Shown in pieces: positions 1 through 64,000 of a stretch of DNA of 64,000 nt (positions are counted from its first letter, which is position 1; every line of letters begins with the position of its first letter). The notes beneath the pieces were generated by a model that was not told where the DNA came from, did no database searches, and was given only the letters and a program-made list of their open reading frames with translations. The translations under genes were made by a program, and so were the position numbers. The stretch is from Minisyncoccota bacterium (GTDB lineage Bacteria; Patescibacteriota; Minisyncoccia; Phycocordibacterales; Phycocordibacteraceae), in assembly GCA_041660025.1 (NCBI GenBank), contig JBAZXD010000001.1, positions 40,059 to 104,058 on the forward strand, in the 5' to 3' direction.

Positions 1-491
1 CAGAGCTCGGAGACGCGCAATCCGGTGGAGAACAATAATTCAAGAATAGCGCTATCGCGCAGGTAATTCCGCGCCTTGTCAGGATCTTCTTCCTTCTCGA
101 ATGCTTCGCGCGGGGAACGCATAAGGCGCTCGAGCTCGGCGGAGGTGATGAGGTCGAGCTGGCGCTCGGGGAGCTTCGCGAGCTCTATCTTCTCGGGGGA
201 AATGGCGTCGATATCGCGCTTGCGGAGGAACTTCAGAAACGCGCGGAGCGCGATCATATAGTAATTCTGGGTGCGGCGTTTCATCGAGTCGGCTTTCGTG
301 CCCGGCTGACGGTTAAGCCAGAGGCGGAACTCGCGGACATTCTGTTCAGTGATGTCGCGCACATCCTTTATCTTCATCTGGCTGAAGTAGCGGGTGAGGT
401 AGCGGTCGTAATTCTCGATAGTCTTCACCGCGCGCCCGCGCTCAATCTCGATGTATTCCAGAAATTGCCTCTTCGCCGCCTCCGCATTCAT
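1..491 (-). CDS. tyrosine site-specific recombinase, XerC/XerD-like (N-terminal part; 3' end runs off the window)
   Basis: Reverse-complement translation from ATG at 491..489 reads MNAEAAKRQFLEYIEIERGRAVKTIENYDRYLTRYF...LRDSAILELLFSTGLRVSEL: an SAM-like N-terminal core-binding domain followed by the LLxSTGLRxSEL motif typical of XerC/XerD and phage integrases. It is absent from the ORF track because no stop lies in the window. Confidence 0.6.
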   Translation of the reverse strand, partial: MNAEAAKRQFLEYIEIERGRAVKTIENYDRYLTRYFSQMKIKDVRDITEQNVREFRLWLNRQPGTKADSMKRRTQNYYMIALRAFLKFLRKRDIDAISPEKIELAKLPERQLDLITSAELERLMRSPREAFEKEEDPDKARNYLRDSAILELLFSTGLRVSEL

Positions 492-583
492 TACCTAGCA
501 GTATAGCGCGGCAAATATTGTGCGCAGTACTGATTCTGCGACACTTGCGCGTTTTCGCAAGGCGTGGTAGGGTAGGGGGACTC

Positions 584-850
584 ATGCTTACGACTAAGAA
601 AAAGATGGCGGTTATGAAGAGCACCGCCCGGCACGACACGGACACCGGCTCGCCGGATGTTCAGGTCGCGCTCCTCTCGAAGCAGATCGACGAGCTCGCG
701 AAGCACCTCAAGAAGAATCCGAAGGATTTCCATTCCCGCCGGGGCCTTCTCCAGATGGTCGCCGACCGCCGTATGCATCTGCGCTATCTCGAGACCTCCG
801 ACAAGCGTCGCTACAACGCGCTTATCAAGAAGCTCGGTTTGAAGAAGTAA
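584..850 (+). CDS. rpsO: 30S ribosomal protein S15
   Basis: DTGSPDVQVALLSKQIDELAKHLKKNPKDFHSRRGLLQMV...YLETSDKRRYNALIKKLGL matches the S15 family. ATG at 584 sits 5 nt after GGGGGA; an alternative ATG is at 605. Confidence 0.9.
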   Translation: MLTTKKKMAVMKSTARHDTDTGSPDVQVALLSKQIDELAKHLKKNPKDFHSRRGLLQMVADRRMHLRYLETSDKRRYNALIKKLGLKK

Positions 851-926
851 TTTTTCTTAATGGTAGAATGTGAGTAGTGGCGTTGCCACGAGTTTCATTA
901 TTTCGTTTCTATAAGTATTTATTTTT

Positions 927-1442
927 ATGGCAGTTATCAAACATCCAGCCCAGCGCGTCGGGGTATTCATCGACACGCAGAATCTCTATCACAGCGCCAA
1001 GCATCTCTATAAAGCGCGCGTGAACTTCGCAAAGGTCCTCGAAGAGGCCGTCGGTGGTCGCGTACTCGTGCGCGCCATCGCCTATGTCATCTCGACCGAG
1101 GCGGGTGACGAGACCAACTTCTTCGAAGCGCTCACGAAGATAGGCATCGAGACCAAGGTAAAGGGCCTCCAGGTCTTCGCCGACGGCGCGAAGAAAGCCG
1201 ACTGGGACGTCGGGCTCGCAATCGACGCGGTCAAACTCGCGCCCAAGCTCGACACAGTCATCATCGCTTCCGGCGATGGCGATTTCGTTCCGCTTATCCA
1301 GTATCTCGATATGAACGAGGGATGCCAGGTAGAGGTCATCTCCTTCGGCAAGTCTTCGTCGGGCAAATTGAAGGAAGCAGCGCACGCCTTCACCGATATG
1401 TGCGACGATCCACGCAAATTTACTATCACCTCGCGGGCATAA
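927..1442 (+). CDS. NYN/LabA-like domain protein (PIN-like putative RNase)
   Basis: VFIDTQNLYHS...DWDVGLAIDA...IIASGDGDFVPL motifs of the NYN (PF01936) fold. The last 18 codons lie inside direct repeat copy 1. Confidence 0.7.
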   Translation: MAVIKHPAQRVGVFIDTQNLYHSAKHLYKARVNFAKVLEEAVGGRVLVRAIAYVISTEAGDETNFFEALTKIGIETKVKGLQVFADGAKKADWDVGLAIDAVKLAPKLDTVIIASGDGDFVPLIQYLDMNEGCQVEVISFGKSSSGKLKEAAHAFTDMCDDPRKFTITSRA

Positions 1443-1443
1443 C
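1389..1443. repeat. direct repeat copy 1 (55 bp), which is the in-use 3' end of the NYN gene
   Basis: ttcaccgatatgtgcgacgatccacgcaaatttactatcacctcgcgggcataac. It is 52/55 identical to 2896..2950; all three differences are synonymous third-position changes, AT-richer in this copy. Confidence 0.8.
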
Positions 1444-1498
1444 TAGTTCGGCAAAAGAAAGCCCCGCGCATTGCGCGAGGCTTAATCGAAATCTGCAC

Positions 1499-1936
1499 CT
1501 AAATGACGTAAGCGAATCCATTAGAAGGTGCTTTCCAGAGACAATCGAGATCATCTGATGCCCCATCTAGCGATCCATTACGACCATAGCGGGTTATCTG
1601 CAGGAAAGGACTATCGCCCAAGACAACAATCGTAAAAAGACCCATAGCTTCAATATCCTCGTTCGAAAACTTGTCCCGAATGAGGCAAGCGACCTCCGCA
1701 GCCGATACGGACTCACCCCTTGTAAAGTTGTGACGAGGTATTACTCCGTCAAGTATGGCTACTTCCACCGTCCTGCCGAAAGTCGGCCTGAAACTATCGC
1801 TACGGAGGACATCTTTGGCGTGGAAATCAATTTCGAAGCTCTTCTTTTCCAATCGCTCAATCCATATAGGACCGGTTGTTCCGTCAGAGGTAACCCTGAG
1901 AAGGATTACGCCGTCTTGTTTCCGCCAGTTGTTCAT
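1499..1936 (-). CDS. hypothetical protein (145 aa), islet cargo
   Basis: Complete ORF with intermediate GC. No family recognised by eye (MNNWRKQDGVILLRVTSDGTTGPIWIERLE...GLFTIVVLGDSPFLQITRYGRNGSLDGASDDLDCLW). Divergent from the TrmB-like gene across an extremely AT-rich 165-bp spacer. Confidence 0.4.
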   Translation of the reverse strand: MNNWRKQDGVILLRVTSDGTTGPIWIERLEKKSFEIDFHAKDVLRSDSFRPTFGRTVEVAILDGVIPRHNFTRGESVSAAEVACLIRDKFSNEDIEAMGLFTIVVLGDSPFLQITRYGRNGSLDGASDDLDCLWKAPSNGFAYVI

Positions 1937-2101
1937 TTAGTACCTCCGTGAATTAATGGGTAAAAGACCAGCCACCAGCCAAAATATAGCATATGACTAC
2001 ACTAAAGTCAATATAAAGTACCGCGTTTGCAATATATTTATGAAAGATGTATATTTAAAACATACACATTTAAATTAAAGGTGGTTCCCGCCACTATTTT
2101 T

Positions 2102-2884
2102 ATGGTCAATTCTGAAAACAAAGAAGAATCCGCTCTTTACACTTCTCTTAAGGAATTGGGTTTAAGCGACCCGGAAGCCAATTTATATGCTGTTTCTCTT
2201 AAGCTTGGGCCAAGCTCAATTTCTGAACTGGCAAAAAATGTGAATGTCTCTCGTCCAAATGTTTATAAAATTATAGAGGGCCTTCAGATGTATGGACTCG
2301 CATCTTTTTATGGAAAAGAGAAATACGCTCGCAACTTCATGGTTGAATCCCCGACGATTGTTTTTGAGAAACTTCAAGCAAAGAAGGAATCGTTAAATAG
2401 GCTTGGACATCAGATTGTTACTGAATTGCCTGAATTGCTTGCACTTTATCAACAGGGCGGGAAAGACACGAAAATAAAAATTCTTAAAGGGCGAGAACAA
2501 TATGTAAGAGTGTTCCTTCAAACAGCTGATGAAACAGCAAATGGAGGAGTGATTGAATTTTTTGGGTCAGCGGAGGATTTTATTGGTCTTACTGGTTGGG
2601 ACACGGAGAAAATCTGGATTAAAAAGCGTATTAAGAAAAATATTTCAGTGAAATCACTCGTTCCGCCAGGATCTGTCGCGATGCTCAAAAAGAATCAAGA
2701 GGACGAATTAAGAGAGGTAAGGATTTATAGTGGAAACTTTTCTTTTAGTACCGCTTTCGAGCTCTTTGGAAACAAAATGATCGTTTGGCAGCCCGTGGCA
2801 CCGCTAGCTGTCCTCATTGAGGATCAATATATAGTTTCTATGTTTCGCAGTATCTTTTATACCTTGTGGGGAAAGTCAAAATGA
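2102..2884 (+). CDS. TrmB-like winged-helix transcriptional regulator with uncharacterised C-terminal domain
   Basis: N-terminus SLKELGLSDPEANLYAVSLKLGPSSISELAKNVNVSRPNVYKIIEGLQMYGLAS fits the TrmB-type HTH. The ORF track starts at a TTG at 2027; the ATG at 2102 (MVNSENKEE...) is more plausible. Low GC (AT-rich codons throughout). Confidence 0.5.
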   Translation: MVNSENKEESALYTSLKELGLSDPEANLYAVSLKLGPSSISELAKNVNVSRPNVYKIIEGLQMYGLASFYGKEKYARNFMVESPTIVFEKLQAKKESLNRLGHQIVTELPELLALYQQGGKDTKIKILKGREQYVRVFLQTADETANGGVIEFFGSAEDFIGLTGWDTEKIWIKKRIKKNISVKSLVPPGSVAMLKKNQEDELREVRIYSGNFSFSTAFELFGNKMIVWQPVAPLAVLIEDQYIVSMFRSIFYTLWGKSK

Positions 2885-2895
2885 TTATATGTTAC

Positions 2896-2950
2896 TTCAC
2901 CGATATGTGCGACGACCCGCGCAAATTTACCATCACCTCGCGGGCATAAC
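2896..2950. repeat. direct repeat copy 2 (55 bp), the displaced GC-rich copy of the NYN gene 3' end
   Basis: ttcaccgatatgtgcgacgacccgcgcaaatttaccatcacctcgcgggcataac. In frame it would encode the same FTDMCDDPRKFTITSRA* peptide as copy 1. Confidence 0.8.
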
Positions 2951-2986
2951 GCCGAGCATAGTGCGTTCGGTGCGGTACTATAGAGA

Positions 2987-4099
2987 GTGATGGACGAGCC
3001 GAAGAAATATATCCGCACATTCGCGGGAGATATGGAGACCCTGAAAAAGGGAGGCACGCCTGATCTCGCACCGTTGCGCACTGTTCCAGCTGTACCATCC
3101 GTACCGTCCGCACAGCCGCCTGTCGCGACGCTCCCCGCACAACCGCTCCCGACGCCGCCTCCGCCTGAACCACAGAAGATCGCGGAGCCGTTCCCGAGCG
3201 TCGCGCCGAAGGAGCCCGCGGCGGCGCCGCTCAAGACCTATTCGGGCGACTTTTTCGACCGGATGAAGGCGACGAAGGCTACGACCGCCACCGTGCTCGC
3301 CGCCGAACAGGATTCGGCGCCGATTATTTCGCAACCGCCCCCAGAAAAATTTTCACGCAGCAATATTCTCTACAGCATCGCGGGCGGCATACTGCTTATT
3401 GCCGGCATAGCCGGAGCGTATGTCGCGTACACGCGCTACCTCGCCGTATCCTCTCCGATATTGCCGGTCCTCACGGTCTCGGCGCCGATATTCGTCGACG
3501 AACGCGAGCAGATTTCTGGCACGGGTACTACGCTCTTTCAGGCAATCGGACAGTTAACGACGCGTCCGCTTGCGGCCGGCGCCGTCCGACTCCTCTCTCT
3601 CGACGCTACGGCCACTACCAGCGTATTCTCAGCGCTCCAGGTGCCGGCACCCAGCGTCCTACTCCGCAACGTGGTCACCGCCGGGAGTATGGCGGGCGTC
3701 GTGTCCACGGGAGGTGGAACACAAAGCCCGTTCTTCATCCTTTCGGTCGCTTCCTTCGGGGATACCTTCGCCGGTATGTTGCAGTGGGAGCCGCTTATAT
3801 TGCGCGACCTCGCCAGACTTTTCCCGCCATATCCGGCTCCGGCGATAGCGACCACGACGAGTGCGACCACGACGCTGAAGAGCACGGGGAAAACGGCTTC
3901 CACGACGCCGCCCGCGCCCGCCGCTCGCTTCGTCGATGCGATCGTCGCTAATCACGATGTCCGCGTCTATCGCGACACGCTCGGCCGGGACATCCTGCTC
4001 TACGGCTATTGGAATCAGACGACGCTCGTTATCGCGCGCGACGTCGCCGCGTTCACCGAGATCATAGGAAGACTTGCAACTTCCCGTGCACAACTCTAG
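2987..4099 (+). CDS. hypothetical single-pass membrane protein with proline-rich N-terminal region
   Basis: 370-aa ORF. P/A-rich low-complexity stretch (PAVPSVPSAQPPVATLPAQPLPTPPPPEPQ), one TM helix (ILYSIAGGILLIAGIAGAYVAYTRYL), then a ~220-aa extracytoplasmic domain. No family recognised. Confidence 0.5.
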   Translation: MMDEPKKYIRTFAGDMETLKKGGTPDLAPLRTVPAVPSVPSAQPPVATLPAQPLPTPPPPEPQKIAEPFPSVAPKEPAAAPLKTYSGDFFDRMKATKATTATVLAAEQDSAPIISQPPPEKFSRSNILYSIAGGILLIAGIAGAYVAYTRYLAVSSPILPVLTVSAPIFVDEREQISGTGTTLFQAIGQLTTRPLAAGAVRLLSLDATATTSVFSALQVPAPSVLLRNVVTAGSMAGVVSTGGGTQSPFFILSVASFGDTFAGMLQWEPLILRDLARLFPPYPAPAIATTTSATTTLKSTGKTASTTPPAPAARFVDAIVANHDVRVYRDTLGRDILLYGYWNQTTLVIARDVAAFTEIIGRLATSRAQL

Positions 4100-4119
4100 G
4101 TGTCTGCTATTATCCCTGC

Positions 4120-4467
4120 ATGAAGACCGAACACTTCAGGAAGAAACTCTCCGCGGAGAAGGCGCGACTGGAATCAGAAATGGGAACGGTCGGTCGCCAG
4201 AATCCTGCGGTGCCCGGTGACTGGGAATCGGTCCCGTCGGAGACGGGCGTCGAATCCGACCTCGCCGACCAGGCCGACATCGTGATGAGCCGCGAGGGCA
4301 ACAGTGCTATCCTCGCCGATCTTGAAGCACGGTACGACACGGTCATCTCAGCGCTCGCGCGGCTCGAGAACGGCACGTACGGGAAGTGCGAAGTCTGCGG
4401 CAAGAAGATAGAAGAAGAGCGTCTCGAGGCCAACCCCACCGCGACGACCTGCGTCGAACATTTGTAA
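4120..4467 (+). CDS. DksA/TraR-family zinc-finger protein
   Basis: [20 protein letters not shown]...[30 protein letters not shown]: coiled-coil plus C-terminal CxxC...C zinc finger of the DksA/TraR type. ATG at 4120 lies inside the longer track ORF 4009..4467. Confidence 0.65.
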
Positions 4468-4472
4468 TACTC

Positions 4473-6053
4473 ATGCCCGCGGCGCGCTCGGAATCCGCAA
4501 CAGTCCGCCCGTCCGCTCCCTTGAAGAGAGCCGCGCCGAAAAGCGGCTACGCCAAGACGCTTGCCGCACAACCGGTCGGCTCCGGCGCGGAGATCATTAC
4601 CGTCGAGGCCGACCTCACGCGCGGTTTGCATAATTTCTCGGTCGTCGGGCTCGCCGACAAGGCGGTCGATGAGGCGCGCGATCGGGTTAGCGCCGCGATA
4701 CGCCACTCCGGTCACAAGCCACCCAAACAGCAGAACAAACGTATCGTCCTCTCGCTCTCGCCAGCGGACCTGAAGAAAGAAGGCTCGCACTACGACCTCG
4801 CGCTCGCGCTTGCTTACCTCATCGCCGCCGGCGACCTCGCGCCGCTTGAAAGCGAGATGCTGTTTGCCGGCGAGCTCGCGCTCGACGGGACTCTGCGGAG
4901 CGTGCGTGGCATACTCCCGCAAGTGCTCGCCGCCAAGCGCCGCAAGGTCAAGACGATGTTCGTCCCGCCAGGAAATGCGCGCGAGGCGCTTCTCGCGGAA
5001 GGCGTGGCGATCTATGCGCCAAAGTCGCTTGCGGAACTTTTACAGCATTTGAAAGGGGAGAAGCCGCTTCCACGCCTTCTGCGCGACCGCCGCGCGCCGG
5101 TGCCGCCGCCCGCGCTCGACCTCCAGGATGTGAAAGGGCAAGAGAGTGCGAAGCGCGCACTCGAGATCGCCGCCGCCGGTCGCCACAACATCGTCTTTTA
5201 CGGCCCGCCGGGGACAGGGAAGACGATGCTCGCTCGCGCGCTCTCCGGCATCCTCCCGCCGCTCTCCGATGACGAGATGCTCGAGGTAACAGCGATACAC
5301 TCGACCGCCGGACTGCTCAAAGACGGCGAGGCAGTCTACTGGCCGCCCCTGCGCGCGCCGCACCACTCGATATCCCACGTCGCCATCGTCGGCGGGGGCA
5401 CGTTCCCGAAGGCGGGCGAGGTAACGCTCGCGCACAAGGGTGTCCTCTTCCTCGACGAATTCCCCGAGTTCGACTCCCGCACGCTCGAAGCGCTCCGTCA
5501 GCCGCTCGAAGACCGCGTCGTAACCGTCTCGCGCGCACGGGCGAGCATTACCTTCCCGGCCGACTGTATGATCGTCGCGGCGATGAATCCCGCGGACACA
5601 CTCTCCGACGACGCGCGGGTCGCCTTTCGCGCCGCGGCGAAGCAGGCGCGCCGCATCAGCCGGCCCATCGTCGACCGCCTCGACCTCTGGATCGAAGTGC
5701 CGCTCGTTCCGCACGCGACACTTGCGAAACTGAGTACCGGAGAATCGTCGGAGAGCGTCCGCGAACGCGTCGTCGGCGCGCGAGTACGGGCGGCGAAGCG
5801 AAGCGGTAAGTCAGGCGCGACGAACGCCGCGCTCTCTGGTCGTGAACTCGACGAAAAAAGTGGATTTACCCCGGAAGCGAAGGAGACGCTTACCCAGTCT
5901 GCCGCGCGCCTCAATCTCTCGCCGCGGAGCTACCACCGCACGATGCGCGTCGCGCGCACCATCGCCGACCTCGCCGGCGTCGAAGCGGTCACTCCGGCTT
6001 TCGTGCACGAGGCTCTACAATATCGCCCCCGCGGTCTCTTCGGATTTGAATGA
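4473..6053 (+). CDS. comM: YifB/ComM-family Mg-chelatase-like AAA+ ATPase
   Basis: Lon-like N-terminal domain, Walker [28 protein letters not shown], and C-terminal Mg-chelatase domain. ATG at 4473 (MPAARSE...). Confidence 0.85.
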
Positions 6054-6060
6054 TCGATGC

Positions 6061-6099
6061 AAAAATCCCGCGATGCCGGAGGCATCGCGGGATTTTTAT
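6061..6099. terminator. bidirectional intrinsic terminator between convergent comM-like and M23 peptidase genes
   Basis: aaaaatcccgcgatgcc-ggag-ggcatcgcgggattttt: a 13-bp perfect stem with an A-tract on one side and a T-tract on the other. Confidence 0.6.
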
Positions 6100-6186
6100 A
6101 AAGAGCTTACTACGACGAGCGAGGGAACAAACGAATGCATTTTGTTTGTTCCTCGAGCGAGGAAGGAGAAAGCGTGCAAGTAACGC

Positions 6187-7299
6187 TTATTGGGGAGCAC
6201 AGACAGCGCCGACAGAGCAATTACGGAAAGGATTGGCCGCGCCGCGGACTTCGAAGTGGAGATGCGCTCCGGTTGAGAGACCGGTCGAGCCGACATAGCC
6301 GATAATCTGGCCGGACGCGACCGACTGTCCCGGCGAGACCGCGACGCTCCGCATGTGCGAATAGAGGGTCTGTGAACCATTACCGTGCGTGATAACGACG
6401 TAGTTGCCGTAGCCGCCATTCCAGCCGCCGCCGCCGCGCGCGACGATGACGGTCCCGTCGGCGGCGGCGCGGATCGTCGTGCCGCGCGAGGCGCCGAAGT
6501 CGACGCCGTTCCAGCCGTGAAGTCTCTGCGTGAGGACGGCGCCCGGGATGGGATTGCTGTAGTAGCCCGTCTGTGCGGAGCCACCACCACCCAAGAAAGG
6601 TTCGCGGATGGTGGATGACGGACGTGCGCTCGACGCGGGCGCGATGATCTCGCCGCCCGGGATGATGATGGTTGAACCGACCTTAAGAGGTTCCGCCGGA
6701 TCGAGACCGTTGAACTGAGCTATATCACCCGCATCGGCACTGTATTTCTTGGCGAGCGACTTGAGCGTATCGCCCTTCGCGATCACGCGCTCGACGCCCG
6801 AGACGGGCAGGATGACGAGCGTATCGCCCGGATGCACATCCCGCGTGCTCTTCAGATTGTTCGCCCACAGGATGGTATTTACCGAGACACCGAACATGTT
6901 CGAGATATCCGAGAGGGTATCGCCCGCGCGCACTACGTAGACCGAGATGCGGTCGGGTTGTACTGCACCCTCGACGTCCGCCAGCGTGCCGGAGGGGCCG
7001 CTATAGGAGACGAGCGCCGCACCGCCAGAGGTAGCGAGCGCTATGGGCGCCCCGGGGTTCGGGTTCCTGTTTATTGACGCCATCAATACCGGCGTCGAAG
7101 CGCTCGGGACGAGCGCATTGGTCGTTGCCGCCCCCGCATTCGTAGAAAAAGGCCAGAACGCACTTGCGTGGTTCGGCAAGATTGCGGCGGCACCTACGAC
7201 GGCCGCGAATCCGAGTATGAAGAATTGTTTGTTGAATGTAATGGGAAAACGAGGGTGTCGGCGGGTCTTTCTAATACAAAAATGGCTTACATAAGCCAT
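6187..7299 (-). CDS. secreted LysM-domain M23-family peptidoglycan endopeptidase
   Basis: Signal-like N-terminus. LysM motifs (YVVRAGDTLSDISNMFGVSVNTILWAN; IAKGDTLKSLAKKYSADAGDIAQFNGL). M23 catalytic motifs HxxxD...GYVGSTGLSTGAHLHFEVR. The exact start is uncertain. Confidence 0.8.
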   Translation of the reverse strand: MAYVSHFCIRKTRRHPRFPITFNKQFFILGFAAVVGAAAILPNHASAFWPFSTNAGAATTNALVPSASTPVLMASINRNPNPGAPIALATSGGAALVSYSGPSGTLADVEGAVQPDRISVYVVRAGDTLSDISNMFGVSVNTILWANNLKSTRDVHPGDTLVILPVSGVERVIAKGDTLKSLAKKYSADAGDIAQFNGLDPAEPLKVGSTIIIPGGEIIAPASSARPSSTIREPFLGGGGSAQTGYYSNPIPGAVLTQRLHGWNGVDFGASRGTTIRAAADGTVIVARGGGGWNGGYGNYVVITHGNGSQTLYSHMRSVAVSPGQSVASGQIIGYVGSTGLSTGAHLHFEVRGAANPFRNCSVGAVCAPQ

Positions 7300-7358
7300 T
7301 TCTTGCGTACTTCCATATCAGCTATACCCCGAGTATAGCCGAGGGGGGCGCTTCGTCA

Positions 7359-9341
7359 ATGAAGCCTCTAAACGCCTGTGGAGAACGGTTTTTAGGGTAT
7401 ATTTGGAAAGTGAAATACCTCGACGGATTAAATGAGGCGCAAAAACGGGCTGTCCTTGCAAAGGACGGCCCGATCTCGGTCCTCGCGGGCGCCGGAAGCG
7501 GGAAAACGCGGGTGCTCACCACGCGGATATACCATCTGATACGCGAAGGCGTCGCGGCGGAGCAGATCCTCGCCGTTACCTTCACCAACAAGGCCGCCCG
7601 TGAGATGCGCGAACGGGTGCGGGGACAGCTCGGCGCGGACCCTTCGATGGACTCAGGACAGGCGGGGCCGCTCCCGTTCATCGCCACCTTCCACGGTCTT
7701 GGCCGCGAGCTCCTCGAGAGCTACGGGAAGGCGATTGGCATCTCGCGCTACTTCAGCGTCTACGACCGCGACGATTCTGAAAAGGCGATCGGCGCGGCGC
7801 TTAAGGCGCTCGATGTCGGCGCGAAGGAGCTTTCGCCGCGCGCGGTCCTCGGCCGCATCTCGCGCGAGAAGGGTGCCGGGATGCGCGCGAATGAATTTTA
7901 TGAGAAGCACGGCCGCGGGAGCTTCGGCGCGCGCGTCGTCGCGGAGGCGTGGCTTCGCTACGAGAAAACACTTGCGGCAGAGAAATCGCTCGACTTCGAC
8001 GACCTCATCGCTCTGCCCGTGCGGCTCCTCGAGGAGCACGCCGACATCCGCGCACTCGCGCAGGACCGCTGGCGCTACATCCACATCGACGAATATCAGG
8101 ACACCAATGCGCTCCAGGGACGGCTCGCGAATATGCTCGCCTCGAAACATCGGAACCTCTTCGTCGTCGGCGACATCGACCAGACTATCTACACGTGGCG
8201 CGGCGCAACGATTGAGAACCTGCTTGAATTCGACAAAACGTATCCGGATGCGCAAACGATTATTCTCGAACAGAACTATCGTTCGACGAAAAATCTCGTC
8301 GACGCCGCGAACGCGGTTATCGAGAAGAACAAGAATCGTAAGGAGAAGTATTCGACGACGAAAAAGGCAACCGGCGAGCCGATCCTTGTGCATATGGCGC
8401 GAAGCGCGGACGACGAGGCGCGCTGGATCGCGCTCCGGATACGGCAATTAATGAGCGCGGGCCAGAAACCGGAGGGGATCGCTATACTCTTCCGCACCAA
8501 CTTTCAATCCCGCGCGCTCGAGGAGGGGCTCCTGCGCGCGGGCGTGCCGTACAAGCTGCTCGGCACGCGCTTCTTCGCGCGCAAGGAGGTGAAGGATGCG
8601 CTCGCCTGGATGCGTCTTGCGATGGACTCCTCGCGCGAGGTCGACAAGCTGCGCGCGGCGGCTGCGCCGCCGCGCGGGCTCGGTAAGGTGACGCTCGCGA
8701 AGCTCGCGGCGGGCCAGCGTTCATTGCTTCGCGCCGGCGACCTTACGAAGGTCGAACAATTCGAACAGATCGTCGCAGAGCTCGCGGGCGCCTCGCTCGT
8801 CCTCTCGCCCTCCGCATTCGTAAGACTCGTCATCGAGAAGAGTGGTATACGCCGCGCGCTCTACGACGAGGGGAGCGCGGAGGACCGCGAGCGCTTCGAG
8901 AACGTCGAAGAGCTCGCCTCGGTCGCCGCACGGCACGATGCGATGCCGGGCAGAGAGGGAATCGCCGCATTTCTCGCCGAATCCGCCTTGGCGAGCGATC
9001 AGGACGAGATGGATCAGGGCGAAAAGAAAGGCGTCACGCTTATGACGGTTCATTCGGCGAAGGGACTCGAGTTCGATACGGTATTCGTGAGCGGTATGGA
9101 AGAAGGACTCTTCCCGCATCAGGGGATGGGGAATGAGGGAGATCGTGATGAAGAGGAGGAGCGACGGCTCTTCTACGTCGCAATGACGCGCGCGAAAGAG
9201 CGCCTCATCCTCACGCTCGCGCGCGTTCGCAAGATTTACGGCAGTGACTTCGCGTCGGAGCCCTCGTCATTTCTCGCGGATATCGACGGAGCGCTGATGC
9301 ACTATGACGAGACCGAAGGAGAAGAGGTTATCGAGGCCTAA
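7359..9341 (+). CDS. UvrD/PcrA/Rep-family ATP-dependent DNA helicase
   Basis: Walker A AGAGSGKTRVLT, helicase motifs TFHGLG, DEYQDTN, VGDIDQTIY, C-terminal VTLMTVHSAKGLEFDTVFV. GAGGGGGG RBS 10 nt before the ATG at 7359. Confidence 0.85.
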   Translation: MKPLNACGERFLGYIWKVKYLDGLNEAQKRAVLAKDGPISVLAGAGSGKTRVLTTRIYHLIREGVAAEQILAVTFTNKAAREMRERVRGQLGADPSMDSGQAGPLPFIATFHGLGRELLESYGKAIGISRYFSVYDRDDSEKAIGAALKALDVGAKELSPRAVLGRISREKGAGMRANEFYEKHGRGSFGARVVAEAWLRYEKTLAAEKSLDFDDLIALPVRLLEEHADIRALAQDRWRYIHIDEYQDTNALQGRLANMLASKHRNLFVVGDIDQTIYTWRGATIENLLEFDKTYPDAQTIILEQNYRSTKNLVDAANAVIEKNKNRKEKYSTTKKATGEPILVHMARSADDEARWIALRIRQLMSAGQKPEGIAILFRTNFQSRALEEGLLRAGVPYKLLGTRFFARKEVKDALAWMRLAMDSSREVDKLRAAAAPPRGLGKVTLAKLAAGQRSLLRAGDLTKVEQFEQIVAELAGASLVLSPSAFVRLVIEKSGIRRALYDEGSAEDRERFENVEELASVAARHDAMPGREGIAAFLAESALASDQDEMDQGEKKGVTLMTVHSAKGLEFDTVFVSGMEEGLFPHQGMGNEGDRDEEEERRLFYVAMTRAKERLILTLARVRKIYGSDFASEPSSFLADIDGALMHYDETEGEEVIEA

Positions 9342-9676
9342 GTAGTCTCTAGTTCCGGTTCCGTGACACCGAAGTGGCTTTTGAACGACCGTTCGATGAC
9401 CTCCCGTTCTTTGGGTTTGAGGTCATGGCGACCTTCGTAGTGCGTGTCTAAGAATTTCATAGCCATATCGATGTGGTGGCTTTTCATCCCTAATTTCAAA
9501 TCCTCCTTTTTTTCCACGTGAGCGATAGCGGCTTTCAGAGCTGCATCGACGCGCGCCCTGCCGTGTTCTTGTAGACCGGCTGCATTTTGCAGGTGAGTAA
9601 ATAGTTCGCGCGGTTGTCCTCGTTCAAGATGCTCGTGCGTAAGGTTGCCGTAGTTCATATAACCAGTATTGTACAC
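9338..9676 (-). CDS. hypothetical protein (112 aa)
   Basis: Complete ORF, His/Glu-rich, no family recognised. GC is visibly lower than the neighbouring genes. Its stop overlaps the helicase stop by 4 nt (convergent). Confidence 0.4.
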   Translation of the reverse strand: MYNTGYMNYGNLTHEHLERGQPRELFTHLQNAAGLQEHGRARVDAALKAAIAHVEKKEDLKLGMKSHHIDMAMKFLDTHYEGRHDLKPKEREVIERSFKSHFGVTEPELETT

Positions 9677-9678
9677 CT

Positions 9679-10428
9679 ATGCGCGCTAAGAAAAGTCTCG
9701 GGCAGAATTTCCTGATGCACGCGCGCATCGCGGAGCGTATTGCGCTCGCCGCTCATCTCGCGCCGAGCACGGTCGTGTTCGAGATCGGCCCCGGGACCGG
9801 CATGCTCACGCGGGAACTCCTGAAACTGGCAGGGAAAGTAGTTGCGCTTGAAGCGGACTATGAACTCATCGAGAAATTACGAATTGATTTTTCGGATGAG
9901 ATCGCGAATGGCCGGCTCGAACTCATCCACGGTGACATACGCACATTCAACATCTCTTCGCTCCCGAAGGGATATGCGCTCGTCGCGAATATTCCGTACT
10001 ATCTGACGGGCGAGATTTTCCGGATGTTCCTTGCGGCGCCGAACCAGCCGAGCTCGATGACGCTTTTGGTACAGAAAGAGGTTGCGGCGCGTATCGCGCG
10101 TGCGAAGAAAGAGAGCATTCTTTCGCTCTCGGTAAAGGCGTACGGCACCCCGGCATATGAGTTCACGGTCCCGCGCGGGGCGTTTTGCCCCGCGCCCAAG
10201 GTCGATTCCGCCGTGCTCGCCGTCCGCGACATTTCGCGGAAGGATTTTCCCTCACCAGAGGAAGAAGAGCGATTTTTCGCGCTTCTGCACGCGGGGTTCG
10301 CACACAAACGTAAATTCGTGCGAAAAAATCTGGCCGATGCCGGACTGCCTGCGGGAACTATTCCTGAAAAAGCTCGCGCCGAAGACCTGCCGCTCTCGGT
10401 ATGGCTCGCCCTAAGCAGGGTCGAATGA
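9679..10428 (+). CDS. rsmA: 16S rRNA (adenine1518/1519-N6)-dimethyltransferase
   Basis: LGQNFL, SAM motif VFEIGPGTGMLT, VANIPYYLTGEIF. Confidence 0.85.
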   Translation: MRAKKSLGQNFLMHARIAERIALAAHLAPSTVVFEIGPGTGMLTRELLKLAGKVVALEADYELIEKLRIDFSDEIANGRLELIHGDIRTFNISSLPKGYALVANIPYYLTGEIFRMFLAAPNQPSSMTLLVQKEVAARIARAKKESILSLSVKAYGTPAYEFTVPRGAFCPAPKVDSAVLAVRDISRKDFPSPEEEERFFALLHAGFAHKRKFVRKNLADAGLPAGTIPEKARAEDLPLSVWLALSRVE

Positions 10429-10433
10429 TACGA

Positions 10434-11408
10434 CTATACCGGAGAAGAGCCGACCACCGGTGTGATCAGACCCTCTGAGTAGATGTAGTACGGTCCGATC
10501 CAGCATGCGCCGGGACCGGGAGTGTATTCTCCAAGAAGCCAGCTCGTCGCCGGTATATTGTACGAGAGAAATGCCTGGGATCCCGACATATAAGAGACAA
10601 GGGTTACAAAAGTAGGAGGAAGCGGTGAGAGCATAATGTTCCAGACACCGCCATTGCAGGGGAGAGGGAACAGAAGCGCACCGCCGAAGGGAACGCCGGT
10701 CCCGGCGCGTGCACGACCGGGCATAAAGACGGTATCAAACGCGCGTTCTACCATCGCCAAAGTTCTACCGATAAGAGAGGTATCCTGCACTGCTTGGTTG
10801 GGTGTGTCTTGAACCATTTTCAGAAAAGTGGCGTGCAGGTCGGTCGTGGTAGCAATCACTTTCATAACCTGTTCCTTCACTGCGGCGATCTCAGTGGCAG
10901 AGGCTCCCTGCTTTGTCGCGACGCTGTCGAGAGCGGCTAAGAATTTGTCGACATTCTTCAGATTCGGATTTTGAGAAGCCATTGCCGGAGCGGGAGTCTC
11001 GGCGGGTACAGTCTGCGTATCGACACGTGGAGCGCTTGTTTGCGACAAGGTAGAAATCGTATTGAGTTTCGCTCTCGTATACAGTCCTACATAGCCATTA
11101 CCCTGGGATAGGCCGGCGGGTGTCAAGACTTCGCTTGCGTACTTCGCTTGGAACCGTACAACGGCTCTTTTCGTGAGCGCTCCAAAGTAGCTCGTTTCAT
11201 TTCCCGGAGAACCTGAACCGGTGCTCGCAATGCGCGTATCCGGGTCGCGGTTCAGGATACGCTGAAGCGCGATAACCTGCGGGCCCGAAGAACCGAGCGA
11301 GAGATTATTCATAAACGCATTCGGGGCGCCCGCCTGTGCGTTCGCGAATGTTCCGTACGGGAACACGATACTAAAAGCCGCGATGAGAGAGAGAAACGAA
11401 GCTCGCAT
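10434..11408 (-). CDS. secreted protein with putative peptidoglycan-binding (PG_binding_1-like) domain
   Basis: Signal peptide (MRASFLSLIAAFSIVFPYGTFANAQA). GPQVIALQRILNRDP...YFGALTKRAVVRFQAKY resembles PF01471. The C-terminal half is unassigned. Confidence 0.55.
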   Translation of the reverse strand: MRASFLSLIAAFSIVFPYGTFANAQAGAPNAFMNNLSLGSSGPQVIALQRILNRDPDTRIASTGSGSPGNETSYFGALTKRAVVRFQAKYASEVLTPAGLSQGNGYVGLYTRAKLNTISTLSQTSAPRVDTQTVPAETPAPAMASQNPNLKNVDKFLAALDSVATKQGASATEIAAVKEQVMKVIATTTDLHATFLKMVQDTPNQAVQDTSLIGRTLAMVERAFDTVFMPGRARAGTGVPFGGALLFPLPCNGGVWNIMLSPLPPTFVTLVSYMSGSQAFLSYNIPATSWLLGEYTPGPGACWIGPYYIYSEGLITPVVGSSPV

Positions 11409-11476
11409 AAATAAAAGGATAGCACGCGATAAGAACCCGCGAGTTTATGCACTTAGGTCTCTAGGGTAATCGGTTC

Positions 11477-12535
11477 GTGCTGGGTATACTTCATATGCAT
11501 ACTATGGGCAGAATTCTCGAAAACTGGCGGGTTCTTATCGCGGCTCTCCTTGCAATGGGGCTTATCGTTGGTTCGTTTATGCTCGCGCGCGGCATCGAAT
11601 CGCCCAGGAGCGCGCAAGCGTCGGCCGAGACCGCGCTCCTCCAAGCGATCGCATCGAAGGATACGGACGGCGACGGACTTCCCGACTGGGAAGAAGCGCT
11701 CTACGGGACATCGTCGAGCACCGCCGATACATTCAAGCTCGGTATGACCGACGGCGAGGCGGTCGCGCGCGGTCTTATCGTGCCGAAGGCGATTTCCGAC
11801 ATCGCAGTGAAGACTTCCGCTCCGGCAGATGCCGACGCGGACGGTCTTCCCCCGCCTGCCGCCGAGGGGACGCTCACTGCCGCATTCGCACAACACTTCT
11901 TCACTCTCTACCTCGCGGCGAAAGAGGCGAACGGCGGCGCGAATCTCTCTGAAAGCGGCATGGCGAGCATTGCGAACGAGGCCCTGAGCTCTCTCTCCTC
12001 CGCCATTACCGCCGCGCCCGACTTCAAAGCCGCAAAGGACCTAAAGGTCTCCGGTTCGGGCCCTGAAGCCCTTAAAGCGTTCGCGGCCGCGGCCGAAGCG
12101 GTGCTGCGGAAGAATACGACCAGCGCGACGAAGAATGAGGTTTTGTACTTAGAGGACGCGGTCCAAAAGAATGACGCTAGGGCGTTGTCGTACATCGCCG
12201 GAATCGCGAAAGGGTATCGGGAGTCTGCCGTCGGCCTTTCTATGCTCGCCGTCCCGCAAGAGCTTGTCGCGGACGATCTCGCGCTCATTAATGCGATGGT
12301 CCGCATAAGCGAGATCATTACCGACTTCGCGCGCGTGAATGACGACCCGCTCGCGGCGATGCTCGCCCTCGGGCAATACCCGGCGGCCGTGCAGTCTCTC
12401 GGAGAGGCTTTTATACGCGTCGGCGCGCAATATAGAGACGCGGGTATCTCCCTCTCTGCGGGTACGCCCGGGGCGGCATTCGTGAATCTCATTAGCGACC
12501 TGGCACAAGAACAGGCTGCCGCAAAAAAGCCATGA
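11477..12535 (+). CDS. hypothetical N-terminally membrane-anchored protein (first gene of the envelope operon)
   Basis: TM anchor LIAALLAMGLIVGSFMLA. DTDGDGLPDWEE calcium-binding-like motif. Ala-rich extracytoplasmic domain. Stop overlaps the next start (ATGA at 12532). An alternative start is at 11504. Confidence 0.5.
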   Translation: MLGILHMHTMGRILENWRVLIAALLAMGLIVGSFMLARGIESPRSAQASAETALLQAIASKDTDGDGLPDWEEALYGTSSSTADTFKLGMTDGEAVARGLIVPKAISDIAVKTSAPADADADGLPPPAAEGTLTAAFAQHFFTLYLAAKEANGGANLSESGMASIANEALSSLSSAITAAPDFKAAKDLKVSGSGPEALKAFAAAAEAVLRKNTTSATKNEVLYLEDAVQKNDARALSYIAGIAKGYRESAVGLSMLAVPQELVADDLALINAMVRISEIITDFARVNDDPLAAMLALGQYPAAVQSLGEAFIRVGAQYRDAGISLSAGTPGAAFVNLISDLAQEQAAAKKP

Positions 12536-14262
12536 AATCGCGCTTCATTTCTCCACTGCTCTCGGCACTTCTCGTCGTATCGCTTCTTGCGCCATCGCTC
12601 TTCTTCGTAGCACCACAAGAAGTGCATGCCCAGTCTATAGGCGTTCCAACGGACGACTGGGTGGTTCGGATCAAGGAAACGCTCAACCTGGTATCGACCT
12701 ACACGAACACTGCCGCGAATGTCGCGATGCAGATCAACGCGTACGTGCTCCAGCCGCTCGCCTTCGCGCTCTCGGGGGATCTGCTGAAGATGATCACCGC
12801 CGGCGTCATCTCCTTCGTCATCGGCAAGGCGAACGGCACCGGCATCCCGCAGTTCGTAGTGGACGTGCAGAAATCGCTCCAGACGGTCGGTGACGCACGC
12901 GCTCTTACGTTCCTTGATCAGTTCGGGCGGAACTCCAATTCGCCCTTCGCCTCTTCAATAGCATCGTCCTTGCGCAACGATTACCTCTCCAAGACGAGTC
13001 TCGCCGGATTCTGGGCCGCCAATATGAATACGCTCGCGCGCTCGACGCCCTCGTATCGGCCGGGCTACCTCGCCGGGAACTGGTCGCAGGGCGGCGTGCG
13101 GGCGTGGTTCGCGCTCACGACACAGGTGCAGAACAACCCGTACACGTTCTATCAGAATTCGCAGGAACGGCTCGGCACTATGATTGGCCCCGGCATCGGC
13201 GGCGCCACCGGCGCGCGTGTCGCGGAGCTCAATTGGGGGCAGGGTTTCACCTCGTGGTGCGGAGCGACCGACACGGGGGGTAGTGACGGAACGGAGATGG
13301 AGTCTGAGGCAGGCGTGAATCCGGGAGACCCGTGTACTGACAAAGACGGGAACCCGGGCTCTATCAAGACGCCCGGCTCGGTCATCGTGGCGAGCCTTAA
13401 TAAGGCGCTCGGTAGTCAGACGGATTCGATACTTCGGATGGGGAATGTCGGCCCCGAGATCAATAACATCCTGAGGAACATCGGGACCGTTATGCAGACG
13501 GTGAACTTCGCGACGCAGATACTCGGCGGCTCGGGCTCGGGCGGCCTCTTCGGCGTGAATGCCACCTCTGGCACGAATCCGACTTCTCGGCTTATGCAGT
13601 ACCAGAACACGCCCGGGTACCTAGGCGTCACTCAGTCTTCGGTGTTACAGAACGCGGCGACGCTCCCGGTAGTGAGTTCTGATATGTCGGGCCGTCTCAC
13701 TCAATACGAATCGTCGTGGAGCACTATCAGCTCGGCGGCGAACGCCGCGTCGACGACCGTCGCGAGCCTCGCGAATTTCTGTATTGCAGAGCAGAAAGTC
13801 GCGCCGTCGGTATTCAACAATGATGAGGCAGGCTTAGCGGCTTTCTTAAGCGCGAGCACCGCCCAGGCGAATACCGCGCGTTCCGTGCTCACGACGACGA
13901 TCGCACCAGTGCTCGCTCAGGCTTCAGCTGCCGCCACAACAATTGCTACGGCGCGCGCGATGGTGCAAAGAGTCCAAAGCGGTCAGAATTCGACCTCTGG
14001 AACGGCGAGTGCCGCATATCTCGCCGATCTGCAGACGCTGCAAACTATGCCGCCCTCGGACGCGGACATCTCGAATGCTCTGCAAGATGCACAAATTGCC
14101 GGCGTGGCGACCGCTATTCCGGCAGGTTCCCTCACGGTCTCGGGCGGAACGATCGTCGGCAGGATGAGCCTGCTCAGCACGAATGCCGAGGCGCTCAAGG
14201 CTTCGGTCTGTACTCCCGTCGCGTCTGTGAGAGGAAACAACAACAGCGACAATGGCGATTAA
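12532..14262 (+). CDS. hypothetical secreted protein (576 aa)
   Basis: Cleavable-looking signal peptide (MKSRFISPLLSALLVVSLLAPSLFFVAPQEVHAQ). Ser/Thr/Gly/Asn-rich, no family recognised. Overlaps the next gene by 11 nt. Confidence 0.5.
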   Translation: MKSRFISPLLSALLVVSLLAPSLFFVAPQEVHAQSIGVPTDDWVVRIKETLNLVSTYTNTAANVAMQINAYVLQPLAFALSGDLLKMITAGVISFVIGKANGTGIPQFVVDVQKSLQTVGDARALTFLDQFGRNSNSPFASSIASSLRNDYLSKTSLAGFWAANMNTLARSTPSYRPGYLAGNWSQGGVRAWFALTTQVQNNPYTFYQNSQERLGTMIGPGIGGATGARVAELNWGQGFTSWCGATDTGGSDGTEMESEAGVNPGDPCTDKDGNPGSIKTPGSVIVASLNKALGSQTDSILRMGNVGPEINNILRNIGTVMQTVNFATQILGGSGSGGLFGVNATSGTNPTSRLMQYQNTPGYLGVTQSSVLQNAATLPVVSSDMSGRLTQYESSWSTISSAANAASTTVASLANFCIAEQKVAPSVFNNDEAGLAAFLSASTAQANTARSVLTTTIAPVLAQASAAATTIATARAMVQRVQSGQNSTSGTASAAYLADLQTLQTMPPSDADISNALQDAQIAGVATAIPAGSLTVSGGTIVGRMSLLSTNAEALKASVCTPVASVRGNNNSDNGD

Positions 14263-16300
14263 TATGCGGCGATTCCTCCTCACCTCCTTCGCAGTCCTCG
14301 CGCTCGTCGTGGGCGCGGCGCCCGCCACGCATGCTCAATACGACTCTTCTCAAAACATGGAGGCAGCGTTGGATCAGACAGCAGCCACGGCAGCAAATTC
14401 TGTCTCCGACCCTGCCGCCGCGAAGGCAGCGAACGACTACAAGCCGGAGAGCACCGACTCCGCCTACAACACCATCATGATTAAGATCATGACTCTCTTC
14501 GCGTGGCTCGTCGGTGTTGCGATGATCACTCTCAACTACGCGGCATACTACACCGTCGTCACGATGGGGACCTATGTGAACGATCTCTCCGCCATCGGCG
14601 TTACCTGGAGCATCCTCCGCGACATCGGCAACATATTTCTCATATTCGGCTTCCTCGCGATCGGCATCACCACTATCCTGAACGTTGACTGGTACGGCGG
14701 CGGCAAGAAGATGCTCCCGATGATGTTCGTCGCCGCCATATTCCTCAATTTCTCCCTCTTCATAACCGAGGCGGTCATCGACACGGGCAATCTCTTCGCG
14801 ACCCAGTTCTATACGCAGATAAACGACGGCAATCTCCCGACAGCGGCGACCTTGGTGGATGAAGGCATCTCGAGCAAGATAATGTCCCAGCTCGGACTCA
14901 CGACGATCTATGGTCAAGCTCAGAATAATGAAAGGGCGAAGGACATATTTAAAGGCGGTAATCCGTGGATCATCGGTTTTATGGGCATCATACTTTTCAT
15001 CATCCTGGCATTCGTGTTGTTCTCGCTCGCATTCGTACTCATTGCGCGTTTTGTCATTCTCATCTTCCTTATTATCCTCGCGCCCGTCGGCTTCGCGGGT
15101 CTCGCCGTGCCTCAGCTCGCGAGCGTCGCGAAGAAGTGGTGGGACAAACTCTTCGAGCAGACCATCACCGCGCCGGTCCTGCTCCTGATGCTCTACATCG
15201 CGCTTACCATCATTACCGATGTGCGATTTCTTACCGGTTTTGGTTCCGATCAGGGCGCGGATTGGCTCGGGACCATACGAGGCGACATAGCCGGATTCGC
15301 ACCGGTCCTGCTCTCCTTCCTCGTCGCGATGGGGCTCCTCCTCGCGGTCGTCATTTTCGCCAAAAATCTCTCCGCCTTCGGCGCTTCTGGAGCGACAAAA
15401 CTTGCAAGTAAGCTTTCTGGAGTGTCTGTCGCCGCAGCCGCGCCTGGATGGGTCGGGCGCAATACATTTGGCTTGGCTGGCAATTATGCCGCGAAAAAAT
15501 TGCGTGACACTGGGTTTGGCCGCTCATTTGTCGGTCGAGGCATTGCTGGGACGCTTGAGAAACGAGTGGCGGGTGCAAGTTTTGATATTCGCAATACAGA
15601 CTTTGGCAAATCGGCATCCAAAGTCGGTCTCAATCTTGGTAAAGGTCAGACGGGTGGCTACAAGGCGGATCTTGAGGCTCGCGTAAAATCTTATGAAGCG
15701 GCATCGGCTGGGATCACTGGCGGCGCGAAGGAGAAAGAAGAAAAGCAGGCGGCTAGGCAGGCTAAAGCAACTATAGATGCGACACGCGAGGCACGCGATA
15801 AGGCAGAGGCTGAACATAGGCGTATTGAGCCTGCTCTGGCACAAGAAAATGCAAGACAAAAAGCAGAAGTTGAGCGGCTTGAGAAAGAAAAAGAACGCTT
15901 CGGGGCCGGGACTTTTGCTGCAAATGAGATCGACAAAAAACTCATTCCGGCCCGCGAAAGTCTTGTCAAGAGTAATGAGGCACTTAAGGCCGCAAATGAT
16001 AAGTTAACTGATGCTAAAACCGCTCTTGCAACCGCAATGAATGATGAGGCCGCAGCAAGAAAGAATGTTGGGACAGCTAAGAAAGAAGCTCAAAGCGAGT
16101 ATGCCGATAGACTTGAGAGTATATGGGGCAGAATCCCTCTCGCCGGCACCGCAGCTACAGCCGCGGCGCCAAGAGTTCGTAGCAATATCGGTAAAACAGC
16201 GGACCAGCGTGCAATAGAAGGACTCCTCAAGGAAATAAAAGACAAGGCGGGAGCGAGCGGCGGAGGAGAGAAGAAGGAGGAGAAAGAAGAGGCGAAATAA
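14252..16300 (+). CDS. polytopic membrane protein with VirB6/TrbL-like topology and long C-terminal coiled-coil
   Basis: Signal peptide, about 7 hydrophobic helices between aa ~75 and 380 (e.g. WIIGFMGIILFIILAFVLFSLAFVLIARFVILIFLIILAPVGFAGLAV), then a Gly-rich linker and a K/E/A-rich coiled-coil tail. The topology resembles TrbL/VirB6 proteins; the family assignment is an inference. Confidence 0.5.
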   Translation: MAINMRRFLLTSFAVLALVVGAAPATHAQYDSSQNMEAALDQTAATAANSVSDPAAAKAANDYKPESTDSAYNTIMIKIMTLFAWLVGVAMITLNYAAYYTVVTMGTYVNDLSAIGVTWSILRDIGNIFLIFGFLAIGITTILNVDWYGGGKKMLPMMFVAAIFLNFSLFITEAVIDTGNLFATQFYTQINDGNLPTAATLVDEGISSKIMSQLGLTTIYGQAQNNERAKDIFKGGNPWIIGFMGIILFIILAFVLFSLAFVLIARFVILIFLIILAPVGFAGLAVPQLASVAKKWWDKLFEQTITAPVLLLMLYIALTIITDVRFLTGFGSDQGADWLGTIRGDIAGFAPVLLSFLVAMGLLLAVVIFAKNLSAFGASGATKLASKLSGVSVAAAAPGWVGRNTFGLAGNYAAKKLRDTGFGRSFVGRGIAGTLEKRVAGASFDIRNTDFGKSASKVGLNLGKGQTGGYKADLEARVKSYEAASAGITGGAKEKEEKQAARQAKATIDATREARDKAEAEHRRIEPALAQENARQKAEVERLEKEKERFGAGTFAANEIDKKLIPARESLVKSNEALKAANDKLTDAKTALATAMNDEAAARKNVGTAKKEAQSEYADRLESIWGRIPLAGTAATAAAPRVRSNIGKTADQRAIEGLLKEIKDKAGASGGGEKKEEKEEAK

Positions 16301-16307
16301 TTGCAAT

Positions 16308-17177
16308 ATGGACACAAATCAAGAACCAACATTTGATCAAGATTTATCAACAATAGTCTCGCAATTGCCGCCGCCTATAAAGACGTTTTTCGTGAGTGGG
16401 AAAGTGGAGATTATTGCGAAGAATTTGATGCAGAAAAATCAGCTTCATATTGATCAGGGTGCGATCGTGGAACGTGAGATCATTTTACTCCTGCTCGGAC
16501 TTAAAACCCCTACTGAGTTTACTCAGGCGCTTGCGGAGGAAGCGCGTCTTGACCCGCAGGTCACGAGCGGCATCGTGCAGGATATAAATGCGCAGATATT
16601 TATGCCATTGCGGGAGGAGATGCGGAAGGGAATGTCTGGTGCGGCAGAGCCGGCGAAGACTGTGGCGCCGAAGGCTGCGCAACCCGCGAGCCATTTCCAT
16701 CTGGAGAACAAGTTGCCCGCCCGCTCCGCTCCGCCAGTGCCTCCTCGTCCCGCCTCCAACATCGCGCCTCTACCGCCGAAGACGGTGTTGCCTCGCAGTG
16801 GGGGTCTGCCTGCCACACGACTGCCAGTGTTGAAGCCGATAGACACGAGTCGACTGCTCGAAGATCATGAGGAGCCGCACATTGAGTTTCCTGCATTGCC
16901 TACACCTATAAGCATGACAAAGGCGCCGCGACCTCTGCAAAGAGCCGCAGAAACCCCGCTCCAACAGGCCCTGCGAACCGTTCTGCCTCGCCCCGCCGGA
17001 GTTTCTAACGCAGGAAGTCCGCCACCGAATCTCCCAGGAGCTCTCTCGCCGCGCATTCCTCCCAAGGTCGAACCCTCCATTTCACAGACCCAACCGAAAC
17101 CTGCCCAGCCGGTTGTTCCTCCCCCCGCTCCCGCCAGGCCGTATTCCTCCGACCCCTACCGCGAGCCGATCGAGTGA
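16308..17177 (+). CDS. hypothetical protein with proline-rich C-terminal half
   Basis: Starts 8 nt after the previous stop. C-terminal PPVPPRPASNIAPLPPKTVLPRSGGLP...PKPAQPVVPPPAPARP low complexity. Confidence 0.45.
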   Translation: MDTNQEPTFDQDLSTIVSQLPPPIKTFFVSGKVEIIAKNLMQKNQLHIDQGAIVEREIILLLLGLKTPTEFTQALAEEARLDPQVTSGIVQDINAQIFMPLREEMRKGMSGAAEPAKTVAPKAAQPASHFHLENKLPARSAPPVPPRPASNIAPLPPKTVLPRSGGLPATRLPVLKPIDTSRLLEDHEEPHIEFPALPTPISMTKAPRPLQRAAETPLQQALRTVLPRPAGVSNAGSPPPNLPGALSPRIPPKVEPSISQTQPKPAQPVVPPPAPARPYSSDPYREPIE

Positions 17178-17229
17178 GTTTCGTTGCGTTAGTTGCGTTC
17201 TTGCCTACTATTATATATAGTACTTCTGT

Positions 17230-17249
17230 CCCGCGAACGCGGGTTTTCT
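17230..17249 (+). terminator. hairpin plus T-tract ending the envelope operon, 7 nt upstream of rpsL
   Basis: cccgc-gaac-gcggg followed by ttttct. Confidence 0.4.
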
Positions 17250-17255
17250 AAATAA

Positions 17256-17669
17256 ATGGCCACCATCAATCAGCTGTCCAAGAAGGGACGCAAGAACAAA
17301 TCGCGCAAGACGAGCGTGCTCGCTCTTGCGCGTGGTTTTAATGCACTCAAGAACCGTCCGACTTTCTATCCTTCTCCCTTCAAACGAGGTGTGTGTACTA
17401 AAGTGACCACCAAGACCCCGCGTAAGCCGAACTCCGCCATCCGTAAGATCGCCCGCGTTCGCCTCACGAACGGGATGGAGGTAACGGCCTACATCCCAGG
17501 CGAAGGGCACAACCTCCAGGAACACTCGGTCGTCATGCTCCGTGGTGGTCGCGTGAAGGACATCGGCGTCCAGTACACCATCGTGCGTGGCAAGCTCGAC
17601 ACCGCCGGCCTCGAGAAGCGCCGCACCGCCCGCTCGCGCTACGGCGCGAAGCGCCCGTCCGCTAAATAA
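17256..17669 (+). CDS. rpsL: 30S ribosomal protein S12
   Basis: [12 protein letters not shown]...[45 protein letters not shown]. Carries an internal insertion compared with the canonical ~124-aa protein. Confidence 0.9.
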
Positions 17670-17671
17670 GT

Positions 17672-18136
17672 ATGCGCCGACCCCTGAAAAAGAAGCGCAC
17701 CTGGCGTCCGGACCTCAAATACGGTTCGGAGACTCTCACTCGCTTCATCAATGCGGTTATGTGGGACGGTAAGAAGGATACGGCGCGCACCGTCGTCTAT
17801 GACGCCCTCGCCGTTATCGAGAAAGGAGGGGAGAACCCGCTCGAGACATTCGAAGCGGCGCTTCGCAACGTGTCGCCTTTGATGGAGGTCCGCTCCCGCC
17901 GCGTCGGCGGTGCGAACTACCAGGTGCCGCGCGAGGTGCCGCAGACGCGCCGTCTCGCACTCTCGTTCCGCTGGCTCATCACCGCAGCGCGCAACAAGAA
18001 GGGTAAGCCGATGGCGGAGAAGCTCGCCGCCGAGCTCCTCTTGGCCTCTAAGAACGAGGGTGACGCTATCAAGAAGAAGGACGAGATGCACCGTATGGCG
18101 GATGCCAACAAGGCCTTCGCCCATTTCGCCTGGTAA
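17672..18136 (+). CDS. rpsG: 30S ribosomal protein S7
   Basis: FINAVMWDGKKDTARTVVYDAL...RRVGGANYQVP...LAAELLLASKNEGDAIKKKDEMHRMADANKAFAHF. Confidence 0.9.
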   Translation: MRRPLKKKRTWRPDLKYGSETLTRFINAVMWDGKKDTARTVVYDALAVIEKGGENPLETFEAALRNVSPLMEVRSRRVGGANYQVPREVPQTRRLALSFRWLITAARNKKGKPMAEKLAAELLLASKNEGDAIKKKDEMHRMADANKAFAHFAW

Positions 18137-18223
18137 GCTTTGAAGACAAAGCTTTCTCCCTACGCTCGCCTCGGACAAATATATGCAGACATACATTTGT
18201 CACTCGGCTCGCTTGGTAGTAAT
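18137..18223 (+). repeat. structured intergenic element, copy A (between rpsG and fusA)
   Basis: gctttg-aaga-caaagc hairpin, then conserved block ctacgctcgcctcgg, variable hairpin acaaat...atttgt, then conserved block cactcggctcgcttggtagtaa. Weak hairpin and T-run follow (18231..18255). See findings. Confidence 0.5.
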
Positions 18224-18262
18224 CTATTAGTGCGCCACGGCGCTTTTATTTTTATTTAATTT

Positions 18263-20410
18263 ATGAACAGAGACTACCCGCTTGAGAAAGTCAGAAATTT
18301 CGGCATCATCGCGCACATCGACGCGGGGAAGACGACTACGTCCGAGCGCGTTCTTTTCTATACGGGTTCCCAGCACAAGATAGGCGAGGTGCACGAGGGC
18401 GAGACGACGACCGACTGGATGGAGCAGGAGCGCGAGCGCGGCATCACCATTACCGCGGCGGCCATCACCTGCTTCTGGACCAAGACCGGCGAGCCGGACA
18501 AGAAGGATACGGCGAAGAAATTCCGTTTCAACGTCATCGACACTCCCGGACACATCGACTTCACCGCCGAGGTGAAGCGCTCGATGCGCGTCCTCGACGG
18601 CGCTATCGTCGTGTTCGACGGTGTTGCAGGCGTGGAGCCGCAGTCCGAGACCAACTGGCGCTACGCCGACGAGGCGCAGGTGCCGCGCGTCTGCTTCATC
18701 AATAAGCTCGACCGCACGGGCGCCTCATTTGAGAGTTCCTACGCGAGCATTCTCGACCGGCTCTCGCCGAAGGCTATCCGTATGCAAATCCCCATCGGCG
18801 AAGAGGCGGCGCACGAGGGTTCTATCGACCTGCTCACGATGAAGGCCTATACCTTCTCGGGGAATATGGGCGAAGAGGTGACCGCGGGCGAGATCCCGAC
18901 ACATCTCCTTGAGGACGCGAAGAAATATCGTGGCGAGCTTATCGAGCGTATCGTCGAACAGGACGACGCGGCGATGGGCGCCTACCTCGAGGGTAAGGAG
19001 CCTTCGCTCGACGAGCTGAAAACAATTTTGCGCAAGGCAGTCATACATAATGAGATTTTCCCCGTCTATTGCGGTAGCGCGCTCAAGAACAAGGGCGTCC
19101 AGCTCGTGCTCGACGCCGTCGTCGACTACCTCCCGTCCCCCTTGGATCTCCCGCCCGCGACCGGCAAGAATCCGAAGACCGGCGAGCCGATCGAGCGTCA
19201 TGCCTCTGACGACGAGCCGTTCTGCGCGCTCGCCTTCAAGCTCCAGACCGATCCGTTCGTCGGCGCGCTGACCTTCTTCCGCGTCTACTCGGGCACCCTC
19301 ACCGCCGGTTCCTACGTCTATAACTCGACGACCGGCTCGAAGGAGCGCGTCGGCCGCATCGTGCGCCTCCAGGCCGACAAGCGCGAGGAAGTCGAGAAGG
19401 TATTCACCGGTGAGATCGCCGCCGCCGTTGGTCTGAAGGATACGAAGACCTCGCACACGCTCTGCGACGAGGCGAACCCGATTATGCTTGAAGAGATCAA
19501 GTTCCCCGAGCCGGTCGTGTCGCTCCGCATCGAGCCGAAGACCAAGGCCGACCAGGAGAAGATGGGCGTCGCGCTCAGGAAGCTCTCGGACGAAGACCCG
19601 ACATTCCGTATCAAGACCGACGAAGAAACCGGCGAGACTATCATCTCCGGTATGGGTGAATTGCATTTGGAAATTCTCGTGGACCGTATGAAGCGCGAGT
19701 TCAACGTCATCGCGGATGTAGGGAAGCCGCAGGTGGCGTATCGCGAGACCATTCTCGGTTCTGCCGAGGCTGAGGGCAAGTACATCAAGCAGACCGGCGG
19801 TCGCGGCCAGTACGGGCACGTGAAGATTAAGATGAAGAAGATGGAACCGGTGGACCCGGAAAAGAAGGTCGCCAAGAACATCACGCGCGAAGACCATTTC
19901 GAATTCATCAACAACATCAAAGGCGGCGTCATCCCTCAGGAATTCATCGCGCCAGTGGAGAAGGGTCTGCGCGAGGCGATGGCGCGCGGCTTCCTCGCCG
20001 GCTTCCCGATGGTCGACGTCTCCGTCGACCTCTACGACGGTTCGTACCACGACGTCGACTCCTCGGAAATCGCCTTCAAGATTGCTGCATCGATGGCCTT
20101 CCAGGAAGCGGCGGGGAGGGCGAAGGCCGTCATCCTCGAGCCGATTATGCGAGTGGAGGTTATCGTGCCGGACCAGTTTATGGGCGACATCACCGGCAAC
20201 CTCTCAGGGAAGCGCGCGCAAATAGAGGGTATGGAGGAACGCGGTATGAACAAGGTCGTGCATGCGAAGGTCCCGCTCTCCGAAATGTTCGGCTACACCA
20301 CCACGCTCCGCTCGATGACTGAGGGCCGCGGTTCGATGACCATGGAGTTTGATCATTACGACACCGTGCCGAAGAACGTTGCCGACGACATCATCGCGTC
20401 GCGTAAATAA
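18263..20410 (+). CDS. fusA: elongation factor G
   Basis: [32 protein letters not shown], and full-length EF-G domain order. Confidence 0.95.
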
Positions 20411-20522
20411 CCAGGTATATACAGCATTTTAAACGGCTCAGACCCCGTCTGAGCCGTTGGGCTTCCCCAATGTATTTTGTGGTATAGTGGCTCTCGCAGT
20501 CCTTTATTCTAGGAGGTACCAA

Positions 20523-20702
20523 ATGTCTCAAACGTTACAGAAAAGTCTCAACCTCGGCCTTACCGAGCAAATCATCTGTTCGTACTGCAATGAGAGCATT
20601 ACGGAAGAAGATGTCCACTCTGGTAAGGTGTCCACAACATTTGGCTCTCCGATGCACCAGGAGTGCGCTCTCGACAAACATTTCGATGCGTTTGAAATCT
20701 AA
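20523..20702 (+). CDS. small Cys/His-containing hypothetical protein (59 aa) inserted between fusA and tuf
   Basis: Perfect AGGAGG (20511..20516) 6 nt before the ATG at 20523. MSQTLQKSLNLGLTEQIICSYCNESITEEDVHSGKVSTTFGSPMHQECALDKHFDAFEI with a CxxC...HxxC arrangement. GC is lower than both neighbours. Confidence 0.45.
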   Translation: MSQTLQKSLNLGLTEQIICSYCNESITEEDVHSGKVSTTFGSPMHQECALDKHFDAFEI

Positions 20703-20747
20703 GTGATGGGATGAAGGATTCTTTCGCTCTTTTAGTAGCGGCCGCCG

Positions 20748-20780
20748 ATGTAATTGGCGGCCGGTTTGTTTCCCCGCTTC
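20748..20780 (+). terminator. intrinsic terminator after the small ORF
   Basis: cggccgcc-(9 nt loop)-ggcggccg followed by gtttgttt. Confidence 0.5.
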
Positions 20781-20935
20781 TCTATCTTGCGCTTTTATAC
20801 GAGGTCGGGTACATTCATAGATAACGCATCTTGGCGTCGCTCTTTGGCTTTCTGCTGTTATTAGTGGCGAGCCGGAGTGTATTTCCGACTCGGGTCGGAT
20901 TATTAATTCGTGAATTATTAATTTAACCGATTACT

Positions 20936-22135
20936 ATGGCAGAATTTAATCGTGCGAAGCCGCACATGAACGTAGGCACCATCGGCCACGTTGACCACGG
21001 CAAGACGACCCTCACTGCAGGCATCCTGCATGTGCTCTCAATGCTCACCGGCGAAGGCTACTCGGCCCGCGTCGAAGGCGTCGATAAGATCGACAGCGCG
21101 CCGGAAGAGAAGGCGCGCGGTATTACTATTGCGCTCCACCACTCGGAGTACGAGTCGCCGAATCGTCACTACGCGCACATCGACGCGCCGGGACACGCTG
21201 ACTACATCAAGAACATGATCACCGGCGCCGCCCAAATGGACGGAGCGGTGCTCGTGGTCGCTGCGACTGACGGCGTGATGCCCCAGACGCGTGAGCACAT
21301 CCTCCTTGCGAAGCAGGTGGGCCTCAAGAAGCTCATCGTCTTCCTCAACAAGGTGGATATGGTTGCCGAGGCGGACCTCATCGACCTCGTCGAAGAGGAA
21401 ATCCGCGAACTCCTCACCAAGCAGGGCTACGACGGCGCGAATACGCCGATTATCCGCGGTTCGGGCCTCAAGGCGCTCGACGCCAAGGACGTAAGCGACG
21501 AATGGGCGCAGAAGGTGAAGAGCCTCGTCGATACGATGGACACCTACTTCGACCAGCCGGAGCGCGAGGTCAACAAGCCGTTCCTGATGCCGATCGAAGA
21601 CATCTTCTCGATCGAAGGTCGCGGCACCGTGGTCACGGGCCGCATCGAGCGCGGTGTCGTGAAGGTGGGCGAGGAAGTCGAGATCGTCGGCATCAAGCCG
21701 ACGGCGAAGACGACCGTCACCGGTATCGAAATGTTCAACAAGCAGCTCACGGAGGGTATGGCAGGCGACAACGCAGGCATCCTGCTCCGCGGCACCAAGA
21801 AAGAAGACGTGCATCGCGGACAGGTCCTCTCGAAGACCGGCGCAGTTACGCCGCATACCGACTTCGACGCAGAGGTCTACATCCTTTCCAAGGACGAAGG
21901 CGGCCGTCACACGCCGTTCTTCTCCGGCTACAAGCCGCAGTTCTACATCCGCACGACGGACGTGACGGGTGAAGTGACGCTCGCGGAGGGTAAGGAGATG
22001 GTGATGCCGGGCGACACAGTCACCTTCAAGGTGAAGCTCGTCGCACCGGTCGCGCTCGAAGAGCAGCAGCGCTTCGCCATCCGCGAAGGCGGTAAGACCG
22101 TCGGCGCCGGCGTCGTGACGAAGATCACCGCCTAA
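20936..22135 (+). CDS. tuf: elongation factor Tu
   Basis: [24 protein letters not shown], and C-terminal beta-barrel domains. Confidence 0.95.
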
Positions 22136-22156
22136 GCGTTCGAGGACTAGACTCAT

Positions 22157-22567
22157 ATGGCAACAGCCACGGCAACAAAGCCAAAAGCAAAGAAGGTCGC
22201 GGTGTCGAAAGCTCCGCGGGCGAAGGTCGCAGCCAAGAAAGCTGTAGCCCCGGCCCCGGCAGAGCACAAGCTCCGCATCCGCGTCCGCGCGTATGAGCAT
22301 AAGATCCTCGACCTCTCGGTGAAGCAGATTATGGACACCGCCGCGCGCTTCGACGCCGTCGTCGTCGGCCCCGTGCCGCTCCCGACCGAGATCAAGCGCT
22401 GGACGGTGAACCGCTCGACTTTCGTCTACAAGGACGCGCGCGAGCAGTTCGAGATGCGCATCCATAAGCGCCTCATCGATATCCTGAACCCCTCGCCGAA
22501 GGTGATAGAGGCCCTCACGAATCTCAACCTTCCCTCGGGAGTCACGATAGATGTGAAAATGGTTTAA
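22157..22567 (+). CDS. rpsJ: 30S ribosomal protein S10 with Lys/Ala-rich N-terminal extension
   Basis: Core HKLRIRVRAYEHKILDLSVKQIMDTAARFDAVVVGPVPLPTEIKRWTVNRSTFVYKDAREQFEMRIHKRLIDI. A ~35-aa AKK-rich tail precedes it. Confidence 0.9.
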   Translation: MATATATKPKAKKVAVSKAPRAKVAAKKAVAPAPAEHKLRIRVRAYEHKILDLSVKQIMDTAARFDAVVVGPVPLPTEIKRWTVNRSTFVYKDAREQFEMRIHKRLIDILNPSPKVIEALTNLNLPSGVTIDVKMV

Positions 22568-22585
22568 CAAAGACGACCAAGAAAA

Positions 22586-22620
22586 GCGAAACCGCCCATT
22601 TGGGCGGTTTCGCTTTTCTT
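22586..22620 (+). terminator. strong intrinsic terminator/attenuator between rpsJ and rplC
   Basis: gcgaaaccgccc-attt-gggcggtttcgc (12-bp perfect stem) followed by ttttctt. Confidence 0.6.
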
Positions 22621-22647
22621 GCATCTTTTTGCCACCTCGTGTAGAGT
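22619..22647 (+). promoter_or_regulatory. candidate sigma70-like promoter for rplC and downstream genes
   Basis: TTGCAT-N17-TAGAGT immediately after the rpsJ terminator. The following ~80 nt leader has long-range complementarity (aatcgct / agcgatt). Confidence 0.3.
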
Positions 22648-22724
22648 AGCCGAATCGCTATGTCCCATTGGGGACCTCCAGCACATCGCGCCCAGCGATT
22701 GCTGTGGCGCGATTTGCATACACA

Positions 22725-23339
22725 ATGAAATTCATCCTCGCCAAGAAAGAAAAGATGACCCGTATCTTCACGGCGGACGGCCTTGCGCATGCGGGGACTA
22801 TTCTTGTTACCGACCCTATCACGGTGACGCAGGTCAAGACGAAGGACGGCAAGGATGCCTACGCGGCTATCCAGGTCGGCCAGGGCGTGCGCAAGACGAA
22901 GAACATCAGCAAGTCGGTCTTGGGTCATACGAAAGGCAAAGGGTATGAAGCCATTCGCGAATTCAGAACTGACGAGACGGCGGAAGTCGGCAGCACCATC
23001 GACGCATCGGTGTTCGCCGTCGGCGACACGGTGCAGGTTTCCGGTCTTACGAAGGGTAAGGGCTTCGCGGGGGTCGTAAAGCGTCACGGTTTCCACGGCG
23101 GCCCGCGTTCTCACGGACAGAAGCACACCGAGCGCTCCCCGGGCTCTATCGGCGGCGGTGGCGGTCGTGCGGGCGGTCGCGTTGCCAAGGGTATGCGCAT
23201 GGCCGGTCGTATGGGCACTGACCGCGTAACCGTCACGAACCTCAAAGTGCTTGTGGTCGACGTGGCGGCAGGTAAGATCATCGTCAGTGGCGCGGTGCCG
23301 GGCCGTCGCGGTACCCTGCTTGAGGTCGTCTCTGCATAA
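22725..23339 (+). CDS. rplC: 50S ribosomal protein L3
   Basis: MKFILAKKEKMTRIFTADG...GKGFAGVVKRHGFHGGPRSHGQ...RMAGRMGTDRVTVTNLKV. Confidence 0.9.
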   Translation: MKFILAKKEKMTRIFTADGLAHAGTILVTDPITVTQVKTKDGKDAYAAIQVGQGVRKTKNISKSVLGHTKGKGYEAIREFRTDETAEVGSTIDASVFAVGDTVQVSGLTKGKGFAGVVKRHGFHGGPRSHGQKHTERSPGSIGGGGGRAGGRVAKGMRMAGRMGTDRVTVTNLKVLVVDVAAGKIIVSGAVPGRRGTLLEVVSA

Positions 23340-23349
23340 TTTTCATACT

Positions 23350-24069
23350 ATGACTACTGCTAAAAAGATAACGAAGAAGGTGAAGAAGGAATACGTCCCG
23401 GTCGAGGCGGCTATCTTCTCTATGGCGGGCGAGAAGGTCGGGAGCATCTCGCTTCCCGAGAGCATCTTCGGCGCGCCGTGGCGGAGCGACCTCGTACATC
23501 AGGTCACGACCGCGATGCAGGCCAATCTCCGTCAAAATCGCGCACACACGAAGGACCGCGCCGAGGTCTCGGGCGGCGGCAAGAAGCCCTGGAAGCAGAA
23601 GGGCACCGGCCAGGCACGTCACAGTTCCACACGTTCGCCGATCTGGCGCCACGGCGGCATCACCTTCGGTCCGCGCTCGGAGCGTGACTACAGCGAGAAG
23701 ATCAACAAGAAGATGCGTATCGGCGCACTCCTCTCGGTGCTCTCGCGGAAGGCAAAAGAAGGTGAGATTATTTTCGTCGACGAATTTACGTTCGGCGCAC
23801 CCTCGACGGCAGAAGCGAAGTCCGCGCTTGCGAAGCTCGCTAAGGGTTCAGGCGCGGAGCAGTTGGTGACGAAGAAAAAGAATGCCGCGCTCCTCGCACT
23901 CGCCACCTACAACGTGAGCGCGATAAAGAGCTTCCATAACTTCGGGAATGTGATGACCGAAGAGATGCGTAGCCTCAACCCGGTCGACGTGCTCTCGCAC
24001 AAGTATCTCATCATCGAGAAGCCGGAGGCGGCGTTCAAAGCACTCATTGCCCGCGCGAAGTCTAAATAA
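23350..24069 (+). CDS. rplD: 50S ribosomal protein L4
   Basis: KPWKQKGTGQARHSSTRSPIWRHGGITFGP. ATG at 23350 inside the longer track ORF. Confidence 0.9.
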   Translation: MTTAKKITKKVKKEYVPVEAAIFSMAGEKVGSISLPESIFGAPWRSDLVHQVTTAMQANLRQNRAHTKDRAEVSGGGKKPWKQKGTGQARHSSTRSPIWRHGGITFGPRSERDYSEKINKKMRIGALLSVLSRKAKEGEIIFVDEFTFGAPSTAEAKSALAKLAKGSGAEQLVTKKKNAALLALATYNVSAIKSFHNFGNVMTEEMRSLNPVDVLSHKYLIIEKPEAAFKALIARAKSK

Positions 24070-24075
24070 ATCACT

Positions 24076-24441
24076 ATGGCACTCTTCGGCACCACAAAGA
24101 AAATAAAGAAGGAGGCGGTCGTGCGTAAGCACCGTGCGCGCACCGCGCCGTCTGTAGGAGGTACTGCGCACGAGATCATCCGCGCGCCGTGGTTCTCCGA
24201 GAAAGCGCTGATGGCGACCGAGAAGGGCGTATACGCTTTCGCTGTGCCTGAGCGCGCGACGAAGGCGCAGATCGCCGGCGCCATCAAGGAGATCTACAAT
24301 GTCGAACCGAGGAAGATCCGCATCGTGAATCTGCCCGGCAAGCCCAAGGCAATGCGCACCAAGCGCGGCATCGGCCACCGCGCCGCGCGGCGTAAGGCGT
24401 ACGTGTACCTGAACAAAGGCGACACGATTCAGTTTGCCTAA
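24076..24441 (+). CDS. rplW: 50S ribosomal protein L23 (N-terminally extended)
   Basis: IIRAPWFSEKALMATEKGVYAFAVPERATKAQIAGAIKEIYNVEPRKIRIVNLPGKPK. Confidence 0.85.
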   Translation: MALFGTTKKIKKEAVVRKHRARTAPSVGGTAHEIIRAPWFSEKALMATEKGVYAFAVPERATKAQIAGAIKEIYNVEPRKIRIVNLPGKPKAMRTKRGIGHRAARRKAYVYLNKGDTIQFA

Positions 24442-24450
24442 TATTTCCGT

Positions 24451-25299
24451 ATGAAAACGTACAAACCAACTTCCAAGAGCCGCCGCCACATGACCACGCT
24501 TCCGTACAAGGAGCTCCTTTCCGGCCATGCGCCGCACAAGCCCCTGCTCAAGAAGAAGAGTAGCCAGGGCGGCCGGAACGCCTTCGGGCGCATCACCACC
24601 CGGCATCAGGGCGGCGGGCACAAGAAGCGCTTCCGCGACGTGGACTTCTCCTACAACAAGAAGAACATCCCGGCGAAGATCGAGACCGTCGAATACGATC
24701 CGTTCCGCAGTGCCTTCATTGGGCTCGCGCTGTATCGCGACGGCGAGCGCCGCTATGTCATCCTGCCGAAAGAGATGAAGGTCGGCAGTTCGTTCGTCGT
24801 CGGAGAGGATGCACCGCTCACGATTGGCAATCGCCTCCCGCTCGGGAAGATACCGGTCGGTACATTTATCTACAATATCGAGCTCCAGCCGGCCGCAGGC
24901 GCCATTCTCGTCCGCTCCGCAGGCAACTTCGCCGAGGTGGTCGCGCACGACGCCGGCTACGCGCAGGTGAAGCTCCCCTCGACCGAGATCCGCAAGGTCT
25001 CCGACCTCTGCTACGCTTCTATCGGCGCGGTGGGCAATGAGGAATACAACCTCGTCGTTATCGGTAAGGCAGGCCGCTCCCGCTGGATGGGCATCCGCCC
25101 GACCGTTCGCGGTACCGCGATGAACCCGGTTGACCATCCGCACGGCGGCGGCGAGGGCAAGCAGGGTCGCGGTCTCCGGCGCGCGAAGAGCAAGTGGGGC
25201 AAGCCCACCGGCAAGGGACAGAAGACCCGTACGCCGAAGAAGTACAGCAACGTCTTTATCGTTTCTCGCCGCAAGGTCGGCAAGAAGCGTAAGGGATAA
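24451..25299 (+). CDS. rplB: 50S ribosomal protein L2
   Basis: GRNAFGRITTRHQGGGHKKRFR...MNPVDHPHGGGEGK. Confidence 0.95.
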   Translation: MKTYKPTSKSRRHMTTLPYKELLSGHAPHKPLLKKKSSQGGRNAFGRITTRHQGGGHKKRFRDVDFSYNKKNIPAKIETVEYDPFRSAFIGLALYRDGERRYVILPKEMKVGSSFVVGEDAPLTIGNRLPLGKIPVGTFIYNIELQPAAGAILVRSAGNFAEVVAHDAGYAQVKLPSTEIRKVSDLCYASIGAVGNEEYNLVVIGKAGRSRWMGIRPTVRGTAMNPVDHPHGGGEGKQGRGLRRAKSKWGKPTGKGQKTRTPKKYSNVFIVSRRKVGKKRKG

Positions 25300-25318
25300 T
25301 TTCACAAATCAGGCACAC

Positions 25319-25346
25319 AAAGCCCCGCGAAAGCGGGGCTTTGCTT
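25319..25346 (+). terminator. hairpin terminator after rplB
   Basis: aaagccccgc-gaaa-gcggggcttt followed by gctt (short T-run). Confidence 0.45.
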
Positions 25347-25508
25347 AGGTAAGCTGCGCAGAAAAGTAGGACACATTGAAAACCCTATTTGTCAAAGTTC
25401 TGGAATCGCCCAGGATTTATGAGGGTGTTTTGGAACGGTAGTTTGACTTCGCAATCGCCTTCGTGTATCTTTGAGCTATCCCGCTGTGCGGGCTTTTCAT
25501 TACTTTTT

Positions 25509-25859
25509 ATGCCACGCTCACTTAAGAAAGGACCCTTCGTGGACGTCAAACTCCTGAAGAAGGTCGCCAATGCGAAACCGGCAACCGCCGGCGTAATAAA
25601 CACGTGGGCGCGCCGGAGCCAGATAAGCCCCGAGATGATCGGATTTACCTTCGGCGTCCACAACGGCAAGTCGCACGTCGAAGTGCTTGTGAACGAGGAT
25701 ATGGTGGGACACCGCCTCGGCGAGTTCTCGCCGACGAAGAAGTTCCTCCGCCACGGCGGTAAGATGCAGAAGGAGTTGGAGGCGAAGAAGCAGGAGGCTG
25801 AGATCGCCTCGGCGAAGGCCGCGAAGGCTCCGGCCGCCGCCGCACCCGCGAAGAAATAA
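25509..25859 (+). CDS. rpsS: 30S ribosomal protein S19 with K/A-rich C-terminal tail
   Basis: [19 protein letters not shown]...[29 protein letters not shown], then an [26 protein letters not shown] tail. Confidence 0.9.
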
Positions 25860-25862
25860 TAT

Positions 25863-26210
25863 ATGGCACGCGCAACACTCAAGAGCCATAACCAGACCCC
25901 GCGCAAAGTCCGTCTCGTCACGGACCGCGTGAAGGGTAAGAAGGTGTCGGTGGCGCTCGCGGAGCTCGAGTTCCTCCCGAAGCGCGCCTCGGAGACTATC
26001 GTGAAGCTCATCCGTAGCGCGGCCGCGAACGCGAAGGAGCGCGGCGAGAACGTTGACGATCTTATGGTGCAGTCGATCATCGTCGAGAACGCCGGTATGC
26101 TGAAGAAGTATATGCCGCGCGCGTTCGGCCGTGCCTCGATGATCCGCCGCCGGAAGAGTCGCGTGCTCGTAACGCTCGCCCCTATGGCGTCGAAGAAGAA
26201 GGCCAAATAA
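25863..26210 (+). CDS. rplV: 50S ribosomal protein L22
   Basis: ARATLKSHNQTPRKVRLVTDRVKGKKVSVALAELEF...RASMIRRRKSRVLVTLA. Confidence 0.9.
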   Translation: MARATLKSHNQTPRKVRLVTDRVKGKKVSVALAELEFLPKRASETIVKLIRSAAANAKERGENVDDLMVQSIIVENAGMLKKYMPRAFGRASMIRRRKSRVLVTLAPMASKKKAK

Positions 26211-26215
26211 ATTTT

Positions 26216-26917
26216 ATGACACACATCGTACATCCGTATGCGCATCGTCTCGGCATCATCCGGGACTGGAAGAGCCGTTGGTTCGCCGGCGATAAGAAGA
26301 GTTATCGCGAGAACATCAAGGTCGATGAGACGATTCGCCGTTTCCTCACCAAGCGCCTGCGCGGCACCTATACGAGCGGTATCGAGATCGAGCGCTCGGC
26401 AAACGAGCTGCGCGTCATCCTCTCGACGGCGCGCCCCGGGCTCGTCATCGGCCGTTCCGGTGAGAACGCGGTAAAACTGCGCAAGGAGCTCTCCGACGAA
26501 GTCCGTAAAGTCGCCTCAGGAGACCGTCGCGTACTGAAATTCGATATCAATGAGATACGCCAACCGGAGACCGACGCGGCGGTCGTCGCATATATGATCG
26601 CCGAGGGGCTCGAGAAACGAATGCCGTTCCGCCGCGTGCTGAAGCAGACGATCGAGAAGGTCATCGCCGCCCGTGAGGTCGAGGGCGTGCGCATTGCGAT
26701 CTCGGGCCGCCTCGGCGGCGCGGAGATGAGCCGCAAGGAGGAGCTCAAGAAGGGCCGCATCCCGCTCCAGACCTTCCGCGCGGACATCGATTTCGCGCAC
26801 GAGCAGGCCTACCTGCCCTATGGTGTCATCGGCATCAAGGTGTGGATCTACCGTGGCAACGTGTACCAGGACAAGAAGACGAAGGTAGCGCTGCCCGAGA
26901 GCGCGCCGCGCGGATAA
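26216..26917 (+). CDS. rpsC: 30S ribosomal protein S3
   Basis: VHPYAHRLGIIRDWKSRWF...KH-like domain...ISGRLGGAEMSRKEELKKGRIPLQT. Confidence 0.9.
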   Translation: MTHIVHPYAHRLGIIRDWKSRWFAGDKKSYRENIKVDETIRRFLTKRLRGTYTSGIEIERSANELRVILSTARPGLVIGRSGENAVKLRKELSDEVRKVASGDRRVLKFDINEIRQPETDAAVVAYMIAEGLEKRMPFRRVLKQTIEKVIAAREVEGVRIAISGRLGGAEMSRKEELKKGRIPLQTFRADIDFAHEQAYLPYGVIGIKVWIYRGNVYQDKKTKVALPESAPRG

Positions 26918-26926
26918 TATTTTCGT

Positions 26927-27349
26927 ATGTTGTTTCCCAAGAAAGTAAAACATCGCAAGTGGCAGACTCAGCGCAAGAGCGAGAAGCGCTTGAACCGTCC
27001 CGAGACGCGCGGCATTACCGTTGTATTCGGCTCGTTCGCGCTCAAGGCGCTCTCGAGCGCCCGAGTGACGAGCAACCAGATCGAGGCGGCGCGCAAGGTG
27101 CTCACGCGCGCGACCGCGAAGACCGGCAAGCTCTGGATCCGCATTTTCCCGGACCGTCCGGTGACCGCGAAGCCGGCGGAGGTGGGTATGGGTAGCGGTA
27201 AAGGCGACCCGAAGCACTACGTCTTCGAGGTGCGCCCCGGGCGCATCCTCTTCGAGCTCGACGGCGTGGCCGAGGACGTTGCGCGCGCGCATTTGCGGCA
27301 GGCGGGGATGAAGCTCCCGGTCAAGACATCGATCGTCACGCGCCAGTAA
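26927..27349 (+). CDS. rplP: 50S ribosomal protein L16
   Basis: MLFPKKVKHRKWQ...GMGSGKGDPKHYVFEVRPGRILFEL. Confidence 0.9.
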   Translation: MLFPKKVKHRKWQTQRKSEKRLNRPETRGITVVFGSFALKALSSARVTSNQIEAARKVLTRATAKTGKLWIRIFPDRPVTAKPAEVGMGSGKGDPKHYVFEVRPGRILFELDGVAEDVARAHLRQAGMKLPVKTSIVTRQ

Positions 27350-27371
27350 TAATTGCTTTTTTACGATTTCT

Positions 27372-27572
27372 ATGACAAAAAAGGATGTAATGGCCACGAA
27401 GACTGATCAGGAGCTCTCGAAGCTCCTCGCTGACACGCGCGCGACGCTCCGCACCGAGCGCTTCTCGGCTGCCGGCGCACGCGCGAAGGACTCTAATGCG
27501 CCGCGCAAGCTCCGTACCCTTATCGCCCGCGTGCTCACCGAACAGCATGCTCGTGCCCTGAAGGCCGCATAA
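27372..27572 (+). CDS. rpmC: 50S ribosomal protein L29
   Basis: 66 aa, ELSKLLADTRATLRTERFS..., in the position expected after rplP. Confidence 0.85.
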   Translation: MTKKDVMATKTDQELSKLLADTRATLRTERFSAAGARAKDSNAPRKLRTLIARVLTEQHARALKAA

Positions 27573-27577
27573 CTACT

Positions 27578-27853
27578 ATGGAAACAAAAACCCTCCGCCC
27601 CCAGACATTCGTCGGCGTCGTCGTGAAGACGGCGATGAAGGACACTGCCACGGTCAAGGTCGACCGCTATGTGAAGAACGCGAAATACAAGAAGTATTTC
27701 GTGCGCTCGAAGAAGTATCTCGCGCACGATCCGGGTAATACGGTCGCGGTCGGCGACACGGTGACGATCGTCGCGACGCGCCCCATCTCGAAGTTGAAGC
27801 GTTTTGCCATCGATCCGACGAAGACCGTCCGTGCGGAGAACGGCGCCGAATAA
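27578..27853 (+). CDS. rpsQ: 30S ribosomal protein S17
   Basis: TFVGVVVKTAMKDTATVKVDRYVKNAKYKKYFVRSKKYLAHDPGNTVAVGDTVTIVATRPISKLKRF. Confidence 0.9.
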   Translation: METKTLRPQTFVGVVVKTAMKDTATVKVDRYVKNAKYKKYFVRSKKYLAHDPGNTVAVGDTVTIVATRPISKLKRFAIDPTKTVRAENGAE

Positions 27854-27856
27854 TAT

Positions 27857-28234
27857 ATGTTGCAGCCCCAATCCATCGTTACTGTGGCAGATAATTCCGG
27901 CGGCACCGTCGCGCGGATCTTCAAGGTGCTCGGCGGGAGCAAGCGCCGCTATGCGGAGATAGGGGACGTGGTCGTTGTTTCCATCCAGACCGCGGCTCCG
28001 CGAAAGGCGGTGAAGAAGAAGGACATCTTCCGCGCGGTCGTCGTACGGCAGGTCAAGCCGTTCGGCCGCAAGGACGGTTCGTACCTGCGCTTTGATGAGA
28101 ACGCGGTCGTGCTCATCGAGAAGCAGGGTAAGGAGATGGCACCGAAAGGGAACCGCATCTTCGGCCCGGTGCCCCGCGAGCTCTCCGAGCGAGGCTGGCA
28201 CAACATCGTGGCGCTCGCGCCTGAAGTCGTCTAA
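27857..28234 (+). CDS. rplN: 50S ribosomal protein L14
   Basis: MLQPQSIVTVADNSGG...AVVVRQVKPFGRKDGSYLRFDENAVVLIEK. Confidence 0.9.
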   Translation: MLQPQSIVTVADNSGGTVARIFKVLGGSKRRYAEIGDVVVVSIQTAAPRKAVKKKDIFRAVVVRQVKPFGRKDGSYLRFDENAVVLIEKQGKEMAPKGNRIFGPVPRELSERGWHNIVALAPEVV

Positions 28235-28244
28235 TTTTTCTCAT

Positions 28245-28493
28245 ATGCATATCAAAAAAGGCGACAAGGTAAAGGTAATAACGGGCAAGGATAAAGGCAC
28301 GACCGGTGTTGTCCTGCGTGCGCTCCCGCGCGCGGACAAAGTGATCGTCGAGGGCGTCGCGCTCTACAAGCGCCATATGAAGGGCACGGCGGGGAAGGTC
28401 GGGCGCATCATCGAGAAGTCCCGCCCGGTGCACGTGTCGAACGTCGCACTCGTTTCGAAAGAGAAGATCAAATCCGCGCTTGACGCAAAATAA
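28245..28493 (+). CDS. rplX: 50S ribosomal protein L24
   Basis: MHIKKGDKVKVITGKDKGTTGVVLRALPRADKVIVEGV (KOW motif). ATG at 28245 inside the longer track ORF. Confidence 0.85.
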   Translation: MHIKKGDKVKVITGKDKGTTGVVLRALPRADKVIVEGVALYKRHMKGTAGKVGRIIEKSRPVHVSNVALVSKEKIKSALDAK

Positions 28494-28495
28494 TT

Positions 28496-29047
28496 ATGTC
28501 CATCACCAAACAACGACAGCAAAGCGCCTATCTCGCACTCGCGGAGACCTTCGGCTACACGAGCGCGATGCAGGGCCCGCGCATTATGAAGGTCGTCGTT
28601 TCCTCCGGCGTCGGCAAGAAGCGCGACAAGAAGCAGCTCGAGGTCATTGAGGATCGTCTTGCGAAGATCACCGGACAGAAGCCGTCCGCGCGCGCCGCGC
28701 GCCTCTCCATCGCCTCTTTCAAGGTGCGCGAGGGCGATACGGTCGGACTCCAGGTAACGCTTCGCGGCGCGCGGATGTACGACTTCCTCGACAAGCTCAT
28801 CCACATCGCGCTCCCGCGCACCCGCGACTTCCGCGGCCTCTCCGCGAAAGCGATCGATGATATGGGGAATATCACCATCGGTATCAAGGAGAACACCATT
28901 TTCCCGGAAACGTCTGATGAAGACCTGAAAGATGTGTTCGGGTTCGCCATTACCGTCGTCACCACGGCCAAGTCGAAGGCCGAAGCTGAAGCCTTCTTCC
29001 GCCATCTCGGGCTCCCGCTTATCGTTGACTCGAGCGTAAAACGCTGA
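28496..29047 (+). CDS. rplE: 50S ribosomal protein L5
   Basis: RIMKVVVSSGVGKKRDKKQLEVIEDRLAKITGQKP...GNITIGIKENTIFPE. Confidence 0.9.
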   Translation: MSITKQRQQSAYLALAETFGYTSAMQGPRIMKVVVSSGVGKKRDKKQLEVIEDRLAKITGQKPSARAARLSIASFKVREGDTVGLQVTLRGARMYDFLDKLIHIALPRTRDFRGLSAKAIDDMGNITIGIKENTIFPETSDEDLKDVFGFAITVVTTAKSKAEAEAFFRHLGLPLIVDSSVKR

Positions 29048-29083
29048 TATTCTGGAGTGACGCTCCTCGGAGCTTTATTTTTT

Positions 29084-29353
29084 ATGGCAAAGAAATCCCA
29101 ACTGGCGAGATACGCCAAAAAGGTCAAACTCGTAAAGAAGTACGCGGTCAAGCGTGCGGCTTTGAAGCTGGCCGGGGATGCCGCCGGGCTCCAGGCGCTC
29201 CCGAGGAATTCTTCGCCGGTCCGGCTGAAGAACCGTTGCGCGATTACCGGCCGCTCTCGCGGCTATATGCGCACCTTCGGCCTCTCTCGTATCCAGTTCA
29301 GGGAACTCGCCCGCGAGGGGAAGATCCCGGGCGTTAAGAAAGCATCATGGTAA
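29084..29353 (+). CDS. rpsN: 30S ribosomal protein S14 (long, non-zinc-ribbon type)
   Basis: [20 protein letters not shown]...[39 protein letters not shown]. Confidence 0.85.
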
Positions 29354-29751
29354 GCGACCGTATCGGCGATTTCATCGTTCGTCTGCAGAATGCGGCGATG
29401 ATTGGTAAGAAGGAGGTATCAGCACCGCATTCGGCGCACCTGCTCGCTATCGCGAAGAAGCTTAAGGAACTCGGTTTCATAACACATGTGGAAGTGAAGG
29501 AGAAGGAAGAGGGAAGCGTGAAGAAAGATGTCGTTGTGACGCTCGCGTACGACGAACGCGGTCTCGCCAAACTGCGCGGCGTGAAGCGCATCAGCAAGCC
29601 CGGTCGCCGGCTCTACGCGCCGCACACGGCAATCCACAAAGTGAAGGGCGGTACGGGCGCACGTATCCTCTCGTCTTCGGTCGGTATCATCACCGATGAC
29701 GAAGCGCGTAAGCAGCGGGTCGGCGGGGAAGATCTCTTCGAGATCTGGTAA
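29347..29751 (+). CDS. rpsH: 30S ribosomal protein S8
   Basis: [21 protein letters not shown]...[34 protein letters not shown]. Confidence 0.9.
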
Positions 29752-29761
29752 TAATTTTTGT

Positions 29762-30292
29762 ATGAGCCGCCTCGCAAAGAAGCCAATAATCGTAGGGAAA
29801 GCCGATATCTCGGTACAGGGCGGCGTGCTTACCGTGAAGGGTGCCAAGGGCACACTCACGAAGCGCGTACACCCGTCCGTGTCGATCACGATCGATGAAA
29901 ACGGCGTGCATATCGCACCGAAGGATGCTTCCCGGCTCGCGAAAGCGCTTACCGGTACCTTCGCTTCACACGTGAAGAATATGGCGGCAGGCGTCGAAAC
30001 GCCGTTTACGAAGAAGCTCATTCTCGAAGGTGTCGGCTACAAGATGGAGGTCAAGGGTAAGGACGTAGTGCTCACGGTCGGCTTCTCGCACACCGTCGCG
30101 CTCCCGATACCGGAAGATGTCACCGCCACGGCAGAAAAGAACGTGATGAAACTCGAGAGCGCGAACAAGGAGTCGGTCGGGCAGTTCGCCGCGAACATCC
30201 GCCGGGTCAAGCCGCCGGAGCCGTATCTTGGGAAAGGCATCCGCTACGAGGGCGAGGTCGTCCGCCGCAAGCAGGGCAAGAAGGCCGTCTAA
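29762..30292 (+). CDS. rplF: 50S ribosomal protein L6
   Basis: MSRLAKKPIIVGKADISVQGGVLTVKGAKGTLTKRV...PEPYLGKGIRYEGEVVRRKQGK. Confidence 0.9.
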   Translation: MSRLAKKPIIVGKADISVQGGVLTVKGAKGTLTKRVHPSVSITIDENGVHIAPKDASRLAKALTGTFASHVKNMAAGVETPFTKKLILEGVGYKMEVKGKDVVLTVGFSHTVALPIPEDVTATAEKNVMKLESANKESVGQFAANIRRVKPPEPYLGKGIRYEGEVVRRKQGKKAV

Positions 30293-30301
30293 TATTCTGA
30301 T

Positions 30302-30652
30302 ATGAAACACGCAGGCACCACCAATCGAGAACTACGCAAGCGCCGTCACGCGCGGGTGCGCGCGACTATCAAGGGTACCGCAGAGCGTCCGCGCCTCGCA
30401 GTATTCCGCAGTAACCGCTTCGTCTCCGCTCAGCTCATTGATGACACTGCGGGGAAGACGATTGCCGCCTCGCACGGCCGCGATTTCAAGGGACCGCAGT
30501 CCGTACAGGCGAAGGAGGTCGGCGCCGCGATAGCGAAGGCGGCAAAGGCATCCGGCATCACCACAATTGTGTTCGATCGTGGCGGGTATCGCTACGGCGG
30601 GCAGGTAAAGGCGCTCGCCGACGCCGCACGCGAGGGCGGACTCGCCTTTTAA
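30302..30652 (+). CDS. rplR: 50S ribosomal protein L18
   Basis: [27 protein letters not shown]...[29 protein letters not shown]. Confidence 0.9.
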
Positions 30653-30660
30653 ATACAACT

Positions 30661-31290
30661 ATGACTACACCCATTGAACCGGAGATCATACAGGAAGTGG
30701 AGGATACTGCCGCACCGGAGGCGCTTCCGGCTGAGGCCGTGATTGCGGAAGTCGCTCCGGTCGCGGCGGCAGTCCCGTCGCCACGTAGTGGCGGCCGCGG
30801 CGCGCTCCGCGGCCGCGCTCCGCGCGCGGGAGGCCGCGGGCGCCCGCCGCGCGAGCGTGGCGAGTTCGAGCAGGTCACCATCGACGCACGTCGCGTGGCG
30901 CGCGTGATGGCGGGCGGGCGCCGTTTCAACTTCAGCTTGGTGGTCGTCATCGGCGACAAGAAAGGGCGCGTTGGTGTTGGGCTCGGAAAGGGTATCGACA
31001 CGGCGCTCGCTATCGACAAGGCGACGCGCGATGCGAAGAAACATCTCTTTACCGTCCCGCGCACCGCTTCTGGTTCGATCCCGCACCAGGTCTCTTCCAA
31101 GTACGCGTCCTCGACAGTCGAGATCATCCCCTCGAAGGGGCGTGGGCTCGTCGCCGGCTCGGCGATGCGGACGGTGCTCGACCTTGCAGGCGTGACCGAC
31201 GTGGTAACGAAGATCCATACGCGTTCCAAGAATAAGCTCACTATCGCGCGCGCGACCGTTGCGGCGTTGAAGAAGCTTCGCACGAAGTAA
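30661..31290 (+). CDS. rpsE: 30S ribosomal protein S5 with ~60-aa acidic/Ala-rich N-terminal extension
   Basis: Core VARVMAGGRRFNFSLVVVIGDKKGRVGVGLGKG...RGLVAGSAMRTVLDLAGVTDVVTKIHTRSKN. Confidence 0.9.
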   Translation: MTTPIEPEIIQEVEDTAAPEALPAEAVIAEVAPVAAAVPSPRSGGRGALRGRAPRAGGRGRPPRERGEFEQVTIDARRVARVMAGGRRFNFSLVVVIGDKKGRVGVGLGKGIDTALAIDKATRDAKKHLFTVPRTASGSIPHQVSSKYASSTVEIIPSKGRGLVAGSAMRTVLDLAGVTDVVTKIHTRSKNKLTIARATVAALKKLRTK

Positions 31291-31299
31291 TTTTTTCCT

Positions 31300-31776
31300 A
31301 TGCAACTCCATTCCATCGTTTCCCGCACCAAGAATAAGAAGAATCCGCCCGTCGGTCGCGGCGGCAAGCGCGGCAAGACCTCTGGTCGCGGCGGCAAGGG
31401 GCAGACAGCGCGCGCCGGACACAAGATCCGCCCGGAAGTTCGCGACCTCATCAAGAAGATTCCGAAGCGCCGCGGCCACGGCAAGAACCGCGCCCGCACG
31501 GTCCGCACGAATCGCATCGCCGTTTCCGCGGTGAACCTTGCCGCGCTCGAGGCGCTGTACAAGGTCGGCGAGACGGTCTCGCCCGCGACCCTGCTCGCCC
31601 GGGGGCTCGTACGCCGGGCGAAGGGGCGTGCGCCGGTGGTGAAGATTCTCGGCACCGGCGCGCTCACGAAGGCGCTTGTCGTCGAGAACTGCACGTTGTC
31701 TGCCGCCGCACTCGCCGCGCTCACTGCGGCGGGCGGTACCATTCGCGGCGAGCAGGTTCGAACCAGCCATGCTTAA
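31300..31776 (+). CDS. rplO: 50S ribosomal protein L15
   Basis: GRGGKRGKTSGRGGKGQTARAGHKIRPE. No L30 gene lies between rpsE and rplO. Confidence 0.9.
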   Translation: MQLHSIVSRTKNKKNPPVGRGGKRGKTSGRGGKGQTARAGHKIRPEVRDLIKKIPKRRGHGKNRARTVRTNRIAVSAVNLAALEALYKVGETVSPATLLARGLVRRAKGRAPVVKILGTGALTKALVVENCTLSAAALAALTAAGGTIRGEQVRTSHA

Positions 31777-33043
31777 TTCCTTTTTTCGTAAACTCAAACT
31801 CGCGTTCGGCGACCCCCAGATCCGTGCCCGCATCTTGTTTCTCATAGGCGCGCTCGCGCTGTTCCGTATCCTCGCATCGATCCCGATCCCGGGCGTCGAT
31901 AAGAATGCACTTGCGGCCTTCTTCGCGAATAACCAGTTTTTCGGCCTCCTGAACATCTTTTCCGGAGGCGGTCTCTCGAGCCTTTCTATCGTGATGCTCG
32001 GCGTCGGTCCCTACATCACCGCGTCGATCATTATGCAGCTCGGCACCATCATCTTCCCGCAGGTAAAGCAGGCATACTTCGAGGAGGGCGAGGCGGGGCG
32101 GGCAAAGTTCGTCGGCTGGAGCCGCCTCCTCACCATCCCGATGGCTATCCTGCAGGGCATCGCATTCCTGTTCCTGCTTGAGAGCCAGGGCGTCATAGCG
32201 CACCTCAGTACGGTGGCGCTCATCGCGAACATCGCACTCGTCGCCGCGGGTTCGATGCTCCTTATGTGGCTCGGCGAGCTCGTTACCGAGTTCGGTATCG
32301 GTAACGGCGTCTCGCTCATCATTCTCGCGGGCATCCTCGCGGGCCTGCCGGCGAGCATCTCGCAGACCATCTTCGCCGCCTCCGCGGCGAACATCCCCGC
32401 GTACCTCGCCTTCATCGCCTTCGGCCTTGCGATGATATATGCGGTCGTGGTCGTCTCTGACGCCGAGCGCTCCATACCGATCGCGTATGCGCGCGCGGTG
32501 CGCGGTGCGGCGCTCTCCCAGGGCGCGGCGACGTATCTCCCGATCCGCCTGCTCCAGGCCGGCGTGATCCCCATCATCTTCGCGCTCTCACTCCTCCTTC
32601 TGCCGCAGATGGTACTCTCGGCGCTCGGCGCGCTCGACCTGTCCTTCGCTTCAAGCGGAGCGCTCTGGTATACCGCCTTCCTCTCCAATCCGTGGAAGTA
32701 CGGCGCGGCGTACTTCTTCCTCGTGGTGGTCTTCACCTATTTCTATACCTCGGTCACCTTCGAGCCGCATCGCGTCGCGGAGAATCTCCAAAAGACCGGC
32801 GCGTTCGTCCCCGGCGTGCGTCCTGGCCGCGAGACAGAGGAATACATCGGCAATGTCGTGAACCGCGTCACGCTCCCCGGCGCCACCTTCCTCGGCCTCA
32901 TCGCCGTCTCCCCGAGCATCATCCAGGGACTTACGGGCGTCACCACCCTCGTCCTCGGCGGCACCGCGCTTCTTATCGCGGTCCAGGTCGCCCTCGACCT
33001 CGCCCACAAGATCGACGCCCAGGTCTCGCTTCGCGAATACTAA
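31769..33043 (+). CDS. secY: preprotein translocase subunit SecY
   Basis: Ten predicted TM segments and SecY signatures (GVGPYITASIIMQL, LGELVTEFGIGNGVSLII). ATG at 31769 overlaps the rplO stop. Confidence 0.9.
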   Translation: MLNSFFRKLKLAFGDPQIRARILFLIGALALFRILASIPIPGVDKNALAAFFANNQFFGLLNIFSGGGLSSLSIVMLGVGPYITASIIMQLGTIIFPQVKQAYFEEGEAGRAKFVGWSRLLTIPMAILQGIAFLFLLESQGVIAHLSTVALIANIALVAAGSMLLMWLGELVTEFGIGNGVSLIILAGILAGLPASISQTIFAASAANIPAYLAFIAFGLAMIYAVVVVSDAERSIPIAYARAVRGAALSQGAATYLPIRLLQAGVIPIIFALSLLLLPQMVLSALGALDLSFASSGALWYTAFLSNPWKYGAAYFFLVVVFTYFYTSVTFEPHRVAENLQKTGAFVPGVRPGRETEEYIGNVVNRVTLPGATFLGLIAVSPSIIQGLTGVTTLVLGGTALLIAVQVALDLAHKIDAQVSLREY

Positions 33044-33058
33044 AAATGTTAGAGTAGT

Positions 33059-33628
33059 TTGATGGATACACGGACAATATTTTTTATTGGAAAGCCCGGA
33101 TGCGGGAAGGGAACTCAGGCGAAACTGCTCTCGGAGAAGACCGGATGGCCGGTATTCGCCTCAGGGAAGCTCTTCCGCGCCATTGCGCAGGAGGATACGC
33201 CGGTGGGACATAAGATGAAGGCTGAGAACGACGCCGGTGTCCTCGCACCGCATTGGTTCGCGATGTACCTCTATCTCAACTCGCTTTTTTCTATCCCTGA
33301 CGGGCAGAGCGCGATATTTGACGGGTTCAATCGCAAGGTTCCCGAGGCCGAGCTTGTTTTGGACTCGCTGCAGTGGCTCGGGCGCCCGTGCACGATCTTG
33401 AATATCAAAGTTTCCGATGAAGAGGTCCGTCGCCGCCTCGTCCTGCGCAAGGAGATGGAGGGTCGCACCGATGATGCTGTCGTCGAGGAGCGTCTGAAGG
33501 AATACGAGGCGCACACCGCGCCTGCGATCGAGTTCTTCCGCACCGCGGGTGCGTTGATCGAAATAAACGGCGAGCAGACTCCGGAAGAGATCGCGGTCGA
33601 TATCCGTGCGGCGCTCAGCATAAAATGA
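33059..33628 (+). CDS. adk: adenylate kinase (short form)
   Basis: P-loop GKPGCGKGTQA, in the position expected after secY. Confidence 0.8.
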   Translation: MMDTRTIFFIGKPGCGKGTQAKLLSEKTGWPVFASGKLFRAIAQEDTPVGHKMKAENDAGVLAPHWFAMYLYLNSLFSIPDGQSAIFDGFNRKVPEAELVLDSLQWLGRPCTILNIKVSDEEVRRRLVLRKEMEGRTDDAVVEERLKEYEAHTAPAIEFFRTAGALIEINGEQTPEEIAVDIRAALSIK

Positions 33629-34389
33629 CGATTAAGAACGACACCGAGCGGGCGAATCTTATCGAGGGCGGGAAGCGTCTTGCGGCCGTCCTTCGCGCGC
33701 TTCGTTTGAAAGTCGCGCCCGGCGTGACCTCAGAAGAACTCGATACCTTGGCGGAACAGCTCATCCGCGCGGGCGGCGACGAGCCCTGCTTCCTCGGGTA
33801 TACCCCCGAGGGAGCGCACCGGCCGTACCCGGCGACCTTGTGTGTTTCCATCAACGACGAAGTCGTGCACGGCATCCCGAATGAGTCGACGAGGACATTG
33901 AAAGAGGGCGATATCGTCGGCCTTGACCTCGGACTCACGCATAATGGCGTCATCGTGGACGCGGCTATCACGGTGCCGGTCGGGGAGGTGGATGAAGAAA
34001 CGAAAAAACTGCTTGTGGCGACCGAGCGCGCGCTCGCGGCGGGCATCGCGCAGGCCATTCCGGGAAATCATATCGGTGATATCTCGCACGCGATCCAAAA
34101 AGAAATTGAAGATGCGGGATTTAAAGTGGTGAAGGAGCTCGGCGGACACGGCGTGGGCGATCTTGTCCACGAAGAGCCCTTCATTCCGAACTATGGCCGC
34201 CCAGGCGAGGGGGAACTCCTCGAAGAGGGCATGGTGCTCGCGCTCGAACCCATTTCGACTGCCGGCAAGGCCGCCGTGGTGCTCGCGCCCGACGGCTATA
34301 CGTATCGCACCAAGGACGGCTCGCGCTCGGCCCATTTCGAGCACACCATCTTGCTCGAGACGTCCGGAGCGCGTATAGTGACTCAATAA
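33625..34389 (+). CDS. map: type I methionine aminopeptidase
   Basis: Metal ligands in VHGIP, DIVGLDLG, GHGVGDLVHEEP, and LEPIS contexts. Confidence 0.9.
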   Translation: MTIKNDTERANLIEGGKRLAAVLRALRLKVAPGVTSEELDTLAEQLIRAGGDEPCFLGYTPEGAHRPYPATLCVSINDEVVHGIPNESTRTLKEGDIVGLDLGLTHNGVIVDAAITVPVGEVDEETKKLLVATERALAAGIAQAIPGNHIGDISHAIQKEIEDAGFKVVKELGGHGVGDLVHEEPFIPNYGRPGEGELLEEGMVLALEPISTAGKAAVVLAPDGYTYRTKDGSRSAHFEHTILLETSGARIVTQ

Positions 34390-34417
34390 CCGCCGCGGGC
34401 GATTTCATTTTTAAACT

Positions 34418-35023
34418 ATGGCACATCCTAAAACAGAGAGAACGCTCGTCATCGTGAAGCCTGACGGCATCCAACGTGCCCTCATCGGCGAGATTATGAA
34501 GCGCTATGAGCGTCTCGGCCTGAAGCTCGTCGCGCTCAAGATGATGGTCCCGACCGAAGAGATGATCGAGACACACTACCTGCTCGATCCGAATTGGAAG
34601 AAGAACGTCGGCGAGAAGTCGATCGCTTCGTATGTTAAGAAAGGGGAGACACCGCCTTCGAACGACCCGATCGAGGTGGCGAACGTCGTTGTCGGAAATC
34701 TAAAGAAGTATATGACGAGCGGCCCGGTCATCGCGATGGTCTGGGAGGGCGCACACGCCGTGGAACTCGTACGGAAGATCACTGGCGGAACAGAGCCGCG
34801 AAGCGCAAGCATCGGAACTATCCGTGGCGATTTCGTCGTCGATTCCTACCAAATGGCGGATACTGACAGTCGTGCCATCCGCAACCTCATCCACGCATCG
34901 GGTTCGGTACCGGAGGCGGAGATGGAGATACCGCACTGGTTCAACGATGCAGAGATCATGAAATATAGCGTGCCGCACGAGGCGACGCTCTACGACGTGG
35001 ATATGAAGGGTATTCTTAGCTAA
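34418..35023 (+). CDS. ndk: nucleoside diphosphate kinase (with insertions and C-terminal extension)
   Basis: ERTLVIVKPDGIQRALIGEIMKRYE...IAMVWEG...RKITGGTEP...GTIRGDF. Confidence 0.8.
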   Translation: MAHPKTERTLVIVKPDGIQRALIGEIMKRYERLGLKLVALKMMVPTEEMIETHYLLDPNWKKNVGEKSIASYVKKGETPPSNDPIEVANVVVGNLKKYMTSGPVIAMVWEGAHAVELVRKITGGTEPRSASIGTIRGDFVVDSYQMADTDSRAIRNLIHASGSVPEAEMEIPHWFNDAEIMKYSVPHEATLYDVDMKGILS

Positions 35024-35029
35024 TTCGAT

Positions 35030-35239
35030 GTCTCATCGTACTGTCGAGTATAGTTATCCACCGAGACATTTGACACGGGGTGTATACTCGTAAGTGGAGC
35101 CGTTCCTTTTTTACGCAACTTGCCTAACTCTCGGGAGCCATGCAGTAAGGCAGTTTGGCGAATTCCGCAAGGAAATCCGAGAACTGCCGTTGCACTACCC
35201 ACCTGGCAAGATAAAGTTGCTTAAGGGAATGACTCCACG
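35030..35239 (+). promoter_or_regulatory. structured leader/candidate cis-regulatory RNA upstream of the beta-CASP RNase gene
   Basis: Nested complementary segments (caacttgcc/ggcaag..gttg; ggcagtt/aactgcc) followed by a strong terminator that ends 18 nt before the gene start. No coding potential. Confidence 0.35.
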
Positions 35240-35270
35240 AAAAAACCGCTCCTTATGGAGCGGTTTTTTC
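35240..35270 (+). terminator. intrinsic terminator/attenuator
   Basis: aaaaaccgctcc-ttat-ggagcggttttttc. Confidence 0.6.
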
Positions 35271-35288
35271 GCGTGGTAGAGTTCATAT

Positions 35289-36677
35289 ATGTCATTGCGA
35301 CTTAGTTTCTACGGCGGAGCGGGGAAAGTGACCGGCTCCAATTTTTTAATTCAAGGCGCTCGCGGAAAGGTGCTCGTTGATTGCGGCATCGAGCAGGGTG
35401 CCGATTTTGCTGTAGAGGAAGTGTACGGGCCGTTTCCGTACGACGTGAAAACGATTGACGCACTCGTTGTTACTCATGCGCATCTTGACCACGTCGGGCG
35501 CATTCCGAAGCTTGTGCGGGATGGTTTTCACGGGAAGATATTTATGACACCGGCGACCCGCGATCTCGCGGCACTTATTCTGCTCGACTCGTCCCACATC
35601 CTCGCGGAAGAAGCCGGACGTCTTGGACGCATGCCTTTATATGATGCCAATGACGTTGAAGCGGCGTTCGCGCTCGTCGAAACACTTGAGTATCATACTG
35701 AAAAAGAAGTTGCGCCCGGGCTCTCTGCTTATTTCCGCAATACCGGGCACATTCTCGGTTCGGCGAGCGTGCGCATCACGGACGAAGACGGAACGACGGT
35801 CGTACTCACGGGCGATATCGGCAATTCTCCTTCGCCTCTTCTGCCAGATTGGGAGCCGGTTCCGGACGCCGATGCTCTGGTGATGGAGAGTACCTATGGC
35901 GACAAGGTTCATGGACAGGGAGACCGCAACCTCTTGCTTAAAGAGAGTCTTCAGCACGCGATCAAGCGTGACGGCACAATCCTCATCCCCGCCTTCTCGA
36001 TTGAGCGCACTCAGCTCATGCTTTATGAGCTCTCAAACTTTTTTGATGCCGGCGATTTACCGAAGATTCCAGTCTTCTTGGACTCGCCACTCGCGATTAA
36101 GGTGACGGCAGTGTATGAGAAGTGGGGGATGAGCTATTTCAAACCCGAGACCGAAGACGAGATGAAGCGAGAAGGAAGCATCTTTGAATTCCCGTTCTTG
36201 AAGGCTACGCTCTCGCAGGAAGACTCAAGAGCGATAGAGAAGGTGTCGGGGCCGAAGATCATCATCGCGGGCGCAGGCATGAGCCACGGTGGCCGTATCG
36301 CTCGTTGGGAGACGCGCTACTTGCCTGACCCCTCGACGACGCTCTTTATGGTTGGCTACCAGGCGCCCGGTACGCCCGGGCGGCGCATGATGGAGGGCGC
36401 GGGAAGTGTCCGTATTGCCGGCGCCGAGGTGAAAATCAAAGCAAAGGTTGAAAAGCTTGAAGGATGGTCGGCACACGCCGACCGCGACCAGCTCCTTAAG
36501 TTTGCCGAGGCCGCGCTTGCGAAGAAGCGGCCCAAGGCCGTCTTTACCGCTCATGGCGAGCCTTCTTCCGAACGTTTCCTCGCCCAACGTATCCACGACT
36601 ACCTGGGTGGAAACGCCATCGTCCCCGAGCAGGGTCAGACGTGGGAGATTACCAAAGATTCGGTTAAGAAGGTTTGA
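35289..36677 (+). CDS. MBL-fold beta-CASP family ribonuclease (RMMBL C-terminal domain)
   Basis: HAHLDHVG motif, beta-CASP motifs, C-terminal GWSAHADRDQL (RNA-metabolising MBL motif). 462 aa. Distinct from RNase J at 44392. Confidence 0.75.
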   Translation: MSLRLSFYGGAGKVTGSNFLIQGARGKVLVDCGIEQGADFAVEEVYGPFPYDVKTIDALVVTHAHLDHVGRIPKLVRDGFHGKIFMTPATRDLAALILLDSSHILAEEAGRLGRMPLYDANDVEAAFALVETLEYHTEKEVAPGLSAYFRNTGHILGSASVRITDEDGTTVVLTGDIGNSPSPLLPDWEPVPDADALVMESTYGDKVHGQGDRNLLLKESLQHAIKRDGTILIPAFSIERTQLMLYELSNFFDAGDLPKIPVFLDSPLAIKVTAVYEKWGMSYFKPETEDEMKREGSIFEFPFLKATLSQEDSRAIEKVSGPKIIIAGAGMSHGGRIARWETRYLPDPSTTLFMVGYQAPGTPGRRMMEGAGSVRIAGAEVKIKAKVEKLEGWSAHADRDQLLKFAEAALAKKRPKAVFTAHGEPSSERFLAQRIHDYLGGNAIVPEQGQTWEITKDSVKKV

Positions 36678-36681
36678 AACG

Positions 36682-36714
36682 AAAACCGCCCCGCTTTAAG
36701 CGGGGCGGTTTTTG
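36682..36714. terminator. bidirectional intrinsic terminator between convergent RNase and rplT genes
   Basis: aaaaccgccccgc-tttaa-gcggggcggttttt. Confidence 0.7.
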
Positions 36715-36720
36715 TAAAAT

Positions 36721-37068
36721 TTAGACGACTTGTTTCGCGATGCGTTCGAAGATTTCGGGGTGGTCGGCGGCGAACTCGGCGAGGACCTTACGGTCGAGGG
36801 CGAAGCCGTTCTTCTTCAGCTTCGCGATGAAGGTGGAGTACGACTGGTGGCCGTTCTCGCGGACGGCGGCGTTGAGCCGGACGATCCAGAGCTGGCGGAA
36901 GTCGGTCTTCTTGTCGCGGCGGTGGGCGAAGGCGTAGCGGCCGGCGCGCATCAGCGCCTCGTGCGCGGCGTGTAGCTTCTTCGAGCGGATGCCGCGGTAG
37001 CCCTTGGCTCTCTCGAGAATATTCTTGCGGCGTTTCGTCGCCATCACCCCACCTTTGATTCTTGTCAT
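36721..37068 (-). CDS. rplT: 50S ribosomal protein L20
   Basis: MTRIKGGVMATKRRKNILERAKGYRG...DFRQLWIVRLNAAVRENG. Confidence 0.9.
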   Translation of the reverse strand: MTRIKGGVMATKRRKNILERAKGYRGIRSKKLHAAHEALMRAGRYAFAHRRDKKTDFRQLWIVRLNAAVRENGHQSYSTFIAKLKKNGFALDRKVLAEFAADHPEIFERIAKQVV

Positions 37069-37095
37069 ACGAGAAAGATTACTAAAATAGATTAA

Positions 37096-37290
37096 TTATT
37101 TCGCACCGGTGCCCGGGAGGAAGCGGCGACGCACCTTTGCGGTCAAGGTGAGGCTCACCGAGCGACGCTTCGCGCTACGCGCAGAGCCGCTCTGCTTCGC
37201 ATTGAAATGGTTCTGACCCTTCGCGCGCACCACAAGCTTCCCGTTGCGGGTGACGCGGATCCTCTTTGTATAAGATTTATTTGTTTTCAT
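37096..37290 (-). CDS. rpmI: 50S ribosomal protein L35
   Basis: 64 aa, MKTNKSYTKRIRVTRNGKLVVRAKGQNHFNAK, between infC and rplT. Confidence 0.85.
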   Translation of the reverse strand: MKTNKSYTKRIRVTRNGKLVVRAKGQNHFNAKQSGSARSAKRRSVSLTLTAKVRRRFLPGTGAK

Positions 37291-37837
37291 GTTTTAATTC
37301 TTTTTCTCTCTTGGCTTGTGCGATAAGGTCTCTCTCTATCACACCGGCGAAGCCCTTCGGGCTCCGGGTGACCGGCTCGGCGATCTTGTACGCATACGGG
37401 ATGCGAACGAGGAACTTCTCGAGACGGTCCTTGAGGAATTCCTCACTCATACCCTTATAGCGGCCTTTGAGGAAGAGCTCGGCGCGGACCCGGTGGCCCT
37501 CAGTGAGCCATTCGGCGGCCTTCTTAGCCTTCAGCTCCATGTCGTGGTCGCCGGTGCCCACCTTGATCTGGACCTCCTTGGTTTCAGACACTTTTACCTT
37601 GGCTTTTGCTATCTTTTCCTTCTTACTGCGCTCGTATTCAAATTTACCATAATCCATGATTTTCGCAATTGGCGGGACGGCCGAGGGCGAAATCTCGATG
37701 AGATCGAGCCCGGCGGTCTTTGCTGCCGCGAGGGCGGCTTCGAGCGAGAGGACGCCCAGATTACTCCCATCAGCGCTGATAACACGCAACTCTGTTGCGC
37801 GTATCTCGTTATTGATGCGAAGTCGGTCGGTAGCCAC
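37277..37837 (-). CDS. infC: translation initiation factor IF-3
   Basis: INNEIRATELRVISADGSNLGVLSLEAALAAAKTAGLDLIEISPSAVPPIAKIMDYGKFEYE plus the C-terminal domain. Overlaps the rpmI start. Confidence 0.85.
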   Translation of the reverse strand: MATDRLRINNEIRATELRVISADGSNLGVLSLEAALAAAKTAGLDLIEISPSAVPPIAKIMDYGKFEYERSKKEKIAKAKVKVSETKEVQIKVGTGDHDMELKAKKAAEWLTEGHRVRAELFLKGRYKGMSEEFLKDRLEKFLVRIPYAYKIAEPVTRSPKGFAGVIERDLIAQAKREKELKHENK

Positions 37838-37882
37838 TGGAAGTAACTGTAATATAGCACAAAAAGGGTAGGCGGCGCAACA

Positions 37883-38800
37883 TCATTTCGAGAGCTGACT
37901 GACCTCGGAGAGGACGATTTCGGCTTTGCCTTGGTAGGAGGCGATTTTGCCGGTGAGGGTGATGGTTTGTCCGGCGTAGCGGGAGAGGTCGCCAAATTGT
38001 TTCGCATCGTCGGCGAAGATGACGCCGGAGAAAGGGCAGGTCTTATAGTTCTCACAGAAGTCGAGGAAGACGGTGCCGGAGGCTGAGGTGTAGGCCTCGA
38101 TAAGCTTCCCGCGCACGGAGGCGTATTCGCCTACGTGCGCGGGAGCCTGCGTGTAGTCGATTGTCCCGATAGAAACAGGCGCGGCCGCTCCCGCGGCCGC
38201 GTTGCCTCGGTAGGCATCCAAGAGTCGTTTCAATATGTTCTCGTACGCTTGTCGGAGCGCCGGAGCGGTACCGATTTCAAGAATCTCATCATTAATGGTT
38301 GTTGCCGATTTAGTCCAGTTGTAGCTACCGAAGGCGTACGCCCGTTCCGTTACCAGAAGTTTGATATGCATAATCCCATTGCCGGTCGCATGCTTCTCCC
38401 TCACGAGAGGAATGCCGGCGGAGAGGAGTTTCGCCGTGATTGGAGCGCCGTAACTGTTGCTACTTTGTTCCGAGTCCACGATTCCCCGCACATCGACACC
38501 GCGTTTCTTGGCTTCGACAAGGGCGTCAGCGATACTCGGGAGAGTAAAGGTGTAGATCGCGAAGTAGATACGCTCCTTTGCGGCGGTAATGAGCGCGATG
38601 ATCTCCTGATCGTTCTGTTTTTGGTTCAAGCTGTATACGATGCGTACCGAATCAGCGGGCGGAGCTGCAACTGTCTGCGCTGGGATGGCGACACTCGCCG
38701 CTTCCGCCGCCGCGTTCCCGCTCCCGAGCGCGTATCCGGCGCCGCCCGCCGCAAGTGCGAGCACCAGTGCCACACCCGCACGAAGTACCTTCGGATTCAT
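37883..38800 (-). CDS. secreted phospholipase-D-family (Nuc-like) nuclease with C-terminal OB-fold-like domain
   Basis: Signal peptide. HxK(x)4D(x)6GS motif in MHIKLLVTERAYAFGSYNWTKSA. The C-terminal ~90 aa (VRGKLIEAYTSASGTVFLDF...TLTGKIASYQGKAEIVL) resembles an OB-fold nucleic-acid-binding module. Confidence 0.6.
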   Translation of the reverse strand: MNPKVLRAGVALVLALAAGGAGYALGSGNAAAEAASVAIPAQTVAAPPADSVRIVYSLNQKQNDQEIIALITAAKERIYFAIYTFTLPSIADALVEAKKRGVDVRGIVDSEQSSNSYGAPITAKLLSAGIPLVREKHATGNGIMHIKLLVTERAYAFGSYNWTKSATTINDEILEIGTAPALRQAYENILKRLLDAYRGNAAAGAAAPVSIGTIDYTQAPAHVGEYASVRGKLIEAYTSASGTVFLDFCENYKTCPFSGVIFADDAKQFGDLSRYAGQTITLTGKIASYQGKAEIVLSEVSQLSK

Positions 38801-38891
38801 ACGTCCAGTATATACCGCGACTGTCCACAGCTCCGTACATTTCCAGAGCGGGTAGTATGGAAAGAAGCATTAGTCGCTCATACCACACACT

Positions 38892-39425
38892 ATGCATATC
38901 GTCGCCATTTCAGGGAGTCTGAGAAAGGGGTCGTTTAACACGGCGCTTCTGCGCGAGTTCGCGAAACTCGCTCCGGAGGATATGCAGATCGAAATTGCAG
39001 ATATCGGCAGTCTCCCGCTGTATAATTCTGACGACGAAGCGGCGTTTCCGGCTGAGGCGCAAGCATTTAAGAATAAAATAAAAGCCGCCGACGGCGTCAT
39101 CATCGCGACGCCGGAATATAATCGCTCCATTCCGGGTGTACTGAAGAATGCAATCGACTGGGCGAGCCGCCCGTACGGACAGAATTCCTTTGCGAAGAAA
39201 CCGGTCCTCGTCGCGGGCGTGTCGGTCGGGAAGATCGGCACCGCCGTCGCGCAGAGCCACCTGCGGCAGATTATGGTCTATCTTGATACAGTTCTCGTCG
39301 GTCAACCTGAGATCTATGTCGGTCCCGTGCAAGGGATTTTTGACGAGAAAGGGAACATGACAGACGATTCGACGAAAGCATTGCTCGCGAATGCACTCAG
39401 CGCACTTGCCGGCCGAGTACGCTGA
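38892..39425 (+). CDS. NAD(P)H-dependent FMN reductase family protein
   Basis: IVAISGSLRKGSFNTALL...GVIIATPEYNRSIPGVLKNAIDWAS. Confidence 0.8.
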   Translation: MHIVAISGSLRKGSFNTALLREFAKLAPEDMQIEIADIGSLPLYNSDDEAAFPAEAQAFKNKIKAADGVIIATPEYNRSIPGVLKNAIDWASRPYGQNSFAKKPVLVAGVSVGKIGTAVAQSHLRQIMVYLDTVLVGQPEIYVGPVQGIFDEKGNMTDDSTKALLANALSALAGRVR

Positions 39426-40043
39426 TCACTGCTCGTCCCGGTTTGGCGCATTCGCGGCAATCCTTCCCGCGCGATAGGCGAGGAGATTGTGCCGTCCAAT
39501 AAAAAAGAGGATGAGGAGGAATGCTCCCGCAATGCCCCAGCGTATATGGATGACCCATCCTGAAGTTAGACTGCCGAACCAATACGAGAGGGAGAAAAGG
39601 ATTGTCAGCAGGACCAGACCCCCAGCGAGCGCCGTCGGCAGGTACGTAGCGAGTGGATAACGGAAGAAGCCGCTCGCTACGTATGACGTGAATCGGAATC
39701 CGGGCACGAAGTGCCCGGAGAAGATATTGAACGCATACCGATTCCCGAGCCAGGAGCGAAAGGGTGCAGTGAAATCGTGATCGATATAATGCGCGAGCCG
39801 CGGGTGAGTACGGGCGAAGGCGCCGAGAGCATACAGCAGGGAGTCCCCAAGGATGATACCGGTGTAGAGGGAGAGGAATGCAATCGGGACCGAGATCATA
39901 CCATCTGCCACGAGCACCCCGACGACCAGTATCGTGAGGTCTTCGAGAACCGAGGCGCACAAAACAATCACGAGCGATAGAAGCATCGCACTGCTGACCG
40001 TATCACCGGCAAAATGGGAAAGGAAAGCGAACATAGGAATCAT
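39426..40043 (-). CDS. DedA/SNARE-associated (VTT-domain) membrane protein
   Basis: Multi-TM. GDSLLYALG and FRFTSYVASGF motifs. Confidence 0.75.
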   Translation of the reverse strand: MIPMFAFLSHFAGDTVSSAMLLSLVIVLCASVLEDLTILVVGVLVADGMISVPIAFLSLYTGIILGDSLLYALGAFARTHPRLAHYIDHDFTAPFRSWLGNRYAFNIFSGHFVPGFRFTSYVASGFFRYPLATYLPTALAGGLVLLTILFSLSYWFGSLTSGWVIHIRWGIAGAFLLILFFIGRHNLLAYRAGRIAANAPNRDEQ

Positions 40044-40113
40044 CCCAGTCTACCAGATTTCCATAGGACGTTGTCGCTTGCGTGCGGCGCGCAGAGCGCG
40101 TATTCTGTACTCT

Positions 40114-40563
40114 ATGAAACGAGTGGGTGCCATCCTCATCCTCATTCTCGCCTTCTTCGGGCTCGCGGATTCCGCTTATCTCACTCTGCATCTGTTGAAC
40201 GGCACACCGCTTTTGTGCGATATCCAAAATCTTTCCGGCTGCAACATCGTCGCCGCAAGCCAGTATTCGAGCATCTTCGGCATACCGCTCGCGGAGTTCG
40301 GAGTCCTGTTTTACAGTGTCCTCTTCGTCCTTGCCGCTCTTGAGATTGTCCTCTTTGACCAGCTCTTGCGCCGTGCGCTCCAAGTGCTCGCGCTTGTCGG
40401 CGTCATCGCTTCGCTTTATTTCACCTTCCTCCAAACATTCGTCATACAGGCATTTTGCATCTACTGTCTGGCTTCGGCTGTCATCACGCTACTCATCCTC
40501 GTTTTCGCGAGCTTGCTCGAGCCGATACGAAAGCGCCCGTCTTCCTCACCACTCACGTCATAA
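40114..40563 (+). CDS. vitamin K epoxide reductase (VKOR)-family protein
   Basis: Four-TM protein with loop cysteines (CDIQNLSGC) and active-site CIYC in the last helix. ATG at 40114 inside the longer track ORF. Confidence 0.7.
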   Translation: MKRVGAILILILAFFGLADSAYLTLHLLNGTPLLCDIQNLSGCNIVAASQYSSIFGIPLAEFGVLFYSVLFVLAALEIVLFDQLLRRALQVLALVGVIASLYFTFLQTFVIQAFCIYCLASAVITLLILVFASLLEPIRKRPSSSPLTS

Positions 40564-40571
40564 CCTACACT

Positions 40572-41738
40572 ATGCGACGAGCTCTCCTCATCCTTCTCGC
40601 GGCGCTTCTCATACCGACGAGCGCCTTTGCGGCACGCGAACCCGCCTCCTTTTCTACGGGGCGTTCGCTCATTGTCGCCAGCTCTTCGCCCGGGAATGCG
40701 TATTTCACGGGCGTTTCAGTCGTCAGCACCGCGCCGATCGCGGGAGACCTTTCCGCGGTCGGCGGTTCGATAGTCGTTGCGGCGCCGGTTGCGGGCGACG
40801 AATTCCTTCTTGCTGGCTCGGTAAGTTCTCGCGCACAGGTCGCTGGCGACGTGCGCGTAGCGGGCGGGAACATCACGCTTGAGAGCTCGATTGCCGGTGA
40901 TCTGGTCGCACTTGGCTTTTCTGTACAGGGCCTTGGGCGTATCCGCGGGAGCACGTTTATCGTCGCGGCGGATACCTCCCTTTCAGGGGGCGCCTCGGGG
41001 CCGGTCACCATCTATGGCAATAACATCTCGCTTGCGGGCGACTTCACGGACGATGTCACGATCATCGCGACTGGCCGCCTGTCTCTTGCCGAGGGTACCA
41101 CTATCCGCGGTGTGCTCTCGTACCAAGCGCCGGAAACAGCCGTCATTCCCGCATCCGCCACGGTCATCGGCGGCATCGAATATACCAGCGCTTCCTATCT
41201 GCCCGACCCCGGCACTTCGCGCATACTCGCGCTCGTAAGTATCGGATTCTTTCTCTTTGCGCGCATTCTCGGAGCGCTTATTCTCGCCGGACTTCTCGCG
41301 GGCCTCTTCCCTAAACTCGCGGAGGCGATGACGGAGCGCCTGTACACCGAACGCCCGCGCAGTATCTTGCTCACGATGCTACTCGGCTTCGCAGTGCTCG
41401 TTGCAGCGCCGGCGCTGATTCTTCTGCTCGCGCTTACGTTCGTCGGCATCGGCCTCGCGTTCCTGCTTCTCATCTTGTACGCCCTCCTCGCTTTGCTCTC
41501 AGCGCTCTATGCGGGCATCCTGCTCGGCAGTCTGTTCGCGCGCCGCTTCTTGGGGCGCGAGGTGGTGCTCTGGCGCGACGGTATGCTCGGTATGCTCGCC
41601 CTCTCGCTCGTGACGCTCATACCGGTCATCGGGTTTCTTATCGCATCGCTTCTCACGATGTTCACTGCGGGCGCGCTCCTGCAACTCTTTTTCCACTTCG
41701 CTTTCCCGGGCGAGGAACAGACACCTGAATCGGTATGA
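40572..41738 (+). CDS. hypothetical protein with N-terminal signal, bactofilin-like repeat region and C-terminal multi-TM domain
   Basis: Repeating AGD(L/V)x(A/V)xGGxI unit (AGDLSAVGGSIVVAAPVAGDEFLLAGSVSSRAQVAGDVRVAGGNITLESSIAGDLVALG...) followed by 4-5 hydrophobic helices. Confidence 0.5.
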   Translation: MRRALLILLAALLIPTSAFAAREPASFSTGRSLIVASSSPGNAYFTGVSVVSTAPIAGDLSAVGGSIVVAAPVAGDEFLLAGSVSSRAQVAGDVRVAGGNITLESSIAGDLVALGFSVQGLGRIRGSTFIVAADTSLSGGASGPVTIYGNNISLAGDFTDDVTIIATGRLSLAEGTTIRGVLSYQAPETAVIPASATVIGGIEYTSASYLPDPGTSRILALVSIGFFLFARILGALILAGLLAGLFPKLAEAMTERLYTERPRSILLTMLLGFAVLVAAPALILLLALTFVGIGLAFLLLILYALLALLSALYAGILLGSLFARRFLGREVVLWRDGMLGMLALSLVTLIPVIGFLIASLLTMFTAGALLQLFFHFAFPGEEQTPESV

Positions 41739-42394
41739 GCCGTGACGAGCGTGCGGAGCGCGCGAAGAAGATACTCGCGTATTTGAAAAGGGCGTACCCC
41801 GAACCCGAGAGCGAGCTTATGCACACGACACCATTCCAGTTCGTCGTCGCGGTTATCCTCTCGGCGCAGTGCACCGACAAGGCGGTAAATAAGCTCACCG
41901 CGACGCTTTTTAAGAAATACAAAACACCCGCTGACTTCGCGAAGGCGAATCCCGCGGTATTTACCAAGGAGGTCTCGTCCGTGCCGTTCTTCCGCAACAA
42001 GGCGAAGGCGATCCAAGGCGCGGCGAAGATGGTCCAGGAAAAATTCGGCGGGAAGGTGCCACAGACCGAAGCCGAGCTTGTGCAACTGCCGGGCGTGGGC
42101 TACAAGACCGCGCATGTCGTCCTCGGCGAACTCCACGGTGTGTGGGAAGGCATCGCGACCGATACGCACGTAAAGCGTTTTGCGAAGCGTTTCGACCTCA
42201 CCGACCAGAATGACCTCACGAAAATATCCAAAGACTTGGAGGCGCTTATACCGAAAAAAGATTGGAAATATGTGAACAACGACCTCGTGCTCTACGGCCG
42301 CTATGTCTGTCCGGCGCGCCCGCACGACTGTGCGGCGCACCCGCTCACCAAACTCTGGCCGCCCGCCGCGCTCCGCTGGCCGAAAGCGAAGTAA
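41735..42394 (+). CDS. nth: endonuclease III-like HhH-GPD DNA glycosylase
   Basis: HhH motif LVQLPGVGYKTAHVVL and catalytic region. The C-terminal cluster has only CPARPHDCAAH (two Cys and His), not CX6CX2CX5C. Confidence 0.8.
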   Translation: MSRDERAERAKKILAYLKRAYPEPESELMHTTPFQFVVAVILSAQCTDKAVNKLTATLFKKYKTPADFAKANPAVFTKEVSSVPFFRNKAKAIQGAAKMVQEKFGGKVPQTEAELVQLPGVGYKTAHVVLGELHGVWEGIATDTHVKRFAKRFDLTDQNDLTKISKDLEALIPKKDWKYVNNDLVLYGRYVCPARPHDCAAHPLTKLWPPAALRWPKAK

Positions 42395-42404
42395 CCTTCA
42401 GGAA

Positions 42405-43184
42405 ATGACCTCGATACCGAGCTTTCGGAAGATCGTATGGGCGCAGTATAGAAAATCCGGACGGCATACTCTACCGTGGAGAAAAACATACGCTACATAT
42501 AGGGTACTGGTTTCTGAGGTGATGCTCCAGCAGACGCAAGTGGAGCGGGTACTGCCGTTCTACAAAGATTTCATTAAAAAGTTCCCGACGGCGAAGCGGC
42601 TTGCGGCCGCGCCGTTCTCTGAAGTACTGAAAAGCTGGCAAGGACTCGGCTACAATCGCCGAGCAAAGATGCTGCATAGTGCTGCGAAGGAACTCGCGAC
42701 GCGAAAGGCAACTACAGTCTCTGAACTGGAGGCGTTGCCGGGCGTCGGGCCGTACACGGCCCGCGCGATTAGCGCATTCGCTTATAATCAGGATGTTGTT
42801 TTCGTCGAGACAAACATTCGTACTGCTGTCATACACCATTTCTTTAGGAATAAGAAGAAAGTATCAGATACGGAAATAGAAAAAATCTTGGCACAGGCAC
42901 TACCGAAGGGGAGGGCACGGGGGTGGTACAGCGCGCTGATGGACTATGGTGCATTCCTGAAGCGCTCTGGCATCTCATATAATGCGAAAAGCAAAACGTA
43001 TGCGAAACAGTCGAAATTCAGCGGCTCACTCCGCGAAGCGCGCGGCGCTATTTTGCGCGAATTCACACAAGGAGTTACGTCTCGCACCCATCTGGTGAGT
43101 CTTCTCGGTCCTGCGCGCAGACAACAGATGAAAACGGCGTTTGAAGCGCTTCTCGCGGAAGGACTGATCAGCGGAAATCCTTGA
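42405..43184 (+). CDS. MutY-like adenine DNA glycosylase catalytic domain (no FeS cysteines, no NUDIX domain)
   Basis: IVWAQYRKSGRHTLPWRKTYATYRVLVSEVMLQQTQVERVLPFYKDFIKKFPT and LPGVGPYTARAISAFAYNQDVVFVETNIRTAV match the MutY N-terminal region. No Cys in the C-terminal third. Confidence 0.6.
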   Translation: MTSIPSFRKIVWAQYRKSGRHTLPWRKTYATYRVLVSEVMLQQTQVERVLPFYKDFIKKFPTAKRLAAAPFSEVLKSWQGLGYNRRAKMLHSAAKELATRKATTVSELEALPGVGPYTARAISAFAYNQDVVFVETNIRTAVIHHFFRNKKKVSDTEIEKILAQALPKGRARGWYSALMDYGAFLKRSGISYNAKSKTYAKQSKFSGSLREARGAILREFTQGVTSRTHLVSLLGPARRQQMKTAFEALLAEGLISGNP

Positions 43185-44343
43185 TGAACATCGTCGCGCC
43201 AATGCCAGCGAGCGCGACGAACCCACCGGTAAGAAGGAAGAGTAGTTGGTAATTCCCGAACAGAAGGATGAAGCTTCCAATAACCGGTGCGATAAGATTA
43301 GCGAGCGGCCAGATGCCCCGGAACACGCTGACTGAATTGATATCTTTTTCCGAGACGCGCCGGAAGAAATGACCCTCCGTCATACTCTCGATGAGCGCGG
43401 ACCCGACGCGCGACGTGACAAGCACGCACGCGATGACGACGAGCGGGGTCGCTGAAGAAAAGAGGCCGACTGTGGCGAGCGAGACGCCCGCGAGGAAGAA
43501 TCCGGTGAACAGCATTTCTTTATCGCCGATATACCGATCGGCGAGGATGCCGGAGGGATACTGGATGAGCACATAGGGCAGGAGCATAACGAAGAATATC
43601 CAACTGAGCTCGCTCCAAGGGATGCCGAGCTCGGTATGCAGATAGACGGGCACATAGAGCGGCGCCCAGATGAAGAAGAGGTAGAGGAGCAGGTGGCCGA
43701 ACGTTACCGCCGCGAGGTCGCGGTCCTTCAGGAGGCACCGCAGGGTGTCGACCATATGGGAAAGCTGGGGCGTCTTCACTTCCGGTAATCGCCGCGCGGC
43801 GAAGAGCGTGATGAACGGCACGAGCGCGACTGCGCCGGCGAGGAACACATTGCTATAGGCTTCGGAGCGCGCCAGGAGAGCGCCGATGAGGAGCGGCGAG
43901 GCGAGCGCGGCGGCGTTCCACGCTGTGAGGTACAGCGCGCGTATGCGCCCGGTCGCATCTTCCGCAGAAACCGTCGCTTCAAGCAGGAGATCGAGCTCGT
44001 AGGCAAGGAACGGCTGAAGCGCCACCGTGAGCGCGACGAAGAACGCGGCCGCGACCGCTCCCGGCGTCGCGGCGAGCGCGAGGAACGCGATCATCTCGAG
44101 GATCGCGAATACGAGTGCGAGCTGCTGTGCGCCGTAGCGCTCGACGAAGCGGGGGAGGAATGGGAACAATACACAGGCAACGAGCGCGCCGCCCGCGATG
44201 ACGAGTCCCGTATAGGCCGTTGGCATAAAGGACGAGAGGTACGGAAGGAGGATATACATCGTCGTCGTGGAAAAGAGCGCGAAGAAAAAATTCCCGACGG
44301 AGATGACCACACGCGGATGCATTGTGTCGAGGATACCATACAA
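43168..44343 (-). CDS. MFS transporter
   Basis: Twelve predicted TM helices and an MFS-type loop motif. An alternative start is at 44322. Confidence 0.75.
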   Translation of the reverse strand: MYGILDTMHPRVVISVGNFFFALFSTTTMYILLPYLSSFMPTAYTGLVIAGGALVACVLFPFLPRFVERYGAQQLALVFAILEMIAFLALAATPGAVAAAFFVALTVALQPFLAYELDLLLEATVSAEDATGRIRALYLTAWNAAALASPLLIGALLARSEAYSNVFLAGAVALVPFITLFAARRLPEVKTPQLSHMVDTLRCLLKDRDLAAVTFGHLLLYLFFIWAPLYVPVYLHTELGIPWSELSWIFFVMLLPYVLIQYPSGILADRYIGDKEMLFTGFFLAGVSLATVGLFSSATPLVVIACVLVTSRVGSALIESMTEGHFFRRVSEKDINSVSVFRGIWPLANLIAPVIGSFILLFGNYQLLFLLTGGFVALAGIGATMFIKDFR

Positions 44344-44391
44344 AAACCACGGCGCGCCTTTGGCGCGCCGTGGTTTTCGATGCGATCCAAA

Positions 44392-46125
44392 CTACATCCC
44401 GATGAGGACGGGGATGACCATCGGCGCCTTGTTGGTACGCTGGAAGAGGAACCCCGCCATCACGTCGGTGAGATTGTTCTTCACGTAATCGAGGTCGATG
44501 GGGTTCATATTGCGCGTCGAGTCCTCGATGGTCTTCTTGATGAGGACGCGCGCCTCGTTGAGCATATTCTGCGACTCGCGCAGGTAGATGAAGCCGCGGC
44601 TGATGATGTCGGGCGACTTGCGCAGTTTGCCGGTCTTGAGGTTCACGCTCGCGATGATGACGAACATACCGTCCTTCGCGAGCGACTGGCGGTCGCGGAT
44701 CACCACCTCCTGGATGTCGCCGATCGTGAAGCCGTCGACGACCATCGGCGCCGACGGGACCTTCTGCTTGTGCACATTCATCCGTTCACCGTTCTCGATG
44801 TCGATGACGGTGCCGTTGTCGGCGATGATGATGTTCTCGCGCGGGAAGCCCGATTGCTCGAGCGCCTTCGCGTGGCAGGTCGTCATCGAGCGGTAGCCGT
44901 ACGCGGGCATAAAGAATTTCGCGCCGACCTGTTGGTTGATCCAGATGAGTTCGCCGGTGTTGCCGTGGCCGGTCGAGTGGACGTCGCTTGAACGGTAGTG
45001 GATGAGCGACACGTTGTGGCGGTAGAGATTATCCTTCAACTTCTGCACCGAGATCTCGTTGCCGGGGATGACCGAGGAGGAAAGCACGATAGTGTCACGC
45101 TCGGTAAGCGTGATGTATTTGTGCTGGCGCGTTGCGATACGCATCAGTGCGGCGAACTCCTCGCCCTGCGCGCCGGTCGAGAGGATGACGATCTTGTCCG
45201 GCGGATAATTACCGATGTCCTGAGAGGGGATGATGGTGTCCTTCTTGATCTTGAGGAGTCCGGTCTTCTCCGCGATCTCCAGGTTGTTCTTGATGGAACG
45301 CCCTTCGGTGACGATCTTCTTGCCGAGCTTCTCGGCGGTTTCCATAATGTGGATCATACGCTCGAACTGCGAGGCGAAGGTGCCGATGATGAGGCGTCCG
45401 GAGACCGTCTTGATGATGTCTTCCAGGGTCTGGATGACGCGCTTCTCGGGGATGGAGAAGCCGTCGCGCTCGGCGTTCGTCGAGTCGGCGATGAAGAAGA
45501 TGTTCTTGTCCTTGCCGAGCGTTCCCCACGTCTTCACTTCGCGTTCGGAAGGGATGCCGTCATCGTGGTCGAGCTTGAGGTCGCCGGTGATGACCACGTT
45601 GCCCTGCGGCGTCTCGATCGAACAGCCCATCGAATCGGGGATCGAGTGCGTGACCGGGAAGAACTTCACCCGCGTGCTCCCGATGACCACCGACTGGCCC
45701 ACTTCAACGACGATCATTTCCGACTTCGGTACGTCCGGATACTCTTCCTGGCGCCGCTGGATCATGATCGACGTGAGATTCTGGGTGTAGATGGGCGGCG
45801 TGCCGAAGCGCGGCAGGATGAAGGGGATGCCGCCGATGTGGTCGAGGTGACCGTGCGTAATGATGACGCCCTTCACGCGGCTGGCGTTCTTCTCGAGATA
45901 CTTGGTGTTCGGGAGGATGTAATCGACGCCGGGAGAAGTGTCCTCGGAGACGAACTGGAATCCCGCGTCGAAGACGAGGATGTCGCCTGTGGCGCCTATC
46001 TCGACTGCGGTCATATTGCGACCGACTTCCTCGACACCGCCCAAGGGGATGATACGGACCGATGTCGGCCCGACCGGCTCGGGGTAATAGTCGGCGGTGC
46101 GGTTTACTCGTGTGGGCTGAGCCAT
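44392..46125 (-). CDS. rnj: ribonuclease J (an in-frame extension to 46356 would add a Pro/Arg-rich low-complexity N-terminus)
   Basis: VRIIPLGGVEEVGRNMTAVE, HGHLDHIGG, beta-CASP and C-terminal domain. MAQPTRVN start at 46125; upstream in-frame MNSAPAPAPAPAPTPVPPRP... is of uncertain reality. Confidence 0.8.
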   Translation of the reverse strand: MAQPTRVNRTADYYPEPVGPTSVRIIPLGGVEEVGRNMTAVEIGATGDILVFDAGFQFVSEDTSPGVDYILPNTKYLEKNASRVKGVIITHGHLDHIGGIPFILPRFGTPPIYTQNLTSIMIQRRQEEYPDVPKSEMIVVEVGQSVVIGSTRVKFFPVTHSIPDSMGCSIETPQGNVVITGDLKLDHDDGIPSEREVKTWGTLGKDKNIFFIADSTNAERDGFSIPEKRVIQTLEDIIKTVSGRLIIGTFASQFERMIHIMETAEKLGKKIVTEGRSIKNNLEIAEKTGLLKIKKDTIIPSQDIGNYPPDKIVILSTGAQGEEFAALMRIATRQHKYITLTERDTIVLSSSVIPGNEISVQKLKDNLYRHNVSLIHYRSSDVHSTGHGNTGELIWINQQVGAKFFMPAYGYRSMTTCHAKALEQSGFPRENIIIADNGTVIDIENGERMNVHKQKVPSAPMVVDGFTIGDIQEVVIRDRQSLAKDGMFVIIASVNLKTGKLRKSPDIISRGFIYLRESQNMLNEARVLIKKTIEDSTRNMNPIDLDYVKNNLTDVMAGFLFQRTNKAPMVIPVLIGM

Positions 46126-46426
46126 CGGGCGGCGCAGGATCCGCTGGATGCGGCGGCTGGCGCCGCCGGGACGCGGTCCGCTCTGCCTGCCGGCAGGCGT
46201 TCGAGAACCGGGCGGCCGGCTTCCGCGATCGAAACGTCTCGGCGCATGTGCGCTCCCTGAACGCGTTTCACCTCCGGGGCTCGGTTGTCCATGACTTGGA
46301 CGAGGGGGCACGGGAGTTGGTGCGGGCGCAGGTGCTGGTGCTGGTGCTGAGTTCATACTGGATTGATTAGTTACTGGGCTTGTGAAATTAATAATTTAAA
46401 ACCCGTACGGAAATTACTGATGTGAG

Positions 46427-48169
46427 CTACTTTTTTGCAAAAAACGGCCAGACACGATCGGTCACGCGATACCACGACGCAACAGTCGCGAAGCGGTCTG
46501 CGGGAATGATGATCTGCGAGAGCTCGACGCCGCGCAGATCCTCGGGCACCGAGTAGGTGAAGTCCGGTGCATAAATGAATGCGGCCGGATAATCTGCCGC
46601 GACGATATTCTCGATCTTCTGGAGATCCGCCGCGCGCTCCGTCGGGTCGGCGGAGCTCCGCGCGTGCTCCAGGAGCGCGTCGACGGTCTTATTCGCATAG
46701 AGCGCGATGTTGAGACCGGGGTCATTGCGTTCTTGCGAATTCCAGAAGGCGTAGAGGTCCTGGTCGCGGCCGATGACCATACCGTAGAGGAGCGCTTCAT
46801 ACTTACGCGGGCGGATAACGTTTTGCGAGAGGTCGCCGGGCTCGTACAGCTCGACGTCGACCGGGACGCCGAACCGCTCCCATTCGGCCTTCACTGCGCT
46901 CGCGACATTCTTCAATTCGGGCACGTTGCTGGTGCGGAGTGTGATGCGGTCGAGCGTCTGCTTCGCGCCCGTATGTTTCCAAACGCGCGAGGAACTGTCG
47001 TATACCCATCCCGCCGACTGGAGTACCTTCGCCGCGGCCGCCGTCGGATTTTCCGATTGGGGCACCGGCACCTGCTGGACGTTCTCTCCCGGCGGCACGG
47101 GCCCCATAATCGCGGTCGCATAGCCGCCGAGTACGGTGTCGACGATGTTCTGCCGGTCGAGCGCGAGCGAGAGCGCTTTGCGTACTTCGGCACGCGCGTA
47201 CACCTGTTTCTCGCCCGGATTCCAGAACACGCCGAACACGCGGGCGTACGGTGCGGTCAATGCGTTTTTCGACGAGATGCCGTACGCGCTCTCGACCGCC
47301 CCGCTCCGCACCGCCGCCGCGAGGTCTTCGGCGCGCGAGTAGAAGTCGAAGCGGATACCGTCGAGATACGGCCGGCCGAGCGCGTACTGCGGATTCCCAA
47401 CGAGCGATACGCTTTTGATAAGTCCGGACGCATCGCGCGAGACACTGTCGACCTTGAAGGGTCCCGCACCCACCGGGTTCGTCTCAAGATTCGAGAAAGG
47501 GAATTCTTCGTTCGAGATGTTCTGCCAAAGCCTCGACGGGAGGATGCCCAAGGTCGTGAGCCCGAGGAACGGTGCATACGGTTTCGCGAGCGTGAAGCGC
47601 ACCGTGTGCGCATCGACCGCGAGTACGCTGACGCCGGACCAGTTCGCGTATTCGGGGCTCTTGAGCGCGGTGTCCTGTGCCTTGCGGACGGTGAAGACGA
47701 CATCCTGCGCCGTGACCGGCGTGCCGTCGGTGAATACGGCATCGTTTCTGAGGGTGAAGGTGTAGCTCTTTCCGTCGGGAGACAGCGTGTAGCTCTCGGC
47801 GAGCACCGGTACGAGGGAGCCGGTGCCCGAGAGTCCCATAAGTCCGGCGTAGACGAGGCTCGAGAGGTCGCGGTCGGCGTCGCTGATGGCGAGGAGCGGA
47901 TTGATGAATTGCGGACTCCCGAGCTCGCCCTCGACGAGGCTCCCGCCGTAGGTCGGCACCTCCGCGAGGAGCGACTGCTCGAGAGCGTAGAGCCCGGCAA
48001 GGGAAGCGACACTCACGAGGACCGCGAACAGATAGAACAGAGCCCGGTCGCCCGGGGAGAAAGCGCGGATGCGCTCGCGCAAACGTTCAAGAGCTTCGAC
48101 GCTCCGAGAACGCAAGAGTCTCTCTCGCCACAGTTCGAAGCGCTCGCGGAGGCTAACGGGGTCCATCAT
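46427..48169 (-). CDS. ABC transporter substrate-binding protein, family 5 (oligopeptide-type)
   Basis: N-terminal anchor helix and SBP_bac_5-like length and architecture (GGSLVEGELGSPQFINPLLA...). Confidence 0.7.
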   Translation of the reverse strand: MMDPVSLRERFELWRERLLRSRSVEALERLRERIRAFSPGDRALFYLFAVLVSVASLAGLYALEQSLLAEVPTYGGSLVEGELGSPQFINPLLAISDADRDLSSLVYAGLMGLSGTGSLVPVLAESYTLSPDGKSYTFTLRNDAVFTDGTPVTAQDVVFTVRKAQDTALKSPEYANWSGVSVLAVDAHTVRFTLAKPYAPFLGLTTLGILPSRLWQNISNEEFPFSNLETNPVGAGPFKVDSVSRDASGLIKSVSLVGNPQYALGRPYLDGIRFDFYSRAEDLAAAVRSGAVESAYGISSKNALTAPYARVFGVFWNPGEKQVYARAEVRKALSLALDRQNIVDTVLGGYATAIMGPVPPGENVQQVPVPQSENPTAAAAKVLQSAGWVYDSSSRVWKHTGAKQTLDRITLRTSNVPELKNVASAVKAEWERFGVPVDVELYEPGDLSQNVIRPRKYEALLYGMVIGRDQDLYAFWNSQERNDPGLNIALYANKTVDALLEHARSSADPTERAADLQKIENIVAADYPAAFIYAPDFTYSVPEDLRGVELSQIIIPADRFATVASWYRVTDRVWPFFAKK

Positions 48170-48402
48170 CCTACGAGAAGGAAGTTCGCTACCGCCGCGA
48201 GTACGAGCAGGATCGCAATGACAACCGTCGCATTGAATAGGAATTTTTCGGCGCCTCTGCGCTTGTAAAAGGTCGACGCGAAATTATCGCCTCCGAAGGC
48301 TCCGCCGAGGGTCGCACCGCGCTGCTGGAGCACGATGCCGACGATGAGGAGTACTGCGAGGATGATTTCCGCGTACGGCAGTGCCGATACGAGTGCCTCC
48401 AT
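48166..48402 (-). CDS. secG: preprotein translocase subunit SecG
   Basis: 78 aa, two TM helices, LLQQRGATLGGAFGG motif. Confidence 0.7.
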   Translation of the reverse strand: MEALVSALPYAEIILAVLLIVGIVLQQRGATLGGAFGGDNFASTFYKRRGAEKFLFNATVVIAILLVLAAVANFLLVG

Positions 48403-48520
48403 CTTGTCTGCAACAATAGCATGGGCGGGTATATCGGCGCAACTTGCGTGTGAACTGGAGTTTCTCTATACTCCCCACACAAGGGCAGGTGCGAGATTAT
48501 CCATTTATATATAGAACGCT

Positions 48521-50466
<1,946 letters not shown>

Positions 50467-50566
50467 CAAGCGAGTGAATCAAAAGAATATTCCTTATTCT
50501 TTTGTGAACGAGCGCTGCTAGAAAGCCGGCTTTGCGGCTTACTAAGGTCCGACCTTAGAATTTTTG

Positions 50567-50604
50567 AAAAAACACCGCGGCGCCTTGAGCGCCGCGGTGT
50601 TTTC
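50567..50604. terminator. bidirectional intrinsic terminator between groEL and the convergent phosphatase gene
   Basis: acaccgcggcgc-cttga-gcgccgcggtgt flanked by an A-tract and a T-tract. Two smaller hairpins precede it (50523..50540, 50545..50557). Confidence 0.7.
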
Positions 50605-50605
50605 A

Positions 50606-51307
50606 TCACTCCGGCTGCTCGTTGTAGGAGACGACCTCCCAGCCGCGCGTCTTTGAAAAGAGTTTCCACGAGTGGAATTCACAGACGGTGATGCCAGCAT
50701 TGTCCGAGACGTTGAAGAACGCGAGTTTCGCGAAGTCGGCAGCGTGAAGCCGTTCGCGGTGGAGGAGGTACGCGACGAGTATCTTGAGAAAAACGTGGTG
50801 CGTCACGACGGCGGTCTCGCGCGCGCCCTGGCGCGCGAGGAGATTGAGACATTTGCGTGCCCGCTTCTTCAGGTCGATGAAATTCTCCTCGTCGGAGAAG
50901 CGGTACTCGTCCTCGTGATAGGCGAGGTCCATCGCGTCGACGATGCGGACGACGTCCGGGTCGTCCGTATGCTTGCCGACGAGCTCGCTCGGGTTCTTCC
51001 GCTCGACGAACAAGGGGGAATAGATGATCGGCGCCTTCAGATGGGTGTTGATGATCGCCGCAGTCTCCCGCGCGCGCGGATAGATGCTCGCGAGGACGCG
51101 CTCGATAGGGAACCGCTTCAGATACTCGCCGACCTTTTCCGCCTGCTGCCGGCCGCGCTCGGAAAGCGCCCTCTCCGCGCCCTGCTTGATGTGCTCGGCA
51201 TTCAGGAGCGTCTCGCCGTGGCGGATGAAGTAGAAGCGCCGCGGCCGCATAAGGAATATGGCGATGACAATGCCGAGTGCGGCAATGAAGAGGGAGGGAG
51301 GCGACAT
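50606..51307 (-). CDS. membrane-anchored histidine phosphatase (phosphoglycerate-mutase-like) family protein
   Basis: FIRHGET catalytic motif after an N-terminal TM helix. Start at 51307 (MSPPSLFIAAL...). Confidence 0.7.
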   Translation of the reverse strand: MSPPSLFIAALGIVIAIFLMRPRRFYFIRHGETLLNAEHIKQGAERALSERGRQQAEKVGEYLKRFPIERVLASIYPRARETAAIINTHLKAPIIYSPLFVERKNPSELVGKHTDDPDVVRIVDAMDLAYHEDEYRFSDEENFIDLKKRARKCLNLLARQGARETAVVTHHVFLKILVAYLLHRERLHAADFAKLAFFNVSDNAGITVCEFHSWKLFSKTRGWEVVSYNEQPE

Positions 51308-51344
51308 GGTGCATTCAGTATACCCGAGTGGTACACTTATTTTA

Positions 51345-52856
51345 ATGCAGTCTCTCCTCAATCGTCTCGCATTTCCGGGGTGGCGCTATGCGCTCGCGGC
51401 GCTCATCGTGCTTGCGGCGGGCGGGTATTTCTTTTTCGGCCGGAGCGACGACTCGGGCGCGACATTTGTCGTTATTTCGGGCGATTTTCGACAACAAGTG
51501 AACGTCTCGGGCGCCGTCATCGCGGCCCGGGATGTCGATCTTGGCTTTGCGGCGAACGGGCGCATCTCCGGCACGTACGCGAGCGTCGGTCAACGCGTTT
51601 TCGCGGGAGCGGTCATTGCGGAGACAGAGAATGGCGACCTTGTCGCGGCGCTTACGCAGAAACGCTCCGCGCTTACTGAAGCCGAGGCGGATCTCTCAGC
51701 ACTCCGCGCCGGCACGCGCGGAGAAGAACTCGCCATAGCCTCCGCCTCCGTTGTGAATGCGCAGGCCGCGCTCGTTGACGCCGTACGAGGCGCCTACACT
51801 TCTTCTGATGATGCTATTCACAATAAAACAGACACCTTTTTTACCAATCCGCGCATCGACCCGAAGCTTTCGTTCAATGTCTCGAACGCAAGCCTAAAGA
51901 CTACGGTCGAACGCGACCGCACCGCGCTTGAGCCGGTGCTCGCGCAATGGGCGCTTCTCGTCGGAGCGCTCTCGAGTGCGAATGCCGCTTCTGCGGCGAA
52001 ACAATCTCAGACCTTTCTTGCACAGGTCACGACGTTTCTCGCCGACGCGAATGCCGCAATCAACCAAGGCGTTCCGGATTCGACCGTGACAGCCGCCACG
52101 CTTACCTCGTATGGGACGACGCTCGCGACGGCGCGGAGCAACGTGAACGCCGCCGCGACGACGCTTACGACCGATACCTCGGCGCTCAACTCGGCCGAGC
52201 GGAATCTCGCGCTCAAGCAGGCCGGCTCGACGAGCGAAGACATCGCGGCGCAAGAAGCGGCGGTCGCCGCCGCCGCGGCGGACGTGGAACAGGCGCGCGC
52301 CGCGCTTGCTAAGACGCGCGTCGTTGCGCCCTTCACCGGCATTATTACCCGTATGGATGCGAAGGTTGGTGAGATCGTTTCCCCCTCGACCTCTCTTATT
52401 TCTATGCAGAGCGACGGCATCTTTCAGATCGAGACCTACGTTCCCGAAGTATCCATCGCGCGCGTTGTCGTCGGGAACAGAGCGACGACGACGCTTGACG
52501 CGTACGGCTCCGCGATCGCATTCCCCGCGACGGTCGTCGCGGTCGACCCGGCGGAGACGATGAAGGACGGCGTGCCGGCGTATAAGACGACGCTCGCGTT
52601 CCTCACGGCGGACCAGCGTATCCGGAGCGGTATGACGGTGAACGTCGTCATCGAGACCGGCGTGCTCCGCGACGCCATCGTCATCCCCGCGGGCGCGGTC
52701 GGTACGAAGGACGGCGCGTCGTACGTCTCTGTTTCCACCGGCGATACCATAGTGCCCCGTCCGGTCACCACCGGCCCCGCTCCCGCGCTGGGGCAAGCTC
52801 AGATCCTCTCGGGCCTCTCATCCGGCGACGTTATTCTTCTCTCTCCTGCGCCCTAG
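51345..52856 (+). CDS. HlyD/MacA-like membrane-fusion (periplasmic adaptor) protein
   Basis: N-terminal TM anchor, long Ala-rich coiled-coil, C-terminal beta-barrel/lipoyl-like region (VAPFTGIITRMDAKVGEIV). First gene of an MFP-permease-ATPase trio. Confidence 0.65.
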   Translation: MQSLLNRLAFPGWRYALAALIVLAAGGYFFFGRSDDSGATFVVISGDFRQQVNVSGAVIAARDVDLGFAANGRISGTYASVGQRVFAGAVIAETENGDLVAALTQKRSALTEAEADLSALRAGTRGEELAIASASVVNAQAALVDAVRGAYTSSDDAIHNKTDTFFTNPRIDPKLSFNVSNASLKTTVERDRTALEPVLAQWALLVGALSSANAASAAKQSQTFLAQVTTFLADANAAINQGVPDSTVTAATLTSYGTTLATARSNVNAAATTLTTDTSALNSAERNLALKQAGSTSEDIAAQEAAVAAAAADVEQARAALAKTRVVAPFTGIITRMDAKVGEIVSPSTSLISMQSDGIFQIETYVPEVSIARVVVGNRATTTLDAYGSAIAFPATVVAVDPAETMKDGVPAYKTTLAFLTADQRIRSGMTVNVVIETGVLRDAIVIPAGAVGTKDGASYVSVSTGDTIVPRPVTTGPAPALGQAQILSGLSSGDVILLSPAP

Positions 52857-52858
52857 GC

Positions 52859-54115
52859 ATGCTCTCCCTTCTCAATATCCGCGTCGGCTTCTACCTCGCC
52901 CTGCGACAGCTCCGCAGAGCGAGTCTCTGGACCACGGGGCTTATCGTGTTCGTGATGCTTCTCACGTTCCTCAATCTCGTCGTCGTCACCGGCATCCTCG
53001 TCGGGCTCATTGACGGCATCAACAATAGTTATCGTACCCAATACACGGGCGACGTTATTCTCTCGGCGCTCTCGACGAAGGAGTACATCGAGGATACGCC
53101 GAGCATCGTCGCGTTCCTGAAGACGCTGCCGCAGGTCGCGCTCCTGACCGAGCGGTACCAGACGGGCGGCACCATAGAAGCGAACTATCTCACACGCACG
53201 AGCGAGACAGAGAAGCCGAATGCCACCAGCGCGCAGATTATCGGTATCGACCCCGTCGCCGAGGACGCGTTCACCGGACTCTCTCAGCACATTATCGAGG
53301 GGCAGTATCTCGCCGACGGGGACTACGACCAGATCCTCGTCGGCAATTACCTGCTCGCGCAATATGCGTTCGGCGAGCTGCCGGGCCTCACGCCTCTGAA
53401 GAACGTCTCGCCGGGAACGAAAGTGCGCCTCACCGTGAACGGCGCCACGCGCGAGGTCATCGTGAAAGGATTTGTGAAGACCAAGATTGACGCGCTCGCG
53501 ATGAGCATCTTTATGCCCGCGTCCGAATTGCGGACGATCATGGGCCGGAACGACCAGAACGTCGCGCAGGTGGCGATACGCCTTACTCCCGGGAGCGATC
53601 CGGTCGCGTTCAAGGAACTCCTCCTCGCGAGCGGCATCGGGGTAAAGGCGAAGGTGCAGACCTTCGAAGATTCCATCCCGAACGGCGTCGCCGATATCAA
53701 GACGACCTTTGCGATGCTCGGGAACGGCTTCAGCAGTATCGGGCTCGTCGTCGCGGCCATCACCATCTTCATCGTCATCTTCATCAATGCGATCACGCGG
53801 CGGAAATTCATCGGCATCCTCAAAGGTATCGGCATCTCGGGCGAGGCTATCGAGATCTCCTACATCTTCCAGTCGCTCTTCTACGCCGTCATCGGCTCGG
53901 CGATAGGCGTGCTCGTCCTCTACGGAGTCCTGGTGCCCGGGCTCGCCGCGCACCCGATCGATTTCCCGTTCAGCGACGGCATCCTCGTCGCGCCACCGGT
54001 CGATACTTCGGTGCGTATTCTCCTGCTCGTCTTCACGACCGTCGTCGCGGGCTACCTGCCCTCGCGGATGATCGTGCGCCGGAACACGCTCGACTCCATC
54101 CTCGGTCGCAATTAA
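52859..54115 (+). CDS. ABC transporter permease, FtsX/MacB-like
   Basis: N-terminal TM, large extracytoplasmic domain, three C-terminal TM helices (FtsX fold). Confidence 0.8.
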   Translation: MLSLLNIRVGFYLALRQLRRASLWTTGLIVFVMLLTFLNLVVVTGILVGLIDGINNSYRTQYTGDVILSALSTKEYIEDTPSIVAFLKTLPQVALLTERYQTGGTIEANYLTRTSETEKPNATSAQIIGIDPVAEDAFTGLSQHIIEGQYLADGDYDQILVGNYLLAQYAFGELPGLTPLKNVSPGTKVRLTVNGATREVIVKGFVKTKIDALAMSIFMPASELRTIMGRNDQNVAQVAIRLTPGSDPVAFKELLLASGIGVKAKVQTFEDSIPNGVADIKTTFAMLGNGFSSIGLVVAAITIFIVIFINAITRRKFIGILKGIGISGEAIEISYIFQSLFYAVIGSAIGVLVLYGVLVPGLAAHPIDFPFSDGILVAPPVDTSVRILLLVFTTVVAGYLPSRMIVRRNTLDSILGRN

Positions 54116-54121
54116 CTATCT

Positions 54122-54802
54122 ATGATCGAAGTCACAAATCTCGTAAAAAGTTTTAAGGACGGCCCAATCGAGACGCGAGTCCTGAAGGGTATCGATTTCT
54201 CCGCGAAGCGGGGCGAGTTCATCGCCATTATGGGCCGCTCGGGAGCGGGAAAGAGCACCCTCCTCTACCAGATGTCGCTTCTCGACGAACCGACCTCAGG
54301 CGAGATCCGCATCAATGGCAAGGAGGCGCACCGGATGAGCGAACACGAGAAGATGCTCTTCCGCCTCACCGAGTTCGGCTACGTGTTCCAGGACTATGCG
54401 CTTCTGCCGGAGCTCACGGCGCTCGAGAATGTCGCCCTGCCGCTCCTTATGCAGGGCGCCACGCGCGCCGCCGCGGAGGCGAAGGCCTCCTCCGCGCTCG
54501 AGCGCGTCGGCCTCGGGAGCCGGCTCAATAATCTCCCGAGCCAGCTTTCGGGCGGCGAACAGCAGAGAGTCTCCGTCTCCCGCGCCATCGCGCACACACC
54601 GGACATCCTTTTCGCCGACGAACCGACGGCGAACCTCGACCGCGAATCTTCTTCGACCGTGATGGATATCTTCAAGGAGCTCCACAAAGCGGGGCAGACC
54701 ATCATTATGGTGACGCACGAGGAGGAATACGCGCGCATCACCGACCGTATCATCACTCTCGACGACGGAAAAATAATTTCTAACGAACGCGCATCCGCCT
54801 GA
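54122..54802 (+). CDS. ABC transporter ATP-binding protein (MacB/LolD-type)
   Basis: Walker A GRSGAGKSTL, signature LSGGEQQRVSVSRA, Walker B ILFADEPTANLD. Confidence 0.9.
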   Translation: MIEVTNLVKSFKDGPIETRVLKGIDFSAKRGEFIAIMGRSGAGKSTLLYQMSLLDEPTSGEIRINGKEAHRMSEHEKMLFRLTEFGYVFQDYALLPELTALENVALPLLMQGATRAAAEAKASSALERVGLGSRLNNLPSQLSGGEQQRVSVSRAIAHTPDILFADEPTANLDRESSSTVMDIFKELHKAGQTIIMVTHEEEYARITDRIITLDDGKIISNERASA

Positions 54803-54915
54803 TGCGCCATTTAATGCGAATACGTTTTGCACAGGGGGGTCTCCACACTGTGAGAAAGGGGGTCATACTATATCGAGCGGACCACCACCCCCGCTTTAAC
54901 CATCTTTCAACCCGC

Positions 54916-55143
54916 ATGAAGTTACACGCTATCGCGTTCGTTCTTGTCGTCATCGGCGGTCTCAATTGGGGACTCGTGGCGATTGGGTCCTATATGGGCA
55001 GCAACTGGAACGTCGTGAACCTCCTCCTCGGCTCGTGGCCGGCGGTCGAGAATCTCGTCTATCTGGTTGTCGGTCTCTCGGCGCTCACACTCGTCTTCTC
55101 GCACAAGAAGGACTGCCGCGCCTGCAACCCTTCGGGGATGTAA
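54916..55143 (+). CDS. DUF378-family small membrane protein
   Basis: GGLNWGLVAIG...VENLVYLVVGLSALTLVF. 75 aa. ATG at 54916 inside the longer track ORF. Confidence 0.55.
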   Translation: MKLHAIAFVLVVIGGLNWGLVAIGSYMGSNWNVVNLLLGSWPAVENLVYLVVGLSALTLVFSHKKDCRACNPSGM

Positions 55144-55144
55144 A

Positions 55145-55228
55145 CTCTGAAGACAGAGTTTTCTACCTACACTCGCTCGGAAATAATGAAGTAAAGATCT
55201 CATTATTTCCTCGCTCGTTTGGTAGTAA
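55145..55228 (+). repeat. structured intergenic element, copy B
   Basis: actctg-aaga-cagagt hairpin (covaries with copy A), ctacactcgctcgg, variable hairpin aaataatga...tcattattt, cctcgctcgtttggtagtaa. Its own strong terminator follows at 55250..55285. Confidence 0.5.
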
Positions 55229-55249
55229 GCCGCAAGGCAAAAAGCAAAA

Positions 55250-55285
55250 GAATCGCCGGCGCAAAGCGCCGGCGATTCTTTTTAC
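55250..55285 (+). terminator. strong intrinsic terminator following element copy B
   Basis: gaatcgccggcgc-aaa-gcgccggcgattc followed by ttttt. Confidence 0.6.
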
Positions 55286-55350
55286 TCCCTTCGCTCGCCT
55301 CGGTCGAACGCATGGGGACATGCACTCGACGTTCGGCTCGCTTGGTAGTA
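55284..55350 (+). repeat. structured intergenic element, copy C (lacks the 5' hairpin)
   Basis: ttcgctcgcctcgg, variable hairpin tcgaacg...cgttcg, gctcgcttggtagtag. Confidence 0.5.
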
Positions 55351-55422
55351 GCATCAAAATGTTGAAAGGAATTGCTTTCGACAAAACAAACGGATGCTCT
55401 GTCAAAAAAAGGAGAGGTTCGA

Positions 55423-55779
55423 ATGAAAAAAGGAACGATAGAAAGAGAAGAGGGCGGCGCAGTATGGCCGCCACATGCTGTTGTAGCACGATATTCCGAT
55501 CGCGACGAAAGACTGGATGAAGTCGAAGCGAGCGACTATCGTGCAACGGCGCATCGCGAAGACGCTCCTGCGCCGGTAAAATGTCTCGGGTTCGCCTGTC
55601 CTGCGTCGTCAGACATCTGCGATATCTGTCATCTGAACCCGAGTTACATACCTCCGAAAAAGAAACTCACTCGTCCGCAACGGCCTGAAGATGGTCTCGC
55701 GAGTATCGGAGAAGCAAAGCACTATGTGCGCCTTGCTGTCCCGATGTCCCGCGGTCGTCGCGGCGTCGTAAGTCTCTAA
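55423..55779 (+). CDS. hypothetical Cys-cluster protein (118 aa)
   Basis: AAGGAGAG RBS before the ATG at 55423. CLGFACPASSDICDIC (C-x4-C-x6-C-x2-C). GC is visibly lower than the host genes. No family recognised. Confidence 0.45.
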   Translation: MKKGTIEREEGGAVWPPHAVVARYSDRDERLDEVEASDYRATAHREDAPAPVKCLGFACPASSDICDICHLNPSYIPPKKKLTRPQRPEDGLASIGEAKHYVRLAVPMSRGRRGVVSL

Positions 55780-55804
55780 TAAAACAAACTCCCCCCATTC
55801 GACA

Positions 55805-55846
55805 AGAGCGTCCGAGATGTTTCCGGACGCTCTTTTGTTTTCTTTC
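55805..55846 (+). terminator. intrinsic terminator
   Basis: agagcgtccg-(9 nt)-cggacgctct followed by tttgttttctttc. Confidence 0.6.
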
Positions 55847-55848
55847 TG

Positions 55849-55873
55849 GCGGAGGGGGAGGGACCGCGAATAC
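55849..55873. repeat. partial duplicate of the tRNA-Ser 3' end (att-like remnant)
   Basis: ggcggagggggagggaccgcgaa versus 56031..56054 ggtgcggagggggagggattcgaa. A second fragment agggagggattcgg lies at 55901..55916. Confidence 0.5.
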
Positions 55874-56034
55874 GCTTTTCGAAACGTACCATTTCAGTAC
55901 AGGGAGGGATTCGGTCACGCATAAAATCCTGTTGGATTTTTGCGCGACCCCGCCTCGCGCCGTCGCGCTCCGGCTTTCGAATCCCGTCCTCCCGATACAA
56001 AAAGCGCCCATAAGGGGCGCCTTTGTATCGGGTG

Positions 56035-56123
56035 CGGAGGGGGAGGGATTCGAACCCTCGATACGGTTTTACCCGTATAGCGAGTTAGCAACCCGCCGCA
56101 CTAGGCCTCTATGCGACCCCTCC
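56035..56123 (-). tRNA. tRNA-Ser (anticodon GCU), type II with long variable arm
   Basis: The reverse complement folds by hand: acceptor GGAGGGG/CCCCTCC, D-arm GCA-TAGAGGCCTAG-TGC, anticodon stem GCGGG/CTCGC with loop TTGCTAA (GCT), 20-nt variable arm ATACGG-GTAAAA-CCGTAT, T-arm GAGGG-TTCGAAT-CCCTC, discriminator G. CCA is not encoded. Confidence 0.8.
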
Positions 56124-56145
56124 GTATGAGGCAACACTACCAAAT

Positions 56146-56754
56146 TTAGTGCGCGAGAGCGAGCGAAATGATGCGTTTTGCGCCCGCGCCCGCGAGGGTA
56201 TCGATGGCGGATTGGAGCGTAGCGCCGGTGGTGATGACGTCATCGATGACTATATAGGTGTGTGATGGATCGATAGAGTGCGCGGCGCCGAAGGCGCCGC
56301 GCATATTCTTCTCGCGTTCGCGGCGCTGGAGCGAGACCTGCGAGGTTGTCTCGCGCGTGCGGATGAGCAGTGTCGTATCGACCGGGATGCCGAGCTCATT
56401 TGCGGCTCGCTGCGCGATCTCCTCGACCTGATTGAAGCCGCGCTCCTTGCGCCGAGCGGCACCGAGCGGCACCGGTATAATGAGGGGTTTGCGATATCCG
56501 TCATCGGCGTCGCGGAGGTAGTCGGCGAGCGCAGTGGCGAGGAGCTCGAAGGCACGACTGCTTCCGTGATACTTCGCTTCGTGGATAGCCGCGCGCACGC
56601 GCTCGTTGGCGAAAGAGAGGATTGCGACCGTCTCCGGACGCGTCTCCGGCACCACTCGCGGGACTACGAGCGCGAGGAATGCGTCAACCGAGACCTTGCG
56701 GACTGCGATCTCATCCACGCGCGGGGGGAACAAGAAATCCAAAAAGCGCATCAT
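56146..56754 (-). CDS. comF: ComF-family phosphoribosyltransferase-domain competence protein
   Basis: PRTase motif YIVIDDVITTGATL. 202 aa, no N-terminal zinc finger. Divergent from pilM. Confidence 0.7.
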   Translation of the reverse strand: MMRFLDFLFPPRVDEIAVRKVSVDAFLALVVPRVVPETRPETVAILSFANERVRAAIHEAKYHGSSRAFELLATALADYLRDADDGYRKPLIIPVPLGAARRKERGFNQVEEIAQRAANELGIPVDTTLLIRTRETTSQVSLQRREREKNMRGAFGAAHSIDPSHTYIVIDDVITTGATLQSAIDTLAGAGAKRIISLALAH

Positions 56755-56768
56755 GGTATTATTGTTGC

Positions 56769-57872
56769 ATGTCGTTCCTCTCCGATCTCTTTGTGAAAAA
56801 GGAAAAGAGCGTTCTGGGTGTCGATATCGGCTCCTCCTCTTTGAAGGTGGTCCAATTGCGCAAGGAGCGCGGGCAGGCAGTGCTTGAGACGTACGGCGAA
56901 CTCTCGCTCGGTCCCTATGGCGGGGGAGAGATCGGCCAGGCGACGAACCTCTCCGCCGAACAGATCGCCGAAACCTTGAAGGACCTCCTGCGCGAAGCGA
57001 AGGTGACCACGAAGAATTGCGGCGTCTCGATACCCTACGCGCGCTCGCTCCTCACGCTCGTTCAGCTACCGTACCGTGTCGATGCGAAGGAACAGAAGAC
57101 CGTCATCGAGCTTGAGGCGCGCAAATATATTCCGGTACCCGTTGCCGAAGTACAGCTCGATTGGTTCATCGTCCCGCAGATGAGTCCCGCACAATCGGTC
57201 GCGGGCGTCGCCGGCTCGCAGCCTCCCGCCCAAGGGGGGACTGTCGACGTCCTGCTCGTCGCCGTCCACAATGACGAACTCACCCTGCTTCAGAAGATTG
57301 TTGCCACGGCGAATCTCGCGGCCAGCTTCTACGAGATCGAGATATTCAGTACCATCCGGGCGGCGGTTGAGGATCCGGTGAAGCCGGTCATGGTGCTTGA
57401 TATTGGCGCCGCATCGACGAAAGTATATGTCGTCGAACACGGCGTGGTGGCGCTCTCGCACGCGATAAGCGCGGGGAGCCAGGACATCACACGCGCTATC
57501 GCGATCTCCGGCAATATGCCCATCGCCCAAGCCGAAGCGCTGAAGAAGAGGGAGGGACTCGGAGAGAGCGGTGCGCTCGGGAGCCCCGAACTCGTGTTCT
57601 CGCGCATCTTCTCCGAGGTGCGTCGTGTCTTGATGCAGTACGAGACGGCGCACAAGAAATCGGTCACTTCTATCATATTCACCGGTGGTGGCGGGATCAC
57701 GAAAGAGCTCGGTGTTTATGCGAAAAAAGTTTTCTCGATCGACGTGCACATCGCGAACCCCTTCGCGAAGACCGAGGCGCCGGCCTTCATGCGCCCGGTC
57801 CTCGAGGAGATCGGTCCCGAGTTCGCCGTGGCGGTCGGTCTCGCGCTCCGCAAGCTCGAAGAGATAGGATGA
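56769..57872 (+). CDS. pilM: type IV pilus assembly protein PilM (actin-like ATPase fold)
   Basis: VLGVDIGSSSLKVVQL...VLDIGAASTKVYVVEHG...IIFTGGGG. ATG at 56769 inside the longer track ORF. Confidence 0.8.
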   Translation: MSFLSDLFVKKEKSVLGVDIGSSSLKVVQLRKERGQAVLETYGELSLGPYGGGEIGQATNLSAEQIAETLKDLLREAKVTTKNCGVSIPYARSLLTLVQLPYRVDAKEQKTVIELEARKYIPVPVAEVQLDWFIVPQMSPAQSVAGVAGSQPPAQGGTVDVLLVAVHNDELTLLQKIVATANLAASFYEIEIFSTIRAAVEDPVKPVMVLDIGAASTKVYVVEHGVVALSHAISAGSQDITRAIAISGNMPIAQAEALKKREGLGESGALGSPELVFSRIFSEVRRVLMQYETAHKKSVTSIIFTGGGGITKELGVYAKKVFSIDVHIANPFAKTEAPAFMRPVLEEIGPEFAVAVGLALRKLEEIG

Positions 57873-57929
57873 CGTTTTGCACAGCGTTCCGGCGTGACGC
57901 TTGCGCTGATAGCGTATACTGAAAGAGAA

Positions 57930-58553
57930 ATGGCTCTTCCTCCCACGATACCAACCTCGTTCGTTCCGCACGCGACCTCCGCGCCCGCGCGTCGGTTCCG
58001 CACCGACCTTGTCGGCGCATTCGGTTTTTTCACATACGCGGTTCTCGGCATCACTTTCGTGCTTGCTCTCGGCGTATTCTTCTACGGCCGCATTCTCGCG
58101 TCGAACAAGGCCGCGAAGGATGCAGAGCTCGCAGCCGCCCAGGCGAACATCGACCCGGCGACCGTGGAGAACTTCGTCCGCCTGCGCGACCGCCTCACCT
58201 CGAGCAATTCGCTCCTCGCGAAGCACGCCTCCTTCTCCAGCTTCTTCTCCTCGCTCGAGAAACTCCTCCCCGCGAGCGTCCGCTTCACGTCGCTCCACCT
58301 CTCGCAGAGCGATATCGGTATGCCGAAGATGGAGGGCGTCGGCACCGCGAAGAGCTTCAACGCCCTTGCGTCGGCGTCGAACGCCTTTGCGACCGACGGA
58401 CGGATCAAGGACGCTATCTTCTCGAACATAAGCGTCAACCGGGATGGCTCGGTCTCGTTCGTTCTCTCGGCGACGCTTGATCCGAAGATCATCGCTTTTT
58501 CACCGGCCGCCGCACTGACCGATGACGCGGGAACGCCCGCCCCACTGCCATGA
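57930..58553 (+). CDS. pilN: PilN-like type IV pilus assembly protein
   Basis: Single TM (FGFFTYAVLGITFVLALGVFFY) then coiled-coil then periplasmic domain. Position after pilM. Start may be 57894. Confidence 0.55.
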   Translation: MALPPTIPTSFVPHATSAPARRFRTDLVGAFGFFTYAVLGITFVLALGVFFYGRILASNKAAKDAELAAAQANIDPATVENFVRLRDRLTSSNSLLAKHASFSSFFSSLEKLLPASVRFTSLHLSQSDIGMPKMEGVGTAKSFNALASASNAFATDGRIKDAIFSNISVNRDGSVSFVLSATLDPKIIAFSPAAALTDDAGTPAPLP

Positions 58554-59110
58554 ACGACCGGATCCTCCCGCTCATCGCGCTCGCCATTGCTCTCGGCATA
58601 TTCTTTACCTACGTGAGCCCGACCTGGTCCGGCTCGATCGCAGCAGCGAAAGAAGCCATCGCGCTCGACGATAAAGCGCTCGCCGCGGCGAAACAATACA
58701 CGGAACAACAAAATGCGCTTGCCTCGGCGCGCAATGCTATCGATCCTGCGAATCTCGCGCGCCTTTCTGTCTTCTTGCCCGATTCGGTCGATAACGTCGG
58801 GCTCATCTTGGACCTGAACGCGCTCGCGGCGCGCTCGGGATTCTCGCTCTCTAATATCGACGTGGTCTCGAATACCGCGGCCGCTGCGAAGACACCGGCG
58901 CAAAAGGGATTGCCGGCGGCAGGGGTAAGCCCGGTAGGCTCGATCGACCTCTCGCTCTCCGCGGTTGGGACCTACGCGGCGCTCCAGTTGTTCCTCGCCG
59001 GCGTTGAAAGGAGCGCACGTTTCCTCGACGTCCGTGACATCCTTGTGAAGGGCTCCGAAACGGGTGTCTACAATTACCAGATGACGCTGCGCCTCTACTG
59101 GCTCCGCTAG
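58550..59110 (+). CDS. pilO: PilO-like type IV pilus assembly protein
   Basis: N-terminal TM, coiled-coil, C-terminal domain. Overlaps the pilN stop. Confidence 0.6.
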   Translation: MNDRILPLIALAIALGIFFTYVSPTWSGSIAAAKEAIALDDKALAAAKQYTEQQNALASARNAIDPANLARLSVFLPDSVDNVGLILDLNALAARSGFSLSNIDVVSNTAAAAKTPAQKGLPAAGVSPVGSIDLSLSAVGTYAALQLFLAGVERSARFLDVRDILVKGSETGVYNYQMTLRLYWLR

Positions 59111-59131
59111 CCGCTGAGCGCACTATCCCCT

Positions 59132-59437
59132 ATGAAAATCGACTCCAACACCACGCTCATCGTCATCGCGACACTCATCGTCGCGGCCGGTGCGTACTGG
59201 TATTTCTTTACCGGAACGGGGAATCAGCCGCCCTTGACCGCCACGACCGTTACCGAAAACGAGGCGCAGATGCGATTCCAGGCGCTTGTCAGCGAACTGC
59301 AGCCCATATCGTTTGACACGAGCATCTTCTCGAACCCGCGCTTCCTGTCGCTCACCGATCTGACGACACCGATCACGCCAGAGTCGTCCGGCCGCCTTGA
59401 CCCATTCGCCTCCATCATCGGCGTAAGCGCAAAATGA
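59132..59437 (+). CDS. small membrane-anchored hypothetical protein (possible PilP-like accessory)
   Basis: TM helix LIVIATLIVAAGAYWYFF then ~70 aa. Position between pilO and pilB. Confidence 0.35.
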   Translation: MKIDSNTTLIVIATLIVAAGAYWYFFTGTGNQPPLTATTVTENEAQMRFQALVSELQPISFDTSIFSNPRFLSLTDLTTPITPESSGRLDPFASIIGVSAK

Positions 59438-59440
59438 GTA

Positions 59441-61225
59441 ATGAACTTTCTCGAATTACTGGTTGACAAAGGGCTCATTTCCAAAAGCGATCGCGCCGCG
59501 GTCGAAGCAGAACTCGCCAAAGGACGTCCGTTCGCCGACGTGCTCGCCGAGCGCGGCATTTCGCTTGAGAGCGCGCTCGCCGAGGCCGCAAAGCCGTATG
59601 GCATCCCTTCCCGCGTGCTCGGCGACCCTCCCGCCGCCCAAGAGGTGTTCGCCTATGTGCCGATCGATTCTGCTCGCCATTACGGATTCGTGCCGCTCGA
59701 TATCAAGGAGGGCGCGCTCGAGGTCGGCATCATCGACCCCGACAACATCGAGGCGCTCGACGCCCTGCAATTCATCTCCGGGAAGATCGGGATGCCATAC
59801 AAGATATTTCTCATCACGAAACAGGATTTCGACCGGGTGATCGACGCCTACCAGAATCTCTCGGGCGAGATCGGCAAGGCGCTTTCCGAATACGAAACGA
59901 CGACGACGCCGGTCGCGGAAGAGCGTCACGCCGGTAGCCCATCCGCCGTCGAGGAAACCTCGGTGCTGGATGAAGAAACGCTCGGTCTTACCGGCCCGCA
60001 CGAGACGCTCAAGGAGGATGCGCCGGTGACAAAGATCGTCTCGACGATATTGCGATACGCCATCGAGCAGCATTCTTCCGACGTTCATATCGAACCTTCA
60101 TCCGAGAGGACGCGCGTCCGCTTCCGTATGGACGGCGACCTGCACACCTCGCTTGAATTACCGGCGAAGGTGCATGAAGCGGTCGTCGCGCGCATCAAGA
60201 TCCTCGCGAAATTGCGCCTCGACGAGAAGCGCAAGCCGCAGGACGGACGCTTCTCGGCGAGCGTCGAGAAGCGGAGCATCGATTTCCGCGTTTCCACCTT
60301 CCCGACGGAATACGGCGAGAAGGTCGTGATGCGCATCCTCGACCAGTCGGATGCGACCGCGACGCTCGAATCCGTCGGGCTCTCGGCCGCCCAGCTCGTC
60401 GAGGTCCGCGAGATGATGAAGGTCCCGTACGGGATCATTCTCATCGCGGGACCGACCGGCTCGGGTAAGTCGACAACGCTTTTCGCGATGCTCTCCGAGA
60501 CCGACCGCGAAACGGAGAACGTCGTGTCGCTCGAGGACCCGGTCGAGTATGAGATCCCCGGCGTCGCGCAGAGCCAGATGCGTCCCGAGATCGGTTACAC
60601 GTTCGCGAGCGGTCTCCGCTCCGTCCTGCGCCAGGACCCGGATATCATTATGGTCGGCGAGATCCGCGACAAGGAGACCGCGGTACTCGCGGTGCAGGCC
60701 GCGCTCACCGGCCACCTCGTATTCTCCACCATCCATACCAACACGGCGGTCGGCGCGATCCCGCGCCTCATCGATATGGGGGTCGACCCATTCCTCATCG
60801 CGCCGACACTCGTTTCCGTCATCGGTCAGCGGCTCGTCCGGAAGCTCTGTCCCGGGGCAGGGAAGCCGTTCCCGATCAAGGACAGCATCAAGGAATTCCT
60901 CGATCGGCAATTCGCCGACCTGCCCGAAGAACATCGCCGCGCCCTGCCACCGTTCAAGAATTTTTATCACGCGAGCCCGACGGAGGATTGTCCGAACGGC
61001 ACGCGCGGCCGTACCGGCGTCTTCGAAATACTGAAAATGGATAAGACGCTCGAGCAGGTCGTGCTCAAGGAGCCGGTCGAAGAGAAGGTCTTTGCCACCG
61101 CGCGCGCGAACGGTATGCTCACGATGCGTGAGGACGCCATTATGAAAGCGCTTGCGGGCGAGATCCCCTTCGAAGAGATCAACACGCTCGGCGGCGAACT
61201 TTTCCCCGAGGGCGCCCCTGCTTGA
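59441..61225 (+). CDS. pilB: type IV pilus assembly ATPase PilB (GspE family)
   Basis: N-terminal GspII-like domains, Walker A GPTGSGKST, Asp box, Walker B DPDIIMVGEIRD, His box LVFSTIHTN. Confidence 0.9.
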   Translation: MNFLELLVDKGLISKSDRAAVEAELAKGRPFADVLAERGISLESALAEAAKPYGIPSRVLGDPPAAQEVFAYVPIDSARHYGFVPLDIKEGALEVGIIDPDNIEALDALQFISGKIGMPYKIFLITKQDFDRVIDAYQNLSGEIGKALSEYETTTTPVAEERHAGSPSAVEETSVLDEETLGLTGPHETLKEDAPVTKIVSTILRYAIEQHSSDVHIEPSSERTRVRFRMDGDLHTSLELPAKVHEAVVARIKILAKLRLDEKRKPQDGRFSASVEKRSIDFRVSTFPTEYGEKVVMRILDQSDATATLESVGLSAAQLVEVREMMKVPYGIILIAGPTGSGKSTTLFAMLSETDRETENVVSLEDPVEYEIPGVAQSQMRPEIGYTFASGLRSVLRQDPDIIMVGEIRDKETAVLAVQAALTGHLVFSTIHTNTAVGAIPRLIDMGVDPFLIAPTLVSVIGQRLVRKLCPGAGKPFPIKDSIKEFLDRQFADLPEEHRRALPPFKNFYHASPTEDCPNGTRGRTGVFEILKMDKTLEQVVLKEPVEEKVFATARANGMLTMREDAIMKALAGEIPFEEINTLGGELFPEGAPA

Positions 61226-61252
61226 CGCGACCGCGTAGTATACTGGCGAGTA

Positions 61253-61645
61253 ATGGCGTACCGCGTGTATCTTGTCGACGACGATAGGTTCCTGCTCGAA
61301 CTCTATGCGGTCAAGTTCAGAAATGCCGGTCACGAGGTGACTGTGTTCGGGAGCGGCGAAGACCTTCTCGCGGCGCTCCGGAAGGAAGATGCGCCGCCGC
61401 CGGATGCGATACTGCTCGACCTTATTATGCCCGGCGTGGGCGGGTTCGAAGCGCTCGAGACGATACGGAAGGAACAGCTCGCGAAAACCTCGAAGATCAT
61501 CATCCTCTCGAACCAGGGCCAGGATTCTGACATCGAGAACGCGAAAAAATTGTCCGCTGACGGTTACATCATAAAAGCGTCCGCGATCCCTTCGGAAGTG
61601 CTCGCAGAAACGCTGCGCACCATCGAGTCAGAGATCGCTCGTTGA
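61253..61645 (+). CDS. single-domain response regulator (CheY-like receiver)
   Basis: VYLVDDD...ILLDLIMPGVGGFEALETIRK...IILSNQG...DGYIIKA. Confidence 0.8.
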   Translation: MAYRVYLVDDDRFLLELYAVKFRNAGHEVTVFGSGEDLLAALRKEDAPPPDAILLDLIMPGVGGFEALETIRKEQLAKTSKIIILSNQGQDSDIENAKKLSADGYIIKASAIPSEVLAETLRTIESEIAR

Positions 61646-61652
61646 ATACTAT

Positions 61653-62714
61653 ATGGCTACGGACAAACATCTCGAAGAACTTCTCGACATCGTCATCGCC
61701 CAGGGCGGTTCCGATCTCCACATCTTCGCCGGAGGTTCTCCGATGCTCCGCGTGTCCGGCACGCTCGTTCCTCTCACGAAGTATTCTGCGCTTTCTCCCG
61801 AAGGGACCGAGGCGATGCTCAAGAGCATCGTACCTCCTGATCGCTGGTCATCCTTCCTCGCCAACCAGACGATCGATCTCTCGTACGCACACAAGGTTGA
61901 CGCGCGATTCCGCGTCAACGGCTATCGCGTACAGGGGACGACCGCGCTCGCGCTTCGGCTCATCCCGCGCACCATCCACACCTTCACCGAGCTGAATCTT
62001 CCGTCCGTGCTCGAAGTATTTACCCAGCGCGCACAGGGGTTCTTCCTCGTCGTCGGTCCGGTAGGGCAGGGCAAGTCGACCACGCTCGCCACGATGATCG
62101 ACCGCATCAATGAGACTCGCGCCGAACACATCCTCACCATCGAGGACCCGGTCGAATACCTCTTCACACCGAAGAAGTCGCTCATTCATCAGCGCGAGGT
62201 CTACATTGACGCGCCCGATTTCCATACGGCGCTCCAGAGCTCGTTCCGCGAAGACGTGGACGTCATTATGGTTGGCGAGATGCGCGACTACGAGACCATT
62301 TCCTCCGCGGTGACCGCCGCCGAGACCGGCCATCTCGTGTTCTCCACGCTCCACACCAATAACGCCGCACAGACCATCGACCGCATTATCGACATGTTCC
62401 CGGCCGAGCAGCAGTCCCAGGTGCGCGTACAGCTGGCGGGGAGCCTTGCGGGCATCTTCTCGCAGAGGCTCATCCCGCGGGTCTCGGGCGGGCTCATCCC
62501 GGCATACGAGCTCCTCATCAACAACAACGCGGTGAGTACGCTCATCCGCGACGGGCGCAGTCAGGAGATCAGCGCAGTGATCCAGACCTCGTCGCAGGAG
62601 GGGATGATCGATATGGATCGCTCGCTCGCCGAGCTCGTACAGAAGGGCGAGGTGACGGTCGAACACGCCTACGAGCATTCGATGGATCCCAAGACCTTCG
62701 AGCGTTATCTGTAA
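61653..62714 (+). CDS. pilT: twitching-motility (retraction) ATPase PilT
   Basis: Walker A GPVGQGKSTT, LTIEDPVEY, DVIMVGEMRD, LVFSTLHTNNA. Confidence 0.9.
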   Translation: MATDKHLEELLDIVIAQGGSDLHIFAGGSPMLRVSGTLVPLTKYSALSPEGTEAMLKSIVPPDRWSSFLANQTIDLSYAHKVDARFRVNGYRVQGTTALALRLIPRTIHTFTELNLPSVLEVFTQRAQGFFLVVGPVGQGKSTTLATMIDRINETRAEHILTIEDPVEYLFTPKKSLIHQREVYIDAPDFHTALQSSFREDVDVIMVGEMRDYETISSAVTAAETGHLVFSTLHTNNAAQTIDRIIDMFPAEQQSQVRVQLAGSLAGIFSQRLIPRVSGGLIPAYELLINNNAVSTLIRDGRSQEISAVIQTSSQEGMIDMDRSLAELVQKGEVTVEHAYEHSMDPKTFERYL

Positions 62715-62717
62715 AAT

Positions 62718-63923
62718 ATGCTTTTTAAATATCACGCCATCGACCAGGACGGCTACGAGCGGGACGGGACCATCGAGGCGCCGTCGCAGGAGGTGGCCGT
62801 CTCCGCTCTCCAGCGGCGCAATCTTATCGTCTCGGCGATCGATTCTGCCGAGAAGCGTTCCCTGCTCGAGCTCAATTTTTCATTCTTCGGGCGGGTTTCC
62901 AACAAGGACGTCGTGATCCTTTCGCGGCAGATAGCGACGCTCTTTGAGGCGCAGGTCTCCGCGCTCCGCATCTTTCGTCTCCTGGCCGCCGAGGTCGACA
63001 ATAAGCAGTTGGCGACCGTCCTCTCTTCCGTCGGCGACGACCTGCAGGGCGGCAGTCCCATCAGCTCGGCGCTCGGGCGGCACCCGAAGGTCTTCTCGGT
63101 GTTCTATGTGAATATGGTTCGCGCGGGCGAAGAATCGGGCAAACTGTCGGAAACGTTCGTGTACCTCGCCGACTATCTCGACCGCACGTACGACGTTGTC
63201 AGCAAGGCCGAGAATGCCCTCATCTACCCGATATTCGTCATCGTCGTCTTCTTCGGCGTGATGGCGCTGATGCTTACCCTCGTCATCCCGAAGATCAGCG
63301 CCGTACTCATTGATTCCGGACAGGCGGTACCGGTGTACACCGCGATCGTCATCGGATTTTCGAATTTCCTCGTGCACTACGGGATATTCGTACTTATCGC
63401 GCTTGTCGGGCTCGGGTTCTATGCGTGGCAGTTGAGTAAGACCGAGCGCGGCCGACTCGTGCTCGACAGCCTCAAGCTCTCGGTGCCGTATGTAGGCGAT
63501 CTCTACAAGAAGCTCTATCTCGCCCGCATCGCGGACAACTTCTCCACGATGCTCCTCTCCGGCGTTGCCGTTGTCGAGGCGATCGAGATTACCGGCTCGG
63601 TCGTGGATAACGCCGCGTACAGGATCGTGCTTGAAACCGTGGGGAGGGATGTGAAGGGCGGGTCTTCGATCTCAGACGCGCTTGGCAAGCATGCGGAGAT
63701 ACCGGGCATTATGGTCGCGATGACGAAAGTCGGCGAGGAGACCGGCGAGCTCGGCAAGATCCTCACGACACTGGCCAAGTTCTACAACCGCGAGGTGACG
63801 AACGCTGTCGACACGCTCGTCGGTCTCATCGAGCCGATCATGATCGTCCTTCTCGGTCTCGGCGTCGGCACGCTACTCGCCGCCGTCCTGCTCCCGATAT
63901 ATAACCTCGCCGGCTCTATTTGA
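62718..63923 (+). CDS. pilC: type IV pilus inner-membrane platform protein PilC (GspF family)
   Basis: Two GspF repeats (VFYVNMVRAGEESGKL; MVAMTKVGEETGELG) and three TM helices. Confidence 0.9.
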   Translation: MLFKYHAIDQDGYERDGTIEAPSQEVAVSALQRRNLIVSAIDSAEKRSLLELNFSFFGRVSNKDVVILSRQIATLFEAQVSALRIFRLLAAEVDNKQLATVLSSVGDDLQGGSPISSALGRHPKVFSVFYVNMVRAGEESGKLSETFVYLADYLDRTYDVVSKAENALIYPIFVIVVFFGVMALMLTLVIPKISAVLIDSGQAVPVYTAIVIGFSNFLVHYGIFVLIALVGLGFYAWQLSKTERGRLVLDSLKLSVPYVGDLYKKLYLARIADNFSTMLLSGVAVVEAIEITGSVVDNAAYRIVLETVGRDVKGGSSISDALGKHAEIPGIMVAMTKVGEETGELGKILTTLAKFYNREVTNAVDTLVGLIEPIMIVLLGLGVGTLLAAVLLPIYNLAGSI

Positions 63924-64000
63924 GGGTTGTCCACACCCGTATTCCCATATCGGGTGCTATGCCGTACAATTTAGCTATTAACCGCACAATATTCACTATG

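Follow-up and report, generated by a model that had tools for sequence, protein, structure and literature searches.

What is a short, AT-richer segment with two genes doing at the very end of a conserved gene, between two near-identical copies of that end, and how did it get there? The question arises in a 64-kb stretch of DNA (the whole analysed stretch is called the window below) from a Kaiserbacteria-like bacterium of the Parcubacteria/Paceibacterota, and it concerns an islet of 1451 bp (1444..2894, unstranded) that follows an NYN-domain gene.

A foreign islet at the end of the NYN gene

The NYN-domain (LabA/DUF88) gene (927..1442, + strand; PF01936, E = 9e-35) belongs to a locus for which 160 related Kaiserbacteria-like counterparts are available. 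Gene order in these is Xer(-)-S15-NYN-p370-DksA, and the NYN orthologues are 73–96% identical across the 160 loci. An initial annotation of this DNA had proposed an insertion and suggested a check of orthologous NYN loci, which bears it out. NYN is directly followed by p370, the gene at 2987, in 160/160 loci, with neither a TrmB nor a p145 gene between them, and each locus has a single NYN 3′ end (the best second match, 24–32 of 54, is at chance level). Because the site is empty in 160 related loci, the islet is a lineage-specific insertion. Larger NYN–p370 distances in relatives were considered as possible further insertions at the NYN 3′ end and rejected, since they represent longer p370 N-termini. 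Natively, NYN is followed by the p370 gene (2987..4099, + strand), which codes for a conserved hypothetical membrane protein and likely starts at the conserved ATG at 2990. The extended −10 promoter element of p370 (TGCGGTACTATAG; 2971..2983, + strand) was left undamaged by the insertion and is also found before the start of this gene in many relatives. No exact-protein match is on record for NYN, p370 or a 267-aa call of the TrmB-like protein.

Nowhere else in the window is GC as low as in the islet. It averages 0.587 over the whole 64 kb and is 0.57–0.62 in the flanking genes, versus 0.393 in the TrmB gene, 0.327 in the spacer and 0.484 in p145; GC3 is 0.36 and 0.49 in the two islet genes versus 0.71–0.81 in host genes. 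The AT-richness described earlier is therefore real for the islet as a whole, but the p145 half is only moderately AT-shifted, and the 165-bp spacer, once called almost pure A/T, is 67% A+T. The nearest relatives of both cargo proteins are found in other Parcubacteria. At the insertion site, searches for tRNA, tmRNA and Rfam elements returned none. Integron, IS200/IS605 and transposon models were rejected in the absence of an attC-like or subterminal hairpin pair, terminal inverted repeats or a transposase.

Could there have been no insertion at all, with the two genes ancestral and lost in the relatives, or with the contig an assembly chimera of the chromosome and an unrelated AT-rich genome? 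The source contig is indeed a metagenome assembly, and a k=31 Logan contig from an independent assembly (L001; window 1382..4033, 100% identity) has its left end at 1382, just left of the repeat. However, both islet junctions are present in that second assembly, whose 31-mers span them, so the islet is not an assembly chimera. The longest exact match between the repeat copies is 21 nt, and a k of at least 31 therefore cannot thread a false path. The absence of the genes from 160/160 relatives, their foreign composition and the duplicated gene end also speak against this reading, which is extremely improbable and essentially refuted. The 1.45-kb islet is a foreign insertion in the end of a conserved gene.

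The duplicated gene end

A repeat search revealed a direct repeat of 56 nt (1388–1443 versus 2895–2950) with 95% identity (53/56). No other long repeat occurs within the first 6 kb, and the islet has no further self-match in the window. Of the earlier description as a 55-bp repeat with three synonymous mismatches and one encoded peptide, all stands except the length, since the similarity reaches one base further to the left. It starts inside NYN, takes in the last 54 nt of the gene and stops one base past the stop codon. The mismatches (left/right) are T/C at 1409, A/G at 1412 and T/C at 1424. In the NYN frame (927 + 3n) they fall in the codons GAT/GAC, CCA/CCG and ACT/ACC, all at the third position and all synonymous, and both copies encode the peptide FTDMCDDPRKFTITSRA followed by a stop. 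The probability that three random substitutions here would all be synonymous is P = 0.011, or 0.037 when counting transitions only. The pattern suggests that both copies evolved under coding constraint.

The left copy (attL-like; 1388..1443, + strand) now serves as the NYN 3′ end and has the AT-richer base at all three variant sites. The right copy (attR-like; 2895..2950, + strand) is the displaced, now non-coding original end, and it runs on into the native NYN–p370 intergenic sequence and the p370 promoter known from relatives. That the copy in use is AT-richer and the displaced one host-like had been recognised before, and codon counts agree: the left-hand state T/A/T consists of host-rare codons (GAT 20 versus GAC 53, CCA 11 versus CCG 55, ACT 9 versus ACC 31), and the right-hand state C/G/C consists of host-preferred codons and is the majority among relatives. 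In both copies, the three differences come after a 21-nt stretch, CTTCACCGATATGTGCGACGA (1388..1408, + strand), which the copies share without mismatch and which is probably the crossover region. A crossover within this core predicts just such block sorting of the differences. No inverted-repeat recombinase-binding architecture is evident in the 21 nt. Searched as an exact pattern with degeneracy at the three variant positions, the 54-nt repeat had no match in metagenome contigs (a collection without the source contig) or in viral contigs. The repeat was also considered as the TR/VR pair of a diversity-generating retroelement (DGR) and rejected, as the T/C, A/G and T/C differences are adenine-specific in neither copy.

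A duplication made in place, by staggered-break fill-in or as a transposition-type target duplication, would likewise leave two very similar copies without visible att-type architecture or integrase, and the three differences would then have arisen later. However, a 56-nt target duplication matches no known transposition mechanism, and the terminal inverted repeats and transposase that might accompany one are absent. Divergence after insertion, with the displaced copy unconstrained, would produce an all-synonymous pattern only about 5% of the time (P ~0.05, our estimate). With a host state of C/G/C, each of the three changes must have fallen on the constrained copy. It would be chance that the repeat ends right at the stop codon. 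An origin of this kind is very improbable.

How the islet was inserted

Probably, the islet entered the NYN 3′ end by a Campbell-type integration, most likely a site-specific one, and brought with it a substitute for the gene end. The event would have begun with a small circular DNA of ~1.5 kb, or with a larger element later cut down, and a single reciprocal crossover in the last 56 nt of NYN on a Kaiserbacteria-like chromosome. The incoming DNA would have brought its own NYN 3′ end, from the crossover core through the stop codon, and the enzyme would most likely have been a site-specific tyrosine recombinase that worked in trans or has since disappeared; we infer both the crossover position and the type of recombinase. 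The integrated order would be NYN body, 21-nt core, element-borne tail (used), cargo, 21-nt core, host tail (displaced) and p370 promoter, so that NYN and p370 both stay functional. In this model, the circle junction would read …ATGATTATATGTTA-core-AT tail-TAGTTCGG… and the empty site NYN-core-GC tail-p370.

The NYN segment on the element extends from core to stop only, a pattern that suits an attP-type site better than a captured gene fragment. As noted initially, the islet holds no integrase: it has only two supported ORFs, neither a recombinase, and ORF calls searched against Pfam, PHROG, PADLOC and NCBIfam revealed none. An HMM built from 68 Xer orthologues found no second tyrosine recombinase besides the host Xer in the 64-kb window. 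With the recombinase gone, the islet would be a decayed or non-autonomous remnant, similar to the CIMEs (cis-mobilizable elements) discussed below. Neither the NYN 3′ ends of the 160 loci nor other places yielded a related element, whether intact or decayed. Searches for a viral origin were also negative: NYN, TrmB, the p145 family profile and the repeat had no confirmed match in IMG/VR, and PHROGs gave nothing significant.

These negative results count against this best explanation, as do the lack of an inverted-repeat architecture in the core and the closeness of the two copies. The repeat copies differ at three sites, and differences from almost any sequenced relative number 3–13. Copies this alike mean that the element-borne one must stem from a very close relative of the host, despite the foreign composition of the cargo. 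Such closeness is what would be expected of a near-relative donor if the islet had arrived by homologous recombination or homology-facilitated illegitimate recombination (HFIR), with no site-specific recombinase, given that 3 differences in 56 nt make the copies closer than nearly all relatives. In the HFIR version, DNA taken up from a close relative with the islet directly after its NYN would have found its anchor in the homologous NYN sequence, with an illegitimate join 56 nt before the host stop. In the homologous version, a circular fragment with a 56-nt NYN segment would have been integrated by a RecA-mediated single crossover. The lack of a tyrosine integrase in the window besides the host Xer, and of a family of related elements, is consistent with either, and a microhomology join would be in keeping with the right junction, where just one base (C at 1388/2895) comes before the shared stretch. 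However, such an origin requires a second, earlier and unexplained event to put the AT-rich islet behind the donor NYN, and nothing lies between NYN and p370 in any of the 160 relatives. Moreover, 56 nt of homology with only 21 nt in perfect identity would be a poor target for RecA. On its element side, the right junction has no further NYN sequence, which is attP-like and unlike a random gene fragment, and NYN codon usage appears, by inspection, unshifted upstream of 1388. We consider recombination of this kind unlikely.

If a site-specific recombinase was at work, the only candidate in view is a XerC/XerD-like tyrosine recombinase gene, of which the window holds the 5′ part (1..491, − strand; cut by the window edge; Pfam Phage_int_SAM_1/4 and the start of Phage_integrase). 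The initial annotation had pointed to it as a possible source of mobilisation. However, nearly all of the 160 islet-less loci have the gene in this syntenic place before S15-NYN, so Xer is a host gene and its proximity to the islet is uninformative. An IMEX-like element (integrative mobile element exploiting Xer) could still have been integrated by the host's single Xer, with a pseudo-site at the end of NYN taking the place of dif. The islet itself encodes no recombinase, and apart from Xer no tyrosine recombinase was seen. Beside the Xer gene lies a conserved motif, AATATTGTGCG(C/A)AC (window 514-526), that resembles the XerC arm of proteobacterial dif (GGTGCGCATAAT). Its GCGAC variant (ATATTGTGCGAC) matches, by inspection, the NYN core GATATGTGCGAC bar one deleted T. 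This is a 12-nt resemblance with one indel, spotted after the fact. The Xer-side motif has no recognisable second arm, occurs in both orientations and is not established as a dif site, and it is the conserved TDMCDD peptide that fixes the sequence of the NYN core. The insertion site is within coding sequence, where a bipartite dif structure was not found, and known IMEXs enter dif, not genes. Integration by Xer is accordingly quite improbable to us, and it is a longer shot still that the islet is a living, integrase-less mini-element of the candidate phyla radiation (CPR), inserted and excised at the TDMCDD-coding pseudo-site by the single Xer 0.9 kb away. If it were, it would be an IMEX-like parasite of chromosome-dimer resolution that targets and repairs a coding gene, and such an element would shuttle cassettes of a regulator and a variable protein between Kaiserbacteria.

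The cargo

The larger islet gene (2102..2884, + strand) encodes a TrmB-like winged-helix regulator of 260 aa, a gene call that holds (PF01978, E = 1.3e-10, 41.4 bits versus a cut-off of 25.6, residues 16–67). NCBIfam TrmB/TrmBL1 models score 16–21 bits versus cut-offs of 600–650 and match the N-terminus alone. The C-terminal domain is uncharacterised: a sugar-binding effector domain orthologous to that of TrmB/TrmBL1 was not recognised in NCBIfam or by PDB sequence, and the protein has no PDB sequence match. The 260-aa family is widespread in the CPR, with a best homologue that is 70% identical; the nearest homologue stands in ordinary chromosomal contexts, without flanking repeats.

The AT-rich, 165-bp spacer (1937..2101, unstranded) was suspected of being a shared divergent promoter and operator, and several features agree with this. 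Predicted promoters face both ways, that of p145 at 2011..1983 (− strand; TTGACT-17-TATATT, TG in front) and that of TrmB at 2027..2055 (+ strand; TTGCAA-17-TATATT). A candidate palindromic operator (TGTATAT-TTAAA-ACATACA; 2048..2066, unstranded) overlaps the −10 of the TrmB promoter and occurs once in the window, versus 0.00 occurrences expected. In three other genomes, the DNA preceding TrmB homologues aligns with a block from ~1975 to 2101. The palindrome recurs immediately before the TrmB homologues of L002 and L094, and L096 has a variant of it. The TrmB-like regulator would bind TGTATAT-N5-ACATACA over its own promoter and probably controls both itself and the divergent p145 promoter, a role predicted from sequence. 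The bidirectional promoter and operator are kept in other CPR genomes beside different partner genes. A conserved cargo pair, as first imagined, was rejected, because the 191-aa divergent neighbour of the closest TrmB (L002) is unrelated to p145 and TrmB homologues with the same promoter and operator adjoin unrelated genes elsewhere. Around TrmB or p211 genes elsewhere no att-like repeats were found, bar a VR/TR pair in L085 that belongs to a DGR.

The smaller gene, p145 (1499..1936, − strand; GGAGGT 5 nt before the ATG), ends in a predicted intrinsic-terminator hairpin (1459..1483, − strand) with an 11-bp G+C-rich stem followed by a T-run. The fold has −22.2 kcal/mol and z = −3.0, is matched in stability by 0/200 shuffles, and also parts p145 from the converging NYN gene. 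We propose that the cargo is a self-contained expression unit of a regulator and a divergent p145 with its own terminator. The p145 protein has no match in Pfam, PHROG, PADLOC or NCBIfam and had been called unrecognisable. It is nevertheless a shortened, divergent homologue of a ~211-aa family found across Parcubacteria (E ~1e-25 to 1e-28, ~47% identity over 99% of p145), and missing from it are ~35 residues at the N-terminus, two stretches in the interior and the C-terminal tail of that family. This family is demonstrably a DGR target in one genome (L085), where member P0024 has a VR/TR pair with 18/18 mismatches at template adenines and an adjacent RVT_1 reverse transcriptase. Family-wide variable positions coincide with adenine-containing codons of the L085 TR. 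The structural model of P0024 matches C-type-lectin/FGE folds, including TvpA and Mtd, and that of p145 itself has no significant fold match. By homology and modelling, p145 would thus be a shortened member of a family of DGR variable (ligand-binding) proteins with a C-type-lectin fold, and any function ascribed to it would follow from that kinship. No cognate template repeat or DGR reverse transcriptase for p145 was found in the 64-kb window. The p211 genes stand after RNR or LigA, without TrmB. A regulator-controlled toxin or defence module, as had been speculated, was rejected: p145 has no PADLOC or toxin match and belongs to the DGR variable protein family, and the regulator gave only weak wHTH matches in PADLOC (CasR/Csa3, E of 4e-4 or weaker).

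Comparison with known systems

The islet is a fairly ordinary leftover or dependent mobile islet that extends known mechanisms to a little-studied lineage, and it does not overturn current understanding. Mobile elements of CPR/Patescibacteria are poorly catalogued. This one is a clean, comparatively dated horizontal insertion in a streamlined Kaiserbacteria-like genome, with its attachment-site footprint kept, and it marks the end of NYN as an integration site. Of more use than the insertion may be two by-products: an uncharacterised ~211-aa Parcubacteria-wide family is now tied to diversity-generating retroelements, and a TrmB-type regulator is seen to travel with a conserved bidirectional promoter/operator, wired to differing partners in each genome.

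Elements of the IMEX type (CTX-phi, VGJ-phi and the gonococcal island) exploit host XerCD and integrate at dif. The islet is similar in having no recombinase of its own, with a host Xer-type enzyme as the only candidate in view, but its site is inside a coding sequence and the bipartite dif-like structure was not found. Closer to its architecture, phage 21 and e14 integrate in the 3′ end of E. coli icd and supply a substitute end. Here, too, the duplicated gene end differs from the displaced original by synonymous changes alone, and the gene end in use is the copy that the element would have brought. However, those prophages are tens of kb long and encode integrase and excisionase, whereas the islet is without phage genes or a match in viral collections.

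Each half of the cargo also has known counterparts. Like archaeal TrmB/TrmBL, the islet regulator has an N-terminal winged helix matching PF01978, and its gene lies beside and divergent from its probable target, in a local arrangement that includes a candidate palindromic operator. Unlike the sugar-sensing proteins, its C-terminal domain is not recognisably a TrmB sugar-binding domain. The p145 protein is homologous over its full length to the P0024 family and so resembles Mtd/TvpA and the CPR-restricted DGR clade 2 (PMC8144416), but it is shortened, and TR and RT are absent from the window.

With site-specific integrative elements in general (prophages, ICEs and IMEs), the islet shares direct repeats at its junctions with a 21-nt core, and an unoccupied attB in 160/160 loci, but it encodes no integrase. 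Direct repeats of 8–60 bp at the 3′ end of the target gene have been described for integrative elements, and CIMEs are those that keep attL and attR without integration and transfer genes (PMC5704250). A parent ICE or IME with a matching integrase was not found among the 160 NYN loci or in metagenome and viral collections, and the islet differs from described CIMEs in being only 1.45 kb and in its CPR host, where such elements are barely described. In its build it is nonetheless CIME-like: it is flanked by attL/attR-like repeats within the 8–60 bp range (PMC5704250), sits in the 3′ end of a conserved gene that stays intact, and consists of cargo only, with no integration or transfer genes.

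Empty sites in related genomes

With the NYN-domain protein (gene at 927..1442, plus strand) as query, we retrieved 80 loci from species-representative genomes and 80 from metagenomes, almost all from Kaiserbacteria-like Parcubacteria (NYN identity 69–96% in protein and at most 87% in nucleotide sequence). As far as the contigs reach, the gene order is Xer (minus strand)–S15–NYN–p370–DksA throughout, and in many loci ComM follows next; p370 (2987..4099, plus strand) encodes a conserved hypothetical membrane protein. The distance from NYN stop to p370 start is 17–150 nt in every locus near enough to judge, and p370 tblastn matches that begin later are orthologues with a longer low-complexity N-terminus. 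None of the loci has a homologue of either islet gene, TrmB-like or p145, between NYN and p370, and the NYN 3′ end of each locus occurs there only once (best second match 24–32 of 54 positions, the chance level). To the right of the right-hand repeat copy, the DNA is the native intergenic region, including an extended −10 element, TGCGGTACTATAG (2971–2983), that many relatives likewise have ahead of the p370 start. This empty-site comparison, proposed in the initial annotation, favours insertion: relatives run from NYN to p370 with one 3′ end, and the islet (1444..2894) is, judged from these sequences, an insertion.

The XerC/XerD-like gene at the window start (1..491, minus strand) had been pointed out as the only recombinase nearby. 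Because it is kept at the locus in islet-free relatives, its proximity says nothing about the islet; by synteny, it is a host gene. Xer-catalysed, IMEX-like integration is improbable, and a Xer-driven mini-element targeting a coding gene very improbable.

Several other elements near the locus are conserved. The motif AATATTGTGCG(C/A)AC lies at 514–526, between the Xer start and the S15 promoter, and recurs in some 45 related loci, likewise in the Xer–S15 intergenic region, one way round in about half of the relatives and the opposite way in the rest. We take it to resemble the XerC arm of proteobacterial dif; no second arm is evident beside it. In its GCGAC variant, the motif is like the NYN core GATATGTGCGAC in all but one base. 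An S15 promoter-like element, CTTGCG…TGGTAGGGT (545–573), is conserved in related loci. The p370 promoter-like element TGCGnTACTATAG (2971–2983) lies only about 8 nt upstream of a conserved ATG at 2990, which suggests that the p370 mRNA may be leaderless or nearly so, with its true start at 2990 rather than at GTG 2987.

The direct repeat and its assembly

Across the first 6 kb, a repeat search found a single long direct repeat, 1388–1443 and 2895–2950, with 53 of 56 nt identical; self-BLAST gave no further matches to the repeat or islet region elsewhere in the 64-kb window. The mismatches (left/right: T/C at 1409, A/G at 1412 and T/C at 1424) sit at third codon positions in the NYN frame (GAT/GAC, CCA/CCG, ACT/ACC), so the peptide, FTDMCDDPRKFTITSRA-stop, is the same from either copy. 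The synonymous-only divergence first described for this repeat is therefore upheld, with its length corrected from 55 to 56 nt. Under random substitution in this segment, three synonymous changes of three have P = 0.011, or P = 0.037 for transitions only. Similarity sets in abruptly within NYN and ends one base past the stop codon; the longest exact stretch shared by the copies is the 21-nt core at 1388–1408. The displaced right copy (C/G/C) has the codons preferred by the host (in neighbouring genes, GAC 53 vs. GAT 20, CCG 55 vs. CCA 11, ACC 31 vs. ACT 9), which is also the majority state among relatives. The copy in present use is, as the initial annotation held, the AT-richer left one (T/A/T), with the rarer codons GAT, CCA and ACT.

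The 1451 bp between the copies is the window's lowest-GC stretch: GC is 0.393 in the TrmB-like gene, 0.327 in the spacer and 0.484 in p145; the window as a whole averages 0.587. For GC3, the islet genes have 0.36 and 0.49 and their neighbours 0.71–0.81. The spacer, at 67% A+T, falls short of the "almost pure A/T" first ascribed to it.

Both junctions recur in an independently built k=31 contig (Logan SRR18595301), which is 100% identical to window 1382–4033. Since the copies share no exact stretch above 21 nt, no false path through them was open to a de Bruijn assembler, and an assembly chimera is excluded; an "ancestral" or "artefact" origin of the islet is essentially excluded. The Logan contig terminates exactly at 1382, the leftmost 31-mer still including variant site 1412. 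A co-occurring variant that carries T at 1409 but lacks A at 1412 (GAT CCG), a combination found in several relatives, could account for this end; a coverage drop fits equally well.

The islet genes

The 260-aa regulator (2102..2884, plus strand) carries a winged helix of the TrmB type (PF01978, 41 bits), scores far under the NCBIfam thresholds for true TrmB/TrmBL1 and has no sequence match in the PDB; on sequence grounds, it is thus a TrmB-like wHTH protein whose C-terminal domain is uncharacterised. Gene callers differ on its start (260, 267 or 285 aa); the conserved ATG is at 2102. The 260-aa family is very common in CPR genomes, and homologues in three other genomes have unrelated divergent neighbours, namely proteins of 191 aa (L002) and 118 aa (L096) and, in L094, a Peripla_BP_6 solute-binding protein. 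All four genomes keep a block of about 130 bp ahead of the regulator gene. Within this block lie the regulator's promoter (TTGCAA/TATATT), an opposite-facing one (TTGAC(A/T)…TATGCTATA) and the palindrome TGTATAY-N5-RYATACA (2048–2066), which occurs once in the window (0.00 expected) and is found in the equivalent position in L002 and L094. Conservation despite unrelated partners points to a bidirectional promoter/operator that travels with the regulator, coupled to differing genes. The regulator would autoregulate and control the divergent promoter, here by inference driving p145. In L094 (1517–12783; NCBI GCA_052033735.1), four TrmB-like paralogues alternate with Peripla_BP_6 genes and ABC ATPases, an array suggesting that members of the CPR family mainly regulate transporter genes locally. 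Between the TrmB promoter and start codon (2080–2095) lies a small G+C-rich hairpin, GGTGGTTCCCGCCACT, which is not kept in homologous upstream regions.

The gene p145 (1499..1936, minus strand) has no match in Pfam, PHROGs, PADLOC or NCBIfam. Its 418 homologues are of about 211 aa and occur across Parcubacteria (about 47% identity, E about 1e-27); relative to them, p145 is missing some 35 residues at the N-terminus, the tail at the C-terminus and two segments in between. One homologue, P0024, lies in L085 (8001–10522; JGI 3300049489, Ga0499958_0000001), where its VR (8492–8618) is followed by a 127-nt copy of its 3′ end (TR, 8955–9081), a four-helix-bundle ORF (9100–9585, minus strand) and an RVT_1 reverse transcriptase (9428–10522). 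All 18 VR/TR mismatches are adenine in the TR. This layout is the sequence signature of a complete diversity-generating retroelement (DGR), with P0024, the target gene, as its variable protein, and it assigns the uncharacterised 211-aa family to DGR variable proteins; the family's variable positions are those codons of the L085 template that contain adenine. As the window has no template repeat or reverse transcriptase, p145 appears to be an orphan, shortened relative. Its structure model is poorer (pLDDT 78), with no significant fold match. Its ORF is intact and still has a promoter, a strong Shine-Dalgarno sequence and a terminator hairpin (−22 kcal/mol, z = −3). The toxin or defence cargo once suggested is unsupported.

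TR and RT lie within 8 kb in one of three distinct contexts of the 211-aa family. The family's genes have GC of 0.58–0.60 in L085, L086 and L089, though locus GC is 0.38, 0.51 and 0.46; p145 GC in the window is 0.48. This pattern suggests frequent transfer or a composition constraint tied to DGR targeting.

Discussion

The locus reads NYN body, 21-nt core, T/A/T tail, cargo, the same core, C/G/C tail and native downstream DNA. A single reciprocal crossover inside the core, between the chromosome and a circular molecule bearing NYN from core to stop, would give exactly this order. Host-preferred codons in the right tail and rarer, AT-ending ones in the left agree with this. Of NYN, the incoming DNA would have brought no more than the final 56 nt, as far as the stop, as is typical of attP sites in elements that insert at a gene's 3′ end and restore it. 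That all differences are synonymous argues that both copies evolved as working gene ends. Had the copies diverged solely since insertion, the displaced one being free of constraint, we estimate the chance of an all-synonymous pattern at about 5%; duplication generated in place is quite improbable. Site-specific integration, followed by recombinase loss or with mobilisation in trans, is probably the origin, and we favour it.

Against this origin, and in favour of keeping the three rival accounts alive, there is no integrase among the islet genes (as initially noted), no related element was found anywhere (closest TrmB 70% identical), and the two copies resemble each other more than nearly any pair of relatives does. 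An HMM from 68 Xer orthologues found no other tyrosine recombinase in the window, no copy of the repeat turned up in the metagenome and viral collections searched, and IMG/VR gave no matches. Homologous or homology-facilitated illegitimate recombination, with a close relative as the source, is unlikely.

The islet is noteworthy mainly for its setting in a CPR genome and for two by-products, the DGR link of the 211-aa family and the portable TrmB promoter/operator cassette. In keeping with the favoured origin, direct repeats of 8–60 bp have been described for integrative elements, and elements that retain attL and attR after integrase loss are termed CIMEs (PMC5704250). Lacking an integrase, the islet fails as an autonomous integrative element, and IMEX status is improbable; it fits the descriptive definition of a CIME, with no parent element known. 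In mechanism it resembles a CIME or decayed integrative element, and also those prophages that substitute a new 3′ end for that of the gene they target.

Follow-up and report, generated by a model that had tools for sequence, protein, structure and literature searches.

In the present study, the four-gene operon g1-g4 emerges as the probable membrane and surface half, that is, the VirB6 half, of the chromosomal type IV secretion system (T4SS) typical of Patescibacteria, here in an ultrasmall bacterium similar to Kaiserbacteria, a reading to which we assign a probability of about 0.75. It is favored because, in relatives, g4 runs into genes for VirB3, VirB4 and pilin, and because the VirB4 modules of relatives in which the two parts are split have no VirB6. 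The operon most likely represents a known machine with unstudied parts, and no new apparatus. The window, the whole 64-kb stretch of DNA that was analyzed, contains the following features of the operon.

11477..12535, plus strand: g1, 352 aa as listed, with a GTG start; exported or membrane-anchored protein
11660..11710, plus strand: bacterial thrombospondin type 3 (TSP3) calcium-binding repeat in g1, DTDGDGLPDWEEALYGT, aa 62-78; PF18884
12532..14262, plus strand: g2, 576 aa; secreted protein with a signal peptide
14252..16300, plus strand: g3, 682 aa; extended VirB6/TrbL-type polytopic membrane protein
14453..15370, plus strand: VirB6-like hydrophobic core of g3, aa 68-373; Pfam TrbL match at aa 151-365
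15371..16252, plus strand: tail of g3, made up of a Gly-rich linker of basic character (aa 374-468) and, after it, a long helical part rich in K/E/A (aa 469-667)
16308..17177, plus strand: g4, 289 aa; cytoplasmic protein with a Pro-rich linker

All four ORFs proposed by the first-pass annotation were found at the same coordinates on the plus strand and, judged from sequence, are real genes and no chance frames. The two overlaps described there are likewise present (a 4-nt ATGA overlap between g1 and g2 and 11 nt between g2 and g3), although the g3/g4 gap measures 7 nt and not 8 nt. Using tblastn against 80 related species genomes, orthologues were detected in 71/80 loci for g1 (median identity 58%), 76/80 for g2, 80/80 for g3 and 69/80 for g4; contig ends account for most of the missing g1, g2 and g4 orthologues, and the order of the genes is identical wherever they are found. 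The order ksgA-g1-g2-g3-g4 recurs in these 80 species-level Kaiserbacteria/Paceibacterota genomes with the ATGA overlap kept, and the spacing is -4 in most loci between g1 and g2, mostly -4 to +7 between g2 and g3, and +2 to +32 between g3 and g4. Thus, the four-gene order, whose conservation in relatives had been put forward as a check, is conserved together with its junctions, and it forms part of a larger syntenic block, M23/LysM-uvrD-ksgA-g1-g4, that is kept across the 80 species genomes, individual flank genes being present in fewer.

The earlier suggestion that g3 is VirB6/TrbL-like is supported by sequence, by fold and by gene context in relatives. The proposed topology, with a signal peptide, about seven TM helices and a Gly-rich plus K/E/A tail, was reproduced by hydropathy and an AlphaFold model: the signal peptide is predicted to be cleaved after THA (aa 28), approximately seven hydrophobic helices lie within aa 68-373, and g3 accordingly falls within the description of VirB6 given in a review, a polytopic protein with at least 4-6 hydrophobic helices. 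The core is the most conserved part (47-76% identity between cluster representatives), whereas the linker at aa 374-468 contains 14 K+R against 4 D+E, with 18 G, and by the positive-inside rule the tail would be cytoplasmic. First, at the level of sequence, g3 matched Pfam TrbL (PF04610) with an E value of 1.3e-4, a score of 22.3 bits (cut-off 25.9) and an alignment to profile positions 25-214 of 215, and the NCBIfam CD3337/EF1877 mobilome membrane protein with an E value of 4.6e-4 and 19 bits against a cut-off of 120. Pfam scans of g3 orthologues gave TrbL in 5/34 and TrbL_4 in 2/34 (best 7e-6), and precomputed PF04610, PF19590 or PF19597 assignments exist for some database orthologues. The claim that none of the four products is recognizable by sequence was therefore too strong, considering this sub-threshold, near full-length TrbL match and the TSP3 repeat of g1. 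Second, the AlphaFold model, of moderate quality (pLDDT 70.7), adopts a predicted VirB6/TrbL-type fold; the best three Foldseek matches were all TrwI chains (probability 0.97-0.99, E ~0.1, TM-score 0.42), and TrwI was ranked first in two different structure-comparison programs. Third, g3 lies upstream of VirB3-VirB4, the VirB6 position, in the contiguous loci described below.

Several searches with g3 returned no such signal. The hhalign comparison of g3 alignments with TrwI gave a probability of <1%, a result that is uninformative with a single-sequence template; the full g3 alignment against PDB sequences yielded coiled-coil noise from the tail and nothing else, the core profile matched no PDB sequence, and the core found no match by tblastn in 72,556 plasmids. 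Among the phmmer matches listed for the cluster representatives were close relatives only, with no bridge to canonical TrbL. It might be argued from the empty TrwI alignment, the modest Foldseek statistics and the position of every sequence score under its curated cut-off that g3 is a polytopic transporter or other membrane protein without kinship to VirB6, the likeness being a chance one between helical bundles. We consider this improbable, as two profiles of T4SS VirB6-type proteins (Pfam and NCBIfam) both match g3, the two structure programs agree on TrwI, and the gene position makes a third independent line pointing to VirB6; moreover, no transporter family was matched, the kind of match that the first-pass annotation had named as grounds for abandoning its proposal.

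The contiguous or co-resident position of the operon and the VirB4 module in relatives provides the main evidence for its identity. The window itself contains no genes for VirB4, VirD4, VirB3 or pilin, as had been reported for the VirB4/VirD4-type ATPases. However, five related loci, from four species and one metagenome contig (L060, L063, L073, L077 and L087), have genes for VirB3/PrgI, a protein similar to TraC, VirB4 and a pilin of the VirB2-like kind directly 3' of g4. PrgI/VirB3 (E 2.5e-11) starts ~20 nt or less after g4, and is followed by a 262-aa protein, VirB4 (matched as P-loop_TraG, 6.6e-27), two unknowns, T4SS_pilin (7e-8), one unknown and yidC. In the three relatives of the split type that were checked, in which g4 is followed by rpsL as in the window, the replicon that carries g3 also carries the VirB4 module, at a distance of 48-68 kb; the module is inverted with respect to g3, adjoins yidC-rnpA-dnaA-dnaN and contains no TrbL/VirB6 gene. 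The gene ksgA marks the same chromosomal site in both arrangements. In the available part of the published survey (PMC12102498), KsgA is a frequent neighbor of virB4, and VirB4 is scored present in 5/6 genomes that overlap our loci set; the exception, the draft L075 genome, carries the operon. From these relatives, we infer that VirB4 is present in the window's own genome.

These arrangements also bear on the proposal that the genes are not a canonical T4SS and perhaps a lineage-specific attachment apparatus. In such a case, g1-g4 would form an autonomous envelope or host-attachment apparatus that works independently of VirB4 and uses a VirB6-derived membrane protein. The lack of an ATPase in the 64-kb window, the operon's own conserved place beside rpsL in ~70 species, the dissimilarity of g1, g2 and g4 to known T4SS parts and the much faster evolution of g1-g4 (27-60% identity among relatives, compared with 85-95% for VirB4) are all consistent with this possibility. 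Nevertheless, g1-g4 are tightly packed in one gene string with VirB3, VirB4 and pilin in five loci, VirB4 is on the same replicon in 3/3 cases checked, and the split-type VirB4 modules are devoid of any VirB6, a protein regarded in a review as conserved among all T4SSs. Such an apparatus is therefore unlikely in our view, with a small but real chance of being correct. It is similarly doubtful, and if anything slightly more so, that the VirB6 module, directly upstream of the rpsL operon, has in the majority of Kaiserbacteria turned into an envelope conduit or an attachment device that functions on its own and without VirB4; if true, a T4SS component would have been put to a new use, in a structure made of an extended VirB6 and three proteins for which no relatives are known. 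A less radical reading is more probable: g1, g2 and g4 may account for missing, so far unrecognized structural components of the Patescibacteria T4SS, namely a wall-spanning scaffold, a VirB5-like tip and a cytoplasmic ATPase adaptor.

VirB6-type genes are typical of conjugative elements, and in principle an integrated conjugative element or a plasmid might have left the operon behind. This origin is highly improbable and was rejected, since in 80 species the operon occupies one unvarying chromosomal site, with ksgA on one side and rpsL (or VirB3) on the other. The GC content is similar to that of the flanks, the vicinity showed no relaxase, coupling protein or integrase, and the sole tRNA of the window lies far off, at 56 kb. 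A TrwB/VirD4 search of the window and the loci gave no match, and no relaxase was found with Pfam among the large window ORFs and the L063 cluster proteins scanned. In line with this, the survey, in the part available, records relaxases in only 103/3,035 Patescibacteria genomes (PMC12102498).

The products of g1, g2 and g4 gave no significant match to T4SS components in Pfam, NCBIfam, hhalign and PDB sequence searches. Translation of g1 probably begins at ATG 11504, and not at the listed GTG 11477, because the orthologue consensus opens MGxILxNWR. The protein has a hydrophobic segment at aa 19-38, constituting a TM or signal segment, a conserved AQA/S at aa 46-49 that is a possible signal-peptidase site, the TSP3 repeat and a conserved Ala/Leu-rich domain. 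The DxDGDG calcium-binding-like motif noticed earlier proved, by Pfam and orthologues, to belong to this repeat: DTDGDGLPDWEE matches PF18884 with an E value of 4.6e-4 (20.4 bits, cut-off 25), 40/63 orthologues match the same family (best E 1.1e-7), the pattern DxDxDGxxDxxE is present, and its acidic residues are invariant in the orthologue alignment, in which D62, D66, G67, L68 and W71 do not vary. The suggested link with VirB8 is unsupported, as hhalign against TrwG and the g1 profile against PDB sequences gave no match and the Pfam scan of orthologues found nothing apart from TSP3. Of the features that define VirB8, an N-terminal TM segment and a periplasmic NTF2-like domain, g1 shows a TM or signal segment.

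The description of g2 as a large S/T/G/N-rich secreted protein agrees with its signal peptide (aa 1-33, cleavage VHA/Q) and composition; four Cys are conserved, and the structure model is confident only for a bundle of helices at the C-terminal end (aa 380-560, nt 13669-14211). Across the g2 orthologues, DUF4141 alone recurs as a matched family, at the mature N-terminus, with 5e-7 in P0238 and matches in 2/65 others, spanning ~50 residues and reaching at best 29.4 bits against a cut-off of 30; the window's own g2 had no DUF4141 match. In Bacteroides conjugative transposons, DUF4141 proteins carry this short domain directly after the signal peptide, the place at which the three g2 orthologues give their sub-threshold matches, and the DUF4141 gene adjoins traJ just as g2 adjoins the VirB6-like g3; TraJ of these elements is a VirB6 homologue. 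By eye, ~15 g2 orthologues open with [IV]P?V[FI]D..N, resembling the 'GIPVFDG' of TrwJ/VirB5, and a stricter regular expression for the motif retained 5/70 loci orthologues and 5/36 database orthologues. Neither hhalign against TrwJ/VirB5 nor the g2 profile against PDB sequences gave a match. These likenesses tentatively suggest, on weak evidence, a VirB5-like partner of g3. The g4 protein has no TM segment or signal peptide, and consists of a conserved N-terminal domain (aa 1-105) and a variable Pro-rich linker, with the motif LLEDHEEPHIE at nt 16854-16886 and an invariant C-terminal YSxDPYREPI at nt 17142-17174; no Pfam family matched any orthologue, and the g4 profile matched no PDB sequence. 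In the contiguous loci, g4 lies between g3 and VirB3.

The flanks of the operon contain four further features.

6187..7299, minus strand: M23 peptidase with two LysM domains, syntenic in 52/80 loci
9679..10428, plus strand: ksgA/rsmA, conserved left neighbor in 67/80 loci
10434..11408, minus strand: divergently transcribed gene for a secreted PG_binding_1-domain protein, at the site in only 22/80 loci
17200..17252, plus strand: promoter-like TTGCCT...TATA box, GC hairpin and T-run, forming the right boundary of the module before the rpsL start at 17256

Pfam confirmed both cell-wall proteins noted upstream, the M23/LysM peptidase and the opposite-strand peptidoglycan-binding protein. The latter is possibly an accessory cell-wall factor, and the former might be a VirB1-type wall-opening enzyme; VirB1-like proteins with M23/LysM domains are reported in Patescibacteria in the available text of the survey (PMC12102498). 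The boundary element upstream of rpsL is kept in 55/69 loci, with two hairpin variants. A functional tie of the operon to the ribosomal operon was rejected, given that rpsL is preceded by a conserved promoter-like element and a leader hairpin of its own.

Comparison with known systems places the operon further. As far as the published accounts available show (PMC10633639, PMC12102498), the T4SS of Patescibacteria is chromosomal and relaxase-less, like that of single-membrane bacteria, is often found near dnaA, rnpA and ksgA, and comprises VirB3/PrgI, a TrsD/TraC-like protein, VirB4, VirB6 and VirB2-like pilins; in Southlakia epibionticum it corresponds to SEML1_0006-0019 (Wang et al. 2023, PMC10633639). 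This is exactly the make-up of the relatives' VirB4 module, but the VirB6 gene of our operon has three conserved partners that the available parts of those accounts do not name. The system is related to single-membrane conjugation machinery of the class MPF-FATA. According to a review and the available part of the survey, the VirB4 of Patescibacteria falls in this class and MPF-FATA VirB6 proteins have ~300 aa; therefore, an extended VirB6 is unusual there. Gram-positive MPF-FA systems have an extended VirB6 (700-900 aa; CD3337/EF1877), which, like g3, is large and combines a hydrophobic core with hydrophilic or unstructured domains.

The order in pCF10 is prgF-prgG-prgH(VirB6)-prgI(VirB3)-prgJ(VirB4). 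The contiguous relatives have the same VirB6-VirB3-VirB4 order, except that g4 is inserted between VirB6 and VirB3; PrgF and PrgG are much smaller than g1 and g2, and the likeness concerns gene order only. The TrwI/VirB6 plus TrwJ/VirB5 stalk of R388 (PDB 7o3v, 8rt9, 8rtd) is the best structural match for the g3 core. In R388, a secreted-protein gene lies shortly upstream of the VirB6 gene with one small lipoprotein gene between, whereas g2 is directly upstream of g3, and some g2 orthologues have, judged by eye, a mature N-terminus of the VirB5 type resembling that of TrwJ. However, TrwI and g3 have 11-19% identity, and g3, which includes the 300-aa tail, has double the length of TrwI; TrwJ has 226 aa compared with 576 aa in g2, which has no significant VirB5 match; and the host here has no VirB7/9/10 core because it has no outer membrane.

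Herein, we propose a model in which the roles of g1, g2 and g4 and the inversion are inferred. The g3 protein would act as the VirB6 subunit and, on the model of TrwI from R388, assemble as a pentamer into a platform in and above the membrane, on which VirB2-like pilins would be assembled, with the substrate passing through. The additional basic linker of g3 and the coiled coil beyond it would project into the cytoplasm in the direction of the ATPase complex of VirB3, the TraC-like protein and VirB4, and perhaps of g4, a putative cytoplasmic proline-rich adaptor. Exported by the Sec pathway, g2 may form a cap or tip of the VirB5-like kind on top of g3, and g1 could be a scaffold of the wall zone, exported or anchored, that binds calcium. 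In the window's lineage, one inversion of ~50-70 kb would have parted g1-g4 from the genes for VirB3, VirB4 and pilin, which kept their place beside yidC-rnpA-dnaA, leaving g4 adjoining rpsL. A point against this model is that the operon has remained stably beside rpsL in ~70 species and could thus be regulated independently.

Few machines have been shown to be indispensable to a cultivated patescibacterium living as an epibiont, and the T4SS is among them, according to the available part of Wang et al. 2023 (PMC10633639); the composition of the system in Patescibacteria is still poorly known. As given in the available part of the survey, 20 genes around virB4 were examined, VirB8 was found in almost no genomes, and VirB6 was found in a minority, only 480 cases in 3,035 genomes, with extreme divergence suspected (Quinonero-Coronel et al. 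2025, PMC12102498). The VirB6 of our split relatives, at 48-68 kb from virB4, is outside this 20-gene neighborhood; since the VirB6 gene is usually far from virB4, neighborhood-based surveys would miss it. More generally, an ATPase missing from a stretch of sequence is no evidence against a T4SS. In a large Paceibacteria clade, VirB6 would be a divergent extended form accompanied by three conserved unknown proteins, and the operon would thereby supply candidates for missing T4SS parts, including a possible VirB5-like cap; provided that a pilus is indeed built from the VirB2-like pilins, the current pilus-assembly model, as given in a review, requires such a cap.

In the present study, ORF calling placed the four genes of the envelope operon, g1 to g4, where the first-pass annotation had proposed them, all on the + strand.

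Genes of the envelope operon (window positions)
11477..12535, + strand, g1, open reading frame
12532..14262, + strand, g2, open reading frame
14252..16300, + strand, g3, open reading frame
16308..17177, + strand, g4, open reading frame

The 4-nt ATGA overlap of g1 with g2 and the 11-nt overlap of g2 with g3 stood as described, and the gap between g3 and g4, reported as 8 nt, was corrected to 7 nt. The true start of g1 is probably ATG 11504, because the consensus of the orthologues begins MGxILxNWR. The remaining ORFs overlapping g1-g4 on either strand are unsupported and are taken to be spurious in DNA of ~58% GC. The two upstream neighbours noted previously, a divergent gene for a secreted PG_binding_1 protein (10434..11408) and an M23/LysM peptidase gene, were both found, together with ksgA and a UvrD-type helicase gene, and the operon is followed by rpsL, rpsG, fusA, tuf and then a large ribosomal protein cluster.

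The order of the four genes, for which comparison across related genomes had been suggested, is conserved. In a species-level scan of GTDB with one genome per species, a relative of g3 was observed in 80 loci, and tblastn detected g1 in 71, g2 in 76 and g4 in 69 of these, the absences falling mostly at contig ends. The arrangement is invariably M23/LysM (- strand), uvrD, ksgA, the PG-binding gene when present, g1, g2, g3 and g4; the ATGA overlap of g1 and g2 is kept in most loci, and the junctions range mostly from -4 to +7 nt for g2/g3 and from +2 to +32 nt for g3/g4. The median identity to the window proteins is 58% for g1, 43% for g2, 46% for g3 and 37% for g4, compared with ~91% for S12, S7 and EF-G. 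Taken together, the conserved order, the tight junctions and these identities demonstrate that g1-g4 are real, fast-evolving and co-inherited genes.

Two flanking elements were also observed. The gene at 10434-11408 (- strand), between ksgA and g1, encodes a PG_binding_1 domain and a C-terminal domain of no assigned family, and its presence at this site in only 22/80 loci indicates a variable insert at the left edge of the module. Upstream of rpsL (17200-17252), a promoter-like TTGCxT...TATAxT box is followed by a short GC hairpin and a T-run before the start codon. This element, which matches no Rfam family, is kept in 55/69 loci of the L001-L080 set in two pairing-preserving forms (GACCC/GGGTC or CCCGC/GCGGG). 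It might function as a leader or an attenuator for rpsL, or else terminate the g1-g4 operon.

The g3 product had been described as VirB6/TrbL-like, and several results are consistent with this description. First, the Pfam TrbL/VirB6 profile matches g3 over nearly its full length (positions 25-214 of 215), at a sub-threshold score (E 1.3e-4, 22.3 bits; cut-off 25.9), and g3 also weakly matches the NCBIfam family CD3337/EF1877 ('mobilome membrane protein'); in single-sequence scans of the orthologues, TrbL was matched in 5/34 and TrbL_4 in 2/34. Second, an AlphaFold model of moderate quality (pLDDT 70.7), built on an alignment of 34 orthologues, contains a hydrophobic bundle of long helices (aa 68-373), then a linker, then very long helices, and the top three Foldseek matches are chains of TrwI, the VirB6 of plasmid R388 (probability 0.97-0.99, but E ~0.1 and TM-score 0.42). 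Third, the topology suggested earlier was recovered using the positive-inside rule: a signal peptide, an acidic N-terminus predicted to lie outside, ~7 hydrophobic helices, a basic linker predicted to be cytoplasmic (K+R 14, D+E 4 and G 18 in 95 residues), and K/E/A-rich helices. At 682 aa, g3 looks like the 'extended VirB6' type known from some Gram-positive systems (PMC12857230). The product is 100% identical to hypothetical protein WC814_00320, encoded on a 387-kb contig of 'Candidatus Paceibacterota bacterium', and every close relative belongs to a metagenome genome of Kaiserbacteria, Paceibacterota or Patescibacteria. With the g3 core only as query, phmmer returned 815 cluster representatives at E<=1e-30 and 6,131 at E<=1e-10, which indicates a large wider family.

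As the first-pass annotation had stated, searches of the 64-kb window revealed neither VirB4 nor VirD4. In a few related loci, g1-g4 are joined to VirB4. A tblastn search with R388 TrwK/VirB4 matched 4/80 loci, directly downstream of g4, and these are among the few loci without rpsL at that place. In one of them (L063), g1, g2, g3 and a g4-like gene are followed, at intergenic gaps of ~12-17 nt, by PrgI/VirB3 (E 2.5e-11), a 262-aa protein, VirB4 (P-loop_TraG 6.6e-27, AAA_10), two unknown proteins, a T4SS_pilin/TrbC protein (7e-8), one unknown protein, and yidC on the opposite strand; the same order is observed in L060, L073, L077 and the metagenome contig L087, as far as each extends. With the relatives' VirB4 as a second query, three of the hits fell on contigs carrying loci in which rpsL follows g4, as in the window: the 993-kb chromosome OY969413.1 (L051), a 159-kb contig (L011) and a 176-kb contig (L065). 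Their VirB4 module (VirB3, TraC-like, VirB4, ~300 aa, ~335 aa, pilin, ~400 aa) adjoins yidC-rnpA-(rpmH)-dnaA-dnaN. The distance to g3 is 48-68 kb, the orientation is opposite to that of g3, and no gene resembling TrbL/VirB6 is found within the module. In the available portion of a survey of Patescibacteria T4SS, KsgA, dnaA, dnaN and rnpA are frequent virB4 neighbours, and VirB4 is recorded in 5/6 genomes shared with the present loci (PMC12102498). The simplest reading is that an ancestral ksgA/g1-g4/VirB3-VirB4-pilin/yidC-dnaA cluster was split, presumably by inversion, in the clade including the window, and from these relatives we infer that VirB4 is present in the window's own genome. We therefore interpret g1-g4 as the probable VirB6 half of the T4SS of Patescibacteria, with g3 as the candidate VirB6.

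Several features of the relatives' VirB4 modules were also observed. VirB4 is 85-95% identical across the clade, versus 27-60% for g1-g4 in the same genomes (P0241-P0360; loci L083, L085, L086), and this striking gap in rate separates the cytoplasmic motor from the envelope parts of what is apparently one machine. In L086, two additional genes (9158-9989), for DUF5680 and 23S-rRNA-intervening-sequence-type proteins, separate the TraC-like gene from VirB4, and a MazEF toxin-antitoxin pair lies directly upstream of the module. The VirB2-like pilin (~290-325 aa; L083 13726-14607, L063 17767-18747) has a normal pilin N-part, with a signal peptide and two TM helices, followed by a ~180-aa Cys-/Thr-rich extension that makes it far longer than usual VirB2 pilins.

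The roles of the partner proteins are putative. The g1 product possesses a hydrophobic N-terminal segment and a conserved AQA|S site, and might therefore be cleaved, not anchored; its TSP3 calcium-binding repeat is matched in 40/63 orthologues (best 1.1e-7), and no relative of its conserved Ala/Leu-rich domain was found using hhalign against TrwG/VirB8, Pfam or a PDB sequence profile search. The g2 product has a signal peptide (VHA|Q) and four conserved cysteines, and in its model a C-terminal helical bundle is confident and the remainder unreliable. DUF4141 is the sole recurring family among ~100 g2 orthologues, located at the mature N-terminus in three (best 5e-7, 29.4 bits versus a cut-off of 30); in Bacteroides conjugative transposons, a DUF4141 gene adjoins traJ, whose product is the VirB6 homologue there. 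By eye, the start motif of ~15 g2 orthologues resembles the 'GIPVFDG' of TrwJ/VirB5, and the window g2 has only 'GVPTDDW'; a stricter regular expression matched 5/70 locus and 5/36 database orthologues. Based on the DUF4141 matches, this motif and the position directly upstream of the VirB6 gene, g2 might tentatively be regarded as a VirB5-like cap, although the odds lie somewhat against it. The g4 product has neither a signal nor a TM segment. Its N-terminal 105 aa form a conserved domain, followed by a linker rich in proline, an acidic motif (LLEDHEEPHIE) and the C-terminal sequence DPYREPI, which is invariant. In the contiguous loci, the location of g4 between VirB6 and VirB3 makes it a plausible candidate for a cytoplasmic adaptor. 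The family assignments of the operon proteins draw on sub-threshold sequence scores and a moderate-quality model. One kind of signal-peptidase site, in which a small residue, any residue and Ala precede Gln, is predicted in all three proteins that the locus secretes: VHA|Q at 12622-12633, THA|Q at 14327-14338, and ANA|Q in the N-terminus of the 10434-11408 product.

Elsewhere in the window, towards its far end, a PilB-type T2SSE ATPase (59441-61225, + strand; E 3e-116) that also has an MshEN domain points to a locus for a type IV pilus; the type IV pilus is the other envelope machine tied to epibiotic life in Patescibacteria. At 2987-4099 (+ strand), a 370-aa ORF that is rich in proline in its N-terminal part, has a single TM segment and matches no Pfam family neighbours a TrmB-type regulator, a ComM/Mg-chelatase-like ATPase (4386-6053) and a 152-aa ORF (4009-4467) that is DksA-like by eye.

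In the R388 model, VirB6 forms a pentamer that serves as a platform for the docking of a VirB5 pentamer and the addition of VirB2 pilins (PMC12857230). By analogy, g3 would occupy the centre of the Patescibacteria T4SS as its platform and, through its tail, would make contact with the VirB3/TraC-like/VirB4 complex and perhaps also with g4; g2 would cap g3, and g1 would provide a scaffold for passage through the wall, with the peptidoglycan possibly opened by the syntenic M23/LysM and PG-binding proteins. Neither a relaxase nor a coupling protein was seen near the system (Pfam on the large window ORFs and the L063 cluster; TrwB/VirD4 search of the window and loci), and the system may therefore serve protein export or pilus building rather than DNA conjugation, in agreement with views expressed in the available portions of two reports, in which chromosomal T4SS of this kind in Patescibacteria have already been described (PMC10633639, PMC12102498). 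A literature search found no paper naming both Kaiserbacteria and TrbL. The novel aspects would be a divergent extended VirB6 where the VirB4 class normally has a ~300-aa VirB6, three conserved unknown proteins that constantly accompany it, and a split architecture that places the VirB6 module outside the neighbourhood covered by surveys.

Follow-up and report, generated by a model that had tools for sequence, protein, structure and literature searches.

A clade-restricted, hairpin-forming interspersed repeat, probably mobile, in Kaiserbacteria-type Parcubacteria

In the 64-kb window (the whole stretch of DNA analysed, 64,000 nucleotides), rpsG ends at position 18136 (TGG TAA) and the fusA ATG stands at 18263. 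The spacer of 126 nt between them is made up of two unrelated parts, a repeat element at 18136-18221 and the fusA leader at 18229-18254. The element, here called copy A, is a full unit on the plus strand and matches covariance model R1, which was built from 35 copies, with 76 bits. Of the rpsG stop codon TAA (18134..18136, plus strand), the TA is native and the final A is read as base 1 of copy A, giving the junction TA|A. Copy A opens with P1, a predicted 7-bp hairpin AGCTTTG-AAGA-CAAAGCT at 18136..18153 (plus strand) that recurs with identical sequence at a different site in another genome (L030). It continues into a type I core at 18153..18221 (plus strand; model R1, fold and covariation), which consists of TTTCT, an outer stem, GCTCGCCTCGG, an inner hairpin with a CAGA loop, and CTCGGCTCGCTTGGTAGTA, and its right end is the GGTAGTA at 18221. 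An earlier, sequence-only reading had described gctttg-aaga-caaagc, TTTCT, the block CTACGCTCGCCTCGG, an inner hairpin and the block CACTCGGCTCGCTTGGTAGTAA, and all of these were recovered at the positions it gave. It had also assigned a weak hairpin and T-run to the 3' part of the element, which is in fact the fusA leader, a hairpin GCGCC-ac-GGCGC plus T-run (18229..18254, plus strand) that ends 8 nt short of the fusA ATG and is the sole terminator-like site reported by the scan in this spacer. The leader is conserved in relatives: its hairpin with TTTTATTTTTAT precedes fusA in most of them, element-bearing or element-free, so that 18229-18254 does not belong to the element.

Five copies are present in the window. 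Three had been claimed initially, and the positions of copies B and C were borne out; the total was too low. Copies D and E lie on the minus strand. Copy B (type II; 55143..55227, plus strand, 69.1 bits) directly follows the stop codon of a DUF378 gene, with a predicted P1, AACTCTG-AAGA-CAGAGTT, at 55143-55160 (plus strand) and a core at 55160-55227. Copy C (55282..55350, plus strand, 66.3 bits) consists of nothing but a type I core (TTACT...GGTAGTA), and a canonical terminator, at 55246-55282, lies before it. Copy D (50461..50539, minus strand, 68.8 bits) has its P1 at 50525-50539 and its core at 50461-50524; its outer stem is a compensated variant, TTTCTAGC...GCTAGTA, and its last bases are the complement of the final TAC TAG of groEL. 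Copy E (6108..6187, minus strand, 35.4 bits; P1 6171-6187, core 6108-6171) starts within the stop codon of a LysM/M23 peptidase gene and is followed by a canonical terminator at about 6060-6096. These five copies score between 35 and 76 bits, against 12 bits for the next best match in the window. A weak model match at 1418-1462, considered as a sixth or mini copy (1418-1490, minus strand), was rejected as a terminator plus the antisense 3' end of a NYN-domain gene. The combined pattern GCTCG-N25-55-CTCGYTTGSTAGTA occurs 4 times in the window versus 0.00 times expected (100 shuffles); the single conserved blocks alone occur near chance level. Chance or low complexity, for which we found no favourable point beyond the frequency of these single short blocks, is a negligible explanation of the spacer similarity given this excess, the occurrence of further loci in one phylum and the model scores described below.

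Each unit is ~80-90 nt long and comprises, in order, P1 (a 5-7-bp hairpin), TTTCT and one long imperfect hairpin ending in GGTAGTA. In the predicted folds, every core forms a single long hairpin closed by an outer stem CYCC/GGTAG, in which U.U and C.U mismatches are conserved. Pairing also joins the two conserved blocks: the invariant GCUCG(C)CUCGG and CUCGGCUCGC face each other inside the outer stem, and their GCUCG/CUCGC portions form G-C pairs separated by tandem U.C/C.U mismatches. The two subtypes are set apart by a single base pair of the middle helix (GCC/GGC versus GC/GC), a compensated indel of a pair. The inner stem is variable in sequence with its pairing kept, and the apical loop is usually NRGA; in the MFE folds of 48 distinct cores, AAGA (11), CAGA (6), AGGA (3) and GGGA (3) are among the four-base loops, and several longer predicted apical loops also contain an NRGA-type motif. 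Genome-wide, NRGA-loop hairpins are only slightly enriched, and the enrichment is accounted for by the elements themselves.

The stems covary strongly. Paired cells make up 92.9% of the total versus 35-54% in slid controls (41 distinct sequences), and compensated (double) changes are found in 14 of 19 pairs and 138 cells, values that were reached in 0 of 500 shuffles. A model-independent run with MAFFT and RNAalifold recovered compensated changes in 8 of 13 pairs, and P1 likewise has compensated variants. The proposal of a multi-copy structured family with covarying stems is thus upheld. The inner hairpins, which had been described as unrelated, are diverged homologues in which pairing is held by compensated changes, most of them with an NRGA loop.

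The complement strand folds more stably than the strand described here in 46 of 48 copies (mean -23.1 versus -18.5 kcal/mol), because the invariant U.C/C.U steps become tandem G.A mismatches in the context 5'-C-GA-G-3', which is stable in both RNA and DNA according to published thermodynamics. Isolated A.C mismatches, equivalent to G.U on the complement, outnumber G.T mismatches by 20 to 6, a count that is weak evidence because many of these are inherited subfamily variants. On the strand described here, the insertion rule set out below, 3' of (G)TA, has a natural reading. These strand asymmetries fit neatly neither a sense-RNA model nor an IS608-like top-strand model.

Further copies were found in related genomes. 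The covariance model gave 50 matches overall (43 in 276 kb and 7 in 516 kb of rpsG loci), with top scores reaching 84 bits. A strict-pattern scan of one genome per species (185,579 species; <1 chance match expected by estimate) returned 31 further loci, all from Patescibacteria MAGs labelled Paceibacterota, Parcubacteria, Kaiserbacteria and similar. The 7 copies in the 516 kb around rpsG, drawn from 80 metagenomic relatives, all occur in genomes with rpsG identity of at least 87%, and no copy was found in these loci among relatives whose rpsG is <87% identical to that of the window; the sample labels place several of the related contigs in groundwater ("Hain"). Element-bearing loci have rpsG at least 87% and fusA 90-92% identical to the window, whose GroEL is 88-95% identical to Kaiserbacteria proteins. 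By contrast with the density of 5 copies per 64 kb in the window, two syntenic loci with GroEL 93-94% identical contain 0 copies in 43 kb according to the covariance model. The family is therefore clade-restricted, and its copy number is sharply different between close relatives.

The reported absence from Rfam was confirmed, with nothing assigned to the element at gathering threshold over the whole window: Rfam 15 returned only a tRNA-Ser. Permissive scans of the copy A and copy B/C regions gave best sub-threshold scores of at most 26 bits against thresholds of 36-130. Blastn searches of plasmids and phages gave no match to the element, and 8 viral-contig matches to a looser pattern all lack the hairpin and TTTCT and look like chance. 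No proteins identical to the fusA and rpsG products of the window are on record, and a full-text literature search found, among the papers it covered, none linking CPR with REP or MITE elements. The repeat family is apparently undescribed.

Comparison of filled and empty sites in relatives shows how variable the occupation of a given site can be, with exact junctions. At the rpsG-fusA site, empty, single, tandem and inverted states all occur. Empty junctions measure 48-58 nt (L042, L053, L064), a single copy is present in L050, L011 and L026, and two tandem copies follow rpsG in L086, where the close relative L089 reads TGG TAA CAAAAGG.... In L043, one inverted copy with its own P1 lies in the T-run of the fusA leader, after an opposite-strand TAA. 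Likewise, the DUF378 site carries 0, 1 or 2 copies among genomes that encode an identical DUF378 protein. L127 and L128 are empty (GATGTA|AGCTCGC...), and L126 and the window read GATGTA|AACTCTG...GGTAGTA|AGCCGC..., the insert being copy B. Copy C is confined to the window and lacking in L126; its site is a replacement with no clean insertion. Copy B shows 0 differences in 85 positions between the window and L126, beside 8 in 227 coding positions (all at one codon position) and 22 in 136 positions of the upstream flank; this identity between diverging flanks points to recent spread or acquisition of the copy, or to a recent recombination tract. In principle, each polymorphism at these and the other sites could also have arisen by precise deletion of a copy.

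The groEL site is filled in the window by copy D and empty in L126 and L120, where the gene ends in GGG TAC TAA cgag... and GGT TAC TAG aaaa..., respectively. On the minus strand of the window, the native TTAGTA is retained at the 5' junction of copy D, and the right end of the copy (CTAGTA) now supplies the TAC TAG of groEL. The G-to-C change that creates this stop codon is matched in the 5' arm (TTTCTAGC), and the outer stem is therefore kept. The idea that the element adds a final tyrosine to GroEL was ruled out: the proteins of all 120 relatives end in Y or F (GY, DY or GF), so that the tyrosine is native. L030 and L031 have one variant of the element in common, which lies antisense in an RRM protein gene, within its glycine-rich tail, and truncates the gene to ...RGGY-stop.

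These filled and empty pairs show that the target is (G)TA|R, that the first A of the unit restores TAA and that the GTAGTA end recreates the target; as a general rule, this pattern is inferred. A TAA occurs at most 32 nt upstream of TTTCT in 47 of 48 distinct copies, preceded by G in 28, A in 13, T in 5 and C in 1, and the base that follows GTAGTA is A in 30, G in 17 and T in 1 (a purine in 47 of 48). As the unit begins with A, a stop codon that it splits, be it TAA or TAG, is restored in the form TAA. The recreated target at the right end, GTAGTA|, would explain both the head-to-tail arrays (L086, L036, L037, L028 and L017) and the recurrent use of sites that resemble this end. Such right-end-like sites include the rpsG end GCTTGGTA|A, the tRNA D-loop GGTA|G and the complement of the groEL TAC TAA; the rpsG end TTCGCTTGGTAR matches the right-end block of the element at 14 of 15 positions. 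The TA or TAA present at both junctions is equally compatible with a target duplication and with an element ending in ...GTA that inserts after (G)TA, the two being indistinguishable.

The genes that carry an element at their 3' end include housekeeping genes. Host genes at the 5' junction include rpsG, ftsZ (6-7 genomes), DUF378, HU, L32, RNase J, fusA, a DsbA-like gene and an M23 peptidase gene, and infA lies directly downstream of three copies. Several sites are occupied repeatedly, namely ftsZ in 6-7 genomes, rpsG in 6 or more and the infA upstream region in 3. Counted from stop-codon-anchored ORFs and a GC3-based gene call, some 24 copies begin at the stop of a gene on the same strand and about 6 abut the end of a gene on the opposite strand; such a sense bias would be expected if antisense insertions usually damage the C-terminus. 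Canonical terminators commonly stand 10-30 nt past the element, and in L026 fusA starts 10 nt past the element with no promoter of its own, so that transcription must read through. From this spacing, the element would lie within transcripts, co-transcribed in 3'UTRs or operon spacers. Its hairpins lack a U-tract, the 3' tail being AGUAA, and none was flagged in the terminator scans. Intrinsic termination was consequently rejected as its role: every site flagged by the scans was either a nearby canonical terminator or the fusA leader, and the long hairpin was not among them.

We favour, with a probability of about two in three, the explanation that this is a clade-restricted, hairpin-forming, non-coding interspersed repeat that is or was recently mobile, a REP/MITE-like family of Kaiserbacteria-type Parcubacteria. 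Among the three options raised by the sequence-only reading (small RNA, MITE-like repeat, combined terminator plus restart signal), the MITE-like repeat fits best, the copies being present, absent or inverted at the same sites in close relatives. The element would be recognised as a folded single strand, because its stems covary while its arms are not inverted repeats at the sequence level, and active insertion, not deletion alone, would account for the distribution. After insertion, the unit would be transcribed together with its neighbours, as part of an operon spacer or of a 3'UTR that runs on to the real terminator. The nearest precedent for a mobilising enzyme would be a single-strand transposase of the HUH/Y1 type, as in IS200/IS605 and REP-RAYT. 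A tblastn search of 845 kb with an IS200 TnpA probe gave no match better than E = 0.7, which is a weak test, and ten window proteins compared with Pfam gave no Y1_Tnp match. Split or autonomous versions, with 5' and 3' halves 0.1-4 kb apart around a gene, were not found in about 0.85 Mb; "orphan" 3' blocks considered as split elements proved to be rpsG gene ends.

A more specific version of this explanation, which we offer tentatively and consider rather unlikely as a whole, is that the family represents a new kind of CPR mobile element recognised as a single strand. Such an element would lack terminal inverted repeats; its hallmarks would be a long hairpin in which two tandem-mismatch steps are invariant and insertion at (G)TA|R with the stop codon rebuilt. 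Its mobility would depend on an enzyme, or on an RNA-templated route, that has so far not been connected with repeats of this type. The steps would be U.C/C.U on one strand and sheared-type G.A in 5'-C-GA-G-3' on the other, and target-primed copying through microhomology between the target and the GGTAGTA end would be possible. Some copies would then have been taken over by the host as structures in the 3'UTRs of core genes (ftsZ, rpsG, infA, groEL).

Host function is the basis of the main rival, to which we give the status of a possible though improbable alternative: a cis-acting RNA element of 3'UTRs and spacers (a protein-binding, RNase-processing or 3'-stabilising hairpin) that is kept by selection and scattered by duplication and recombination. 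It would account for the position of the element, since about half of the copies begin at a same-strand stop codon with the sense excess given above, the hosts include highly expressed housekeeping genes (rpsG, fusA, ftsZ, HU, L32, groEL, the RRM protein gene and RNase J) and the canonical terminator that often follows 10-30 nt later would place the element within the transcript. Conservation of sequence is seen in the apical NRGA loop and in the GCUCG blocks, and orthologous copies at ftsZ hold their pairing: in five copies from different genomes that align without gaps, the changes at four inner-stem positions are fully compensated. What speaks against it is that copies are present, absent or inverted at the same sites among very close relatives, that density varies between 5 copies in 64 kb and none in 43 kb, that both orientations relative to transcription occur (copy D, L030, L031, L043) and that the asymmetries in wobble pairs and in MFE point to the strand complementary to the usual mRNA. 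The recurrent sites and the compensated ftsZ copies, in streamlined genomes, nevertheless suggest selection at the level of the host and a function beyond selfish spread, as judged from sequence comparison; the same pattern could arise by gene conversion from active copies. A host RNA function of the element is possible within the mobile-repeat explanation, by analogy with the REPs of E. coli, for which a role in 3'-end protection is known, and some old copies, at ftsZ, infA and rpsG, may now serve the host as structures at RNA 3' ends.

Two further explanations treat the unit as an RNA in its own right. The sequence-only reading had remarked on a likeness to a tRNA D-arm with no complete tRNA fold, and both parts of the remark stand: the right end GCTCGCTTGGTAG resembles the D-arm GCTCAGTTGGTAG, and no cloverleaf was found. 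The likeness extends to the targets, which have microhomology with the 3' end of the element, and to two copies that occupy D-loop-like GGTA|G sites within partial 5' duplicates of an intron-bearing tRNA-Thr and a tRNA-Gln. In L017, the outer stem of a variant copy, GGGAG/CUCCC, is the same as the acceptor stem of a neighbouring tRNA-Arg, and the 3' end of the copy is fused to this tRNA. A tRNA-derived or tRNA-mimicking element, be it a SINE-like retroposed RNA with a target-primed 3' end or a punctuation signal for tRNA processing, is quite improbable all the same: ARAGORN and Rfam find only true tRNAs (in the window, the tRNA-Ser at 56034-56123), just 3 of about 50 copies adjoin a tRNA, no reverse transcriptase is linked to the element, and it has neither a 3' CCA nor an equivalent of the T-arm. 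We consider it very improbable that the copies are an independent family of small-RNA genes or a combined terminator and restart (promoter) module, both of which had been put forward. P1 followed by UUUCU does resemble a weak terminator, P1 at the ftsZ site is a 10-13-bp hairpin followed by TTTCTTTCT, and some downstream genes start 7-20 nt past the element. A discrete small-RNA gene is not supported, as the start of the unit within the stop codon of the preceding gene leaves a promoter no space, and no sigma-70-like site occurs inside the element. Nor is the terminator-restart module supported, given the missing U-tract after the long hairpin, the missing terminator flag and the read-through needed at the L026 fusA.

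The genomes of CPR bacteria (Patescibacteria) are tiny, streamlined and generally regarded as repeat-poor. A repeat that turns over between strains and persists at core genes provides a handle on CPR genome dynamics and could serve as a strain-level marker for population genetics, and it is a likely cause of assembly breaks. It is also a clean case in which to ask how TA|R sites and stop codons are located by a hairpin element that lacks TIRs. Should there be a host function, the element would be among the first cis-RNA elements defined for the phylum.

Several known systems share features with this family. TIGR-Tas arrays can be set aside, as the copies are dispersed, form no array beside a Tas gene and have neither RUGAUGA/CUGA box C/D motifs nor a Nop-domain neighbour. 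Integron attC sites are similar to the proposed folded single strand, with structure conserved above sequence, an outer stem, an unpaired or mismatched centre and a variable terminal hairpin. However, the element has no R''/R' boxes (RYYYAAC / GTTRRRY), its ends being TTTCTCCC / GGTAGTAA, and forms no cassette arrays, and its neighbours are housekeeping genes (rpsG, ftsZ, groEL and similar). The Correia/NEMIS elements of Neisseria, the enterobacterial ERIC and the pneumococcal RUP are also intergenic, about 70-150 nt long and inserted at TA, form long mRNA hairpins, show presence/absence polymorphism between strains and can alter the 3' ends of genes, but they have long TIRs and a clear TA duplication made by a DDE transposase. 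A classical MITE likewise differs in its TIRs, since the only terminal symmetry of the element is an imperfect 8-mer (TTTCTCCC/GGTAGTAA), and none is left once P1 is included; no TIR of at least 10 bp was found, the AGC...P1 and ...TTGGTAG ends being unrelated and P1 varying between copies.

The REP/BIME and REPIN-RAYT systems of E. coli and Pseudomonas are closer in habit. They too are short, multi-copy extragenic palindromes of 3'UTRs and operon spacers, co-transcribed and often near stop codons, with clade-specific sequence, a compensated hairpin, a GTAG motif and tandem or clustered arrays. The GTAG of the element is likewise invariant, but it lies 3' of a ~70-nt hairpin, whereas that of REPs lies 5' of an imperfect palindrome of 20-40 nt; about half of the copies have GTAA just 5' of P1, a REP-like likeness that is only suggestive. 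In further contrast to REPs, the arms of the element agree only in the outer 8 nt, the inner blocks being direct GCTCG repeats that pair through mismatches, and the element has a second small hairpin, P1, and a defined insertion site, TA|R. No RAYT gene was seen in the ~0.85 Mb covered by the weak probe test.

The closest architecture is that of the PATEs of the IS200/IS605 family, which also have no TIR, a subterminal hairpin at each end and strand-specific insertion 3' of a short target resembling the right end, with no clear target duplication and with head-to-tail arrays possible. The correspondence is incomplete: the left cleavage of the element would fall at the foot of P1 and not about 19 nt upstream, its two hairpins differ in size and share only a UG-NRGA-CA apex in some copies, its strand asymmetry misfits a simple top-strand model, and neither a TnpA gene nor a full-length parent IS was found in the ~0.85 Mb probed. 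Taken together, the element lacks defining features of REP/REPINs, classical MITEs, terminators, tRNAs, attC sites and TIGR arrays; it has the architecture of a PATE, with no parent IS in the sequence probed, and we class it among the bacterial interspersed palindromic repeats.

The rpsG-fusA junction in relatives is a hot spot that carries inserts of several kinds. Besides the element, the ~85-nt hairpin-forming repeat, a second and distinct two-hairpin module is found 3' of the rpsG stop codon at loci L040, L041, L044, L047, L054, L059, L062 and L083 from the compared genomes, and consists of ATTTTGTAATCAAAAT followed by ATCCCGAGC-nnnn-GTCGAGGGAT. On the 3' side of this module there is often a TGTGTTATACT-like -10 box together with small genes that have been inserted; at L040, the small-gene inserts at this junction include a confirmed HicA toxin and a partner ORF. 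The fusA leader (18229-18262 in the window, and at the equivalent position in L040-L089) is conserved. It opens with GCTATTCT...AAC, which is promoter-like; next comes the small hairpin GCGCC-NN-GGCGC, and then TTTTATTTTTAT immediately 5' of the ATG. No obvious Shine-Dalgarno sequence is present in this leader, either in the window or in L040-L089, and the leader may serve in attenuation or as a signal for translation. On the other side of fusA, the fusA-tuf spacer (20411-20935) extends over 525 nt and contains only one doubtful 81-aa ORF. This spacer and the other long intergenic gaps of the window (28235-28495, 31291-31675 and 42840-43167) are of unusual length for such a compact genome.

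Two hairpins near other copies of the element differ between the window and a relative. The canonical terminator lying between copies B and C (55246-55282) has a compensated pair at 55253 and 55275 when compared with its orthologue in L126, a relative with copy B but not copy C, the two versions being GAATCGCC...GGCGATTC in the window against GAACCGCC...GGCGGTTC in L126. Downstream of groEL, a small hairpin CTAAGGTC-CGAC-CTTAG with an A/T-run occurs both in the window (50542-50558) and in L120 (11636-11660), a relative with an empty groEL site. Its orientation in the window is opposite to that in L120, indicating that a palindromic terminator-like unit has been flipped.

In other genomes the element is associated with further repeats and with tRNA genes. 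Within one MAG, DATDST01, it is nested in a larger, ATTCGTA heptamer-rich repeat, attcgtatcattcgtcataattcgtaag ... aaatattcgtatcATG (L024 4575-4710, L027 4820-4955 and L037 600-830), which is found upstream of different genes and may be a recurrent promoter/operator motif or a larger mobile unit. At L038, a tandem GGTTGGA repeat (ggttggaggttggaggttggaggttggg, 7133-7175) lies immediately 3' of one copy. Partial duplicates of the first 20-28 nt of a tRNA bear the element upstream of both the tRNA-Thr(TGT) of L014 (region 4074-4336), which has a 186-nt intron and is the sole tRNA that ARAGORN finds in that locus, and the tRNA-Gln of L036. In L036 this region is on the minus strand (1645-1716 and 1930-1960), and there the elements are followed by an inverted copy of the tRNA-Gln 5' fragment.

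In the window itself, two 56-nt direct repeats (1388-1443 and 2895-2950; 95% identical) bracket a segment of ~1.45 kb (1443-2894) with a GC content of 0.40, compared with about 0.59 elsewhere. The segment encodes a TrmB-like regulator (2027-2884) and a 145-aa ORF without a Pfam match. An NYN-domain gene (927-1442) has the first repeat as its 3' end. Together, the segment and its repeats look like a small integrated element that gave rise to a second copy of this gene end.
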